NCBI GenBank assembly: GCA_951406725.2
Contig: OX597836.1
Span: forward strand, 744,001 to 808,000
Reading direction: 5' to 3'
Length of the DNA stretch: 64,000 nucleotides
Origin: Octopus vulgaris
Taxonomy: Eukaryota
Shown here: piece after piece, positions 1 through 64,000 of the stretch
Layout: the number at the start of each line of letters is the position of its first letter
Position numbering within the stretch: the stretch's first letter is position 1
The notes under the pieces: model-generated
Told to the model about the DNA's origin: nothing
Seen by the model: the letters and a program-made list of their open reading frames with translations, nothing else
Databases searched by the model: none
Position numbers and translations under genes: made by a program

Positions 1-1950
1 GTTAGGTCAGCAGAGATGTTGTAGGATGTTCCCATTTCTAACCAGTCAGCCATACAGACCACAAATTTGTAGTTTGTATGATCAATCTTGATGCACAGAC
101 AAGGACTTAGTTTCTGGATCTTGAATGAACTTTTATACGATATAAAAGCTTTTCTGATTTGATTAATCAATTAGGTGGCAGTTTGTAATGAGCATCAACA
201 ACTGGTGATGGTGTACTCTGCAGAGAGGGATTAGAGCAGCTAAGCAATAGCTTAGAGAAGGGGCTAGTGAGGAAATTAGAAATGATATTGCAACTGATGT
301 ACTACTAGTAGTGCTACAACCAATTTTTCAATGTGAAACACAATGACTGCATTGTCAGAACTAATGCATATGAGGAAGTGAAAGCCATTTGATGGATGAG
401 GTGTAAGAGATGCAACAACATAGCAACAAATCCATAATTCATTCTTTGATGGAATGGGATGGGCATGTGTAGCACAATTCCAAACAAACATATGCAGCTT
501 TCAAGCAGAATTTTGTTCAACAGTTCAAGGCTTAATGATGGTAATAGATTTTAATGTCTGCTTTGAGAGACAATTGTGGTTGTTGGCAAAGAATTGCAAA
601 AAAGTGCAACAAAAATCGCTGTAAAGAGCAACTGTAATGCAGTTGGTGGTAAATGGTTGCATGAAAGGTGCCTTACCACCTGGGTTTGGATAGGCTTTTT
701 TATAAGCTTTATATATATATACCAATTGTCTTGGTACGTGACTAACAGCAGAACAGGAAACACTCCTGTTCTGTGTCTTAGGAAGTGGTAGTGTTGCTGG
801 GGAAGGACAAATATTATTGATAATTTCTGGTCTATAACTTCTGACAAATGTAGGGTCAAAGAATTTGGTCAAGGTAGTAGCAGATTTAGAAACTGTCAAT
901 TTTGGGAGATATTCTGTTTGAATAGCGATGCAGTAAATCCCTGTTGGTGTATGCAGTTGACATTACTCATAATAGTGTTGACTATCACAAAAATTTCTAA
1001 AAGTATATGAAGTAGTGACATAAAGAAAAATTTATCCAAACAAGTTGGGAGTAGGGCCTGCAGTATGGCACCTGGAAAGGCAAGTTCAAGCCTTTATCCA
1101 GCATTGTTGGCTGCTGGATTGATGAACATCATAAGCTGCTTGGTATCTAGTTTAATTTGGATCTTCGAGAAGAGAGGAACTAAGAGGAAATTACAAGGAA
1201 GGTAGCTAATTGCTGTCAGAAATGAACTGAAAGGAGGTTTACGTTGAGTAGAACCCATTGCATATTACTTTTATATCTCAACAAGATATTATTTGCTTAA
1301 ATCAAAGCATCAATATTTTCACTTCCTGTGGCATGGATGCATTCTAATGGTCAGGCAGACTATTTGCAGCTAACATACTAAAAGATTGGGTACATAGTAT
1401 CTGAAATATTAGTGCTTTCACCATCAACCAGTAGAGCAATGTGGCTGGTGGTACTTCCACACTAGTATTCCATAGAAGTTAATAGCAGAGGAGACAATAA
1501 TCAAGTAGCTTGTTCATTCAAGAGAGTCTTCAGGCTAGAGACTATAGATAACTTCCAGAAATTTCTGACATGGTTATTATACCAGAAACATTTTCAGTTT
1601 GAGATGAGGTTGATAGGCAGGGTAGTGTCTTAAAGTGGATATCTGAGATGTGGATACATTTGAACGAGTTGTGGGTAGAGCTATCTCTCTGATGAAACCC
1701 ACATCAACTTCAAGTTTCAGGAGATGTTGGAAGAGAGGGAGTTATTATCTTAAATTTGATAAAAGCAGTATGAGTTATTAAAATGGTACATATGAAAAGG
1801 CCTGGAGTTTGTAGATGAAAGAAGAAAAATGCTTGAAGAGGAAGAGATATCCTTTGAGGTGTACCGATCCTCTGTAGATGGCAGTTCTCTTCAACAAGTG
1901 ATGGCTGCTCTTGTTTGTTTTTTATTTAGAGGTATTTCTATATTTTATTT
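1..1950 (-). mobile_element. Highly decayed L2/CR1-group LINE (RT, probable APE remnant)
   Basis: Frameshifted minus-strand pieces FFDPTFVRSYRPEI (~LDP..NYRPIS), QVVRHLSCNHLP, ILLESCICLFGI and RVHHHQ (~HQYADD) occur in the order expected for an L2-type RT. Confidence 0.65.
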
Positions 1951-2104
1951 GTTTCATATTGTCTTTATTAATTACCCCTCCTCTATTTTACTGTATATGG
2001 GCACAAAACAAATTTGTAATCTTTGTACTGAATTTTCATAAAGATTCCTTGAGACCAGTAATTAAACCATAATTAAGGATATTAAAAGTGTGATATATTA
2101 TCAA

Positions 2105-2312
2105 AATAATTAGAATGATACACAAAATATCTTGTGGTATTTTTAGTTCTTTCTGTTTTGAGTTTAAATCCTGCGGAGGTCAACTTTTCCTTAAATATAC
2201 CTGGGATTGATAAAATAAAGTACGAGTTAAGTATGGGGATCAATGACATAAACTAAACCCCTTTTATCAAAATGACTGTAGTTGTACTTAAATTTGAAAC
2301 AATTATTAACAA
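2105..2312 (+). mobile_element. tRNA-derived SINE with Meta-like central domain, decayed
   Basis: ttaaatcctgcggaggtcaacttttcc...gataaaataaagtac; related copies at 13830, 26550-27015 and 28995; domain name from memory. Confidence 0.6.
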
Positions 2313-2996
2313 TATAAAAGGCCAAAAGTCATAAGGTAACCCTAACCCTAGCCAACAGTATCTAATTACTTTTCAATAAGGTCTGAGTCCAAAGAACATT
2401 GTTGATTTTGAAGTTAATACATATACACATGTATATATGCATATCTTTGTCTGTCTGTCTGTCTGTCTCTCTCCCTCTATATATATATGTCTATACAAGC
2501 AGTTATATTTACTCACATATACATACTCATATATATCTACTTGTACACATACAGATTATAGATGTATAAATACATAAACACACACACACACACGCATACC
2601 TAGAAAGTACCTACCTATAAACACACACACATTTTTTTAACATTAGCTCTTTCTTCTCTTAGAGTAATTGAATGTCATTCCTGTTAATAGAATAATTTTT
2701 TTTTATATAGTGGAGATGGTAGACATGAAGAAAAGGGGGTGGTTATTGTTGCCATCTTCACAGAAGAACAACGACGCCGCTTGGCTGCAAGTGAGCCATC
2801 ATCAGTCTATGCAAGGAAACTCTGCATTCTGTATCAGTTGGCAGATGTGATTGAGTGGCTGTTGGAATTTTCTGGCAGATGTGCTGATTTACTCTACCAC
2901 TGCCTCTCTTTATTCCCCTCAGCTCTTTTCAGTGTGCACACACATACATATGTAAGCACATGCCGAGGATGCTGCTTTGCACACAAAACAAATGCA

Positions 2997-3071
2997 TACA
3001 ACACACACACACACACACATACAAATCCCTCAGTACACAGTTGCATATAGAAAATATATATATGTGAACAC

Positions 3072-3128
<57 letters not shown>

Positions 3129-3202
3129 TATGTATATATATGTATATATATGTATGTATGCATATATGTATATATATGTATATATATATATATATGTGTA
3201 TA

Positions 3203-3233
<31 letters not shown>

Positions 3234-3370
3234 GCATGTATATATATATATATATATGTATGTATATATGCATCATCATCATCATCATTTAACGTCCGCT
3301 TTCCATGCTAGCATGGGTTATGTATATATATATATATATAGTACGTTTAAATATGACCATTCCGAAATAT

Positions 3371-3422
<52 letters not shown>

Positions 3423-3600
3423 GTGTGTATATATATATGTATATGTATGTATATATATAGATGTGTGTATATATATGTATATATATATAAACATGTAGAT
3501 ATAGGAGTGTGCATATATATGTATGCATGTATGTATGTATGTATGTATGTATGTGTGTATGTATGTGTGTGTGTGTGTCTATATATATCTATATATGCTA
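2997..3600. repeat. Compound (CA)n/(TA)n/(TATG)n microsatellite with a short RTE tail at 3271-3318
   Basis: Directly visible; source of the YIYI/HTHT ORFs. Confidence 0.95.
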
Positions 3601-3819
3601 TATAAACTCTGCTTTGGAATAATGGATCTTGAAGCACACATAAAGCTATAAATAACGGCATGTAAATTTGTATTGTTTTTTTGTCTGCTTCAAAATTTAT
3701 TCCAAACAAGTGTTATTTTACCATGTTCTCTTAAAAGTTTATGAAATTCTCATAATGTCAGCATTATATATAACATGTATACATACGTGTGCATATACAT
3801 ATATACATATTCTTTTATT

Positions 3820-4222
3820 TTTTATACATTTCAGCTATTTGACTGTGGCCATGCGGGAGCACCGCCTTATCAGGTTTTTTTAATTTAAGAAATCGACCCC
3901 TGACCCTATACTTTGTAAGCCTAGTACTTATTCTATCGGTCTCTTTTGCTATCAAGCGATGGTGGGGGGACAAACAGACACAAAAACACACACACATACA
4001 TACATACATACATACACACATACATACATACATACATACATATATCTGTGTGTGTGTGTGTAAGATGGGCTTCTTTCAGTTTCCGTCTACAAAATTCACT
4101 CACAAGGTTTGGTCTGCCAGAGGTTATAGCAGGATACACTTGCTCAAGGTGCCACACAGTGAGACTGAACCCAGGACCATGTGGTTGGGAAGCAAGGTTC
4201 TTACCACCCAGCTACACCTGTG
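3820..4222 (-). mobile_element. CORE-type tRNA SINE with internal microsatellite
   Basis: Reverse complement of the 15761 copy: gtggtaag...ggttcagtctcactgtgtggcaccttgagcaagtgt...aaactgaaagaagccc, 3' part catggccacagtcaaatagctgaaa. Confidence 0.8.
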
Positions 4223-4253
4223 CTTATAAATGTGTGTCTGTGAGTGTGTGTGT

Positions 4254-4320
<67 letters not shown>

Positions 4321-4724
4321 CATATGTATACATATATATACATACATATATGCATATATATATATATATATACCTACCCATGCTAGCATGGAGGACACAT
4401 TAAATGATGATGATGACGATATATATATATATATATGTATAAAATTTTCAGATTCAAGAGTATCAGGTACTTAAAAGTGAAAGCACCAAGGTCAGGTTGG
4501 TGATAGTGCTCTAGTGTACAAACAGCGTACAAAAAAAAATACTCTCTAAAGTAAATACGGCTTTGTTCTTCAGTTACGCATACATTCACAAATAGCTAAC
4601 TGAATACACAACGAGTCATCAAGGTCACACGCAGATACACACTCACTACAACTATTGCACTGCCATCTATAGACTCTAGATCCAAACAAATTGCAGGTTC
4701 CAAGTTAGGTGAAGGATAAGCAAT

Positions 4725-4766
<42 letters not shown>

Positions 4767-4896
4767 CATGTGTGTTGTGTATATGTGTGTGTGTATATTT
4801 ATGTATGTATATATATATATATAACGTGCGTATATGCGTGTGTGTGTATATATATATATGTATAAGATATATAATAGTTGTGCACATACATACATA

Positions 4897-5375
4897 CATC
4901 ATCATCATTTAATATCCTTCTTCCATGCTGCCATGGAGTGGACGGTTTGACAGGAGCTGGCCAGGCAGGAGCCAGCACAATGCTTCAGTGTCTGTTTTGG
5001 CAGGGTTTCTACAGCTGGATACCCTTCCTAACACCAACTGCTCTGCAGAATGGGTTGAGTACTTTTTACATGCCACTCAAACAGTTAAGGTCATCGTATT
5101 TACCACTGGATGCCCTTCCAAATGCCAGCTACCTTACTGTATGGACTGGGTGTCTTTTTTAAGTGGTACCTGCACTGGCAGGGTCACCAAGTAACTTTGC
5201 AAGACAAAGAATCTTTGGGAGGGGAGGGAACATTGAAGGGGATGATCTTGTATCAGATGATGAAGGGTTAGGGTGTGACAGAGAGAAAGAAACAGATGTC
5301 TTGCTGTAGAAGAGGTACATGGTTACCCAACTAGAGAGAGGAAGAGGGAGAGACGGAGAGGAAGAAAGGAAGAGA
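4897..5375 (-). mobile_element. RTE LINE 3' UTR fragment
   Basis: (CAT)n-ttaa tail and ttctacagctggat..ccttcctaac, shared with ORF-bearing RTE copies at 48843 and 58026. Confidence 0.8.
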
Positions 5376-5392
5376 ACATACATATATATTTG

Positions 5393-5660
5393 TCATCATC
5401 ATCATCATTTAATGTTCATTTCCAATACTGGTGTGGGTTGGACAGTTTGACAGGAGCTGGTCAGCTGAAGAGCTGCTCAGGCCCCATGTCTACCTAGGCA
5501 TGGTTTTCTATGGCTTGATGTCCTTCCTAGTGCCAACCACTTTACAAACTGTACTGTGTTCTTTCAAGTAGCACCAGCATCGGTGCTCTTCTGGGGCACC
5601 AGCACAGGTGCTTTTTATGCGACACCAGCACCTACAAGCCTGCAAGATTAGGATCGCTCT
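5393..5660 (-). mobile_element. RTE LINE 3' UTR fragment
   Basis: Same tail and 3' UTR motifs. Confidence 0.8.
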
Positions 5661-5822
5661 GTCTTTAACCTGCCCCCCCATCCTCAACATCATCCCTTAT
5701 GACTTTATTTTCCACAGAATACCTCTTTCCTCTGATCACCCTCTCACATCTGCCATCCTAACTTTGTTTCTCAATATATTTATTATCCCTGTGTTCCTTT
5801 GACTGCCATCTCTGTCCTTGTG

Positions 5823-5860
<38 letters not shown>

Positions 5861-6372
5861 CCATACTTCACAACATCTCATTTCTCATCTATCTACAGTT
5901 TTATTATACTGTTACTCCCCCCACCTTTTATAATATGTACTGTCACCTATCACCTCCTCCCTCACCCACTGTTTACCCCCCCCCACACACACAAACTGAC
6001 ATTTACCAATGACCACACCTTTACTTGTATTCACTATTCCCTACATTCACCTCAATCATCATCTCTAACTGTCTGTCACTCTTCTTTTCCCTCCCCACAA
6101 ACTTACCCATCCTCCCATCCTTGATACTTTGCCCTTATTTTCTCTTTATCCACTTTCTTCACCTTGAAAATAGGCCCTAACAACTCATCTCCACTAACCT
6201 TCCTTGCTGGGGTTGCTATGTATTTCTTCTACGGTGAGACACCTGTTTCTATTCCTCTGTCACACCTTAGCTTCTCAACATTTGCCATAAAGACTCCTCA
6301 CTCAATATCACAACCCCACTCAGCTCTTCAGGAACTAATTTGTTACTCCATATATTCAGAGGAATACATATA

Positions 6373-7260
6373 TACAGAGTGTCCCAAAAAATGTATACAC
6401 ACACTGAATGATTTTAAGATCAGGGCTTATTAAATTATTTTTCCTTTTAAAAACATAGTAGAATCTACAGACAAAATTTAGTTTCTTTATGAACACTGGT
6501 TTTCAAATTGCTGACCATTCTGGTTTAGGCACTGTTCACAGGGCAAAGCAATGGAATTGCAAGCATCATGAAACATTTCATTTGGCATTTGTGCACATTC
6601 TCATTCAATATCTGTCTTTAATCTATTCACTGTTGCTAGTTTTGTACCATAAACTTTATCTATGAAGCATTCCCATAAAAACATGTTAAATCATGTGAGG
6701 CTCAGTGAATACTGTTACTCCAGGTTTAAATTAACAAGACATTTTTCTGTAATATGTGGATTGTCAGCTCCTCAGCCTGTGCAACACTGCAAGTTAACTG
6801 AGTCATTTAATGCAAATGTAGTGCCATCACTCCAAACAATCTTTGTTAGAAAGTGTGAATCTTCTACCCGTACAGCCTAGTATCACTCACAATACTCCAC
6901 TCTTAGGTCCAGAACAGCATGGACCACCATTGAAATGTAACTTATTCAATGAAGTTCTTCAAACTGACGTGGACATTTGCTTTAGAAATTCCTATCTTAT
7001 GACTTGGTTGTTGCATATATTTCCTTGAACACTAGCAGTATGATTCTGTTACTCTTTCTTGCTTTGTATGGCTTCTCAGTGTCTACAGTCTCCAGAACAT
7101 TTCTCATGGACATTCTGAAAACTTACATTTACTTCAAGCTTATCTGTAATTTGAGTAATGATAAGTCATGTAGATGGATCTGTTTCAAACTGCTTTGTAA
7201 ATTGTCTTTGCACTTTGACTGCATTTTCACTCTTTGGGACAAATTTCTTTGGTTCAAAGC
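6373..7260 (-). mobile_element. Tc1/mariner transposon relic (DUF4817-type N-terminus)
   Basis: End TA-CAGAGTGTCCCAAAAAATGTATAC; minus strand QRQFTKQFETDPST*LIITQITDKLE and DKVYGTKLATVNRLK...CEQCLNQNGQQFE; left end lost. Confidence 0.85.
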
Positions 7261-7277
7261 TTGGTTTAGCTCCCCTC

Positions 7278-7550
7278 ATCATCAGCATTTGGATGTCCTT
7301 CCTAATGCCAACCACTTTACAAAGTGCACTGGGTACTTTTATATGGCACTGTCACAGGTGCTTTTATGTGCACAGGCACATGTAATTTTATGTGGCACCA
7401 GTACCCACAAGCCTGCAAGACTAGGATCTCTTGGCTGAGAGAGGGATGTAGAGGACATGCCTGCATGCATGGACTGCCATGATTTTAGTTAGCTTGATGT
7501 GTCTTCTCAAATACAGCAAACCTTCAGAAGTCTGGCAGTTTGTTGTGCTT
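7278..7550 (-). mobile_element. RTE LINE 3' fragment
   Basis: ggatgtccttcctaatgccaaccactttac...cttctcaaatacagcaaa. Confidence 0.75.
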
Positions 7551-8006
7551 GAGACTCTTTTAGAAACTGAAACTGCGTTATCAGCTGTTAAATTGTGGTG
7601 CATACATTTTGGAGGGACACTGCTGCATATATATTATATGCAGAGAGAAAGAGAGAACGAGAGAGAGAGAGAAATACTACATTCTATACATATATAAATA
7701 TTATATATACACATATATATTCATGTGTGTATATATAAATACATGTGTAGACACATATACATCTCTCTCTCTTTCCCTATATGTGTGTGTGTGTGTGTGC
7801 ACAGGGCACACTCCATTAGTATCATGATGATGATGGTTTAAAGTTTTCCTGGACACTTTATATACCTTGATTTGGAGAATGGCATCTAGCAGATGAAACC
7901 CTGTAGATGTTTTCTTTGTTCATAGTGGGGACACGTATGAAGCATATTTCTTATGAATCTTACTAAATTTGCTATCAAGATATTTGCATTTGTTGTCATA
8001 AAGCTC

Positions 8007-8163
8007 AACTGGAATAACTAGAGTGTGTGCCACCTGGGGTGGCCCTTTAGTTTGCTGCCCCTGGGTGCCCACAAAAAATACATATTGCCTATAGCAGACT
8101 CAAAAGGGCCCTCATAAAAATGCCACCAAGGCAGACTGCCCATCACCTCTAGCTATGCCAGTG
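8007..8163. mobile_element. 157-bp hAT-type MITE
   Basis: 8-bp TSD TAAAGCTC at 7999-8006 and 8164-8171; imperfect 17-bp TIRs aactggaataactagag / ctctagctatgccagtg. Confidence 0.85.
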
Positions 8164-9419
8164 TAAAGCTCATGACACACAAATGCTTATTGGGAAGAGG
8201 TTTCATATAAAGTGAGTATAGATTTTGTTTCTTGCCATTTGTATCCACATCTAGACTGGAAGCATTTTGGTGGGGTGTTTAGCTGGTTAATCAATGGTAA
8301 CTTTAATCTTTTCATTTATGGTGTTTGATATTTTCTATATTTTCTGCTATTTCCTGGGTATCATCCTGCGGAGTGGTTTTAATTACAATGTTTATCACAT
8401 CTGCATAACAAGAGTATAGCACTAAATGTATGGATTCCTCTATTGTGTACTGTTTGAGTTGTTCATCTCACCATACCATGAAGAGGGTAGCTGCATTTCC
8501 ACAAATAACTGCACCTTTCTTTTCAAGGGATTTTATTTAATCAAATAGGCCTCAGTACTTATTCTAACCATGATTCCAACAAAGTATGATCTGTTTTGCA
8601 AGTGGGCATCTCAGGCACTAATTATAATATCTAATGAGACTAATAATATAGAAAGTCTAGGTAGAAAAACATATATAGAGAGTTACTTTGCAGTGGGGAG
8701 AAACGAAACGGGTAAGGCTGGATAGGTTGAGGGAAACCAGTAGTGTGGATTATATATATAAGGGCACCCCAAATGGGTGGTGATGTTGGTGCTAGTGATT
8801 GTGCCAGAAGTGGTATAAGTGGGCATTGATGATATCAATAATGGTAATGTATAAAGTCATGAAGGGGGTTTAGTGTTTGTATGGTGGAGAAGCTGTCAAT
8901 GGTCATAATAAAGAGGGGAACTGCTGAAAGTATGGATACTGAGGGTGGTGGTGGTGGCAGTAGCTATGAAACATGTGCCTGAAGTTTGGAAACAGCAAAA
9001 GGTAGCACCAGGGAGAAGTATCGATGACTGTGGTGTTGGTGTTAGCAGTAAGCTTGCAAAATAATTGTGACTGTGGCAATGGTGTTGCTGGCCTGGGTGG
9101 GGTGTTAAATTATAAACCAATGACATTGAAGGTACAAAACTTGAAACACATGCATGGAAATTCATCTGAGCTGCTACAGATGTACACTCATTCACACACA
9201 CATACACACATATATATATATATTGAAGAAAGTGGAGTCAACAAGGAGGAGTACATTTGGATAGTTATTTTTTAAATCACTACAATTTTTCCACCCAACA
9301 TGGTTCTCTAGAAATGCAGGTATTTGATTAGGCAACTGTTTGTTTGCATAATGAGATCTTGTGTTTCCTCAGGTAATATTCTAGAGTTGTCTCTGCTAGT
9401 TTAAAATCTTCGACTTCAA

Positions 9420-9700
9420 GCTGAAGATTTAATGTCCATATTCCATGCTGGAATGGGTTGCATAGTTTGACAGGATCTGATGGATCCGAGGACTACATTG
9501 TGCTCCAGTGTCTGCTTTGGCAGGATTTCTATGACTGGCTGCACTTTCCAATCTTAACCACTTTACGGAAAGTGCCACTAATAATAGTGTGGTTATCACT
9601 ATTACTTTATGTTAGGAGATGGAGGATAAAGTATTAGAGAAGGATATGGTGCAGAGCAGACTTGTTGTTGAGGAGTCACATAGCTACTCACATTTAGAAG
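9420..9700 (-). mobile_element. RTE 3' UTR fragment, decayed
   Basis: tttaatgtccatattccatgctggaatgggttg... tail motif. Confidence 0.65.
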
Positions 9701-10394
9701 AACCAGTAGTGGTGTTGTCTGTTTGTCTATCAATATGTTTGATGCACAGCACAACATGAATCAAAAGGATTGAAATTAATTTAAATATTAGATAATATGG
9801 CTGTGAGCGAAACATTTATAATGTAAATATATATTTTTGTAAGCTTTTGATACTCAGAAAAATGACTTGTGGAATCTCCTGATAGACAGTATCACTGTTT
9901 GTTGAGCTTTGAGTGCTCCTCAGAGAAGGCATCCAATTTCATGCCATAATATATAGCACAAGATATTCAGCTGTAATATAACAGTCATAAATTAGGCTCA
10001 CAGTGTGCTGGATGGTTTAATTTGCATATTTGTGCTTTTGACAGCTTGTTATTAATTGCAATGTATATAATTCATGTATAATAGAGTACAAATCAGAAGG
10101 ATAGAAATAAATTTGAATATTAGAAAGCAAGAGAGCAGGAGAGAGATGGTGGCAAAGTGCCAGGGCATGCTCACAATGAATGGTGATCAGAATATAAATG
10201 GGATGTTAAGGAAGAGCAAGGGAGAGGTAAGTACTGGCAAAGTGGAAGGACATGCCCTCAAAATATGGGGTCAGAATATGAATGGTAGGGTATTGCCAAG
10301 GTGCATGAATAGGGTGTAGAGACTTCACAAGAATTCTCTCTTCCACTCACTCTCTTTCTCTTGCACTCTCTCTCTTCCTCTTGCTCTATCCCTC

Positions 10395-10825
10395 TGACTG
10401 GTTAACCATGTATCTTCTCTACAGCAACACACCTGTTACTGGCCTCAGTCTTGATCACTCTCTCTCTCTCTTTCACCAGGTAAGCATGTATTTCCTCTAT
10501 GGTAAGACACTTGTTTCTGTCCCTCTGTTACACTCTAACCTTCCATCATCTGGTACAAGACCACCTCCTCCAAGGCCCCGCTCCTCTCAAAGGATTTTTG
10601 TCTTGCAAGTTACTTGATGACCTTGCCAGTGCTGGTGTCACATAAAAAGCCAACAGTCCACATTGTAAAGTGGTTGGCATTTGGAAGGGAATCCAGCTGT
10701 AAAACCCGTACCAAAACAGACAGTAAGCATGATGTAGTCTTCTGCCTAGCCAGTTCCTTTCAAACCGTCCAACCCATGCCAACATGGAAAGCGGAGGTTA
10801 GATGACGATGTGGATGATAATGATT
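10395..10825 (+). mobile_element. RTE 3' UTR fragment
   Basis: gtggttggcatttggaagggaatccagctgtaaaac...gatgacgatg tail. Confidence 0.8.
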
Positions 10826-11536
10826 AGAAAGCCTGTGACAGAAATACTAAGAATATAAACACAGTTTTCCAATGCGATTAATGAAGTAAAGAGGTGGAGT
10901 GTCTTCTGATAGACCATTTCAGGGTTTGTTGACCATTCCTAAGAGTAGATGTACCCAGTTTCTTTCCCAAATTAACTGCATAGAATATCAAGCTGCTAGG
11001 GTTAAAAAGAATTTGTCTGTATGGTATTTGATATAGCTTTATATATTGAATAAATAATAATCAGCGGAGTTTGGAAATAGCTATACTTCGAACTCCCATT
11101 CCTCACAATGGGAGTTCATCTTTATTGCTTATATGTATGCCAATGACCTCCCAGTCATTTCCCTGTGTTCATTTTGATCTAAATTTTGCGAATTACTTGT
11201 AATCCATAAATATTTTCAGCTCATTTTGCATGTGCCTGAATATCTTTCCTGATGGACACAAATCAAACAACTGCTGTGCTAATGAAACCAGCTGAGGTAG
11301 AAACATATCAAAAGGTGTCCTCTTGTCTCAAATAATCAGTCTGTTTTTACCTTACTGGTGTAATTTTTGAAAGCTCTTAATTCCTCAGATTATACCTCTT
11401 CTTAATTGGAATTGATCAAAATAACCACAAAGCTTTTACATATCTTTCACACAACAGGAAGATATTTTAATAAATCAAAAATTTATCTTGTATTATATTT
11501 GAAATACCTTTATACATATGCATACTTGTGCACGTG

Positions 11537-11797
<261 letters not shown>

Positions 11798-12179
11798 GAA
11801 TAGCACAATGCAGACAATTAGCTGTTTACATACTCACAAATACATGTACACAGTTACAGATACACATATACATGTGAATGGGTGGTTGTGTATATTTGTA
11901 AGTAGATATATAAATACACACATCTGTTTATGTGTATGTGGCAGAAACACACAAACATAGAGACATATATATTATACATACACTAGATACATATGTTAAT
12001 CCCATTTCATTTCCTTGATTGCTACATGCTTTTGTCCTGCTGCACATGTCACCTGACTTCTCCTCTTTGTCACAATACCTCACACTTATCACACTTTCTT
12101 CCTCTCTCTCCCCTCTGCATTCACCTTTACATGACTTTACTGTAAACGTCAGTTTGAGAAGGTTTCTACGATCACAAGA

Positions 12180-12620
12180 ACCACCATCACAACAATTAAA
12201 CCCACCAGCACCAGCATTATACACTTGCCACCACCACAGTAGCAGAACTCACTGGGAACAGCATCAGTGCCACTGCCACCACCTCAACATTACAACCCCC
12301 ATAACAACTACTATTACTAGTACTACCATCACCCCCAACTATCAGTACTTTCACCACCATGACCAATTGTCATTACCACCACCACCACCACCACCACCAC
12401 CACCACCACATACACACTACTTATTCCCCTTATTCATCCCTTAACCTGGTTATTTCAAGCCCATCATGTAATACAACCACTCGTTTGATCCTTTACACTA
12501 GCAAAACCAGAACCACCTCCACCACCACCACCACCACCACCACCACCACCAACCACTGCCACCACCGCCACTGCCTTCATCCCCACCGCCACCACCTCTG
12601 CCACATTCTCTATCACATTT
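12180..12620. repeat. (CAC)n-rich low-complexity tract
   Basis: Pure (CCA)n runs near 12376 and 12520 within degenerate triplets. Confidence 0.9.
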
Positions 12621-12909
12621 TCTTCTACTTTTACAGAAGATTTGAATAAGAAACTCAACACAATAAAAAACAAAAAATCAAGTACACATAAACCATAAAT
12701 AAATAATAATAATAATGAAGGCAATAATAATTCTCTAAACGAGGTATAGACAGTAACTGCTCTATAACATAAGGGACGTTAGCCATCCGAATGTGGCTAG
12801 GGACAGGGCAGGGCGGTGGGGGTGTTACTGATGCATTTAGCCCCAGGCGATCATCAACGTCACCAGAAGGGCTGACGCCATCACGGAGTCCTCTAGCCTC
12901 CAGCAGACT

Positions 12910-13258
12910 TGCAGTCATAGGATCATGGTTTCGATTCCCAGACTGGGCGTTGTGAGTGTTTATTGATTGAAGACACCTAAAGCTCCACAAGCCTTTGGCA
13001 GGGGGTGGTGGCGAATGTGGCTGTACTGTTTCACCACAACTTTCTCTCACTCTTTCTCCCTGTTTCTGCTGTACCTGTATTTCAAAGGGCCAGCCTTGTC
13101 AAATTCTGTGTCACGCTGAATCTCCCTGAGAACTGCGTTAAGAGTACACGTGTCTGTGGAGTGCTCAACCATTTGCACGTTAATTTCACGAACAGGATGT
13201 TCCGTTGATCAGATCAACTGGAACCCTCGTCGTTGTAACCGACAGAGTGCCACGAATA
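12910..13258 (+). mobile_element. tRNA-derived SINE of a third family, well preserved
   Basis: B-box-like GGTTTCGATTCC; 3' end gatcaactggaaccctcgtcgttgtaaccgacagagtgcc; retains CpGs. Confidence 0.65.
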
Positions 13259-13829
13259 ATGAAAAAAGATAGATTGTGTATCAGCTAAAACATTGTTATT
13301 CCACCCTGTATGCTCAATTGTCAATGTCATCATCATCATATGCGATACTGTTATCATAATTATCATTATAGCTAATAGTATTATCCTCATTCCAATTGTG
13401 GTCATTGTTGTTATTTTTGCATTTGTTATAGTCACTGAAAATCCTTCTCATTCCCATTATCATTATCAATGCTCATAGCCAAATGCACATGCATACACTT
13501 CACCCAACAACACAATATTTTGTTCAATTTTTTGAGATCTTTAAAGAGAAAAAGTTATTAACCACTTATGTGTCAAATAGTGTGATCAATTGTATTCTGT
13601 ATGGCAACCGAGTGTATACTTCTGTGTCTGTCTATCAGTATATTTTTATAGGCAGATGCACACATGTGACTGTCATACAGTTGATCTTAGCTAGAGAATA
13701 TCCAATGAGTGGTGGACACCAGTGTGATGAACTGGACTTCAGTAATCAGATCTAGACTGAAAAACTCTGGTCTATAATTAGAACTTACCAATGTGCAAGA
13801 TAATAAACCTCAGTATTAACAGTCTGAAC

Positions 13830-14020
13830 GGTAGTTGAGTGGTAGAATCATTAATTAGAATGTTGAACAAATATCTTTTGGTTTTTAGTTAGAATTTTTC
13901 ACCTTCCAAAGTTAAATGCAAATGAATTCAGTTTCACCTCGTATCCTTTTCGGGTAGAAATAAGTATCAGTCAAATACAGGTCTTGATATGAATGACAGC
14001 ATCCAATCCCCTTATGCTTA
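13830..14020 (+). mobile_element. Meta-like SINE, decayed
   Basis: cacctcgtatccttttcggggtagaaataagtatcagtc. Confidence 0.55.
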
Positions 14021-14435
14021 TATAAAAAAAATCACTATCATAGATCAACAGCTGTTGCTTACAGCAATGACTTCTCTATATAATGTGGTATCAATACCGA
14101 GTTAAGGAGACAGGGCTACCAGAGGGTAAGGTATCTTGGTATCAGTGACACGTACACATTATCAATTTCTCACTCTATCTATTTTAAAAAAATGATTTTA
14201 TGGTGTTGTTTTTTCTTCTATACTTGCAAACAGGAGATGGTTTTTTGAATGAATCAATTGCCAAATGATGATTCATCTTACTACTTAACCAACCAAATGT
14301 GAAGTAGGAGGTTGTAGAATCTGTTTTATAATCTTAGGTGAAATGAAGGCAACAGCTATGTATCTAAAGGCAGCAATAAGATTCAGCTTCCTACCAAAAG
14401 GACAAAAGTGTAATCCAGCATTTTAACCTGGAGCT

Positions 14436-14491
<56 letters not shown>

Positions 14492-15444
14492 TGTGCGTGT
14501 GCGTGCATGAGTGTATGCGTGCATACATGTATGTGTGAATAAATTTTCTTCAACCTGGATTTGAAACCAGCTTGATATCTTTCCCCATTTTTGCTGGCTG
14601 TTTTACCACCTTTACACAGTACAGAGCACCTACTTCTTGTGTATAGTAAAATGCAAATATCTCCCACTTGAGTTTTTAAGTATTAATACTTAGGTCCAGT
14701 TTTATGGTAGGAAGTGGATAAAAGATAAATTTCCTCTTGGACAGTCTACAAAAGATACCATTCGTTAGATGATGTAGTGCCAACTTCTGATAGACAGATG
14801 ATCTGCTCAGAAACACAAAGAAAGCTTGTACTGGAATCAAACTGCATATCAACAAATAGCTAGTCAAATATATACATTCAGCTATCCAATATCTGCATAG
14901 TGTATAGATTATTAATTAATGATATCTTTAAATGCTATGTTTTGTCATTTCTTTCGATCCCCCCTCACTCTCCAACATTATTTGCTCGGTTCCTTTGATC
15001 TTTTCTTCTCATGTTTATTTTATCTCTCTTTAGTTTATCTCTTCTTTTTCCCTCAGTTTATAGCCACTCTTTCACTTTAACTTTGTTCCATCCTCTCAGC
15101 TTAAATAATTATAAAATAACACACACACACACACACACACTGTATGGTCTTAGTTTAGACATGTTGAGTTTGAACATGATTAACTGAGATATATGATTTA
15201 CACTCCTTGCAATAACCTGATAGTTTTTTAGTCTGTTGAATCAATAAGGGTTATTGAATTGCAGAGTTCAAGTTTATATTCTGATATCTGCACTGCATTG
15301 CATATCATCGTGTTTCTAATATACAAGCTTAAACTTCACCAGCATAGGCCAACTAGCTTTAAATAACTAAACAGGTATCATGTACTGGCAACGTTAGCTA
15401 CAATAAGCAGTAAGGAAACAATATACATATATTACATATATTAC

Positions 15445-15686
15445 AGTGCACTCTGTAAAGTGGTAGGCATTAAGAATGGCATACAACTACAGAGACCATG
15501 TTAAAGCAGCCATGCTGGTGCCATGTAAAAGGCATCCAGTTCATTCTGTAAAGTGGTCAGTGTTAGGAAGGACATCCAGCTGCAGAAACCATGCCAAAAC
15601 AGACGACTGGAACTTGGGCATCTCTCCAGCTGGCCACCTTCTATCAAACCATCCAACCTATGCTAGCATAGAGAATGGACATTAAA
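15445..15686 (+). mobile_element. RTE 3' UTR fragment with internal duplication
   Basis: ctgtaaagtgg...agaaaccatg segment present twice. Confidence 0.75.
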
Positions 15687-15688
15687 AT

Positions 15689-15760
<72 letters not shown>

Positions 15761-15935
15761 GGTGTGGCTATGTGGTAAGAAGCTTGCTTCCCAACCACAT
15801 GGTTTTGGGTTCAGTCCCACTGAGTGGCACCTTGGGCAAGTGTCTTCTGCTATAGCCCCAAGCTGACCAAAGCATTGTGAGTGGATTTAGTAGACGGAAA
15901 CTGAAAGAAGCATGTCATATGTGTGTGTGTATATG

Positions 15936-15975
<40 letters not shown>

Positions 15976-16002
15976 CATACAAGCATACATGCATGCATGC
16001 AT

Positions 16003-16038
<36 letters not shown>

Positions 16039-16151
16039 GTGTATGTTTATGTCTGTATTTGGCTCCCTCTGCAGCTTGACAACTGGTGTTGGTGTGTTTA
16101 TGTACCCATAACTTAGTGGTTTGGCAAAAGGGGCCAATAGAATAAGTACCA
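15761..16151 (+). mobile_element. CORE-type tRNA SINE with internal microsatellite
   Basis: A-box-like tggctatgtggtaag, B-box-like gggttcagtccc, CORE-like ggcaccttgggcaagtgtctt. Confidence 0.85.
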
Positions 16152-16194
16152 TATATATGTGTGTGTGTATATATATATATATGTATGTATATAT

Positions 16195-16375
16195 TATCAT
16201 CATCATAATCATCATTTAACGTCTATTGTCCATGCTGGCATGAGTTGGGCAGTTTGACCAGAGCTTGCAAGCTGGGAAGCTGCACTAGACTCCACTCCGA
16301 TTTCTATAGCTGGTTGCCATTCCTAACACCAACCACTTTTCAGAATATGCTGGGTGCTTTTATGTAGCATTGCAT
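16195..16375 (-). mobile_element. RTE 3' UTR fragment
   Basis: (CAT)n tttaacgtc tail. Confidence 0.75.
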
Positions 16376-16424
16376 GGGTGCTATACATACATATGTATGT
16401 ATACATATATATTTTATTGGAGGA

Positions 16425-17530
16425 GGCCGGTTTATGGGATAATATCTGAGGTCAAATTGTTCCATATTTATGAGAGACCTATACTCTACATCTACTCCTA
16501 CTCCATGAAGAGCTCTCAGATATTTTAGCAAAACCTTAAGTAACTGTGGGCCTTTGAATTCCAAACTGCTGCAATACATGGTCCTCACACTAGATGGGAC
16601 AGCCGGGATCTTTGGGACAGTACAGCAACGTCCAGTTCAGAGGCTGGTATAGCTCTCAATGCCAAAGTTTGGTGCCAACCCCTCCAGGATCTTCCATATA
16701 GATATCACTGCATACCTCTCCCGTCTTTGCTCCAGGGAGTAGAGTTGTAGCTCTATTGATGCAATACTCCTGGTGCAGCACCACTGAACTGCCTCAAGTT
16801 CTGCTTTCACTTTGACACTGTTGGGTGACCACAGTTGAGAGCAGTAGTCCAAACAGCTGAGTATGATATCCTCCATATAATTGGCATGGTTTCTTGGTCC
16901 CTTGTTCCGAAAGTCCTCAGAATCCATCCAGTCATTCACATACACATTGCCACTATCTAGGTGATGTGTACATGAAACGAGGCATGGTTACTCACATCAA
17001 TTCCCAGAGTCATGTACAGTACATGACTCTGGGCTTGCTATAGATTTTGATCCAAGAGGGCTTGGAATTTCCATGCATTTATTTGCATGTTGTTTTCTTC
17101 AGCCCATCTATATATGGCATCTCATTCTTTCTGTAGAAGATCAGCATCAGAAGTTTCCTTGACTGCTTGTACTACCTGCGTCATCAGCATAGCTAGTAAG
17201 TGTGGTTGTCTGTGCAAATGATGGCATATCTGAAAGAGCCACCATAAACAACAGAGGCCCCCAAGAAAGATCTTTGAGGCACTCCACTCTGTTACTGTCT
17301 GCTTGGACAGGGCTCCACTGGCTGGCACAGCCTGGCTTCTGTCTTTTAAGAAGTCATGTAACCACTCTCAGTTTTCTAACTATACCAAGTCTCTGTAGCC
17401 TGTAACATATCATCCCATGATTGACCTTATCAAAAGCTTTTGCAAAGTCAAGATATATCATATCTCCATATAAGCAAAAGCTGTGTAAGGCAGCTTCTTC
17501 TTGAAGAGAAACCATGCTGGGTCACAGGAA
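16425..17530 (-). mobile_element. CR1-clade LINE RT relic
   Basis: YLDFAKAFDKVNHG, SYADD, LDYCSQLWSP...ELEAVQ...LYSLEQRRERYAVISIWKILEGL, broken by frameshifts and stops. Confidence 0.9.
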
Positions 17531-18685
17531 CAAGTAAGAGGGATTCAACAAGTTAAGTAGTAAACCTCAAGATTACAGCTTCTTGCTGTATTTACCCTCA
17601 AAGTCAAGTGAAAGAAACTTCTCAACCTTAAGACACCATGCTGCCCAAAACTTTACAATGCCCCTCACTTGACACTAAAATTATATTTTTGAAACTTTAA
17701 TTGATTTTTTTGAATCAAAGGCCAGCATTATAATTTATTTTTAATTTTGATGTTTGACTGATAGGAAAGACATGATGTCTAATGCAATTGAAATTATGAA
17801 ATTTGATGCCAACCATCACACAGGAAATTATATAATGTGAATGAAAGAGTTAAGTTCTATGGAGTAGCTTATAAGTGCACAGTTAATTACTCTCACGCTA
17901 AGACTATCAAAGACAAAAGCACAGCCTGTCAGTAATTCTGTTGATATTATGTCAAGCCCCGGTTAGCTGATCAGCTCATGTTATAACACCTAACAAGCTA
18001 ACAAGAATAAGACTTGTCATGTGGTGTAACGGGTCTGCTATAAGCACAGATCTCATAACTGTTCTGTCATCAAGCAATGGCAGAACTTACACATTCTTCT
18101 GAATAAGTGCTGTTTATAGTTGATGCAATCAATAAATGGTGATGACACAGTATTGTTACACAAATGCACGCCCTTTGTTGAAAAATGCTCTGAGTATTAT
18201 ATCTTTAGAATCCTATTGAAGACACATAAAATAGAAATTAAGTGTTGGGAAGAAAACTAGATAAGTAAAACTAGGCAGTATCTAAGCAAATCTCCATGTT
18301 CATCTATAGGTGCATGCCACTGCTGTCTTCATCATTATCAACATATAACGTCTGCCTCTAATGATTGCTTAAATTAAACTGTTTAACAGGATCCAACATG
18401 TCAGAGGACTACATCATGCTCCAATGCCTGCTTCAGTACCATTTCCATAGATAACTTCTCTTCCTAATGCAATCAGCCAATAGAATATACCGAATGTGTT
18501 CTTTGTGGCACAAGAACTAACGAGGGCATCTTGCAAATTGTGAGAGGAAGGGATAAGAAAGACCTCTACAGGAACTGGTGTTGGAAATTAATAAGATAGG
18601 GGAGGACTGAGAGATAAGATGGGTTTTATATATAAATACATCATCTGCCTGCCTGTCTGTCTATCTATCTCTGCATATACATTTA

Positions 18686-18760
<75 letters not shown>

Positions 18761-18761
18761 G

Positions 18762-18950
18762 ATGTGATAAAGCCGTCAACACCAAACAGTTCCTCAGAGA
18801 CCTAACCCTGAATAGCTACCCCATCTTTAGCTAAACAATGGTGCCTGAAGAATATCAAGGTCAATAAACCCCAGAAGAACCATCATACTCCCAAGTCCGG
18901 TATGTGTTTTCTAAAGCTTCCACACTTTGACGGCAGAACTGTAGGAAGAA
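18762..18950 (+). mobile_element. Penelope-like RT thumb fragment
   Basis: FLRDLTLNSYP...MCFLKLPHF resembles the PLE L..NGYP...LPY region; flanked by (TA)n. Confidence 0.5.
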
Positions 18951-19077
18951 AGTTAGCTTCAAGCTATCCATAGTAAATATAAAAAATCAACTTTCAGGGA
19001 CAATAGTGGGTTATTGTGATGGAAGATTGTGGAGTTTTTTCGTATTGAAGGATGACAAGCTGAAAATATATGTATAT

Positions 19078-19232
19078 ATCATCATCATCATCATTTAGTG
19101 TCTGCTGTCGATGCTGGCATGGGTTGGACGGCTTGACCAGGGCTGGCAAGCTGGAAGGCTGCACCAGACTCCAGTCTGATTTGACATGGTTTCTACAACT
19201 GGATGCCCTTCCTGACGCCAACCACTCCGTGA
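19078..19232 (-). mobile_element. RTE 3' tail
   Basis: Near-consensus tail with retained CpGs. Confidence 0.85.
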
Positions 19233-19239
19233 GTGGGCA

Positions 19240-19988
19240 GAGTTCCTCATTCTGCTATCTAGTAGGCTCTAAGGAAGTCAAGATTAGACACGAGTGGCTT
19301 GTTAGTGCTGTACAATCTATGTATAAGGTTGCTGTCAGTTGCATGAGATTCAGCCTTGAGTACAATCATGAATTTAGTGTACAAGTAAGAGTTCACCAGA
19401 ATTTGGTTTTCAGTCTCGTCTTATTCATCATAGACTTCCAGGTCATTACAAGGTAATTTAAAACTGGGAACCCAAAGGAGCTGCTATATGCAGAGGACCT
19501 CACTCTTGTAGGACAACCTGTATCAGAATTGGAAAAGAAATTCCATGTATGGAAGTAAAACTGGAACCGAAGGGCCTTAAAGTTGATCTAGTGAAGACCA
19601 AAGTTGTTGTTAGCAACAAAGCAGTTAACACTCTCCTTCTGTCAGGTAAAAGATCCTGCTCAATATGTGGGGAAGATGTTGGAAGGAATTCCATTCATTG
19701 CACTCAGTGCAAGCTATGAACAAATAACAGGTGCAGTGGAATCACAGGTAAGTTAACGGAGAAAGTGACAGACTCGCAAGAACAATAAACATCAAAGACA
19801 CATAGGAATTAGATGTTCCCAAATGCCCAGGAGATTCCCTTGAGGTATTTGTCAACTGTATCCTTGCTACCATGTTGTTGCTTCCCTATATACCTGTGTT
19901 TCACCATTCACTGCATTCCCCTTTCCTTCTACTCCATTTCCATTCACTTCCTTGTACATCTAGGGTATGCCCTAACATATCATCACCA

Positions 19989-20024
<36 letters not shown>

Positions 20025-20370
20025 CCTCCAACTGGGGTGACCATGTATCTCCTCTACAGCAAGACACTTGTTTCTCTCTCTCTGCAATAGTTTAACTCAT
20101 CCCCTGGCACAAATGCTCCCTCAATACCAATAACCCCTCTCAGTTGGGGAATCTTTGTCTTGCAACTTCCCTGGTTATCTTATCATGCTGGTGCTACATA
20201 AAAAGTACCCAGTACACCCTGTAAAATGGTTGGTGTTAGGATGGGCATCTAAATGTAGAAACCATGTCAAAGCTGATAGTAGGGCTTGGTGCAGTCTTCT
20301 GGTTTGCCAGCTCCTGCCAAAATGTCTAACCCACAGCAGCATGGAAGACAGATGTTAAACGATAATAATG
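19240..20370 (+). mobile_element. RTE LINE relic (RT fragment plus 3' UTR)
   Basis: ELLYAEDL, GLKVDLVKTK, CSICGEDVGRNSIHCTQC; tail ends near 20370. Confidence 0.85.
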
Positions 20371-20378
20371 ATATGCGT

Positions 20379-20424
<46 letters not shown>

Positions 20425-23400
20425 CTCTATAGTTACAAAACTTGCTTTCCAACTATGTTATCTCTGGGTCAGTCTCACTGCATGGCACCTTGTGCAAGTG
20501 ACTTGTATTATAGCTTCAAAAAAATTCCATCTGACCCATGCAAACAGAAAAGTAGACGTTAAAACAATGATAATTAAAAATATATATGTAAACATTTACA
20601 TACACACACACAAACACACACATATATACATACAAACATACGTTTCATACATATATATGTGTGTGGTGATGATCATATATGAGTGTGTGTATGTGTGTTT
20701 TTGTACAGGAATAAAGTAGGGAAGGCTGATTTCAAGATCTGAGCCAAGGAGGAGATGACAAGGAACTGAGATGATTGGCGATTCAATGTGCTTCAGAAAC
20801 CCTGTCCATCATTGTAAAAAAATGATATTCTGAAAGCATTCTGTTTATGCTTGTAACTCAATCTGCCCCATGAACATTTGCCACATTTCATTCACCCAAC
20901 ACTCTATATTTGGCACTAATTAGCAACTGTAATCCCTTGAAGACAGAATTAACACATATTACTCTGCTCCACTTTCTTTGTGCAATCAGTTACCTCCAGC
21001 CCCACTGGAACCACTTCCATCCCTTATTTTCATTATCCTTTCTTCTCCAATGCTATTTCCATAGACGACTTCTTTTCTGTTCCCTTAGTAACCACTTTCC
21101 TTTGCAATACTCCATTTTCATATCTCACATATCTACTATCATTCTCAACATCCTTTCATATCTGCCATCACACCTATGTACCTCTACCATAACCACCTTT
21201 ATGTACCTCTACATTTATGACCTTGGGTTATAGATGTGAGTCAATTTGGTAGACAAATACTGAAAGAAGCCCATTGCATGTGTGTTGTGTGAGTGTGTAC
21301 ACATTCTTTTATTCTTTTATTTGTTTCAGTCACTTGACTGTGGTCATGCTGGAGCACTGCCTTTATATAGGATATAAAAAAAGAAATGCATGAATTTCAC
21401 ATACAATTCATAATTTGCCCAGTTGACCTCTACATCTGTTTCAATGGCATACAACATCATTGTTTATTTGATTACACAATTATAATAGACATTTAATTGA
21501 CTCAAATGTGATGTATTAACCCATCTCATCAAGATATATTGATAACAGAAAACTGTTACTAATATAAAAGAGTGTTCACTGATTTAAACAATGGTCTTGC
21601 TGGGGGCATTGAGTGTTACTGTTTGCTTGTAGTCCACTGCAAAATATGGTCCAACAGCTTGGAGTATATCTGAATGGAAGTAGGTGTTGCAAGACTTGCT
21701 TAGCAAAGAGTAACCATTCTAAAATATTGGACACAATCAAAATTCTGTCTTGAATTCAAAACACAAAATATTTGAATGCTGCCCTTGTGAATGGAAATTT
21801 GAGAGGATGATATGGTTCTCCCTATTTTCAGATGCAGGAATGATAGACATGTACATGCACAACCACACACACACACACACAGCTGTTATGTTGGTTGTGT
21901 CAACCATCATGGTTGACACAAAGGTGGGGAAAATCTTTCTTGGAAAATGTTAGAACTTTTCCCTTCATTTCACTCCAGTTCTTTCCCCCAAGATTGAGCC
22001 AACCAGAACTATGCATACCTCCAGCATCAAAGAGGCAATGTGTTTCCAGCCAGAATGTCTGCAGATTCATCGATATTTCCAAGTGCAATAGTTGGCATGA
22101 AATTGTTGGTAACAGACCAGTTATATGCCATAACCAGTAATATACAGCATGATACTACACACACACACATGTATGTATACGAGTGTGTGATTTTGAATAT
22201 GTATGCTTATCTTTTTATATGTGTGTCTTTAGTTATATTTAAATTGTTGAAATTTAAATATTTCCTCATATTTCTTGTTTCTATAATCTTTGCTGAAGAA
22301 TTTTCCTGTGTTTGAGTATGTGTACATACATACAAATACAGACATGCATACACACACACACATACGTGTGTGAGTGTGTGTGTATTACAACAACAACAAT
22401 GAACAACTCAAAATCTTTCAATCCTATAAAGAACAAGTTGGTCATAGGTGCAAGTCCAGAAATTCTTTGCTGTCAGCAAAACAAATCCAGACTAACATGA
22501 TGCATAACAATAGTGGAAACAGTGCCATGACTCAGGTACCTCAAAATTAATGTGTCCACTTCTGTTTTTCTTTAGTTCCTGCAAATTATCCAACTTTCAG
22601 AAATATATAATCCAGCTGGATATATCTTGAAAACATGAATATGCATACATAACTGTATTTCCCTTTAGCATGCAGATGGATTATCCCTACTAAATAGTTG
22701 TGAGGCTGCTTTGGCTTTGCATTTTTCACCCCCTGTCTAAGGCAGTATTGAAGATGTAGTGACAGATGAAAGAAAACATATCCACAAAACGCCATAAAGC
22801 ACAGGCTGGGGGTACATATTAGCTTTGTATATTGCATGGATAGCACTGGCAGGTTGGTCAGGCATCTCTTGGGGATCATATTATTTTCCTACAAAAGTTA
22901 TGTATTTCAACTGATAAATACATATCCAACAACAATAAAAGGAATGTGAGGATCAGGAGCAAAATCACACACACACACACACACGTGTTGGCACTTATCA
23001 AAGTGGCAAGTGCCAACAAACATTAACTCTTGGTCCTTGAGTCACTCTGTAACTTCTGTCAATATTAATGAAAAATGTATATATCTACTCATGGTCTGAG
23101 TTCTATTTTCCTGTTTGCATCCCCCAGCTGATATGTGTGTTTGTGTGCATGTGTGTGTGTCTATGTGTGTGTGTGTGTGAATGTGTGTGTGTGTTTGTGT
23201 ATCTTTTTTCATAAGGACTTTTGACAATTTATATTGTTAATAGCAGCAGCCTACCCTGAGTTTTCACTCATAACACTTGCCTGATGACAAGTCCAACACA
23301 AATTATCAGGATTTATAATCTTTTATCATCTCATCTATATAACATACATGACTAAAAGTAAAAAAAAAACATAAAATGGCTTTATGGCAGGGGACACAAG

Positions 23401-23792
23401 GACTTTTGACATTCTATATCCAATAATTTATCTAGTCATCATATGCACATTGTAACTATCATGTAACCAGTTATCTGCATACTATTATTATTGCTCTGCA
23501 GTGAACATTGTTCAAAGCCATCTTTAGATGCTCATAGACCTGATTCTTTATCAAAGAAGTGGGCATCCACACCATTAAAATATGATGATACTATACCATT
23601 TATGAGCCACCTAGATCTTTATGCTGCAACACCCATAACATACCTTAAGAAAGCACTGCCTGTGTCACTATATCTCTATAAAACAATATTAATATATTTA
23701 CAGGGAAAAAACCCCAAAAGACAATTGAACTATCCAATCAAACTTTAAAAATCAAACAAAATATTCACCAAAACAAAGCCTTTAAAAGTCAG

Positions 23793-23865
23793 TCCTACCT
23801 GTCTGTTGTTGAAATATTGCAAAATTCATTCTGAAACTTACCTGCAAGGAAAATAGAAAATATAT
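23793..23865 (-). promoter_or_regulatory. Candidate recursive splice site with 43-nt RS-exon
   Basis: Minus strand attttctattttccttgcAG|GTAAGTtt (junction 23842/23841), then CAG|GTAGGA at 23799/23798. Confidence 0.65.
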
Positions 23866-24151
23866 GGTAATTAATAAATTCACTTTTATTCATGATTAGC
23901 ATTTTGTTACATTTAACAATAAAGACATATTTTTTTCTCATGTCTTTTTTATCAGCAAATATGATTCACTGAGAAATATACCTGTTCCGAATTAGGAAGT
24001 GGTATTCAACTTTTGCATAGACTCACAATAAAAAAAAAGGAAAGAAAAAACATAAAAAAATATACTGTTGACTCATAGTTTTATTTATGTATAATTATTT
24101 GTATACTGATAGATATGAATAATTAAAACTGCATGTTTATGTGCATGTGTG

Positions 24152-24292
24152 TAGGAAGGGCATCCAGCTGTAGCAACTATGCCAAATCAAACTGGAGTTT
24201 GGTGCTGCCTTCCAGTTTGCCAGCCATGGTCAAACCAAGCAAACCATGCCAGCATGAACAATGGACATTCAATGATGATGAGGATGATGATG
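24152..24292 (+). mobile_element. RTE 3' tail
   Basis: taggaagggcatccagctgtag...gatgatg. Confidence 0.8.
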
Positions 24293-24309
24293 ATATATAT
24301 ATACACATA

Positions 24310-24522
24310 CAGTGGTACTGAAAAGTTCCTGGCTTTGAGTAAAAGAAAATACAGGAGGATCAGTTAATTATAACTTTATTCAACATCTTCCCGTCACAGA
24401 TTCACACACTTATGGCAGCAGTCCTTCAATTTTTCTAAGACCCACAAAAGAACTCAGAAGGTTGGGCCTCCAACAAGGCTTTCGTGATACCCTTAAAGCT
24501 AGGAACTTTTCAGCACTCCTCG
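24310..24522 (-). mobile_element. Internally deleted mariner (MITE)
   Basis: TA on both sides; TIRs cagtggtactgaaaagttcctggcttt / aaagctaggaacttttcagcactcctcg; internal KCVNL*REDVE* mariner C-terminus. Confidence 0.85.
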
Positions 24523-24555
24523 TATACATATATACATACATATATATATATATAT

Positions 24556-24666
<111 letters not shown>

Positions 24667-24735
24667 GGAGTAAACATATAAATGTGAAACAAGGTGGAAA
24701 AAAGAGTACTCAAATACCAGTGGTAGAGTAATTTG

Positions 24736-24773
24736 CTGTCCGACGAACGGCAACGTGAAACTCAGAATAACAG
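24736..24773 (+). ncRNA. Minimal type-I hammerhead motif (variant CCGACGA core) in a Penelope-like terminal repeat (24664-24796)
   Basis: CUGU-CCGACGA-ACG(GCAA)CGU-GAAA-CUCAGA-AUA-ACAG; helix I CUGU/ACAG. Confidence 0.6.
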
Positions 24774-24794
24774 GTTTTGTTGAATTTTCTGCTG

Positions 24795-24833
<39 letters not shown>

Positions 24834-25373
24834 AATATCTATACACACACACATGTACTATATATATATATTTTTTTATAGGGGATCCATAAAGGATTGA
24901 GGTATGTCAAAGTGAAGCATGCCACAAATTGGCTAGACAGAATGATGCAAAACAAACAATTAATTCATTATCATAGCACAGAATGCATTGATAAAGGTTA
25001 GTTCACTGCTGGAAGGTAATCCATAACTTTAGTAGTATCCAAAAGTATCCAATGTTAACTGGAACCCTAACTACGGTGTAAAAACAGAAAAAAAAAATGA
25101 CTAATGTGTTATGTGTTATGGTTACAATTGTTTTGTGAAGACTCTTTTTCTTATAACATAAGCATAGCACAGTCAGGTATTCAGTATGTATGACATTCAA
25201 CTCTCAACTCATCAGGGAAACCAAGCAAACAAATGAACAATGATGCGATCATTTTGCACCCTGGATGTATGATAAGGATTACACTTCTCACCAATGTTAT
25301 ACAGGGGTAAAAATGTGTAGAAACAATTATAACGATTTAAGATAAATAATGTTCATTCTATTTTCTATCATTA

Positions 25374-25480
<107 letters not shown>

Positions 25481-26549
25481 CTATATATATATATATTTAT
25501 ATTTATATATATATATATATCTATATCAGCAACAACACACGTTTGATAAGCAAATGGTTACTATTAACTCCAGATCACGACAGACAGAGTGGAAGCTCTT
25601 GAAGCTGAGAGTTTTAACTTACGGAGACAATATTTACATATCACCTAAGGAAGCACAACTAGATCTCATAATGCAGGGAAACAGTTGCATAATCAAATAG
25701 CAGCACGCCTGGAGAACTACAAACAATATATGCCCAACCATACTCTTGTTGACATATAATGTTTATGCAAGCACAAATAGACATAAGAATGCATATATAA
25801 CGCACTGCATGACATTCTGTTCATTATCTGTTAACACAAGAATATAAATTTGGCACTTTTTAAGAGCCTAACTCTATTTAGCTGTGCTAAACAGTACCAG
25901 TTTTGCAAGGGAATATTGACACATATAACAACTCACAACCGCATCTATAAGTACAGTATTTTATCAATCACTTAATACATAGAATAAAAAAAATTATGAA
26001 TATCAATATGTAGCATTAAAATTTATGTGCTAAATTTCTTTTTTTTTTTTTGTTTGTGTGTGCATCTTTTCATCTATAAATTTGATGGCATTATGGTAAG
26101 GCTAAAGCAATTGTCTCATGTGGGAAAGAATTCCTTTTACTTCACTAAGAATGGAAAGAAAAACACAAACTTTTAAACAGACTTAGAAACATGTGTGAAA
26201 GTGTGTGTGTATAGTAGGTAATAAAGACACCAATCTGTGTGTGTGTGTGTGCATGTCAGATATAAATACAGACACAGAAACATATGAACATATGCACACA
26301 CACACACACTTGAACTCCTGAGTAATTTGTGATAGACTCAGGCACTTCAAAACAATGTTTATTTTTCCTTTGAACTAACAGCTATCTTCCCTCTTAGGAT
26401 GGAGTAATGTATGTGTGACGAGGGGTGTTACTGAAAGTAAAATACTGGTTGTGAGTTATAAGAATTGCCTTTCAGAAGGATGTAAGCTACACAACCTTTC
26501 CTTTCACCCTTTCCTAACAAATGAAAAATAAATGCAGTTTTATTAGAAT

Positions 26550-27015
26550 AATTGTTTCTAATTTAGGCACAAAGCCATCAATATTTGGGAATTGAGGTTA
26601 GTTGATGCCATCTAGCCTAGGACTGGACTGGTACTTTATTTTATCATCTCTGAAAGGTTGAAAGGCAAGATTAACTTTGGACTTAGGATGTGAAGAGCTG
26701 GAACAAATAAATCATTGTTTTGTAATAAATCATTGTTTTCCTCTAACTACCAATCAATCATCCTGATAATGATGATGATGGTTTCTGATTTAAGCACAAA
26801 GCCACTAATTATGAACGGAAGGGATTCAGTCAATACTATTAGCTAAAAGCTGATGGTACTTTATTCTATCAAACCTGAAAGGATGAAAGACAAAGTTGTC
26901 TTTGGATGAGATTTGATCTCAGAATGTAAAGATCGAAAGTAAATATTGCAAGGCAAATTTTTCTAACACTGTAAGGAATTTGCTTTCTCCACCTTCGTGA
27001 TAATAATAATAATAA
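26550..27015 (-). mobile_element. Two tandem Meta-like SINE copies
   Basis: ggtactttattttatc...gaaaggttgaaaggcaag and ggtactttattctatc...gaaaggatgaaagacaaagttg. Confidence 0.7.
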
Positions 27016-27329
27016 TCATAGCATTAATCTCTTCTTTATAAGCCACAAGGGCTTAAAGAGATGATAAATACATAACTTTCATTAGGGAAACAAAGAAGGC
27101 ATAATGTGGAGTCTTAAAAATCATGTTTAAAAATGGAAAGGGAGCAGGTAAGAGATATATTCATTATATGAATGCATCAAGAATTTTAAAGGTACCCCTC
27201 CCCTCAACCCACGTGTGCAAACACACACACACACACACACTCACACAGTTGCATGGAAATGAAACAAAGCACAATCAAAACAAGATAGAATTTAAAGAAA
27301 TAAAACATGAGAGATTTTCTGGTTAAGTT

Positions 27330-28740
27330 GAGTTGGATACTCCATGTCTCCATTCACTTTACCATTTCTCAAATTGTGCTCAAATGTATCAGAATGCACC
27401 AGTGAGCATTTTTTAAACGTTTGATGCTTAGGGGTTATTCTTTTTAAAGTTTGATATAATGCAATCATCTAACTTTTTCATGCTGTTTTATATTCTGAAC
27501 CAAAATGTCTTTGTCTTTATAAATTCAGAAATTCCACCACAAATGCACAATTTTATCAATTAACTGCTTTTTTGATTTTTGAAGAACTGATAGGTCATCT
27601 CCATTTTCATTTTCTTTATTTTCCTGATCAGGTATTTTATTCTTGTTTTCATTGTTTGATCTAGTTCTTTTACCCTGATATTTTTTCCTCATTTTTTCTC
27701 TTTCATATTGTCATCTGTAATTATTTCTTTCATATTGCATGTTGTAGGTGTAGCACTGCAGGCTGCTACCATTAGGTGATGAAGTATTTTCTCATCTATT
27801 TCTGATATTTTCTTTGCAATCTCCAGTGTTTTAGCTGGTGGTGCTTTGAAAACTGAGGTTTATTTTTCTTGCTGTTCATTGTCATTATTTTTGCTTCATT
27901 TTTTTCATTTCTTCAAGGCATTCAGCACTAACTTATGTTTTGCTCCAACAAATACAACTAGGATTTCTATTTAGTATCATCAATCTCATACTCTTTACTT
28001 TGGTACCTTTTACCAGGCACAGTTCATTTATGTCTTTGTAGTCCTTGGGAATCAGTAGAACTTGCTAGTCCATTATGATGTTCCCTGACCATAAATCACT
28101 TTTGTTCAGCCTTCCATACTGCAACACTAAATTCTCTGTTAGTTGTCTACATATGGTGACTATTGTGTTTCTTTCACTTGTGTTCTGGAGGATGAATGTG
28201 TGTCTGACAACTTCACATTGTCTTTTGGCTGCAGTTTCATCTTTAAAGGTACTGCAAAAAGTGCCATACCTTTAGTCTTTTTCAATTATGTTAATCTCTC
28301 TGAATATATCCTGGAGGGTTTGAACTATGGTGAGGAGTAATTTCATCCATTTCCATTATTCCATGAGCAGAGATGAATAATTTGTTTTTTGTTTGTTTCA
28401 CCATCTCCTGTGGCAAAATAATACTAATGGGTTTTACAAAATTCTTCCATCAATATTTCTTATCTTGTAATTGTGACAAGGTCCAAAATTCTGTCTTTTC
28501 ACTTGGTGTTGAGGGAAAATTTATTTTTATCCTGTTGCTGTTTGAACAGATTTCAGTATTTGGAATTTTTTAAGGGTCATTTGTATTATTGTTACTGTCC
28601 AGCCATCCAAATTACTTATTTGAATATTCAAGATATTTTCTTCTATTAAATGCTTCCCCTACTGTTAATTTTCTTCTTTTTCTTGTACAATTTAGTTGTG
28701 GGTTTTGATTTCATGTTGTTTATAAGCCATTGTAATGTTT
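27330..28740 (-). pseudogene. Decayed A-rich coding relic, possibly LINE ORF1 (gag/zinc-knuckle-like)
   Basis: Strong strand asymmetry; pieces GTFKDETAAKRQC and LNRNPSCIC...AECLEE; many stops. Confidence 0.4.
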
Positions 28741-28994
28741 TGTTGAGTGGTAGCTATTTTAGATTGAAAATGTCAATAAAGTTTTAAAAGTCTATGAAAT
28801 AAATCTCTTTTTTGTGATGTCAAACCTCCTGCCATACATACACATATTGCAGGCAGCCCATCCTTAAGCAATTATAGTTCTTTTTTAATAAGTACTCCAA
28901 AGAAAATTTCAGTATCTAATTTTTAAATAAAACATGTTTACAAGAGAGACTCTAAAAGATGTCTTCAGACTATGAGAATCCACAACAGCAACAA

Positions 28995-29130
28995 TAATGG
29001 TTTCTGATTTAGGTACAAGGCCAGTAGTTTTGTTGGGGAGGGGGGTCAATCAATTCCATTGACTTGTACCTTATTTTATTGTTAATGAAAGGATAAAAGC
29101 AAAACTGACCTAGGCAGAATTTGAACAAAA
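28995..29130 (-). mobile_element. Meta-like SINE fragment
   Basis: ggtttctgatttaggtacaaggccag...gaaaggataaaagcaaaactgacct. Confidence 0.6.
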
Positions 29131-29669
29131 ATGGTGGTGGTGGAGGTGGTAATGATGATGATGATGAAGAAGAAGAGGGTAATTTATTTCACTCAATATG
29201 TCTGATGAAGGGGACATTAGAAGGGTAGGATATAATTTGTGGTGGCTTTGTAAAAAACAGTGAAGGAAAAATGGGGAGAAGGAGAAATTAGATGTAATTA
29301 TATATTTTAGAAAATTACTATTTTTACATCTCTTTCCTTGTTCGAAAATATAAGGACACAGATCGTGTCGTATAGCCAGCTGGAGACAATGTCTCCTGGG
29401 GTTAAATTACAGCAACATTAGTTCTAAACCAGGACTGCCATGTTATGTTGGCAAACCATCTTTACTACATTTTACATTTTTTACAAAAATATGAGATTAG
29501 ATGAATAATACAGTCTTCTTGATACAGGAGATGATATCTTGATACAGGAGAGCCTCCAACTAGGGCCAATCAAAGTCCCATGGACCTAGGATTACCTTGA
29601 CCACCAGTGCATGAACCTTAACCTCTCACTCTAATTTATAGGTGCATGCTTAATGAAAGACAAAGCTGA

Positions 29670-29743
<74 letters not shown>

Positions 29744-29941
29744 GTTGATTTCTGGTAGTTATTTGATTCATTACAAAACAAACCTGGTGTTTAGTTTCAG
29801 CTTTGATTCTAGTATTTTCATTGATTATCAAATGCTTACCAATACAAGTTGATACAGATGCTATGTGTAACACAGTGATATGAAGCCACTGCTAAAATTG
29901 TTCCCATTATGTCCTCTGCATTGTCAAGAATAATCAATACA

Positions 29942-29992
<51 letters not shown>

Positions 29993-30024
29993 TTTATTGA
30001 AAAGCAGCAGAAACATCACAGAAA

Positions 30025-30059
30025 CTGTTACTCAGAGTTTCACGTTCCCGTTCATCGGA
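30025..30059 (-). ncRNA. Minimal hammerhead motif (CCGAUGA core), helix I 5' arm lost
   Basis: Minus strand CCGAUGA-ACG(GGAA)CGU-GAAA-CUCUGA-GUA-ACAG; homologous to 24736. Confidence 0.6.
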
Positions 30060-30484
30060 TATGTATATATATGTATGAATTTTTGTAGTAGCTACAGAGT
30101 TTATCAAGGTGTGTTATTGCTGAAGGACTGTGGAAACAATTATAGTGATAGAAAATAAATGTCCAACCGTACTCCTTGTTGACTCCAATTTTTTTCACTT
30201 ATCGATTCACACACAACAATTTTGAGCCCCATAAATGGGGATTATAGCTGTTGTTTTTGTTGTGTTCACATAAATAATAGGCTAGCATTTTGATATGTAT
30301 AGAAATTTCTGTATCCTTCTAGGTGAAATGGTTATGTATGACATTTTAACACTCTTTGATGCAAGTTATTTGGTGCTGACACCTAGTGGAATAGAAAAGT
30401 TATCTCTAGTGTAAACTGCCATTACTCTATTCATGATTTTTAATGAACATCCCCTCTAACCAGCCAAAACTGACAGTACATAAC

Positions 30485-30688
30485 TACAAGTTGCTTGGTG
30501 ACCCTGGTGCTGACGCCACTAAAAAAGCACTCAGTACACTCTGAAAAGTGGTTGATGTTAGGAAGGGCATCCAGCTGTAGAAATCATGCTGTAATGGACA
30601 ATAGAGCTTGGCAAAGCTCTCTGGCTTACCAGCTCTTGTCAAACTGTCCATCCCATACCAGCATGGAAACTGGACATTAAATGATGGA

Positions 30689-30720
<32 letters not shown>
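30485..30720 (+). mobile_element. RTE 3' UTR fragment
   Basis: ttaggaagggcatccagctgtagaaa...(GAT)n. Confidence 0.85.
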
Positions 30721-31278
30721 CATGAGGTGTGTCTGTAAATATCCAAAGCCTTGATATGTTGATGTACAGCTCCAGTTCAGCCCTGAATAAGCAGACATTT
30801 AATCAAAAGCATTTCAGTCATGACTACTCTTATTCAGATGGGCTGCGGTATCTAATGTGTTCTTTCTTTATTTAAGACAGTAATGTATAATTTGAGGAAG
30901 ATTTGATTGCTGTTTCTAGAAAATTGAGTACCCTGTTGAGGCCCTCTGTGAAACTTTGTTAGTATCTGTTTGGAGACATCCTTTGAATGGAAATTCAGAA
31001 TCCTTGCTACTAACCACAGCCAGGGGTTACTTCTATCATTTGAGGAACTACTCTTCTATTTGCCTCACTATAACTTTCAGTATACTACCTGCATTATCAT
31101 CTGTGGCCACTTGAAATCACATTCAGAACCCTGAGGGGGTTCTGAAAAATAAACAGAAAAATAATGAACTATATAATAGGAACTGACTGACTTGATCATT
31201 ATTATCAGAAATATAGCACAAGTGAATTCAAAGACGTTGATATTGGAAACATGATAATGTTAGCTGTGTGTGTGTGTG

Positions 31279-31342
<64 letters not shown>

Positions 31343-31706
31343 GAGAGCTGTTATTGCTGGTGATAGTGGTATTATTGTCTTGTGATAGCCTTAAATGTTT
31401 CCCACTCATTTTGGTGCCATGTCAGAAAATGAGCTACCACCACCACCACTACTTCTATGAGCAAATATAATGCATATATATATATATATATTGCAGCACC
31501 AGTGCTACCACCTCTGACACATCCTTCATATGTATACTTTTATTGTCTTATCTCAGAAGAAGTCAAGTGAAAAGAAATGTTGAAGTAGAATTGTCATTAT
31601 TGTTTAGCATGATTTTGTTTTCTTATTTTCTTCCAAGAATCTAATCAACAAAAAATACAGACACACAGAAATGTATGTCTTTCTCTGTGTGTGAGTGTGT
31701 GTGCAT

Positions 31707-31747
<41 letters not shown>

Positions 31748-31951
31748 CGTGTGTGTGTAAATGCATGTATAAAGAAAAAGACACATATACATAGACAAAA
31801 AAATTGGTGAATGTCTAAAAGAAGAAAGAACATATATAAGCAGATACACACACACACAGACACGCACAAAATGTGTGTATGGGGACATGTACAACTTGGT
31901 TGTGTCCTTGTGGAGTTAAGATGATCTCTCACAAACTAAGAATGAGTAACT

Positions 31952-31986
<35 letters not shown>

Positions 31987-32247
31987 TGAGAGGGGTAATG
32001 GAAGACTGGGGGGATAAAGAATAAGAAGAGAAAGACAGTAATGACTAGGGAAGGAGGAGAGAAACACAGTGGGTGGGAAATAGCAACAGAAGCAGATAGA
32101 GATAACATGTCCATTCCTTATTTCTTATCTACTTTCTACCATTAAACTATGACTTGACTGATTGGTTTACTAAATCACTACATAAATATTTCTAAGTTTA
32201 CACAACATGCACACACATCTTTATATGTATGTGTTTTTGCGATATAC

Positions 32248-32287
<40 letters not shown>

Positions 32288-32331
32288 GAATGTCTATGTA
32301 CACACACACACACACACACACATATTGTCTA

Positions 32332-33480
32332 CTAGCAGAATACCTGGCAGTGCTCAGACTGTTAAGTAACTATAAATGGCTCAGAATTATTCTTAGTAGA
32401 AGTATGTTTGGTTTAGAAGAATCTTTAATGCATTCCTTTTGTAAAGTTATATTTCCTGTAAGAGATTAATTCATTTTTCACTACTTTTTACAGCAATTCA
32501 ATTTCTAGTGCACTATGCCACAGATAGGTGCTCAATATTTATATTATATCTTATAATTTGTGTTCATTATATACACCTTATTCAAACATAATAAATAAGA
32601 TCCTATCTTTTTTAATATGGGATTAATTTAATGCAAATAAAGTTTTTATTTAATTTGAAGCTCTAAATGAAGGCACTATATCATCTTTTTACTCTTGAAA
32701 TGATTTAATTCTAAAAATGATTTTTAAAATGTGTAGAAACTGGAGTGTAGAGTGGCAAACCAGCCACAGAAATAAAATCATTCTAAAAATATGTGAAACC
32801 AGCATCCCCAGAGGAGATTTGTAATTCCAAATATTAGAACTTCAAGACATGCAGTAATAAAGAAATAATTGCAATGAGCTCCAGTTTATATGATATTGGA
32901 TCAGTGGCCATCATAATCTTGGCAATTTTGAACATTGTCACATAAGCACCTCACACTATTCAGTGTTTTTTTTTTCCTGCTGGGTTATAAATATATTATG
33001 GAAGCTTTTCTAACACTTGAGCAGGTTATAAACGACTTGTTATCAGCAAAACAGTACTCTTCAGGATGCAGTGTAGCAATTGTCAAGTGTTTGCCTTTGG
33101 AATTCATTAAACAGCAAAGCTTAGGTAAAGTCTCTTATGTGGAAAGGGCACATCAATTAGCATGAGTCAAATTTAGGTGTAGCTGCATCGTTTCCTTGGG
33201 TACACCCAGAGAGATTAGTTGTGTCAATGACTATTAGTGCTGTGACCTTGGTATACCAGAAGCTGATATAAATTATGCTGTAGCATTACTACTGGGGATC
33301 ATCTTTTTAATTGACGTTTGTTCAGCAGGTGACCTGAAAGATCCAATGAATTTCAAAATTCTGCAGAACTGTTTATTATGTTTTTCTGATCCACAATAGT
33401 GTCTTAACTGATTTGTAGTTGTGATTATTTTTTAAAAGTACCAACAATTAGCAACTACAAGATACTGTAGGTAAGGAAAT
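32332..33480 (-). mobile_element. Helitron relic (Pif1 helicase C-terminus and 3' end)
   Basis: 3' ...gcactgccaggtattctgCTAG|T; EF*NSLDLSG...SPVVML and KGKHLTIATLHPEEYCF...ITCSSV (~KSQGQTL..GLHL..CFSHGQLYVGCSRV). Confidence 0.8.
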
Positions 33481-35879
33481 TATTTTTCTACACAGGCGTT
33501 TGTGTGTCTTCAGTGTATCCTCCCACAAAGCCTGAGAGACCTACATGGGGTGGACTCCTGTTGTAAGTTCAGATGAGCCTACCTCGCAGCAAGAAATGCA
33601 GATGAGGGCATCAACAGCAAACTCCCTCATTTATGAAATGTCACATATCAGAGGTGGTTTCAACTAGTGAAAGCATAGCAAAGCTAATGGTGGTGCCCCA
33701 GCATGGCCACAGCACTCAAGCTGAAACCAGTAAAGAAAAAAAAAGTGAAAAAGATGTGTGTGTGTGTGTGTATAGATAGATATATACACCTCCTGAGCCA
33801 GACCTGAGGACTGCAAGTCCCCAAACCCGTTTTTGTGCCATTTACAGGATTATTTAGATACATTTTGAAATACTTTCTGGTTGTATTTTAAGAGGTTGCT
33901 GCCAAACTCTCAGATAACAAGTGAGAAAATGTTGGCTGTTATACAAGAAATGCTTGTGTGGATAGAATATGTTTTAAGTGGACGAGGCTTGCACTGCACC
34001 ACCTCCACCGATTTAGTCAAAGGATACGATAACAGTGTGACAAACTGCATGACAATATTGACAAAATAGGAAGCTCATGATTTTATCTTGGAGATACCTT
34101 CTCCTAGATTGGTTGTTATCACAAAACTAGTGTGGAAAGATGACCTGTACACACACACAAACACAAATATATAAAATGTATAAAAATATAAAAAAATATA
34201 AAAAAAAAGAAAAATATAGAAACAATATATTCATATGCACACAACTGTTGGATAGCCATTGACTATTATTAAGTTCTGCTGCTCTTTGATGGGTTTTATT
34301 TTTCCTTCATGGCACTTCTCTGGCTGAGAAAGTGTGGGAATTAAGGGAGAGTAATACTCAATTTGAGATTGCATGAGGTATAGTTGGGAGGGCTCGACCA
34401 TATTCTAATAATAGGTATGGCTGTAGATTATGCTGCACCAAACTGTATGAAATATTAAAACATCAGATCAATCTACTGAATAGCAAAATTGAATTGAGGC
34501 TTAATTGCTTCCACCAGATTAGATGCGAATTTGCATACTTTAAACTGGTTGTAATTCTGCAAACCCCTATTTACATTTCCTTTTAGGTAATTTAGGCAGT
34601 ATGTGATTGTCCACAATCCTGCTCTCAAGATTCTATATGGGCAATTCTATAATGGATTTACTTTATCAACATCAGCTACTAATCACAGCCTACATAAGTA
34701 TATCATGTAATGTAATGATAACATAGTGCGTGACCTCACTTTTTGACCTGTATCCCCCAAATTCTCTTACTGCTTTACTAAACATCATTATTTTACTATA
34801 TTTAAATATAAGTCTATTACTCTCTCAGTAGATGGCACTGTAGTCCAACATGCATATGTATACACTCATTTTGTATGCGTATATGGTGATATATATACAT
34901 ATATGAGTGAGAGTACATGTATGTATATATGTATGTGTATGTATGTATGCATATATGTACATGTATGTGTGTATGTATGCATATATGTATATATATAAAT
35001 ATGTGTGTGTGTGTATGTATATATGTTTGTATGTTTTCATATAACAAGCACTAGTGTCTCTATATACTGGTATGCAGGTGTGTGTGTGTGTATATATATA
35101 TATGTTTATGTATACTTGTGTGTGTGTGTGTGTGTGTAATCTTCTTTGGCACTCCATTTTCTGTTATCTGGTGGTGCCTCCAATTTATTTCATATCATGT
35201 TTATTGTACCTTGCCACAATTAAATTTACACTCCCTCATTCTCTTGCTTATCTTGATGCCATCATTTGGTGGCATCAAGATCATCTTGTCCCGCTGACTG
35301 TTAGCCCTTGAAATCCTTTGATATCCTGTAAGTGGATTAAAGGTTTTTCCTTTTTTTTTCTCTTATCCTTTTCTCTTTCCTTTTTCTCCCTTTCTATTTC
35401 CCTTCATTTCCTTCCTCTCTTTCAATCCCTAAAATGAGTTCTTTAATTTACCACACCATGTGTATTTACTTTGAAATAGCATTCACTATTCACTCTCTCA
35501 GTTGTAACCAAGATGGGATGGTCAGCTTGCATTATGTTTAATTTATGTGAAGAATCCTAAGTGTTTAAATCACCAGAAGAAAACGTTTTTTTTTTTACAT
35601 GATGTAATATTTTTGTTCATCAATAAAGAACATGTCTGAAACAGCTGTAGGGAACCTCAACCCATCTGTGTTATTGTTCAGACTTCACCACACTTGGAAC
35701 CTCCTCTGTGTTGGATCTTGATTCTATATCTGACTGTAGAATATGTGCTATAAGTGGACTCTTATTTGACTTTGCATATACATGTATTCAGTCAGTACTT
35801 GTGAATGTGTGTATAACTGGAAGGATGAACCCATATTTACTTTAAGAGGTACGTGTATGTCCATACAAATTGTTATTGC

Positions 35880-36208
35880 TTAGGTAAATGACCCTGCTCA
35901 ATATGTAAAGAAGGTGGTGGCAGGAAGTTCATAATGTGTACACAATGCAAGCTATAGACACACAAGAGGTGCAATAGAATCACAGGAAGGCTAATGGAGA
36001 AAGCAGTGTACGTATATGGAAGATCTGCAATAGCAACGAACTCTAAGGGTACATGGGAAATAGATTTTCCCAAATGCCCTGGAGATGGTAGATAGTTTGT
36101 TGCTCAGGTGACCTAATTAGCAGTGGAGAGAATATTCAGAAAGTATAGGTGCTAAAATAAGAATAAGATGGATGAAGCTCAGTGAGCTATTACTTCTGTT
36201 GATAACAG

Positions 36209-36255
<47 letters not shown>

Positions 36256-36620
36256 GAAAGGTAGATTGCAAAGGCTAGAGAGGAAGGAAGGTAGTATGCT
36301 TTATTGAATGTACACATGTGACAAAGTGGTAAAGTATTGAAAGAAAAGAGGCACCAAAGGAGTTAGATGGCGTGTGCAAGACAGAAGACTGCACTGGTTT
36401 GGATATGTGTATTGAAGACAGCTTAAAGTGAATGTCCCTTGTATAAAATCACTTCTCAACACTCTCAAATACTCCTGTCACTTAGTTGACTGGGCTTTCC
36501 CCTTATACCTCTTCATGTTCTTTCCTGACTTGGCAACTCCACTAGTGCTGGAGACTTAAAAAAAGCCCTTAGTGCACATGGTAAAGTGGTTCATGTTAAG
36601 AAGGCTATCCAGCTGTAGAA
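35880..36620 (+). mobile_element. RTE RT C-terminal relic and tail
   Basis: CSICKEGGGRKFIMCTQCKL*THKRC; aggctatccagctgtagaa. Confidence 0.75.
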
Positions 36621-37685
36621 TGTGTGTGTGTCTGTGTGTGTGTACGATTAAATTAAATCAAGGATATAAAATCCTCTTAAAGGGACGTTAGCATCCAAGT
36701 TCCCTGGTTTTATACAGCATATCAGTGAAAAACCAAAGATGTTAGTTTCAAATTGAAGGGTATGGTTATATTACTATTTTTGTATGAAAAAAAAAAAAAG
36801 AAAATGGAGAAATTGATATATAGACTTTAATTTATTAGAACATATTCAGTTCCAAACAATATCAAACCCATTACACCTACAATTGTTTTCATGTCCAAAC
36901 AATTCAATTTGAGAAATTAAATTAAATCATATTAAATAAAATTTTCATATTGAATATCATTAATTGGGTATTTCATCAGGGGAAGAATTTGATAGAAAGA
37001 AGCTACATTCCAATGTGTTGTTTGACCCTTGTTTCACTCAGATATGTGCATTTCAGCAACTGATGTATTTAAAACAAAACCATTACTCGTGCATATGTAT
37101 ATGCAAATTAGTTAATTCATTTGTTTGCATGTGCATGTAATAGGTTGAAAAACAAAAGCATCCTTTGGCTCGCTTAAACAATACCTTGATACAATTACTT
37201 TACCTAGAAACTAAAAACGATATTTTTAATTTACATTATTATTTATTATGATAGATTGAAATGTCAGTAAAATATTTAATCACTGAAGAAATTTGTTATA
37301 AGTCAACCAATTGTAATCTCTAGTAATTATAGCAAAATAAATTATTATTATTGTTGTTGTTATTATTATTATTATCTATTATTCAATATTAATTTTTTTA
37401 TTTTTAAACAATAGTTATATATATGTAATATATATATTTTTTAATGTATCTGTACATGTGTTTGATAATGTGTTGAAAGTTACTAGACAATGATGTATCA
37501 AAGCTGCTTACTATTTAGCAAATTTGAATATTACGTCATCAATATATGTGCACAATATATGTATTTATAATAGTGATAATAGATACAAATGATCATAATT
37601 GAGGAAAGTAATAAAGTCGACTAATCAAAAATAGAGATTAAACCATTATTAAATTAGTACATAGTATCTTTAACTTAAAATTACC

Positions 37686-37727
<42 letters not shown>

Positions 37728-37860
37728 GGATTCAGTTGAATCAGGTACTTAAATTGAAGCACCAAACCAGTTTGGTATAGTCCGTGCAGCTAGAAATTAG
37801 GTGAACAAAATGCAAATAAGTAACAAGGATGCCTGGATATCCTTGTTACTTATTTGCATG

Positions 37861-37920
<60 letters not shown>

Positions 37921-39132
37921 AAGACATGGGATGAAGTTGTAAGACTGATATCAGGAAGTTGGACCTCATGGAGGAAATTACCATGGACCAAGTTGTTTGG
38001 CAATACCAAGTTCTTAAGAAGACTCACCAACATCAGTGAAACTGAGTTGTAGAAGTGCTGTATAGAAAGCTTCTCACACACTCTTCCATAACAAACCAAA
38101 CTGCATCTCTACATCCCTTCTCTTTCTCACATTTCTGCTTCATGTACTATGATTACCTCCCTTTGCCCAATCTTGTCCTCTTGGTCTGGTGCCACTGTAT
38201 CATTGCTCTCTGCTTGCCCTGACCTATGTGTTCTACCTACATGTCTTGTCTCATTCCATTATTGCCATCTGCTAGCCCCTCACCTGGGTGTTCAACCCAC
38301 ATGCAACAAGAAAACTTTTCCCTCACCCTACCTTAACAAACCTATTTACATCTCTTGCATTTCCTCCTTCATTCACTATGCTTACCTCTTACTCCTTGCC
38401 TAGCTCTCACTCCCCAATCCTGTCCTCACACACCTGTTCCTCTATATCATTGCTATCTGGTAGCTCCTCCAACTCTATATATACCCAGGTCTTGCACTAC
38501 TTACACTCTTTAATTGCCCTCCCTTCACAATATCCTGTCACTTATATTATGGCATTTGAAACTCAAGGGTATGCCCTGGCAGTTCCCACTATCAATTTCT
38601 CTCTCTCTTCCTTTACTCAACCATCTCATTTATACTCTGATCCCTGTTCCTTGTGAATATGCCCGGCATTTTGCTACCACCTCCATCTTGCAGTCTCCTA
38701 CTCACTCTCTCTTTCCTTCTCCTGCATTTCCATCAGGTTGGGCAACTGTATATTTCCTTTGTGTCAGCACATCTGTTTCTGTCTTCATTTCTGATCTTTC
38801 TCTCTCTGGCTGGGTAACCTTGTACTTCCTCATCAGCAAGACACCTATACATATCTCACTATAACCTTTTCATCATCACCTCCTCCAATGCCCACCTCAC
38901 CTCTTAAAAGTTTTGTCTTGCAAGTACTTGGTGACCCTATCAGCGCAAGTACTACTTAAAAGCATCCATTCCACACTGTAAAGTGGTTGGTGTTAGGAAG
39001 GGCATCCAGCTGTAAACATCTTGCCAAAACAGTCACAGAGGTCTGGTGCAGGCTTCAGCCTGGCCAGCTCTTGTGGTACAGTCCCACCCATGTTAGCATG
39101 GAACATGGACGTTAAATGATAATGATGATGAT
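37921..39132 (+). mobile_element. RTE ORF end plus long CT-rich 3' UTR
   Basis: KTWDEVVR ORF end; tail atggacgttaaatgataatgatg. Confidence 0.75.
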
Positions 39133-39320
39133 GATATATATATATATACATACATACATATATATATATATATACACATATATATATACATGAACATATA
39201 TATATATATATATACACAAATATATATATATATACATACATATATATATACATACATATATATATATATATATACATATATAAATACATACATATATAAA
39301 TACATGCATATATAAATACA

Positions 39321-39370
<50 letters not shown>

Positions 39371-39640
39371 TATATACATACATATATGTGTGTGTGTGTG
39401 TGTGTGTGTGCAATGGACTCTCCCATTGGTTTTGATGTATGAGGATTCGACAACCTAACACACACACATGCACACACACACAATCATATATATGAACGTT
39501 CATTATTGTCATCATCATTTAACACACAGTTTCTATGTTGGCATGGGTGTTTGTGTGTGTATGTGCATGTGTATATATGTGTGTGTATGTGCATATGTAT
39601 ATGTGTGTGTGTGTGTGTAAATATATATATATATATATAT

Positions 39641-40174
39641 TTACTCTTTACTCTTTTACTTGGTTCAGTCATTTGACTGTGGCCATGCTGGAGCACTGCA
39701 TTTAGTCAAGCAAATCGACCCCAGGACTTATTCTTTGTAAGCCTAGTACTTATTCTATCGGTCTCTTTTGCCGAACCGCTAAGTTACGGAGACATAAACA
39801 CACCAGTATCAGTTGTCAAGTGATGTTGGGGGTACAAACACAGACACACAAACATACCCACACACATACATACATAGGGCACCATTCGAGCGTGATTGTT
39901 AGCAATGTCGCTTCACTTGCATGTGTAAAGGGATCCGAGTGAGATCATTGCCAGTACCGCCTGACTGGCCCCCGTGCTGGTGGCACGTAAAAAGCACCCA
40001 CTACACTGTCAGAGTGTTTGGTGTTAGGAAGGGCATTCAGCTGTAGAAACTCTGCCAGATCAAGTTTGGAGCCTGGTGCAGCCATCTGGTTTGCCAGCCC
40101 TCAGTCAAAATCGTCCAACCCATGCAAGCATGGAAAGCGGACGTTAAACGATGATGATGATGATGATGATGATG

Positions 40175-40212
<38 letters not shown>

Positions 40213-40385
40213 CATATATACGACGGGCTTCTTTCAGTTTCCGTCAACCAAATCCACTCACAATGCTTTGGTCAGCCCGAGGCTATAGTAGAAGACATTT
40301 GCCCAAGGTGCCACGCAGTGGGACTGAACCCGGAACCATGTAGTTCATAAGCAAGCTACTTACCACACACCCACTCCAACGCCTT
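39641..40385 (-). mobile_element. CORE-type SINE split by a nested plus-strand RTE 3' end (39876-40172)
   Basis: 3' half 39641-39850 and 5' half 40220-40385 flank the insertion inside the SINE microsatellite. Confidence 0.8.
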
Positions 40386-40454
40386 ATATATATATATATA
40401 TAACTTAGAATAACTTAGAAAGGTTTTGGCCAGTATTGGCCCAGGCCATGTCTA

Positions 40455-41410
40455 ATCATCACTGTCATCATCAGCATTTAACATCTGTTGTCCATGCTGG
40501 TATGACTTGGACAGTTTGACCACGGTTGGCAAGCTAGGGAGCTTCACCAAACTCTAGTCTGTTTTGGCATGGCTCAAACAGCTGGCTGCCCTTCCTAATG
40601 CCAAGCACTTTACATAGTGCACTTTTATGTGGAACCACACAGATGCTTCATTGTGGCACTGCTATGAGTGCTTTACACCACCAGAGGGCCCAGGCTTAAA
40701 ACTTCTGCTATGGAGCATGAATCTTCCTGAGTACAGCAAGGTGTTAGGTATCTGGTGCCTTGCTGTTCAAGAAGACCTGTGTTCCTGTCCTGTCCTTTGT
40801 CATCTTGCTTGAATGGTTCAGCATCATGAGTCGTTCTTCAGTACTTCATCCTAAGTCTTCCTGGATCTCCCACTTCCACATGTTCCATCTACTTTGAAAG
40901 GTCAGCACTTCTTTATGGAGTTGTTGGCATCCATCCACATTACATGACCAAACCAGTGCAGTCTTTTCTCTTGCATACAGCAACTAATTCTTCTTATTCC
41001 TAACTTCTCTCTCAAAACACTGGCACTCTGTTGAACATGTACACCCATATAACACATCCAGCAGATCATACCAGTCTTATTCCTTACTAACCTTTGCATG
41101 CCCACTGCATTCAGGGCCCACATGTCACTATTATGTAGAATTGTTGTCTCTATACATGCATCATACAATCTTCCTTTCACTTGGAAAGAGAAACCTTTCA
41201 TGGCCAACAGAGGTAACAGCTCTCTGAATTTCCTCCATCCTGTCCTTATTCTAGCTATTACACTCTCCATGCATCCTCCCCAATAACTAATTTCATCTCC
41301 TAGGTAGCAGAAATTATCTGCTACCCCTAATGAGCCACCAGGGCATTTGAGAAGAACAATTTTCTGTGTCTTTAAAGTTTTTATGGATCCTGTGCACCTT
41401 TCACATATAA
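40455..41410 (-). mobile_element. RTE LINE, 5'-truncated
   Basis: ORF 40902-41429: FCYLGD...RIRTGWRKFRELLPLL...RLHWFGHV. Confidence 0.9.
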
Positions 41411-42148
41411 AAACTAGATATACAGACATATCTATATGTTTATATATCTATATACACACACACGCAGATATATATGTGTGTGTGTGTGCGTGTGTGTGTG
41501 TGCATGTATGTGTGTGTGTGTGTGCATAGTGCTTGGTGTTAAGAAGGGCATCCAGCTGTAAAAACATTGTTAAAAGAGATAGTGAAGCCTGGTGCAGTCT
41601 TCTGCCTAGCTACATCCTGTCAAGCTATCCAACCCATACCAACATGGAAAACAGACGTTAAATGATGATGATGATGATGATATATAATTTGTACATAATA
41701 TGTAATTATATATGTTTACTACTAATGTACACAGCATATTATAAAATATAACAGTCATGAGAAAACTAACAACAAACACTGCCAACTTTGTACAAATAAA
41801 TCCTACCACATTCTAACATTCATGGACCAAATTCTAAACAAAAACTCTGAACTAGTATCTTCATGCAAGTACAAAATCTTAAAAACATTAAAACATTTCA
41901 AACCAGTAACCTTCTCCAATAGTTAAACTTGTTGCTATCACACCAACTCCCCTCCATCCATCTACACCCATAAACCATCCCAATATGAAGTTAAACAAAC
42001 ACATTTATAGCTTTACACTTTACCACAAAAACAAGTACTCTGGAAATTATCTAAAAGTGTCCCTATTTCTGATTAAAATCCCCACAAAAGACTTTCTAAT
42101 ATGAGTACTCAAACCTACATATGCACACATTATATATATATATATACA

Positions 42149-42216
<68 letters not shown>

Positions 42217-43792
42217 TATACATATATATATATATATGCATGTGTCTTTTATTACAACTCAATATGCAAATCCTTTGAGTGACAAAAACAGAAAGATGCC
42301 TGTTATATATGCTTATGTCTTGGTGCATGTATGAGTGTTTGTGCCTGTGTGTTTGCATGAATGATTTCTTATGCCACTTGATTACCAGTTGTAAACAATG
42401 GAATTGCTAACAGTGTCATTTGCTTGCAGTTCATTATAAAAACATATCTGGTTTACTTGACATGCTTTGACATGTTGCACAATTTTTATAAACAAATACT
42501 TCATTTTGGTGCCATTTGTTTCCAATTATCTACCTCAGCATGTCCAAGTTGTTTGTCATTCAACAAACTAGATTATTATCTCACTTGGATACTAGTGGGA
42601 GTTGATGCCATCAAGGGGATCTGGCCATAGAAACTCTGCCCCTATCTGAACCATTGCAAGAATGGAAAAGTAGATGTTAAAATGATAATGATGATATCTC
42701 TCTCTCCCCCTCCCCTCTCCATCACACACACACAAATGTGCAAAAATATATGAAAGTATAATCCTTATCATCATCATTTAACACCCTGCTTCTATGCTGA
42801 ATGAGTTGAATTATTTAATCGGATCCAATGGGTCCACTGTTTACGTTTTGCTCTTGTGTCTGTTGTCACTTGATACCTGTGTTTCTTCTAATGCCAGCGA
42901 TTTTACAGAATGTACTGGGTACAATTTTTCATGGTACCAGTACTTGTGAGGCTGCCACATAGTTCACAAGTCTAAGACTTCTTAGACTGAGAGGAACCGA
43001 ATTAGAGAGAGAGAGATGGCTTTGTAGGTGATGAGAGGTTAAAGTATGAAAGAAAGGGCCAGAAGAGATAGAAGAAAACTTCCCTTTAAATTCCTAAAAT
43101 CTGATTTATGTCACAGCATGCTGTGGGTATTTGGAAATCTATTTTGGGTAAACTGTATTATCACTATGCAAGAGAGTAAGGCTACATAAACAACAGACAA
43201 ATAATAGGGAAAAAGAAATCAGGGAAACTGCATTAAATGAACAGAGAGCAGCAACATGTACTGGAATGGTACAGCTGAATTTGGAAATATTTCCATTTTA
43301 CAAATGCTCAGATTCAACTGCAGAACAACAATAGATAATGAAAGGAAGACAATTTATTTTGAAATGCATACCCCACTTGAATGGTTGACTAATAATTTCT
43401 ATAATTTATGACATAAGGATCATGAACATACAATAGATGTTTTAGACGCACATACACACACATACAAGTTTACATACTGGTTGGATATATATACACTATA
43501 TTGCTAACCTCTGTGTGTATCTTCGTATGTCTTATATAAACTAATTATCAGCATAACTATTTTCACAGATGTGCGTGTATGTGAGTGTGTGAGTGAGTTT
43601 GTTGTTGTGGGAATGCAACTCTTGAAGCGAGCTCCTCAAAACCAGATTCTGTTCTAAGGAGCTCGCTTTGAGAGTTGCATTCACTCGTGTTCAGTACAAT
43701 GTGTTTATTATGGTAGTTTTGACTTTAAGAGTCCCTCGTAGTGTGAGGCATTTATGTATAGTAATGCCCTTAATATAAATATATATATATAC

Positions 43793-43830
<38 letters not shown>

Positions 43831-44014
43831 ATGTATATACACATATATGATGGCTTCTCTCATCATGAATGTCAAATGAGGTTTTGGTAAAATAAAGTGG
43901 CAATCATGTTCTATGAGCACGAGAATGTCTCTTGGGGCCTGCGGGTGACTTGCAAACATTTTGGTAAATAGAACAAGTTGAGGACTCAGTTTGCTCAAGT
44001 GCATGTGGATCATT

Positions 44015-44053
<39 letters not shown>

Positions 44054-44057
<4 letters not shown>

Positions 44058-44285
44058 AGGGATGACCACTAAGTGGACATCCAATATGCTAGATGTAGAC
44101 CCCATGTAGTCTGATCATCTGGTATGTGGTGACTAATCTCTATATTTTGTATCTTTTCATTTGTCTTGCTTGCTTACGTTCTGGCATTTGCTGAATTTTC
44201 TTGAGAACAATCTTTTCTTAGTGGTCAGACCATATGGGGTCTACATCTAGCATATTGGATGTTCACTTAGTGGTCATCCCTCTTA
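44054..44285. mobile_element. Foldback element with ~65-bp inverted arms beside (TA)n
   Basis: taagagggatgaccactaagtggacatccaatatgctagatgtagacccc and its near-perfect reverse complement ending at 44285. Confidence 0.85.
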
Positions 44286-44401
44286 TATGTATGTCATATA
44301 ATTTTTCTGAATCTTCAGATTTTTTTCAATATGCTAGGCCATTGGTTTTAAATTGATACTAATCAAATAAATATTCAATTTTTCACCCTTATCATTTAGA
44401 T

Positions 44402-44406
44402 TTATA

Positions 44407-44438
<32 letters not shown>

Positions 44439-44633
44439 CATACATATATATACATATATATATACATATATATACATACATATACATACATATACATACA
44501 TACATATACATACATACATATACATACATATACATACATACATATACATACATACATATACATACATATATACATACATATATATATACACACATACATA
44601 TATACATACATATATATATACACACATACATAT

Positions 44634-44675
<42 letters not shown>

Positions 44676-44747
44676 GCATACATATATACATACATTTATA
44701 TATACATACATATATATATATATATACATACATACATATGTACATAC

Positions 44748-44778
<31 letters not shown>

Positions 44779-44782
44779 TATA
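44402..44782. repeat. (TAYA)n microsatellite
   Basis: Directly visible. Confidence 0.97.
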
Positions 44783-45192
44783 GTACAAATAATGAAGGGA
44801 GACAAAAGTTAGATTACCAAAATATATTTTTTGTGAAATCATTATATGCATCAAATCATGTGCTAAAGATATGCAGATATATAAACATACTTAAAATATA
44901 TTAAAATACATTAAAAATTTATATATATATATATATTATATATATATATAAATATGTTAATAATATAATAAGAATGTAAAAAAAATATAGTCCTACTTAA
45001 TTTTTTTAAATGATATTAAAATATATAGAATATTTAGCTATTGTGGAATCCGTTGCTACGGCCTTTATAAAGAGCTACATTTAGTACTCTGGCAGATGGT
45101 TTTTTCTTGTGCTATTTGCACTTAATGGTCTCCCTCTTCAATCAGTTGAACAAACTAAAAAAGTTCTACATAAATTGTATATATATACATAT

Positions 45193-45460
45193 AGGTGCAG
45201 GAGTGGTTGTGTGATTAGTAGCTTGCTTTCCAACCACATGGTTCCTAGTTGACTTCAAGTGTTTTCCATTACAGTCTTGGGCTGACCAAAGCCTTGTGAG
45301 TGTTGGTGTGTTTACGTACCCATAACTAAGCAGTTTGGCAAAAGAGACCAATAGAATAAGTACTAGGCTTACAAAGAATAAGTCCTGGGGTTGATTTGTT
45401 CAACTAAAGGCAGTACTCCAGCATGGCTGCAGTCAAATGATTGAAACAAATGAAAGAATA
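45193..45460 (+). mobile_element. CORE-type SINE with internal deletions
   Basis: Head gcttgctttccaaccacatgg; tail ccagcatggctgcagtcaaatgattgaaac. Confidence 0.8.
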
Positions 45461-45824
45461 TATGTCCCGTCCTGGGGTTCTTGTGTCGTCTCCTTGGTGT
45501 TTCACGTTCTTGTCCCAGTTTGTATTTATTTTTTACTGTTTACATATATAATGGCAGCTTCGTATCCACACCTCTGTCCTTATACATTAAGTATTTTCTT
45601 CTCTAACATTGATACGACTCTTGATCTGTCTCTTTCTCTCTCTCTCCTCCTCCTCCCTTATTCCCCTTCTTTCTTTCTTTCTCTCTTCATCCGTCCCCCA
45701 CCTCCTACGTTTCTCTACATCTCTTACCTCCACTCCCCTCGATCTGTCTCTTTCTTCTCCTCCCTTGTCCACCTTCTCTCTCTCCTCATCTGTCCTCTTT
45801 AAATTGTGGTCTATTCTAAATGTT

Positions 45825-46320
45825 GACTATTTCTGGTTTAGTTTTGGATTTAGAATTCTTGTGAAGTATTCCTCTTTTATGGTATGTCATCTTTTATTTT
45901 GTGAAAGCGGACTATTTTGAATTTTCCATTTGCACAAATGTCTAGATGTTTACAATATGAATGTTTCTAAGGGATGAATCTTTAATATTTATCCACATTT
46001 ATATGACACATTTAGTTTAGTCTCTGTTTCTCCAATGTAATTCTCATTGCATCATGGGCATGTGATGGAGTAGATGATTTTTTTTTACTGTGTAATTCAT
46101 GTTGGCATTCACTTTTAATTGTTCCTTGTTCAATTATCTTACGTGTCCCACAACAAGTTTTTCCATAGTTTGTTACTTGTATTATTTCTTTCTCCAATGT
46201 GAATCTTGCTTTAGTTAGAAGTCTTTTGAAATTTGGCAGTGGTCTTTGGCTGTTGATGATTTGTGATTCTTTAATTATTTGTTGGAGAAGTGATGAATGA
46301 TGTAGAATTGGAAGATATCA
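45825..46320 (-). mobile_element. Penelope-like element: GIY-YIG endonuclease relic
   Basis: Frameshifted SQRPLPNFKRLLTKARF...ANMNYT...IIYSITCP*CNENYIGET...KHLDICANG...EEYFTRILNPKLN. Confidence 0.85.
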
Positions 46321-46338
46321 TTTGACTGAATGTAGGAT

Positions 46339-46370
<32 letters not shown>

Positions 46371-46382
46371 TTGTATGTATGT

Positions 46383-46419
<37 letters not shown>

Positions 46420-46649
46420 CATACATACATACATACATACATACATACTTACATACATACGTACAGAAGATGAGAAGTTTAGGTCAAGGTAACCCAAACT
46501 AATATATATGGTATTCTGTAACTGTTCTTCAAGAAGCATGCATGGAGATAAATAAATGCACACACACACAAAAAAAAACCGATCAGATTGGATATGATGT
46601 GAGAAATCGTACAAAGATTATTTATCCCTTTTCTCAAACCTTTATTAAA

Positions 46650-47430
46650 GCACCATCATCACTACCAGCATGTACAGTAACTGAATTGCCCAACCACCCA
46701 TGTTTATCATTTTCAAAAAGAACACCATTGCTGCATTCACCATTACCATTGTTACAACCACACTGAAATAGTCATCCCCTCTTGTCCTGTCATCAGAAAA
46801 CTTATCCATAATCACCTTCTGAACATCACCATTACCACCATCAATTATTCTCACACATTATCTGTGAACAATAAGAAAAAGATCATCATCATCATCGTCA
46901 TCATCACAGCCATCTTCAAAATTTTCGTCCCGAGACACTACCAAAACTATCACCATGAGGATTACCCCTTCATCCCCTGTAGGAAACATTATTATTAACA
47001 ATGTTATCACCACTATCACACCAATTACAATCTCCACTTCACATTCTGTGGCACTGCTATTAACAATATTATCACTACTATCACCACCATAGCAACACTG
47101 CTATTAACATTATGAAAACTACCACAGTTCTAAAAAATCACCACCACTAATACACAAATAGAAGTATTAACATTATCACCACTACTACATCACTAACAAC
47201 ATCTACCACATAGTATTAGCTCCTTTAACAACATTATCACTCCTACACATCATCGACAATACCTGCTACCCACTTTAACAACACTGCCACTCACAACATT
47301 TTCACCACTACCACATCAACAATCACTGCCATAGAAACACTAAGCAATACTACTATTAACACTATTACAACTACCATAACAACATCACCCCTACCCTCAA
47401 CTTCAACAACACACAGCCACACCTTGGCAA
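46650..47430. repeat. Degenerate CAY/AAC low-complexity minisatellite
   Basis: Recurrent ttaaca..ttatcacyacta unit between about 46990 and 47250. Confidence 0.7.
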
Positions 47431-48337
47431 ACCATTCACTTTCAGTTTGAGGTTTCCATGACAGGCTATTATCCTTGCAAAACTGATTCTTTATAGAAAA
47501 GAGATCACACACACACACACACACACTAACACATACAAATCGTCCCCATAAACAAACACATCAAAAACATCGGCATGCATACTGAATATGCATTCATAAC
47601 ACACATTATAAAAAAGAACTTGCCACACACTTACAGGCATATACACACACATATATATACATAAATGTACAAATACACTTGTACATACCAAATAATATTC
47701 AAGTACAAACAGCCTCCAGACACACACACACACATGCACGTACGCAACCATACTGCAAAACACACCCACATGACCACCGCTATCTCATTCTGTCTCTTTG
47801 CTGTGGTAGATAGCCGTGTCATGTTTGCACAGCTCAGTGGAGTGCATCCAATATCAAATCAATAATGGACACTGCCTCTGGTGGTGGTGGTGGTGGTGGA
47901 GTTAGGAATGTCATATTTCTGCAATGAGTAAGTGTGAATTGGTGCTGCACTGAAACAACAACTACAGCAGCAGCAGCAGATAATACGACAGCAACAACTA
48001 CACCATCAACTAATAAAAAAGTAACTGCAGCACTAACTACAATCACAATGGCTACAATAATCATAACACCAACAATATGCTTGCACAAACAAAATATAGT
48101 GATATATATGTGTTTTCTAAAATATATGCACCTTGGCACACCTAAATACATGCAAATGCACACAGATATGCACTCACACATATGCACCATACACATGCAC
48201 ACACGCACACACAAATACATATGTACATATAGATTTGAGTATGAGGAAAAAATTACACACAGTGACAGGAATACTTGGATGTACAAACACAGCCAGATTG
48301 GTGTGCCAAATGAACACACAAACATACAAAAAGTTGA

Positions 48338-48478
48338 ACCCTTTAACATTTAGACTTGACTATATCCAATGCAGATATTCTACCTGTTTTATGTTCAGAC
48401 TAGCCGTATCTGACTTCTCACACCTATTTTACAATGTCATTCTGAAAATAAACAATCACAACATCGAAATCTTGAACA
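48338..48478 (+). mobile_element. piggyBac-like non-autonomous element end
   Basis: tgaa-CCCTTT start then tattctacctgttttatgttc; family recognised from memory only. Confidence 0.4.
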
Positions 48479-48842
48479 ACAGGAGAATCTCCAATCTATC
48501 AGTGGAGAGAGAAATCTTTAACAAGGTCCTAGCAAAGAGAAGCTTTAATGTTATGTTGGTGTGTGTGGAGGATTACGTTGACCCATCTCCAAACCTGAAA
48601 AGAGTTAGAAAAAGCTGTTTCCTCGTGCACACTCACGCATTTACATATATATCTGCATATACATATCTACACATATATAAGTACATATCTATATCTACAT
48701 ATATATACATATGCATTTGTATGTGTGTGTGTGTCTATACATATATAAATACACACACATATATATATGTAAAAATATAATTTAGATTCAAGTGAATTAG
48801 GTACCTAAATTGAGGCACTTTGTTAGAACCAACTTATTTGCA

Positions 48843-50040
48843 CATCATCATCATCGTTTAACGTCCGCTTTCCATGCTTGCATGGGTTGGACGATTTTGA
48901 CTGAGGGCTGGCGAACCAGATGGCTGCACCAGGCTCCAATCTTGATTTGGCAGAGTTTCTACAGCTGGATGCCCTTCCTAACGCCAACCACTCTGAGAGT
49001 GTAGTGGGTGCTTTTTACATGCCACCGGCATGGGGGCCAGTCAGGTGGTACTGGCAATGATCTCACTCGAATCCTTTTACACATGCCACCAGCACAGGTG
49101 CCAGTAAGGCGACGTTGGTAACGATCACGCTCAAATGGTGCCCTTTTACATGCCACTGGCACAGAAGCCAGTTGGCTGCTCTGGCAACGATCACGCTCAG
49201 ATGGTGCTCTTGGCACCCTACTAGCACGGACACAAGTGCCAGTAAGGTGACGCTGGTAATGATCACGCTCAAATGGTGCCCTTTAAGTGCCACTGGCACG
49301 GGAGCCGGTTAGCCACTCTGTCAATGATCACACTCGTATGGTGCTCTTTGCCCCATGCTAGCACGGATGCCAATCATCGAATTTGATTTTCATTTCGATT
49401 TTGCTTTTGATTGATTTCACTTGCCTCAACAGGTCTTCGCAAGCAGAGTTTTAGTGTCCAAAGAAGGAAAAGGTACGCATAAGTGGGCTCGTTACACCCC
49501 TGGTATAGGCCACAGGTTATAGTCTCACTTGGCTTGCCGGGTCTTCTCAAGCACAGCATATTTCCAAAGGTCTCAGTCATTAGTCATTGCCTCAGTGAGG
49601 CCTAATGTTCGAATGTCTTGCTTCACCACTTCATCCAAGGTCTTCCTGGGTCTACCTCTTCCACAGGTTCCCTCAACCGCTTGGGTGTGGCACTTTTTCA
49701 CACAGCTGTCCTCATCCATTCTTGCTACATGACCATACCAGCACAGTCGTCTCTCTTGCACACCACATCTGATGTTTCTTCGGTCCAACATTTCTCTCAA
49801 GGTACCTACACTCTGTTGAGTATGCACACTGACATTACACTTCCATCGGATCATACTGGCTTTATTCCTTGTGAACTTACACATGTCCTCAGCAGTGACA
49901 GCCCATGTTTCACTGCCATGTAGCATGGCTGTTCGTACACAAGTGTCATACAGTCTAACTTTTACTCTGAGCAAGAGGCCCTTTGTCGCCAGCAGAGGTA
50001 AGAGCTCTCTGAACTTTGCCCAAGCTATTCTTATTCTACA
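48843..50040 (-). mobile_element. Young RTE LINE, 5'-truncated
   Basis: Open frame RIRIAWAKFRELLPLL...RLCWYGHVARM...GRGRPRKT; 3' UTR tandem units; (GAT)n tail. Confidence 0.92.
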
Positions 50041-50327
50041 GACAATATTTTTTCCCCTGATGTTCATGTAGTGTATGCAGATGACATGAACTAACTTAGT
50101 AAATAAATCCACTCTTGTTTGTTCAGACATGTACTTTATATAAAGATACTTTCCAAATACTTTCAAAGTACAGATTCCAAGGTAAGTGAGTAAAATATAA
50201 ATGAGTAACAAAGATGTATAAGTGTCAATTCATTACGGCCATTTCAAACAACTCCTGATTAATTGATTAATTGCTTGAAGAAATTTTACACACACACACA
50301 CACACACACGCGCAATTAAAGAGTGCA

Positions 50328-51316
50328 GCAGTGTCACTGGAAGATTGACAGAGGAACTAATCTTTGTATATGTCAGATGTGCAGATGTACATGAAACACT
50401 AGGAATGTACAGAAAATAGGCTCCTTCAAATGTCTGGTGGGGTTCCTTAGAAGTAGCATACAGTTTCTGTTCCTTAATGAGCAAGTTAGCAGTGGTGGAG
50501 GTTGTTCTGAAAGCATAGCTTTTACAAAAAGAATAGGCTGTGCAAAATTCAGAGACTGCTACCTTTGTTGGTAACAAAGGGCATCTCCCTTAGAGTGAAA
50601 GGCAGATTGTATGATGCCTGTGTACAAACAGCTATGCTACATGGCAGTGAGACTTGGTCTGTGACTATTGAGAACATGTGAAGGCTTCAAAGAAATTAAA
50701 CCAGCATGTTCCACTGAATGGCTAATGTCAGTGTGTATATATGACAGAGCGTAAGTGATTTGAGAGAAAAAATGGGTATATAAGGCATCAAATGTATCGT
50801 GCAAGAGAGAACACTGTACTGGCATGGTTATGTAATGCATATGGACGAGGACAGTTGCATCAAGAGGTGCTGAACTCCACTTGTACTGGGAACATGTGAA
50901 AAGGGTAGACCCCAGGAAGACAGGATGAAGTCAAGAGAAAGGATCTTCAAACATTGGGCCTCACAAAGGGGATGACAAAGGACTGAAACCTCTAGCAGTT
51001 TGCTGTGCTTGAGAAAACACATGAGGCTAAGTAAAATCGTGATTATCCTAGCATACATACCTCTTCAGGTGAGTGATCCTGGGTGTTGGTTCCATGTAAA
51101 GAGCACCTGTGATGGTGCCATGTAGAAGCGCCCATGCTGGTGCTGCATAAAAGCACCTAGTGCACTCTGTAAAGTGGCTGGCATTAGGAAGGAGATCCAG
51201 CCATAGAAACCATGTGAACAGAGACATGGAGTCCAGGCAGCTCTTCGCTAACCAACTCCTTTCAAACCATCCAACTTTATGCCAGCATGGAAAACAGACA
51301 TTAAATGATGATGATG

Positions 51317-51318
<2 letters not shown>
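50328..51318 (+). mobile_element. RTE LINE relic
   Basis: GRLYDACVQTAMLHGSETWS; 3' tail. Confidence 0.85.
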
Positions 51319-51361
<43 letters not shown>

Positions 51362-52351
51362 CTTATGTGTCTGCACATAGTCATATACATACATATTCCT
51401 ATAAATATATGTACACACAGGGACACACACATATACATATAAATCTAAAGCACAGATAAAGCGAAATACTTGATATGGTGTGAGTAGTGCTTTGTAAGAT
51501 CACTTTGGGTGAAAAGAATGCCAAAAACCTCAATCACGGCAGTTAGTCTGAAGTAACATGTATAATGCTACCTTTATACTACATGTTATTTTATATATTC
51601 TGGTTTGTAACTGTGATTCAGTTAGTCATATATTTGATTTTATAAGACAAGCTTCAACAAGAGGAAATTTCGATATGATGTGGACTCTGACAGAAAGAGA
51701 AATCAGCATCAATCTGTTCAGCTTCTGCAGCTGTGCCATCCTTTAATATGTATTCTTTTGTGGCAAGCATGTCGTTCAGCTGTGGCCCAATTAATGTTAT
51801 GCAATTAGGAAGTGAAAATGTAGTTGGCTCTGCACAGACTTTCTCCATTTTAAACAAATTGTTGGTAACAAAGATTTTTTTGTTTCTTTTTTGTTTCTGA
51901 GCACTTGTGATAGGTCATTATCAATGGGATAGGTCATTGTCATCAAGTCTGTATTTATTGTGAAAGAATATTAGTGTTAAATTAACTTTGTCTACTTTGA
52001 ATTGAGTGACAAATTTTAAAATAAATTTTTATTAAATATAATGAAACAAACACCTCATAAATTATATAAGAGATTGATCTCTGAATGCTATTGACTTTTT
52101 CCAGTCCCACATTGTTTTCTTTTTTTTCTCCTTGTTTCATTACTGGAAATATTTATACCAATTTTATTGACCCTTGTTTCATTATTCAAACCACATTTTT
52201 AAGTATTATTTATTAGTAGTATTGTTGCTGAATTGTGAGTCATCATTTGACATCTTGAGATTAAAAAGAATTCATAAAAGTGCAATTCATTCTTGCAACT
52301 TACATACCCCCATCAAATAACATTGGTAAAGAAATATTTATCCATGTAATA

Positions 52352-52560
52352 TACTGTATACACTCAAGTAATAGACAATCTCATGTAAAAGTTGAACCCC
52401 CAATTTTTGGGCAAAAAATTGGAAATTTTCCAAAGACCCATATATAAGTCAACCCTAGTGTTTCATGAACAACAGGACAACATTTGTGGGTCAAAGTACC
52501 ATTTTATTCTGTGTGTAGAAATAACACTGTTACAAAATTGTGTGGCTACCTTACAACCAT
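52352..52560 (+). mobile_element. pogo/Tc2-like DNA transposon end
   Basis: TA-CTGTATACACTCAAGTA start with repeated aagtygacc-like subterminal motifs. Confidence 0.4.
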
Positions 52561-52626
52561 GAAGAAGAAAACTTTTTTGGTGGAGACTGCTTGTGGTGTT
52601 GTGCTTCTACTTCTTTTATCATTTTT

Positions 52627-52706
52627 GGCTCGAAATGTAAAAGACTTTCTCACTTCCTAAGCATTAAACTAATACACCTGTCTTCATATTTTGTTTTTCT
52701 GTAAAT

Positions 52707-52778
<72 letters not shown>

Positions 52779-52843
52779 TCCCAAGCATCAAACCAATACA
52801 CCTGCTTGTTGTTCTCTGTCTTTGTCTTTTGTAAATTTGAACT
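52627..52843 (+). mobile_element. Two partial tandem Penelope-like terminal repeats separated by (TA)n
   Basis: aagcattaaactaatacacctg...tgtaaatt twice; first copy starts with hammerhead 3' half gctc-gaaa-tgta-aaaga. Confidence 0.55.
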
Positions 52844-53749
52844 ATATATATATATATATATACACATACACACATAAACAAGCATACATATGCACATATA
52901 TACATACATAATTATATATATATATATACACGCACAGACACATGCATACATACGCTTTTATATATACATGTGTGTGTGTACAATTATATATGCATATATT
53001 TATGTCTATATATATATTCCTGTATAAATGTATTTATATATATTCATTCTTTTGTTCATTCACCTGACAATCTGACAAAAGTTTTATTATTAGTCATATT
53101 GTTTCAAACTCTCCATAGGCAATCTTTCTTATTCCTCACTTTCTTTTTCCTAGCAACATTTAGCTTTTATCACCTCCCACCCCCTCACAATTAGTTTTTG
53201 TAAAGATGAAAACTCCTCCTTCCACTTTAATGAAATGATTAGTTTTTCTCTTTCTTTCCTTCATGATTTGTTTGCTTGTTTAATTTTCTCCCTTAAGACT
53301 GTATTCTGTTCATCCTCATGAGATACATAGCCTGTTTCGTTGTGATGTACCCACCCTTAATCACCCCTGCCCCACCAGCTATACCGGAAGTCTCTCTCCT
53401 TCATTTCTTGTCCTCAGTTAGTAGTGAGCTTACCTCCATTCCCTATGGTGCTATTCAGATTTTCGCCCCTTATATGGGTACAGCTACCCCGACACTATGT
53501 CCCTGTCAGTGACAGTTACAGCAAAGCATTAAGGTGTTTGAGAACCTATTCTATCGACTTATTTTACTTCACTTCTCTTTTCTGATTTATTTGTTGACGA
53601 CCAGGATTAATTTGAACGGCACCTGATATAGCATGTACAACAAATGTCAGGTTAAATAAATGAATGAATGATAGCAATTCTAATGAAATGGAAAATTAAT
53701 CATGCTTGTTAGTTGACCATTTACAAGTCAAGTGTGGCATAACTTCTCT

Positions 53750-56700
53750 TATTCCTCACAGGTAGATTGTGAACAGTGAAGAACCAAGAAACCCTGCAAC
53801 AGAAGCCAGGCCCCTTTCTTCTGTAGATTCCAAAACATTAAGATAGCAACTTTAAATGTAGACACAATGAAAAGAAGGTCTAATGAGATTGAGATTGCAG
53901 AGATGTTGGAGCAGAGACAAGATGGAAGGGATCTGCAACAAAACTCCTCGTGAGTAGGAGACAGCAGTTTAAACTTTTCAGAGTCAGTGATGGTAATGGA
54001 GAGGTTGGGTAGGTATACTGTTAGCTGAGAGATTGACAAATAAAGTAATAGAGGTAGTCAGGGTATCATTATCATCATCACCATCATCGTTTAACGTCCA
54101 TTTCCTATGCTGGTATGGACTAGATGGTTTGACAGGACAATTGTCTGTTGTGGCATGGTTTCTATGGCTGGATGCCCTTCCTGACTCCAAGGGTAGGATA
54201 ATTAAATTAATATCAATTATTGGCAACACAACAGCAGCATTTATCTTGGCATACACCTCTCAGATAGGACTACCAGAAGAACAGAAAGACTGCTTCTATG
54301 AGACCCTTTTGCAGACTATCTCAGCGATGAGTGACAGGGACCTCATTATCAAAGATGGTGACTTCAATGGACATGTTGGTCAAGTCAATACATTGATAAC
54401 GTTCATGATGTACATGTCTATGGCTCAAGAAATGAAGTGGGTGTAATGCTTCTGGAGTTTTGTGATGCAATTGATCTAAGAATTTGCAAGACACTCTTTA
54501 AGAAACCATCTCTTCACTTCATAACCTACCAATCTGGCAAATTCATAAGTCAGATTACATTCTTGCCAGGAAATGGGACAGAAGGATCTTTATGAATATG
54601 ACAATCTTTCCTGGGGAAAAATATACTTTGCAACATGAGGGATTTCTGTATCAGAGCTAGGCAGACACAGACAAGGGTAACAATAATTTGAAGGAAAGTT
54701 TGGAAATCAAAGGATCCAGCAATCAGAAATAGGTGTAGAGAAATTCTGATGCTCATGACTGTAGGGGTGAATGTTTAGATACCAGTAACAAAGATGGTAA
54801 CTGGGAATTTCTATGAGTTAATGCAGATCTGAAACAAAGTCCCAGCCAAGCAAAAAGTAACATGATGGTAGATGATAAAGTTGATGATAAAGAGACTGGT
54901 TTGGAAAGACTGAAATGATGGGTACTTTGTTAAAGGTGAGGCAGAAAAGAAGAGATTTGCACATGTCCTGCAATGTGAGGATTAAAGGCAGGGAGTGGTC
55001 AGGATTGTGAGACAATGTGCAAGAGAGAACCAAGATGGCATTGGTGAAAAGTGTTTGGAATGATGACAGCAAGCTCACCATTGGTATGGAACAAAAGAAA
55101 CAGGCATGGAAGTGTTATTATGAAAGGTTGTTGAATATGAAGAATGCATGGGATAAGTAGGGATTACACATGCTGACCCAATAAAGGGACCGGTGATTTA
55201 AAGAAGAAATCATAAAGCAATCAAAGATATGAAGAAGTGGAAGCTGTGGGTCCACTGACAATAGTTGCAGAGATACTTAAAGTCTGGGGAAGTTGGATAC
55301 AAGACTACCATCCAGGTTGTTAATCAAGTCATTCATGAGGGTGTCATGCCTAACGACTGGTGTATCAGTATCATCATAACCTGCTACAAGGGTAAAGTGT
55401 TGCCGTAGAGAGAAGTAACTATAGGAAAATGAACTTCTAGATCAAGTTATGAAGGTCATGGAGAAAGACATTGCCCAGTTGATCCATTATAAAGTAGATC
55501 TAGATGAGATGCAGTTTAACTTTATTTCCAGAATAAGCACCACAAGTGCAATCTTCCTAGTGAGACAACTACAAGAGAAATACCTGGCTGAGAATAAACT
55601 GCTGTATCTAGCTTTCATTGATTTGGCGAACGCATTTAACAGGGTATTGTGTTCAGTAATCCTGTGGGCATCGAGAAAATAAGAAGTAGATGAGTAGCTT
55701 GTGTGGGCAGTTCAGGTTACATACAAGGATGCAGCAAGTGAAAGCTGGCAATGAATTTAGTGATAAATTTAACATCAAGTTTCACTCCTCAATCCTCTCG
55801 AATACATCGTAGTCCTACAAGCCAACAGAGAGGAGTTTAAGAATGGCTGTCCATGGAAATTCTTATGTGCTGATGACCAAGTTCTCATAACTGAATCAAT
55901 AGAAGAGTCAAAGAAGAAATTCCGGGCATGGAAGCTAAACCTGCAATTAAGAGACCTTAAAGTAAGCCTAGCAAAGACAAAGATTTTAGTAAACAGGAAA
56001 GAAGATAGGACTCTAACACCTTCGGGGAAAATGGCTTTGTTCAATGTGCAGAAAAGGAGTACGTATAAACTCAATATGCTGTACTCAATGTAAGCTATGT
56101 ACACACAAAAGATGTGGTGGAATCACTGGTAGATTATAAGAGAATGTAAACTTCATGTACTGTAGGTACACTGGAGCCATTCTTACACACACACTGGAAA
56201 TTGAGTCTCTTAAATGCCCAGACAGAACACTAGCAGTAGTTGATAGCTTTTGTTACCTAGGAGATGTAATTTAGCAAGGGAGGAGGTTGCCCTGAAAGTA
56301 TTGTGGCCGTGAGAACTGGTTGGAGAAAGTTCAAGAGGCTGCTACCACTGCTAACAACAAATAACTTTTGTCTAAGGGTGAAGGGCAGATTGTATGGCCT
56401 TTATGTTAGAATTGCAATGCTGCATGGTAATGAGACATGGGCCTTGAATGTAGAGGATATGAGAAGACTGGAAAGAATGAAGTGAGCATGCTTTGTTGGG
56501 AGTGCAATGTGTGCATGAAGGAATTGGAAGAAAAATGCTGAGTGAAAAACTGGGCATTGGAATCAGTTATTGTGTGCAAGAAAGAAGAGTGTGTGGGTAT
56601 ATACACATGATGAATATGGATAAAGACAGTTGTATGAAGAAGCACTGATTGTTAAGTATGGCCAGAACTTGCAGAAGAGGGTGACTCAAGAAGACTTGGG

Positions 56701-56838
56701 AGGATGTGGTTAAGGCTGACCTCAGGACCCTGAGCTTGATAGGAGATGACAAAAACTGGGATCTCTGACAATATGAAGAAAATTTCGTCTGACTTATGTA
56801 AGCATGGAAAAGTGAAAGTAGATGATGATGATGATGAT

Positions 56839-56840
<2 letters not shown>
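53750..56840 (+). mobile_element. Near-full-length decayed RTE LINE (APE and RT), with an RTE tail nested at 54066-54187
   Basis: IATLNVDTMKRRS, GDFNGHVG, FLVRQLQEKYL...AFIDLANAFNRV, LCADD, FCYLGD, (GAT)n tail. Confidence 0.93.
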
Positions 56841-56886
<46 letters not shown>

Positions 56887-57689
56887 AATGAATATATAGA
56901 TATACAAGTCCACACAAAGACAGCTCCATACTTTGCATTGAAACAAAATGACTTTTTGCAATAAAACAAGTCTCTTTGACATTGACAAAATAACTGTTGT
57001 GTGTGTCACATGCTAAACATCATATTGTGGCAATTTCAGACAGAATTGTTACAATACTGTCATTTTTTCCCTTTGTCTGAAGAGACCAAATTTACTGTTG
57101 TATATATACATACATATATATATATAAACACATACACATATATGTATGTGTATACACACACACATCTATATATAGATATAATGATTCTCTGTTGTTTGAC
57201 GATGAGGATTCCTTTGTCCCAACTGATTTACGACTTCATGTATTAATGTGTAAGTGATTGAGAATTTCAGAGATGTGTACCATTCTTGAAATTCTCAAGA
57301 TGAATAACACAGTGTGTGACAAGTTTGTATCCTTTTGAATTACAGCTACAATCCAACCAACAGTCTTCTATACAATTTTCATCTAAAATTTAGGTTGACT
57401 TGAGGTTATACTACCTGTGTGTGTGTGTGTGTGTAACTTTGTCTTTCCCTCATGTAATAGTTTTAAACAAACATGGCCATCATACAAACAATGCAATTCA
57501 TTTACAATCCTCTTGGGAAATATCAAGAGACAAGTAAGAGTTTGCAATGGAAAGCACATCTTGCTGTACAAAACCCACCTCAGCAAATTCTAATTGTCCC
57601 AGGCAAAGTATTTGGAAAAGTGGATGTATGATGTTGATGATGATAATAAAATTTCTTTGGAATGATGGAACTTGAAGCAAATAATAGTG

Positions 57690-57986
57690 GAGGCATCGCA
57701 GGGCTATTACTAAATATGGAGAATGACTGGGAGAGGAGCTTCCTAGTGTGAACACAATGGAGGGACAAAACAGTTTAGTTCATAGCAGAATGAGAGATAA
57801 AGGAATTAAGGTTATGATGTCAGGAGAAGCTCCTGGTCCAACAGAAATTACTACTGGTATTCTTAAAATACCAGGCAAAGAAGGATAAGGCTTAATCATT
57901 TATAAATAGTTAATCAGGTTGTACAGGAAAGTATCATACCCAACGACTGGTGTAGCAGCATCATAATAAACTGTTACAAGGGTAAA

Positions 57987-57988
<2 letters not shown>
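57690..57988 (+). mobile_element. RTE pre-RT fragment
   Basis: APGPTEI...PNDWCSSIIINCYKGKG. Confidence 0.8.
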
Positions 57989-58025
<37 letters not shown>

Positions 58026-58029
<4 letters not shown>

Positions 58030-59172
58030 GAAAACCTGGAAGGTTGGGAGTAGCAGGGAACTTTACCAGGTAGCCAAAAGGGAGACTGGGCGGCAGGTAT
58101 ACATAACCAAGGGCGAAGCGGAAAAGAAGAAGTTTGCCAATGTCCAGCGATGTGAGGACCAAAGAACTGAGGTATTTCGGATTGCTAGACAGTGTGTGAG
58201 AGAAAATAGTGATGTTACAGGAGAGAAATGTGTCCGCATGGATGATGGGGCACTTGCTTTTAATGATGGTGAAAAGAAAGAGGCTTGGAGAAGCCATTAT
58301 GAAAGACTGCTGAATGTGGAGAATGAATGGGAGGAGGAGAGCCTGCCAAATGTTGACCCAGTAGAGGGACCAGCTATCCGAATAGACAGCTCCCTTGTAG
58401 TTAAGGCAATTAAGGGTATGAAACCAGGTAAAGCTCCCGGCCCATCAGGATGTACTGCGGATGGATGAGGAGAGATGTATGAAGAAGTGCCACTCCCAAA
58501 CAGTTGAAGGTATCAGGGGAAGAGGTAGACCCAGGAAGACATGGGATGAGGTAGTCAAGCATGACCTCAGAGCGTTGGGCCCCACAGAGGCAATGACGAA
58601 GGACCAAGATCTCTGGAGATATGCTGTGACTGCAAAGACCCGGGCTGCTTCCTGCACCAGTCCCGCATAGCCCCTGCCCATTCAAAGTACCTTGGATTCC
58701 AGAACATCCCGCTGTGCTTGAGGAGACCTATTGAGTCAAGTACATGAACATCGAAATAAATATCAATGGAAATAGTAGTTGTGATACCTGTGCCGGTGGC
58801 ACATAAAAAGCACCATCTGAACGTGGCCAATGCCAGTGCCGCCTTGACTGGCTTCTGTACCGGTGGCACATAAAAAGCACCATCCGAACGTGGCCGATTC
58901 CAGCGCCGCCTTGACTGGCTTCCGTGCCGGTGGCATGTTAAAAGCACCAACCAATCGTGGCCGATGCCAGACTCCCCTGGTACCTGTGCCGGTGGCATGT
59001 AAAAAGCACCCACTACACTCACGGAGTGGTTGGCGTTAGGAAGGGCATCCAGCTGTAGAAACACTGCCAGATCAGACTGGAGCCTGGTGCAGGCCCTGGC
59101 TTCCCAGACCACGATTGAACCGTCCAAACCGTGCTAGTGCGGAAAATGGACGTTAAACGATGATGATGATGA
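58026..59172 (+). mobile_element. Young RTE with RT deleted internally
   Basis: ...KGMKPGKAPGPSG joined directly to VLRMDEERCMKKC...GRGRPRKTW; 3' UTR and tail. Confidence 0.9.
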
Positions 59173-60788
59173 TATATATATATATATATATACATACATA
59201 TATACATATGTACATATACAGACACAGACACACATGTTTAATCAATGCAACCATGTGTAACAATGTTGGCTGTTAAGATTTCAGACACAATCCATCTTAC
59301 AGGCTCCCATAGTTACAGCCTACTCAGTTTCACTGATAAGTCTTGGCCGAAAATGAAGCTTGCTCATGATTTGGATACTTCATGATTGCAAACTAAACTC
59401 CTTAACCACTCAGCCGCGCCTACTTTCAAATGAAGGCGTTTGTGCTTATGTATCTATATATACATATTCATATATGCATATATCTAGCCTTTAGATAGGT
59501 ACATTCATTTATATAAATATATCACATGTGTAGATAAATATAGAGATGTATGTGTGCATATTTATGTGTGCGCGCACACACGCACACACACACAGTGACA
59601 TTAATTAACCAATTTTTTCAACAGCAGTAAGTAGGATAAAGTAATATTGGATAGGATTATGTTAATAAGCTAATTACTCAGATCCTTGGCAGAGGCTAAT
59701 CTTATAATTAATATCTGGCTTACACTCAGTGACGACAGGTTTCTTCCCCCAAACACACACATACATGTATGCAGAAAGAAATGGAGAAGATAAGATGGGA
59801 TTAAGTGAATTAATGAAAAGGTTTATCTGATTTTTGAGACATTTTCAACAAATATGAATATTATTTTCTCATTTTTTACTTTTAAATGTGTGTGTGTGTG
59901 CGTGTGTATATATGTATATACATTTTATATATGCATGTATATCTGCATTTATTAAATATCTGTGTGTGTATTACATATATTAAAAATTTGGGCAGTAAAT
60001 ATTTGTTGTCGTGTGTGTGTGTGTGTGTGTGTGTATAATGTTCAGTTCCAACACAAACACACATACACACTTAAACCAACAAACAATAAATACCAAGACC
60101 CCTAGAGAAAAAAACCTCACATGTCACCTAGAAGGAGAAAAATATCTAAATGATGCTCAAAGAAACACACAACACACACACAGAATCTGGCATTTAACTG
60201 AAAGCATATGTATGAAAACTGTACAATACGTGTGCATACTGGGTACATTACCATCTATGTTAAACACCTAGCTTCTTTCCCTGACCCTAAACCTGCTTCA
60301 ACATCTAACCCCAATTGTCTCATAAACCAGTGGTATTTTCTATCCCCAACAATCATTCTATATTTATCTGTTCCCTAACTCTAAATGCAAAATCTAAATA
60401 GAGTTTCTCCTTTTTTTTTTAAGGGTTTTTGCTAAGTCTTCTTTATAGCTTTTGCTTATTTTTAGCGATTTTAGCACCTGAGTATGCTTATCTGAGGATT
60501 TTGGTTTTAAATAGCAAGACACCCCAATTTTCTTTGCATACTATCCAAATTAATTGGGACGGTACAAGGAGACGAGATGTAGGAGATGAGACAATGTTTT
60601 AAGCAGTATTTGTTGTTCATTTGTTCATGCTTGTTACGACTGCTGTTGCTATAGCTACTTATATATATGTGTGTGTGTGTGTGTGTTTCACTGTCCCCTG
60701 CCTTGATATCACATGATAGTGAAAAATGTGTCACTATAATGCAAGCATGGAAAAGTGAAGATTATAATGATGATGTCATACATGCATG

Positions 60789-60835
<47 letters not shown>

Positions 60836-60844
60836 TTATATATA

Positions 60845-61103
60845 TCATCATCATCACCATTTAGCATCTGTTTTCCATGCTAACATGGGTTGGGCAATTT
60901 GACCAGAACTGGCATGGCCAGGGGCCACACCAGGCCCCATTGTCTGTTCTGGCATTGTTTCTACAGCTGGATGCGCTTCCTAATATCAACCATACCACAG
61001 AGTGTACTGGATATTTTTTATGTGGCACTAGCACCAGTGCATTTAATGTGGCAAACTGTTCCAACCCATGCCAGCATAGAAGGCAGACATTAAATGATGA
61101 TGA
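60845..61103. mobile_element. Two RTE tails in inverted orientation
   Basis: Minus copy 60845-61040 and plus copy 61053-61103. Confidence 0.8.
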
Positions 61104-61168
61104 ACACATATATATATAGTTCTTCATTTCGAACTCAAACATTTACCTCTATTTAGCCATTTCACATT

Positions 61169-61215
61169 GTCTCTGATGACAGGATATCTATAATATCCTG
61201 AAACAGCTGCAAGAC
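61169..61215 (+). ncRNA. Minimal type-I hammerhead motif, probably inactivated
   Basis: GUCU-CUGAUGA-c-AGGAUAU(cuaua)AUAUCCU-GAAA-CAGCU-GCA-AGAC; GUA site changed to GCA. Confidence 0.7.
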
Positions 61216-61796
61216 TCTATCTATATCTTTTTCCTTATAAATGTCATGAAAATCTGTCTAACTTTTACAGAAAAGCAACATGCAGGGGCCTACTGGAACA
61301 TTATAATTCATCCCTAACCATCAGAGTTAAGATGGTCTACATTAGAAATGAGATCCACAGGACCATCATCATCATCATCATCATTGTTTAAATGTCCATC
61401 TTCCATGCATGCATGGGCAGTATGTGCAGAAAAATAGGAAGTGAAAACATGAACACCATGTTGATGGTCCTGATAGGGAATAACTACTCATATTCTTCTA
61501 CTAAACATCAGGATATCACCAGACCACCTAAAAAACAAACCCGCATATCCTAGGAAAACATGAACCTGCCACATCTTAATGAAAAAAGCAACTGCTGTAA
61601 TCAGTTGGGTGATCCAGAGAGATTGAATATATGATTGGCTCACCCCAAACCTTTCCCAAGGAGAGTTCTAGCCTATAATTAAATACAAGGATAAAATCTA
61701 TATCAGAATTTATCAAGTAGTTAGTGTGAAAAACCAGTTAAGGGAAAAATTTATACAAAATATATAATTAATTTATTCCCTTTTAAATACATTAAT

Positions 61797-61907
61797 TATA
61801 TTAAGGGTATTACTACAAGTGAATGCCTCATGTTATAAGGGACTTCAGTTTTGACTTTAAGAGTCCCTTATAGCGTGAGGCATTTATGTATAGTAATGCC
61901 CTTAATA

Positions 61908-61909
<2 letters not shown>
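61797..61909. repeat. 48-bp-arm foldback; right arm and loop also at 43715-43777
   Basis: tatattaagggtattac...aagggact / agtccctt...gtaatgcccttaatata. Confidence 0.9.
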
Positions 61910-61941
<32 letters not shown>

Positions 61942-62337
61942 TGCAAAAAATATAGATAAGATGAAGACAAGCTAAAAAACAACAGCATATTAGATTTACC
62001 CTCAGGAATTAGGAAAAATTAGAAGGAAGTGTCCCTCACAGTTTGAACATATGCTCTTCTTATGAAAGAATAGACAAGGAAAAGTAAATGGTGAAACAGA
62101 AGAACATATGTGCGTCTATAAAATTGCTACAATATACTGAAGTGACTGGAAGAGATAAAGAGATCGCAAGAGAATTTTCCAGCTCCAGTCAGCAGCAAGA
62201 CTGTTGTAGTATAGCCCCATATCTTTCTATTTCTTTTAACTTTTGATAATCAGAAAAATCTGTGAAACCAGTTAAGCATGTAAATATAAACCATCTAAAA
62301 GATTCCCAGTGCATTTTCAACATATTTTTTCTACCCA

Positions 62338-62377
<40 letters not shown>

Positions 62378-62384
62378 TTGCTAG

Positions 62385-63110
62385 ACCAGGTGATAAAAAT
62401 TACAGAAAGGATCATAGCTCAATTAATTAGAAAGTGAAGAAGCAGTGATGAGATGCAATTTGGTTTCATGCTAAGAAGAATCACTACCAATGCTGTCTTA
62501 CTGGTGTGGAAACTGCAAGAGAAGTACTTGGCCAAAAATAAACCTCTGCATTTAGCTTTAGTTGACATGGAGAAAGCCTTTGACAGGGACCCCCTTATCA
62601 GGTGAGCAATACGGAAGTTAGGGATAGATGGCTAATTGATGAAGCCTGTAAAACCCATGTACAGGGACACCATCAATTAGGTGAAAGTTGCCAATAAGTA
62701 TAGCAAGCAATATGGTGTTCAATTATGAATCCACCAGGTATGGAAGCAAGGTCTGGAATCAAAGAGCTTTAAAGTCAATTTAGCAAAGATCAAAATTCTA
62801 ATAAGTAGGAAAACAGACAAAATCACAGACCCCTTCAAGGAGATGGCTCTGCTCAATATGTAGAAAAGATGTTGGTAGAAACTCCATACAATGTATCCAG
62901 TGAAGGCTATGGACACATAAATGGTGTAGTGGTATCACTGGAAGATTAACAGAGAAAGTAGTCTTTACATGTGGCAGATGTGCAGGTCTGTTAAACACCA
63001 GAAATGTACAGAAACTAGACCCTTCAAATGTCTTGTGGCATCCTTAGAAGTAGAAGACAGTTTCTGCTACTTAGGTGACCAAATTAGCAGTGGTGGAGGT
63101 TGTTCCAAAA
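62385..63110 (+). mobile_element. RTE RT relic with internal deletion
   Basis: LQEKYLAKNKPLHLALVDMEKAFDR, CSICRKDVGRNSIQC...CGRC, FCYLGD. Confidence 0.88.
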
Positions 63111-63738
63111 GACCAAGTGTAATTGCAGCCTTAGTTTGTGACAGAACAAAACTTGAAGAGGAATAGAGAATTATATCTTTATGAAATAAAATTAACATAA
63201 AATCCCAATATTAAGTGAACATCAATTATTACCTTATATTGAAACGATTGTGAAGCTGAGATAAGTGAATGAATGAAATGTTCAGGTTAATTGCCTTTGT
63301 TTATCTTGTAGTGGGGAAATAAGTACTTGACCACATGATGTAAGCAACAGCTGCCCTTGAGAAATGCATTCCTTTTATTAGGCCACATTCATTAATATAT
63401 ATGATATAGTCCATTGGTAAACCATATAAGAGATATTTTCCATTAATACACATTTGAAGACGAAACATTCAGTGGTTTTTCCAATGACTGATTGAGGGTT
63501 ATGGTTACATTTATTCCTCAAAATATTTTAATTCATCATTGCTCTATTACATCATTGCAGACTAGGTTTTTGGTTTCTCTTGTAATATTTCTGGCAATAA
63601 TATCCATTGATTCTCTTTCAAGTCTTCCTTCAATGCATATTAAATTCAATTCCTTTTTTTTATAGTAATATAAGACATTGTCTGAAAGAGGTGTTAACTG
63701 CCACAAAGGAACAGAAAAGTACATTGAAAATATAACAA

Positions 63739-63825
63739 ATTTACCTACATACTGTTTTAAATGACAGGAATATGTTCTTGTTGATAAACTTACCTGCAAA
63801 TAAAAGAAGAAGAAAAAGAACATAA
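63739..63825 (-). promoter_or_regulatory. Candidate recursive splice site with 49-nt RS-exon
   Basis: Minus strand ttctttttcttcttcttttatttgcAG|GTAAGTtt (junction 63794/63793); no upstream AG until 63943; second donor TAG|GTAAAT at 63745/63744. Confidence 0.72.
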
Positions 63826-64000
63826 GTATTATTTGGTATCAATGTTTTTAGATAATCAAAAAAGATGATAATTTTAAAAACAGAAAAAAATTTACAGTAT
63901 GTATACATGGGCATATATATGTAGATACACAATTTCGAGTGACTTCACATAGACAATATACATAAACACATAGATAGGAATATGTATGCTGTATATATTT

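What the first reader, a model, noticed from the sequence alone, without database searches (positions are those of the whole stretch)
23793..23905. Downstream ratchet point with a 43-nt cryptic exon
ttttctattttccttgcAG|GTAAGT has about 38 nt of AG-free sequence upstream, branch-like TTAAT and CTAAT motifs, and CAG|GTAGGA at +43. If included in a coding region, the 43-nt exon (like the 49-nt one) would shift frame, as poison RS-exons do.
Basis: partly seen in the sequence, partly recalled or inferred. Interest (0 to 1): 0.75.

Follow-up and report, generated by a model that had tools for sequence, protein, structure and literature searches.

The report
Recursive splice chain, octopus couch potato
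A 230,000-base intron of the octopus couch potato gene carries four evenly spaced fused end-of-intron/start-of-intron signals, this being the last; one public RNA data set shows the first exon joined to the first signal, so octopus likely removes this intron in steps, as fruit flies do in the same gene.

Summary
The motif is real, on the minus strand: acceptor AG 23843-23842, donor GTAAGT 23841-23836, second donor 43 nt on. The whole window lies in the 230-kb first intron of an octopus couch potato (cpo/MEC-8/RBPMS) gene. This site is the fourth of five such sites, 40-51 kb apart, all on the transcribed strand (5 of 360 acceptor-like sites, 0.075 expected; 0 of 294 antisense), each with a second donor 38-49 nt downstream. 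In 1 of 4 runs laid on exon 1, a contig joins exon 1 to the first site, the expected recursive intermediate. No junction was seen at this site itself, and the second step, sawtooth and conservation could not be tested. The strict motif is enriched genome-wide (117 against 21 and 38 in controls). Drosophila cpo is also recursively spliced. The 43-nt exon would shift frame, but nothing shows regulated inclusion. A neighbouring expressed microexon begins one base off the ratchet donor and may be an exonised ratchet point. I found no report of recursive splicing in molluscs in the library searched; this scan noted similar sites earlier in other genomes (annelid, urchin, octopod titin).

The parts
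1..64000 (-). The whole window lies inside intron 1 (230,425 nt; C23:971251-740827) of the couch potato/MEC-8/RBPMS-family gene
   Evidence: Exon 1 end and RRM exons found in flanks; family by PDB and protein search; exon 1 joined to microexon A in 4 of 4 runs
23895..23899 (-). CTAAT branch-like motif at about -58, upstream of an intervening AG; weaker candidate
   Evidence: sequence
23870..23874 (-). TTAAT, candidate branch A at 23871 (-30); inferred
   Evidence: sequence; fly ratchet branch points lie at -21 to -36, peak -30 (10.1101/006163)
23842..23882 (-). 39-nt AG-free zone, pyrimidine tract with TT at -6/-5, acceptor CAG
23836..23841 (-). Ratchet donor GTAAGT directly after the acceptor (RP4, fourth of five)
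23799..23841 (-). 43-nt cryptic RS-exon; would shift frame if included
23793..23798 (-). Second (RS-exon) donor CAG|GTAGGA
63745..63795 (-). Sister ratchet point RP3 (AG 63795-63794, GTAAGT from 63793) with 49-nt cryptic exon, 39,952 nt upstream in the same intron

Best explanation
This fused acceptor/donor is the fourth of five evenly spaced ones on the transcribed strand of the octopus couch potato gene, and it likely acts as a ratchet point that lets the 230-kb first intron be removed in steps. Shown: the sequence layout, the host gene and intron, the enrichment, and exon 1 joined to sister site RP1 in one RNA contig. Inferred: the acceptor is defined together with the donor 43 nt downstream (exon definition); exon 1, having stepped through RP1-RP3, is spliced to 23841, removing a 40-kb piece; exon 1 ends in GAG, so the junction regenerates a consensus donor GAG|GTAAGT, which is then used to join exon 1 to microexon A 27 kb on (or to RP5, 51 kb on, when A is skipped). 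The 43 nt are normally discarded and leave nothing in the mRNA.
For: Five YAG|GTAAGTT sites at C23:896085, 856437, 807793, 767841, 717002, all sense, 40-51 kb apart; 5 of 360 vs 0 of 294 antisense; spacing more even than uniform, P 0.002 for five sites, 0.03 for the four in intron 1; 5 of 5 have TT at -6/-5 and an AG|GTA donor 38-49 nt on. Run X2: a 437-nt contig (depth 7.6) leaves exon 1 with 30 displayed letters equal, 30 of 30, to those after RP1, 75 kb away. Mature junctions in 4 of 4 runs go from exon 1 to microexon A or B with no RS-exon. Genome-wide strict motif 117 vs 21 reversed and 38 with a dead donor. [quoted passage not shown]
Against: No contig crossed or began at 23841 in 4 of 4 runs laid there. 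The RP1 junction is in 1 of 4 runs, one contig, with 30 exon-1 letters plus 6 shared; an 8-nt microhomology (AGGTAAGT) allows a template-switch artefact, and only 30 loose letters were displayed. It shows step one only. Runs are not on record as RNA (their exon-exon joins say they are). By simple duplex energy the second donor (-10.7) is not weaker than the regenerated one (-10.2), so skipping is not explained by pairing alone. In the pre-set 30-59 nt window second donors were not enriched over control sites (13 of 80 vs 3 of 38, P 0.26). The first segment is 75 kb, far longer than the rest. Conservation untested.
Confidence: 0.85

Rival explanations
1. The 43-nt exon is a regulated poison exon: at times the second donor wins, the frame shifts and nonsense-mediated decay lowers couch potato mRNA, perhaps as self-regulation by this RNA-binding protein. 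It could add to, rather than replace, the ratchet role.
For: Inclusion gives a stop after 15-36 codons, far upstream of later junctions; 4 of 5 RS-exons disrupt the frame or hold a stop; second donor pairs as well as the regenerated one by duplex energy; inclusion with premature stops is proposed for human RS-exons (PMC5126111, passages).
Against: No inclusion contig (contigs drop rare forms); frames 17/17/17 at 51 genome-wide sites; RP5 exon in frame without stop; fly cryptic RS-exons are described as always skipped (PMC8605326).
Confidence: 0.1
2. The sites are used only as acceptors (cryptic, stochastic or alternative last exons), and the intron is normally removed in one piece.
For: The only junction seen (RP1) proves acceptor use, not re-use of the donor.
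Against: Does not explain a perfect GTAAGT after 5 of 5 acceptors or their even spacing.
Confidence: 0.04
3. This particular site is a chance match or a dead remnant among real sister sites.
For: No RNA junction at this site; no conservation data; its tract is interrupted and misses the strict genome-wide pattern.
Against: Expected chance count 0.075 per 308 kb; it fills what would otherwise be a 67-91 kb gap in an even chain; same +7 T, TT and second donor as its sisters.
Confidence: 0.03

Closest known systems
Drosophila intronic ratchet points with cryptic RS-exons, including the two in couch potato (Duff et al. 10.1101/006163, whole text read; Joseph et al. PMC8605326, part 1 of 6 and passages; Pai et al. 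PMC6110457, passages)
   Same: AG|GT in a long intron of a neural/developmental gene; TT at -6/-5; candidate branch at -30; short cryptic exon; even spacing; number of sites scales with intron length; same host gene family.
   Different: Mollusc; intron 230 kb against a fly maximum of 133 kb; segments 27-75 kb against a fly mean of 18 kb. Whether the fly cpo recursive intron is the same intron position could not be established.
Drosophila Ubx long intron with two 51-nt microexons and one ratchet point (as described in 10.1101/006163 and PMC8605326)
   Same: One long coding-region interval holds both ratchet points and in-frame alternative microexons.
   Different: Ubx microexons begin with a working donor; octopus microexon A begins TTAAGT (no GT) and B has no donor-like start, so they cannot themselves be re-spliced.
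Vertebrate RS-sites with RS-exons (Sibley et al. 2015; seen only as cited in PMC5126111, PMC8605326, PMC10156609; paper not held)
   Same: Introns over 150 kb; competition between the regenerated donor and an RS-exon donor; inclusion would bring premature stops.
   Different: Only about nine fully suppressed sites are reported in mammals; here five lie in one gene and the motif is enriched genome-wide, as in flies.
Computational RP-site enrichment in large introns of sea urchin, mosquito, bee and beetle (Shepard et al. PMC2773006, passages)
   Same: Sense-strand excess of fused sites in large invertebrate introns.
   Different: No mollusc or other lophotrochozoan was among the 13 species; no RNA evidence there.

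Membership tests
Drosophila-type intronic ratchet point | Juxtaposed strong acceptor and donor (YAG|GTRAG) on the transcribed strand of a long intron | tested here: met
Drosophila-type intronic ratchet point | TT at -6/-5 and strong pyrimidine tract | tested here: met
   this site and 4 of 4 sisters; 64 of 80 genome-wide vs 16 of 38 controls, P 1e-4
Drosophila-type intronic ratchet point | Short cryptic exon closed by a downstream donor | tested here: met
   43 nt here; 38-49 nt at 5 of 5 sites
Drosophila-type intronic ratchet point | Junction from the upstream exon to the site | tested here: inconclusive
   not seen at this site in 4 runs; seen at sister RP1 in 1 of 4 runs
Drosophila-type intronic ratchet point | RS-exon absent from mature mRNA | tested here: inconclusive
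   all mature junctions seen in 4 runs skip it and none of 5 octopod proteins carries it, but contigs drop rare forms
Drosophila-type intronic ratchet point | Sawtooth coverage in total or nascent RNA | not testable with these tools
   only contigs were offered, no raw reads
Drosophila-type intronic ratchet point | Lariats from the regenerated donor (second step) and a branch point at -21 to -36 | not testable with these tools
   candidate branch A at -30 by sequence only
Drosophila-type intronic ratchet point | Conservation of the site in related species | not tested
Poison (NMD-switch) exon | Inclusion creates a premature stop upstream of later junctions | tested here: met
Poison (NMD-switch) exon | Measurable, regulated inclusion that rises when NMD is blocked | not testable with these tools
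   no inclusion contig; no NMD data
couch potato/MEC-8/RBPMS family (host gene) | RBPMS-type first RRM | tested here: met
   exon 2 vs MEC-8 E 1e-10 and RBPMS E 9e-10; exon 5 vs RBPMS E 8e-8; exon 5 100% identical to annotated octopod couch potato proteins

The most novel reading that the evidence does not exclude
Recursive splicing of the couch potato intron that splits EEE from VRTLF is an ancient protostome trait, kept from fly to octopus and scaled to intron size, and its ratchet points are a nursery for new microexons: octopod microexon A (AG|TTAAGT) arose when a ratchet donor lost its G, and tick isoforms include an 18-residue cassette beginning Val-Ser at the same place, as an expressed RS-exon would.
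Probability: 0.25. Interest if true: 0.8.

Novelty: new member of a known kind. Interest (0 to 1): 0.58.

Why it matters
Recursive splicing has RNA proof in flies and vertebrates and only motif counts in a few other invertebrates, by the papers I could read. A five-site chain with one intermediate junction extends it to molluscs and offers a simple answer to how cephalopods splice introns of hundreds of kilobases in neural genes. The same host gene in fly and octopus makes the age of recursive splicing testable, and microexon A makes a route from ratchet point to new protein-coding microexon testable.

Tried and rejected
RNA at this site: no holder is on record as RNA. Laying X1-X4 on 23200-24270 gave no joint and no listed loose end at 23841 (64 loose-end rows and 1104 pieces were not shown; a repeat at 24152-24240 took most rows). 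Low-depth contigs of X1, X2 and X4 cover only the side downstream of the site (23200-23740) and X3 only the upstream side (23850-24023); this is no evidence either way. A missing site in the first 75-kb segment: a looser scan gave only weak candidates (C23:963350, 897572), no better than antisense hits. My first reading of one uninterrupted 308-kb intron was wrong: RNA contigs revealed microexons A and B inside it. Second-donor test against dead-donor controls in pre-set 30-nt windows was mostly not significant; the 30-119 window was chosen after seeing the histogram. Locating the fly cpo ratchet points: not in the supplements of PMC6110457 by name, two recalled FlyBase ids or recalled coordinate prefixes; five look-ups found papers not held; bioRxiv supplements are closed, and Supplementary Table 2 of 10.1101/006163 would settle it. 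One search (any 2 of 5 terms) listed only mollusc papers and tests nothing. Look-alike notes by place or sequence: none.

Full report
Observation. The motif is on the minus strand: acceptor AG at 23843-23842, GTAAGT at 23841-23836, a second donor CAG|GTAGGA at 23798-23793, so the cryptic exon is 43 nt. The AG-free stretch is 39 nt. TTAAT gives a candidate branch A at -30; CTAAT at -58 lies beyond another AG. The only other strong site of this kind on this strand of the window is at 63793.

Host gene. The window is G000:C23:744001-808000 of a 2.8-Gb genome. I fetched 200 kb on each side. Minus-strand RRM exons begin at C23:663220; they match MEC-8 and RBPMS structures, and exon 5 is 100% identical to couch potato proteins of Octopus sinensis, O. 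bimaculoides and Argonauta, so the animal is an octopus. The first coding exon ends at C23:971252 in EEE|GTAAGT, phase 0. RNA contigs showed two in-frame alternative microexons between it and the RRM: A (33 nt, C23:740826) and B (39 nt, C23:694396). Joins seen: exon 1-A in 4 of 4 runs, continuing to exon 2 in X4 and to B in X12, and exon 1-B in X2. Intron 1 is therefore 230,425 nt and contains the whole window.

A chain of sites. Over 464 kb, YAG|GTAAG with at least 14 of 20 upstream pyrimidines occurs 5 times on the minus strand and once on the plus strand. The five (C23:896085, 856437, 807793, 767841 = this finding, 717002) are 39.6, 48.6, 40.0 and 50.8 kb apart; four lie in intron 1 and the fifth between A and B. 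Between exon 1 and exon 2, 5 of 360 sense acceptor-like sites are followed by GTAAGT (0.075 expected, P about 2e-8) and 0 of 294 antisense. Spacing is more even than uniform (P 0.002 for five, 0.03 for four). All five have TT at -6/-5, T at +7 and an AG|GTA donor 38-49 nt on; the chance per site in a 35-55 window, chosen after the fact, is 0.018.

Genome-wide. A strict pattern (ten pyrimidines, N, CAG|GTAAGT) occurs 117 times against 21 for the reversed pattern and 38 for the same acceptor with a dead donor; of the five local sites only RP5 fits it. I fetched the first 80 of the 100 listed sites and all 38 controls. Sites have longer AG-free zones (median 50 vs 24.5, P 4e-5) and more TT at -6/-5 (64 of 80 vs 16 of 38). 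AG|GTR occurs 34 times at +30 to +119 (12.8 expected) and twice at +120 to +190 (10.1 expected); 51 of 80 sites have some donor at +30 to +119, against 16 of 38 controls (P 0.03) and 26% of random places. That window is post hoc; at +30 to +59 the contrast with controls was 13 of 80 vs 3 of 38, not significant. First donors fall 17/17/17 in the three frames.

RNA. Only contigs were offered and no run is on record as RNA, though their exon-exon joins across 230 kb show spliced RNA. At this site 4 of 4 runs gave no junction. At the end of exon 1, run X2 holds a 437-nt contig of depth 7.6 whose first 36 letters lie on exon 1 (30) and the shared GTAAGT (6), and whose next 30 displayed letters equal the 30 after RP1. 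That is the junction expected of the first recursive step. That the contig runs on into the intron past the RS-exon donor is inferred from its unbroken length of 401 further letters at low depth. It is one contig in 1 of 4 runs, a template switch at the shared 8 letters is not excluded, and it does not show the second step.

Mechanism. Most likely (0.85) RP4 is a ratchet point: defined with the donor 43 nt on, joined to exon 1 after RP1-RP3, regenerating GAG|GTAAGT, which then splices to A, or to RP5 when A is skipped. Use of RP4, the order of steps and skipping by donor competition are inferred from the sister junction and from fly work (10.1101/006163, whole text; PMC8605326, part 1 of 6 and passages; PMC6110457, passages). 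By duplex energy with the site's own complement as a U1-like probe the second donor is not weaker (-10.7 vs -10.2), so some inclusion is possible; it would give a stop after 15-36 codons. Nothing shows that this is regulated, so the poison reading stays a minor rival.

Comparison with what is known. It works like, and meets every feature I could test of, a Drosophila intronic ratchet point; sawtooth, lariats and conservation remain untested. [quoted passage not shown] Shepard et al. (PMC2773006, passages) found motif enrichment in sea urchin and insects, with no mollusc studied. Searches for recursive splicing with octopus and with cephalopod plus long introns gave 0 papers; with mollus, 2 unrelated reviews with one occurrence each (listing only). 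Subscription journals are largely outside the library. This scan noted similar sites before in at least 6 other genomes and in an octopod titin-like gene; these are unchecked notes and were not used as support.

Boldest reading. Among 107 of 120 listed homologues that contain the RRM start, most join EEE directly to VRTLF, and microexon A appears only in 5 octopod proteins. A begins AG|TTAAGT, one base from the ratchet donor; 0.6% of random hexamers are that close and 0.08% differ only at +1. It may be an exonised ratchet point. Two tick proteins (P0093, P0095) carry an 18-residue cassette starting Val-Ser after different first exons at the same place, which GTRAGT would encode; their DNA was not seen. 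Together with fly cpo this suggests an ancient recursive intron that spawns microexons (probability 0.25).

Verdict. Real feature; new member of a known kind; interest 0.58.

Noticed in passing
L041:6794-6826 (C23:740826-740794, minus): Expressed 33-nt microexon A begins AG|TTAAGT, one base off the ratchet donor; found only in octopod proteins among 107 homologues. Possible exonised ratchet point.
   Followed up: partly
L037:358-396 (C23:694396-694358, minus): Expressed 39-nt in-frame microexon B, alternatively joined to exon 1 or to A; present in O. bimaculoides and Argonauta proteins.
   Followed up: partly
C23:679666-679634, minus (L035): A further 33-nt stretch followed by GTAAAT matches 11 of 11 residues at the start of P0021: a third microexon or an alternative first exon.
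   Followed up: no
L010:8085 (C23:896085, minus): RP1, joined to exon 1 in a contig of run X2; the best site for follow-up.
   Followed up: yes
proteins P0093, P0095, P0119 (ticks): Inserts of 18 residues starting Val-Ser and 17 starting Val-Arg just before the RRM, compatible with expressed RS-exons; DNA not seen.
   Followed up: no
C23:852000 and 832000-840000 (L004-L006): CpG observed/expected switches from about 0.8 above 852 kb to about 0.2 below it, inside intron 1 near RP2, with one CpG-rich patch at 832-840 kb; likely a methylation boundary or an internal promoter.
   Followed up: no
genome-wide list (e.g. C18:15812668, 15916312, 15938490; C13:4468667, 4550868, 4805403; C8:29499475, 29592672): Strict sites come in same-strand groups 20-250 kb apart, suggesting other genes with ratchet chains; clustering not tested.
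   Followed up: no
window 24152-24240: High-copy interspersed repeat 310 nt upstream of the acceptor.
   Followed up: no
window 40902-41447 and 49573-50229, minus: Open frames that resemble decayed RTE-type LINE pieces (likeness recalled, not searched).
   Followed up: no

Follow-up and report, generated by a model that had tools for sequence, protein, structure and literature searches.

A probable recursive splice site in octopus couch potato, within its 308-kb first coding intron

The couch potato locus and the site RP3

The window analyzed here, a stretch of 64,000 nucleotides (C23:744001-808000) of the 2.8-Gb genome of Octopus vulgaris, lies within the gene encoding couch potato (cpo/RBPMS) and contains none of its coding exons. 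A scan of 200 kb on each side revealed a minus-strand exon at C23:602051 whose peptide was 100% identical to couch potato of Octopus sinensis, O. bimaculoides and Argonauta. Mapping of database isoforms back to the genome placed exon 1 at C23:971359-971252 and the start of the RRM exons at 663220, leaving between them a first coding intron of 308,030 nt on the minus strand (exon 1 donor C23:971252, RRM exon acceptor C23:663221). In the isoforms exon 1 was joined to the RRM exon either directly or via two small coding exons, and none of the database cpo isoforms carried an exon at the site described below. The corresponding features were as follows.

Window 1-64000, minus strand: part of the approximately 308-kb first coding intron of cpo/RBPMS (isoforms mapped back to the genome)
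C23:740826-740794, minus strand, outside the window: optional in-frame coding exon of 33 nt (Octopus and Argonauta isoforms)
C23:694396-694358, minus strand, outside the window: optional in-frame coding exon of 39 nt (Octopus and Argonauta isoforms)

Several other features of the gene were observed. Alternative first coding exons are located inside the giant intron on the minus strand (C23:741397 and 679666, plus a near-match at 690040), the one at 690040 containing a stop where the O. bimaculoides isoform has Gln. Two mutually similar minus-strand exons of 51 nt (C23:647492-647442) and 54 nt (635588-635535) encode the same part of RRM1 and occur singly, together or not at all among the isoforms as well as in an oyster record, which is alternative splicing within the RNA-binding domain. 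Within the window, decayed retrotransposon-like fragments, by eye presumably of reverse transcriptase/endonuclease type, were noticeable at approximately 40900-41450, 49570-50230, 54000-54450, 55770-56100, 57970-58470 and 62500-63150.

The site under study, RP3, was read directly on the minus strand as an acceptor CAG (63796-63794) abutting a donor GTAAGT (63793-63788). The sequence bore out the initial annotation in its description of an almost pure pyrimidine tract of about 24 nt in front of CAG/GTAAGT, of a minus strand free of AG from 63797 to 63942, and of the candidate RS-exon donors CA/GTATGT and TAG/GTAAAT (+49). The elements of the site are listed below.

63788-63796, minus strand: ratchet point RP3, CAG plus GTAAGT (from the sequence; the match of a contig from run X13 ends at its AG)
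63797-63820, minus strand: polypyrimidine tract, 22/24 pyrimidines, TT at -5/-6
63796-63942, minus strand: AG-free zone of 147 nt upstream of the acceptor (not rare by itself)
63822-63828, minus strand: TACTTAT as putative branch-point element (A at -30, 63823), proposed from the sequence
63745-63793, minus strand: predicted cryptic RS-exon of 49 nt, frame-shifting if included (41- and 45-nt versions with weaker donors possible)
63739-63744, minus strand: donor of the predicted RS-exon, TAG/GTAAAT, 2.6 bits
63752-63747 and 63748-63743, minus strand: weaker alternative donors GTATGT and GTAGGT

Downstream of RP3, CA/GTATGT follows after 41 nt (63752), TAT/GTAGGT after 45 nt (63748) and TAG/GTAAAT after 49 nt, the last being the best-scoring second donor. 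Splice-site scoring, which the initial annotation had named as a check, gave 2.6 bits for this +49 donor and 8.1 bits for GAG/GTAAGT, the donor that would be regenerated by joining exon 1 to RP3; the weight matrix behind these values was built from generic frequencies and was not trained on octopus.

The nearest AG upstream of the acceptor was found at 63944-63943, so that 147 nt are free of this dinucleotide (146 without the C of CAG). While the zone itself was confirmed, the weight that had been placed on it as a mark of real 3' splice sites was not, because in this microsatellite-rich genome stretches of such length without AG occur often, which makes the zone weak evidence by itself. Runs of at least 146 nt numbered 148 per strand in 464 kb, most of them microsatellites, and on the sense strand of the intron 106 of the 16,684 gaps between AGs were at least this long, 9 of the 106 being devoid of microsatellites. 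The AG-free zones extended over 39-147 nt at the four sister sites in cpo and had a median of 55.5 nt at 60 motif sites genome-wide. The zone was consequently rejected as stand-alone evidence. Two other assignments for this position were discarded as well: the sole ORF of at least 100 aa across the site (63536-63838) had no Pfam match, and an Rfam search of the window for structured RNA returned no match. The idea of an acceptor for spliced-leader trans-splicing likewise found no support.

AGGTRAG occurred 17 times in the window, and at least 16 of the 20 preceding positions were pyrimidines in three cases, namely RP3, a site on the same strand at 23842 and one on the plus strand at 10479.

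Contigs reaching the RP3 acceptor

Four runs guessed to be RNA were available as contigs with one depth figure each and were mapped on a stretch of 2,000 nt around RP3 (L001), in which the AG of the acceptor occupies positions 1646-1645. One contig from run X13, derived from a near-identical relative (organism B), was 285 nt long with a depth of 8.1. Its letters 1-280 matched L001 1367-1646 with a single difference, the match ended at the A of the RP3 acceptor AG, and the five remaining letters did not fit the genome. The contig reaches 278 nt into the intron, past the downstream donors of RP3. Exon 1 of cpo ends in GGAAG-AG and thus has a G before the AG where the genome at RP3 has a C, for which reason an intermediate in which exon 1 is spliced to RP3 would break at exactly that base. 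The break is therefore a hint, not proof, that the RP3 acceptor was used and that the contig represents a spliced intermediate; a terminal error or a variant is possible instead. The contig concerns the use of the acceptor and not that of the rebuilt donor. Among the matches listed, the AG of RP3 was reached in one run of the four (X13) and in none of the other three.

The same listed matches included end-to-end matches of four other contigs unique to the stretch (X11-8, X13-15, X14-24 and X6-32), and they contained no joint at +41, +45 or +49, for which the partner exon would lie outside the stretch mapped. The +49 and +41 donors have contig ends no more than 3 nt away, at L001 1596 (run X11) and 1606 (run X6), with no loose end among the matches listed; no weight was placed on these ends. 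A sawtooth-like coverage step, with parts of L001 1055-1646 covered by 4/4 runs and 1647-2000, upstream of the acceptor, by 0/4 among the matches listed, was set aside, absence of contigs not being counted as evidence. Joints and loose ends at L001 236-956 originated from other copies of a repeat and were likewise discarded. Many unrelated contigs were stacked on window positions 62385-63105.

The orientation of the X13 contig also bears on the idea that GTAAGT acts purely as a donor, closing an alternative first exon or a long exon that is not annotated and ends in a pyrimidine-rich stretch. CAG/GTAAGT is a perfect donor, and alternative first exons of cpo are indeed present in this interval (C23:741397, 679666 and the near-match at 690040). 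However, the contig keeps the sequence downstream of the AG and departs upstream of it, which is the reverse of a donor junction, and the tract, the TT at -5/-6 and the AG exclusion are acceptor features that recur at five sites of the intron. We regard use as a donor only as scarcely credible.

A chain of five sites and its genome-wide counterparts

When the cpo intron was searched for YAG/GTRAG preceded by at least 15 pyrimidines in 20, five sites were detected on the sense strand and one on the antisense strand. All five are on the minus strand, at C23:896086, 856438, 807794 (RP3), 767842 (RP4) and 717003 (RP5), and they divide the intron into segments of 75.2, 39.6, 48.6, 40.0, 50.8 and 53.8 kb. 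In 60 local first-order resamplings a mean of 0.117 sites (maximum 1) was obtained, and the contrast with five is somewhat optimistic because the 15/20 cut-off was fixed after inspection of the data. With the same criteria, no minus-strand site was found outside the interval between exon 1 and the RRM exon in the 464 kb scanned. The initial annotation had spoken of an upstream ratchet point; the ratchet-point reading gained support from the intronic position, the sense strand, the chain of five and the contig break, while the site turned out to be the third of five and not simply an upstream one. A second member of the chain is located within the window, 39,952 nt downstream of RP3.

23836-23844, minus strand: ratchet point RP4, CAG/GTAAGT, with 16/20 pyrimidines, a 39-nt AG-free zone and TT at -5/-6 (from the sequence)
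23793-23841, minus strand: predicted 43-nt RS-exon of RP4 (23841-23799) with its donor CAG/GTAGGA (23798-23793, 5.8 bits)

The five sites share their architecture. TT was present at -5/-6 in 5/5, and second donors followed at +45, +38, +49, +43 and +42 nt with scores of 4.0, 6.6, 2.6, 5.8 and 7.5 bits, respectively, compared to 8.1 for the rebuilt donor. The second donor of RP3 is the weakest of the set and falls below the 3-bit cut applied genome-wide. If included, the RS-exons would introduce one early stop and three frame shifts, and one (RP5, 42 nt) would remain open in frame. Six-residue pieces of the five RS-exons were found in 0 of 138 protein records, which frame-shifted or degraded forms would escape. 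A relaxed scan of the 75-kb first segment yielded no further ratchet point with GTRAG; weak candidates at C23:963351 (CAG/GTAATT) and 897573 (CAG/GTATGT) were left out. Together with RP4, RP5 and the RRM exon, the optional exons of 33 and 39 nt form an alternating series with a spacing of 23-31 kb, and these exons may be stepping stones themselves.

These properties are relevant to the alternative that RP3 is an ordinary short cassette exon of 49, 45 or 41 nt starting with GTAAGT, a poison exon autoregulating cpo, in which case the acceptor would be real and the rebuilt donor unused. Poison exons are frequent in RNA-binding-protein genes, the X13 contig fits such an exon equally well, and two real small coding exons reside in the same intron. 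The 45-nt form is open in frame; inclusion of 49 or 41 nt shifts the frame, so that little follows from the lack of these two forms in protein records. On the other hand, five evenly spread exons that all start with GTAAGTT would be unexpected, the real small exons starting with TTAAGT and ACTGAA, every internal donor is weaker than the rebuilt one (2.6-7.5 versus 8.1 bits), and the lengths of 45, 38, 49, 43 and 42 nt follow no common frame logic. An ordinary cassette exon thus appears improbable, although the RS-exon could at times be included alongside recursive use.

To place the five sites among similar sequences, the motif was searched throughout the genome. Y12-N-CAG/GTAAGT occurred 89 times, compared to 102 for the three GTAA[A/C/T]T variants together and 16 for two variants lacking AG. 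The pattern Y8-TT-N-CAG/GTAAGT had 88 matches versus 17 for the one-base control GTAACT, an enrichment of about 5-fold (binomial p ~1e-12); a reversed-pattern control (3 and 8 matches) was set aside, the one-base controls being stricter. Among the 88 sites there were 15 pairs of neighbors no more than 500 kb apart, and 15/15 were on the same strand; uniform placement, a null that ignores gene clustering, would give 1.4 pairs.

A detailed set was formed by the first 60 of the 89 sites in contig order, none of them from cpo. TT was present at -5/-6 in 51/60, and a donor of at least 3 bits was found at +25 to +70 in 18/60, at +71 to +116 in 9/60 and in later windows in 19/360 (Fisher p 1.2e-7), so that 42/60 sites were without such a donor at +25 to +70. 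The strict patterns recovered one of the five cpo sites and missed RP3, which has an A at -8. Since only 1/5 was caught, the true number of sites probably exceeds the observed surplus of about 70 several-fold, although this is an extrapolation. Several of the 89, including C19:67439903 and C24:21727832, shared a tract ending CCCACAG/GTAAGT and similar downstream sequence. This group is probably a repeat family that slightly inflates the 89; its members have no TT at -5/-6 and fall outside the 88.

These data also allowed us to consider RP3 as a chance or vestigial motif that is not used in splicing. Seventeen matches persisted genome-wide for the composition-matched one-base control, long AG-free runs are common, and an antisense look-alike is present at window position 10479. 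That look-alike, however, has a CT-microsatellite tract and neither TT at -5/-6 nor a second donor, whereas a second donor is common to all five cpo sites, which were seen against an expectation of 0.117 on the sense strand. The genome-wide enrichment, the clustering by strand and the break of the contig at the AG argue in the same direction, and we consider a chance origin highly unlikely. As a separate observation, the 10479 sequence (plus strand, CAG/GTAAGC) resembles repeat-family copies at C23:828625 and 828775 and is not a cpo ratchet point.

A second chain was detected on C13 between 4.23 and 5.03 Mb, with five sites on the plus strand, zero on the minus strand and a spacing of 37-120 kb.

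C13:4468680, 4550881, 4648756, 4685587 and 4805416, plus strand: sites of the C13 chain (motif scan)

Each of these sites had a second donor at +45 to +55 and a TAATGT/TATGT/CATGT-like element before the tract. A crude exon scan recognized no coding exon between them. Further downstream, a same-strand exon candidate at 5017634 matched DUF7042 weakly, short of the curated cut-off. The reading AG/GTAAGTAC was common to all five C13 sites and occurred in 4/57 others, and two of the sites aligned over 99 nt at 72% with the motif included, which suggests either a cassette copied within the gene or a gene-specific constraint. All five cpo sites in turn read GTAAGTT, T at +7 being present in 18/60 genome-wide, and a stretch of 13 nt is common to RP3 and RP5. 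Among the 60 sites, the remaining same-strand pairs differed at +7/+8. Segmental duplication of the cpo sites was not supported by local blastn of 3-kb flanks, in which likeness was confined to about 40 nt around the motif. Comparison of the cpo RS-exons gave 0.9 with one another and 3.6 with those of C13. Because they are no more alike mutually than to the C13 RS-exons, and because their flanks are not duplicated, cassette copying is not supported for cpo.

Additional same-strand clusters were noted at C18:15812668-15938490, C23:40186293-40454878, C9:104955604-105622524 and C8:29499475-29592672, which are candidate recursive chains in other giant introns as judged from the motif. By eye, a GAATTT/GCATTT-like word was visible in most cpo and C13 RS-exons at about +10 to +30; it could reflect base composition or a shared silencer.

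Proposed splicing pathway and comparison with other animals

Taken together, RP3 is probably a recursive splice site, or ratchet point, through which the 308-kb cpo intron is removed stepwise. This reading is based on its position within an intron on the sense strand, its membership in a chain of five sites of the same architecture and the contig match that ends at its AG. The sequence displays four features of Drosophila ratchet points: the fused AG/GTAAGT, a sense position in a long intron, a tract with TT, and a weaker downstream donor.

According to the model developed for flies and vertebrates, a cryptic exon of 49 nt would be defined across by the RP3 acceptor and the +49 donor, which would activate the AG. 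Exon 1, ending in GAG and previously carried to RP2, would then be spliced to the AG of RP3 with release of a 48.6-kb lariat, and this join would rebuild GAG/GTAAGT, which at 8.1 bits would out-compete TAG/GTAAAT at 2.6 bits. The rebuilt donor would subsequently be spliced to RP4, 40.0 kb on, and the RS-exon would leave with that segment, so that no base of RP3 would be kept in the mRNA. In this manner the cpo intron would be removed in six pieces, from site to site during transcription, except that inclusion of the optional coding exons of 33 and 39 nt would split the last two pieces (50.8 and 53.8 kb). Use of the rebuilt donor, the order of the steps and constitutive use are modeled here on the work in flies.

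The known ratchet points of Drosophila (Ubx-RP, kuz-RP1/2, Bx-RP and those of luna, Ten-m and cpo) resemble RP3 in the fused AG/GTAAGT, in the strong tract that carries TT at -5/-6 and in the A at -30 that is the candidate branch point. In the fly, TT at -5/-6 is found in 196/197 ratchet points, and branch points peak at -30 (10.1101/006163), with a range of -36 to -21 as criterion. Both systems further share a cryptic exon that is closed by a weaker donor and measures about 50 nt, the length given for the fly RS-exon in PMC8605326, as well as the location in the first intron of a neural or developmental gene and the presence of several sites per intron, with five each in fly luna and Ten-m. 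Fly cpo itself undergoes recursive splicing at two ratchet points according to lariat evidence (10.1101/006163); in the accessible part of PMC6110457, 'cpo' was absent from 9 supplementary files. In contrast to these two, octopus cpo has five sites. The octopus intron is also larger, with 308 kb compared to 11-133 kb in the fly set, and its segments of 40-75 kb exceed those of flies, for which 10.1101/006163 gives 18 kb on average and 63.6 kb at most, and PMC6110457 typical values of 9-15 kb. Moreover, the fly sites were derived from junction, lariat and sawtooth data, the octopus sites from sequence and one contig.

Vertebrate RS-sites and RS-exons resemble the octopus sites in their very long introns and in RS-exon definition followed by donor competition, as outlined in the accessible parts of PMC8605326 and 10.1101/2024.12.11.627982. 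For mammals, nine fully suppressed recursive sites are noted as definitive in the accessible part of PMC8605326, compared to at least about 70 excess motif sites in octopus under the strict pattern. The recursive site listed for human RBPMS in the accessible part of PMC6110456 belongs to a 14-kb intron near the 3' end (chr8:30402141-30416403) and not to the first intron. A study of the lungfish with its 40-Gb genome likewise asks how expanded introns are removed and, in its accessible part, describes no shift to fixed recursive sites (10.1101/2024.12.11.627982), whereas in octopus the pattern suggests chains that are fixed, as in flies.

A wider scenario would be that the giant introns of octopus are removed genome-wide by fixed chains of the fly type, likely comprising hundreds of sites, the segments between them measuring 40-120 kb and thus being longer than in fly. 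The cpo chain would then go back to a recursive intron of the common ancestor of flies and molluscs and would have gained sites during growth of the intron, new ones arising when a cassette was copied within the gene. Such copying would explain the GTAAGTT shared by all five cpo sites and the GTAAGTAC shared by all five C13 sites. We put this scenario forward tentatively and consider it doubtful as a whole.

The animals for which PMC13149111 records recursive splicing are flies, mice and humans, and a search of the open-access literature, with subscription journals outside its scope, retrieved no report for octopus, cephalopods or molluscs. The mechanism is thus already known, and the mollusc lineage is one for which we found no published report. 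The five exact coordinates of the cpo chain can be checked cheaply in existing total-RNA or single-nucleus data. Since cpo is recursively spliced in flies too, the locus tests whether recursive splicing persisted in the same intron across protostomes or re-emerged with intron growth. If the ratchet-point reading is true, a mollusc would possess a fly-like system, which would carry fixed ratchet points into the third great branch of bilaterians and reveal how cephalopods process genes whose introns measure hundreds of kilobases.
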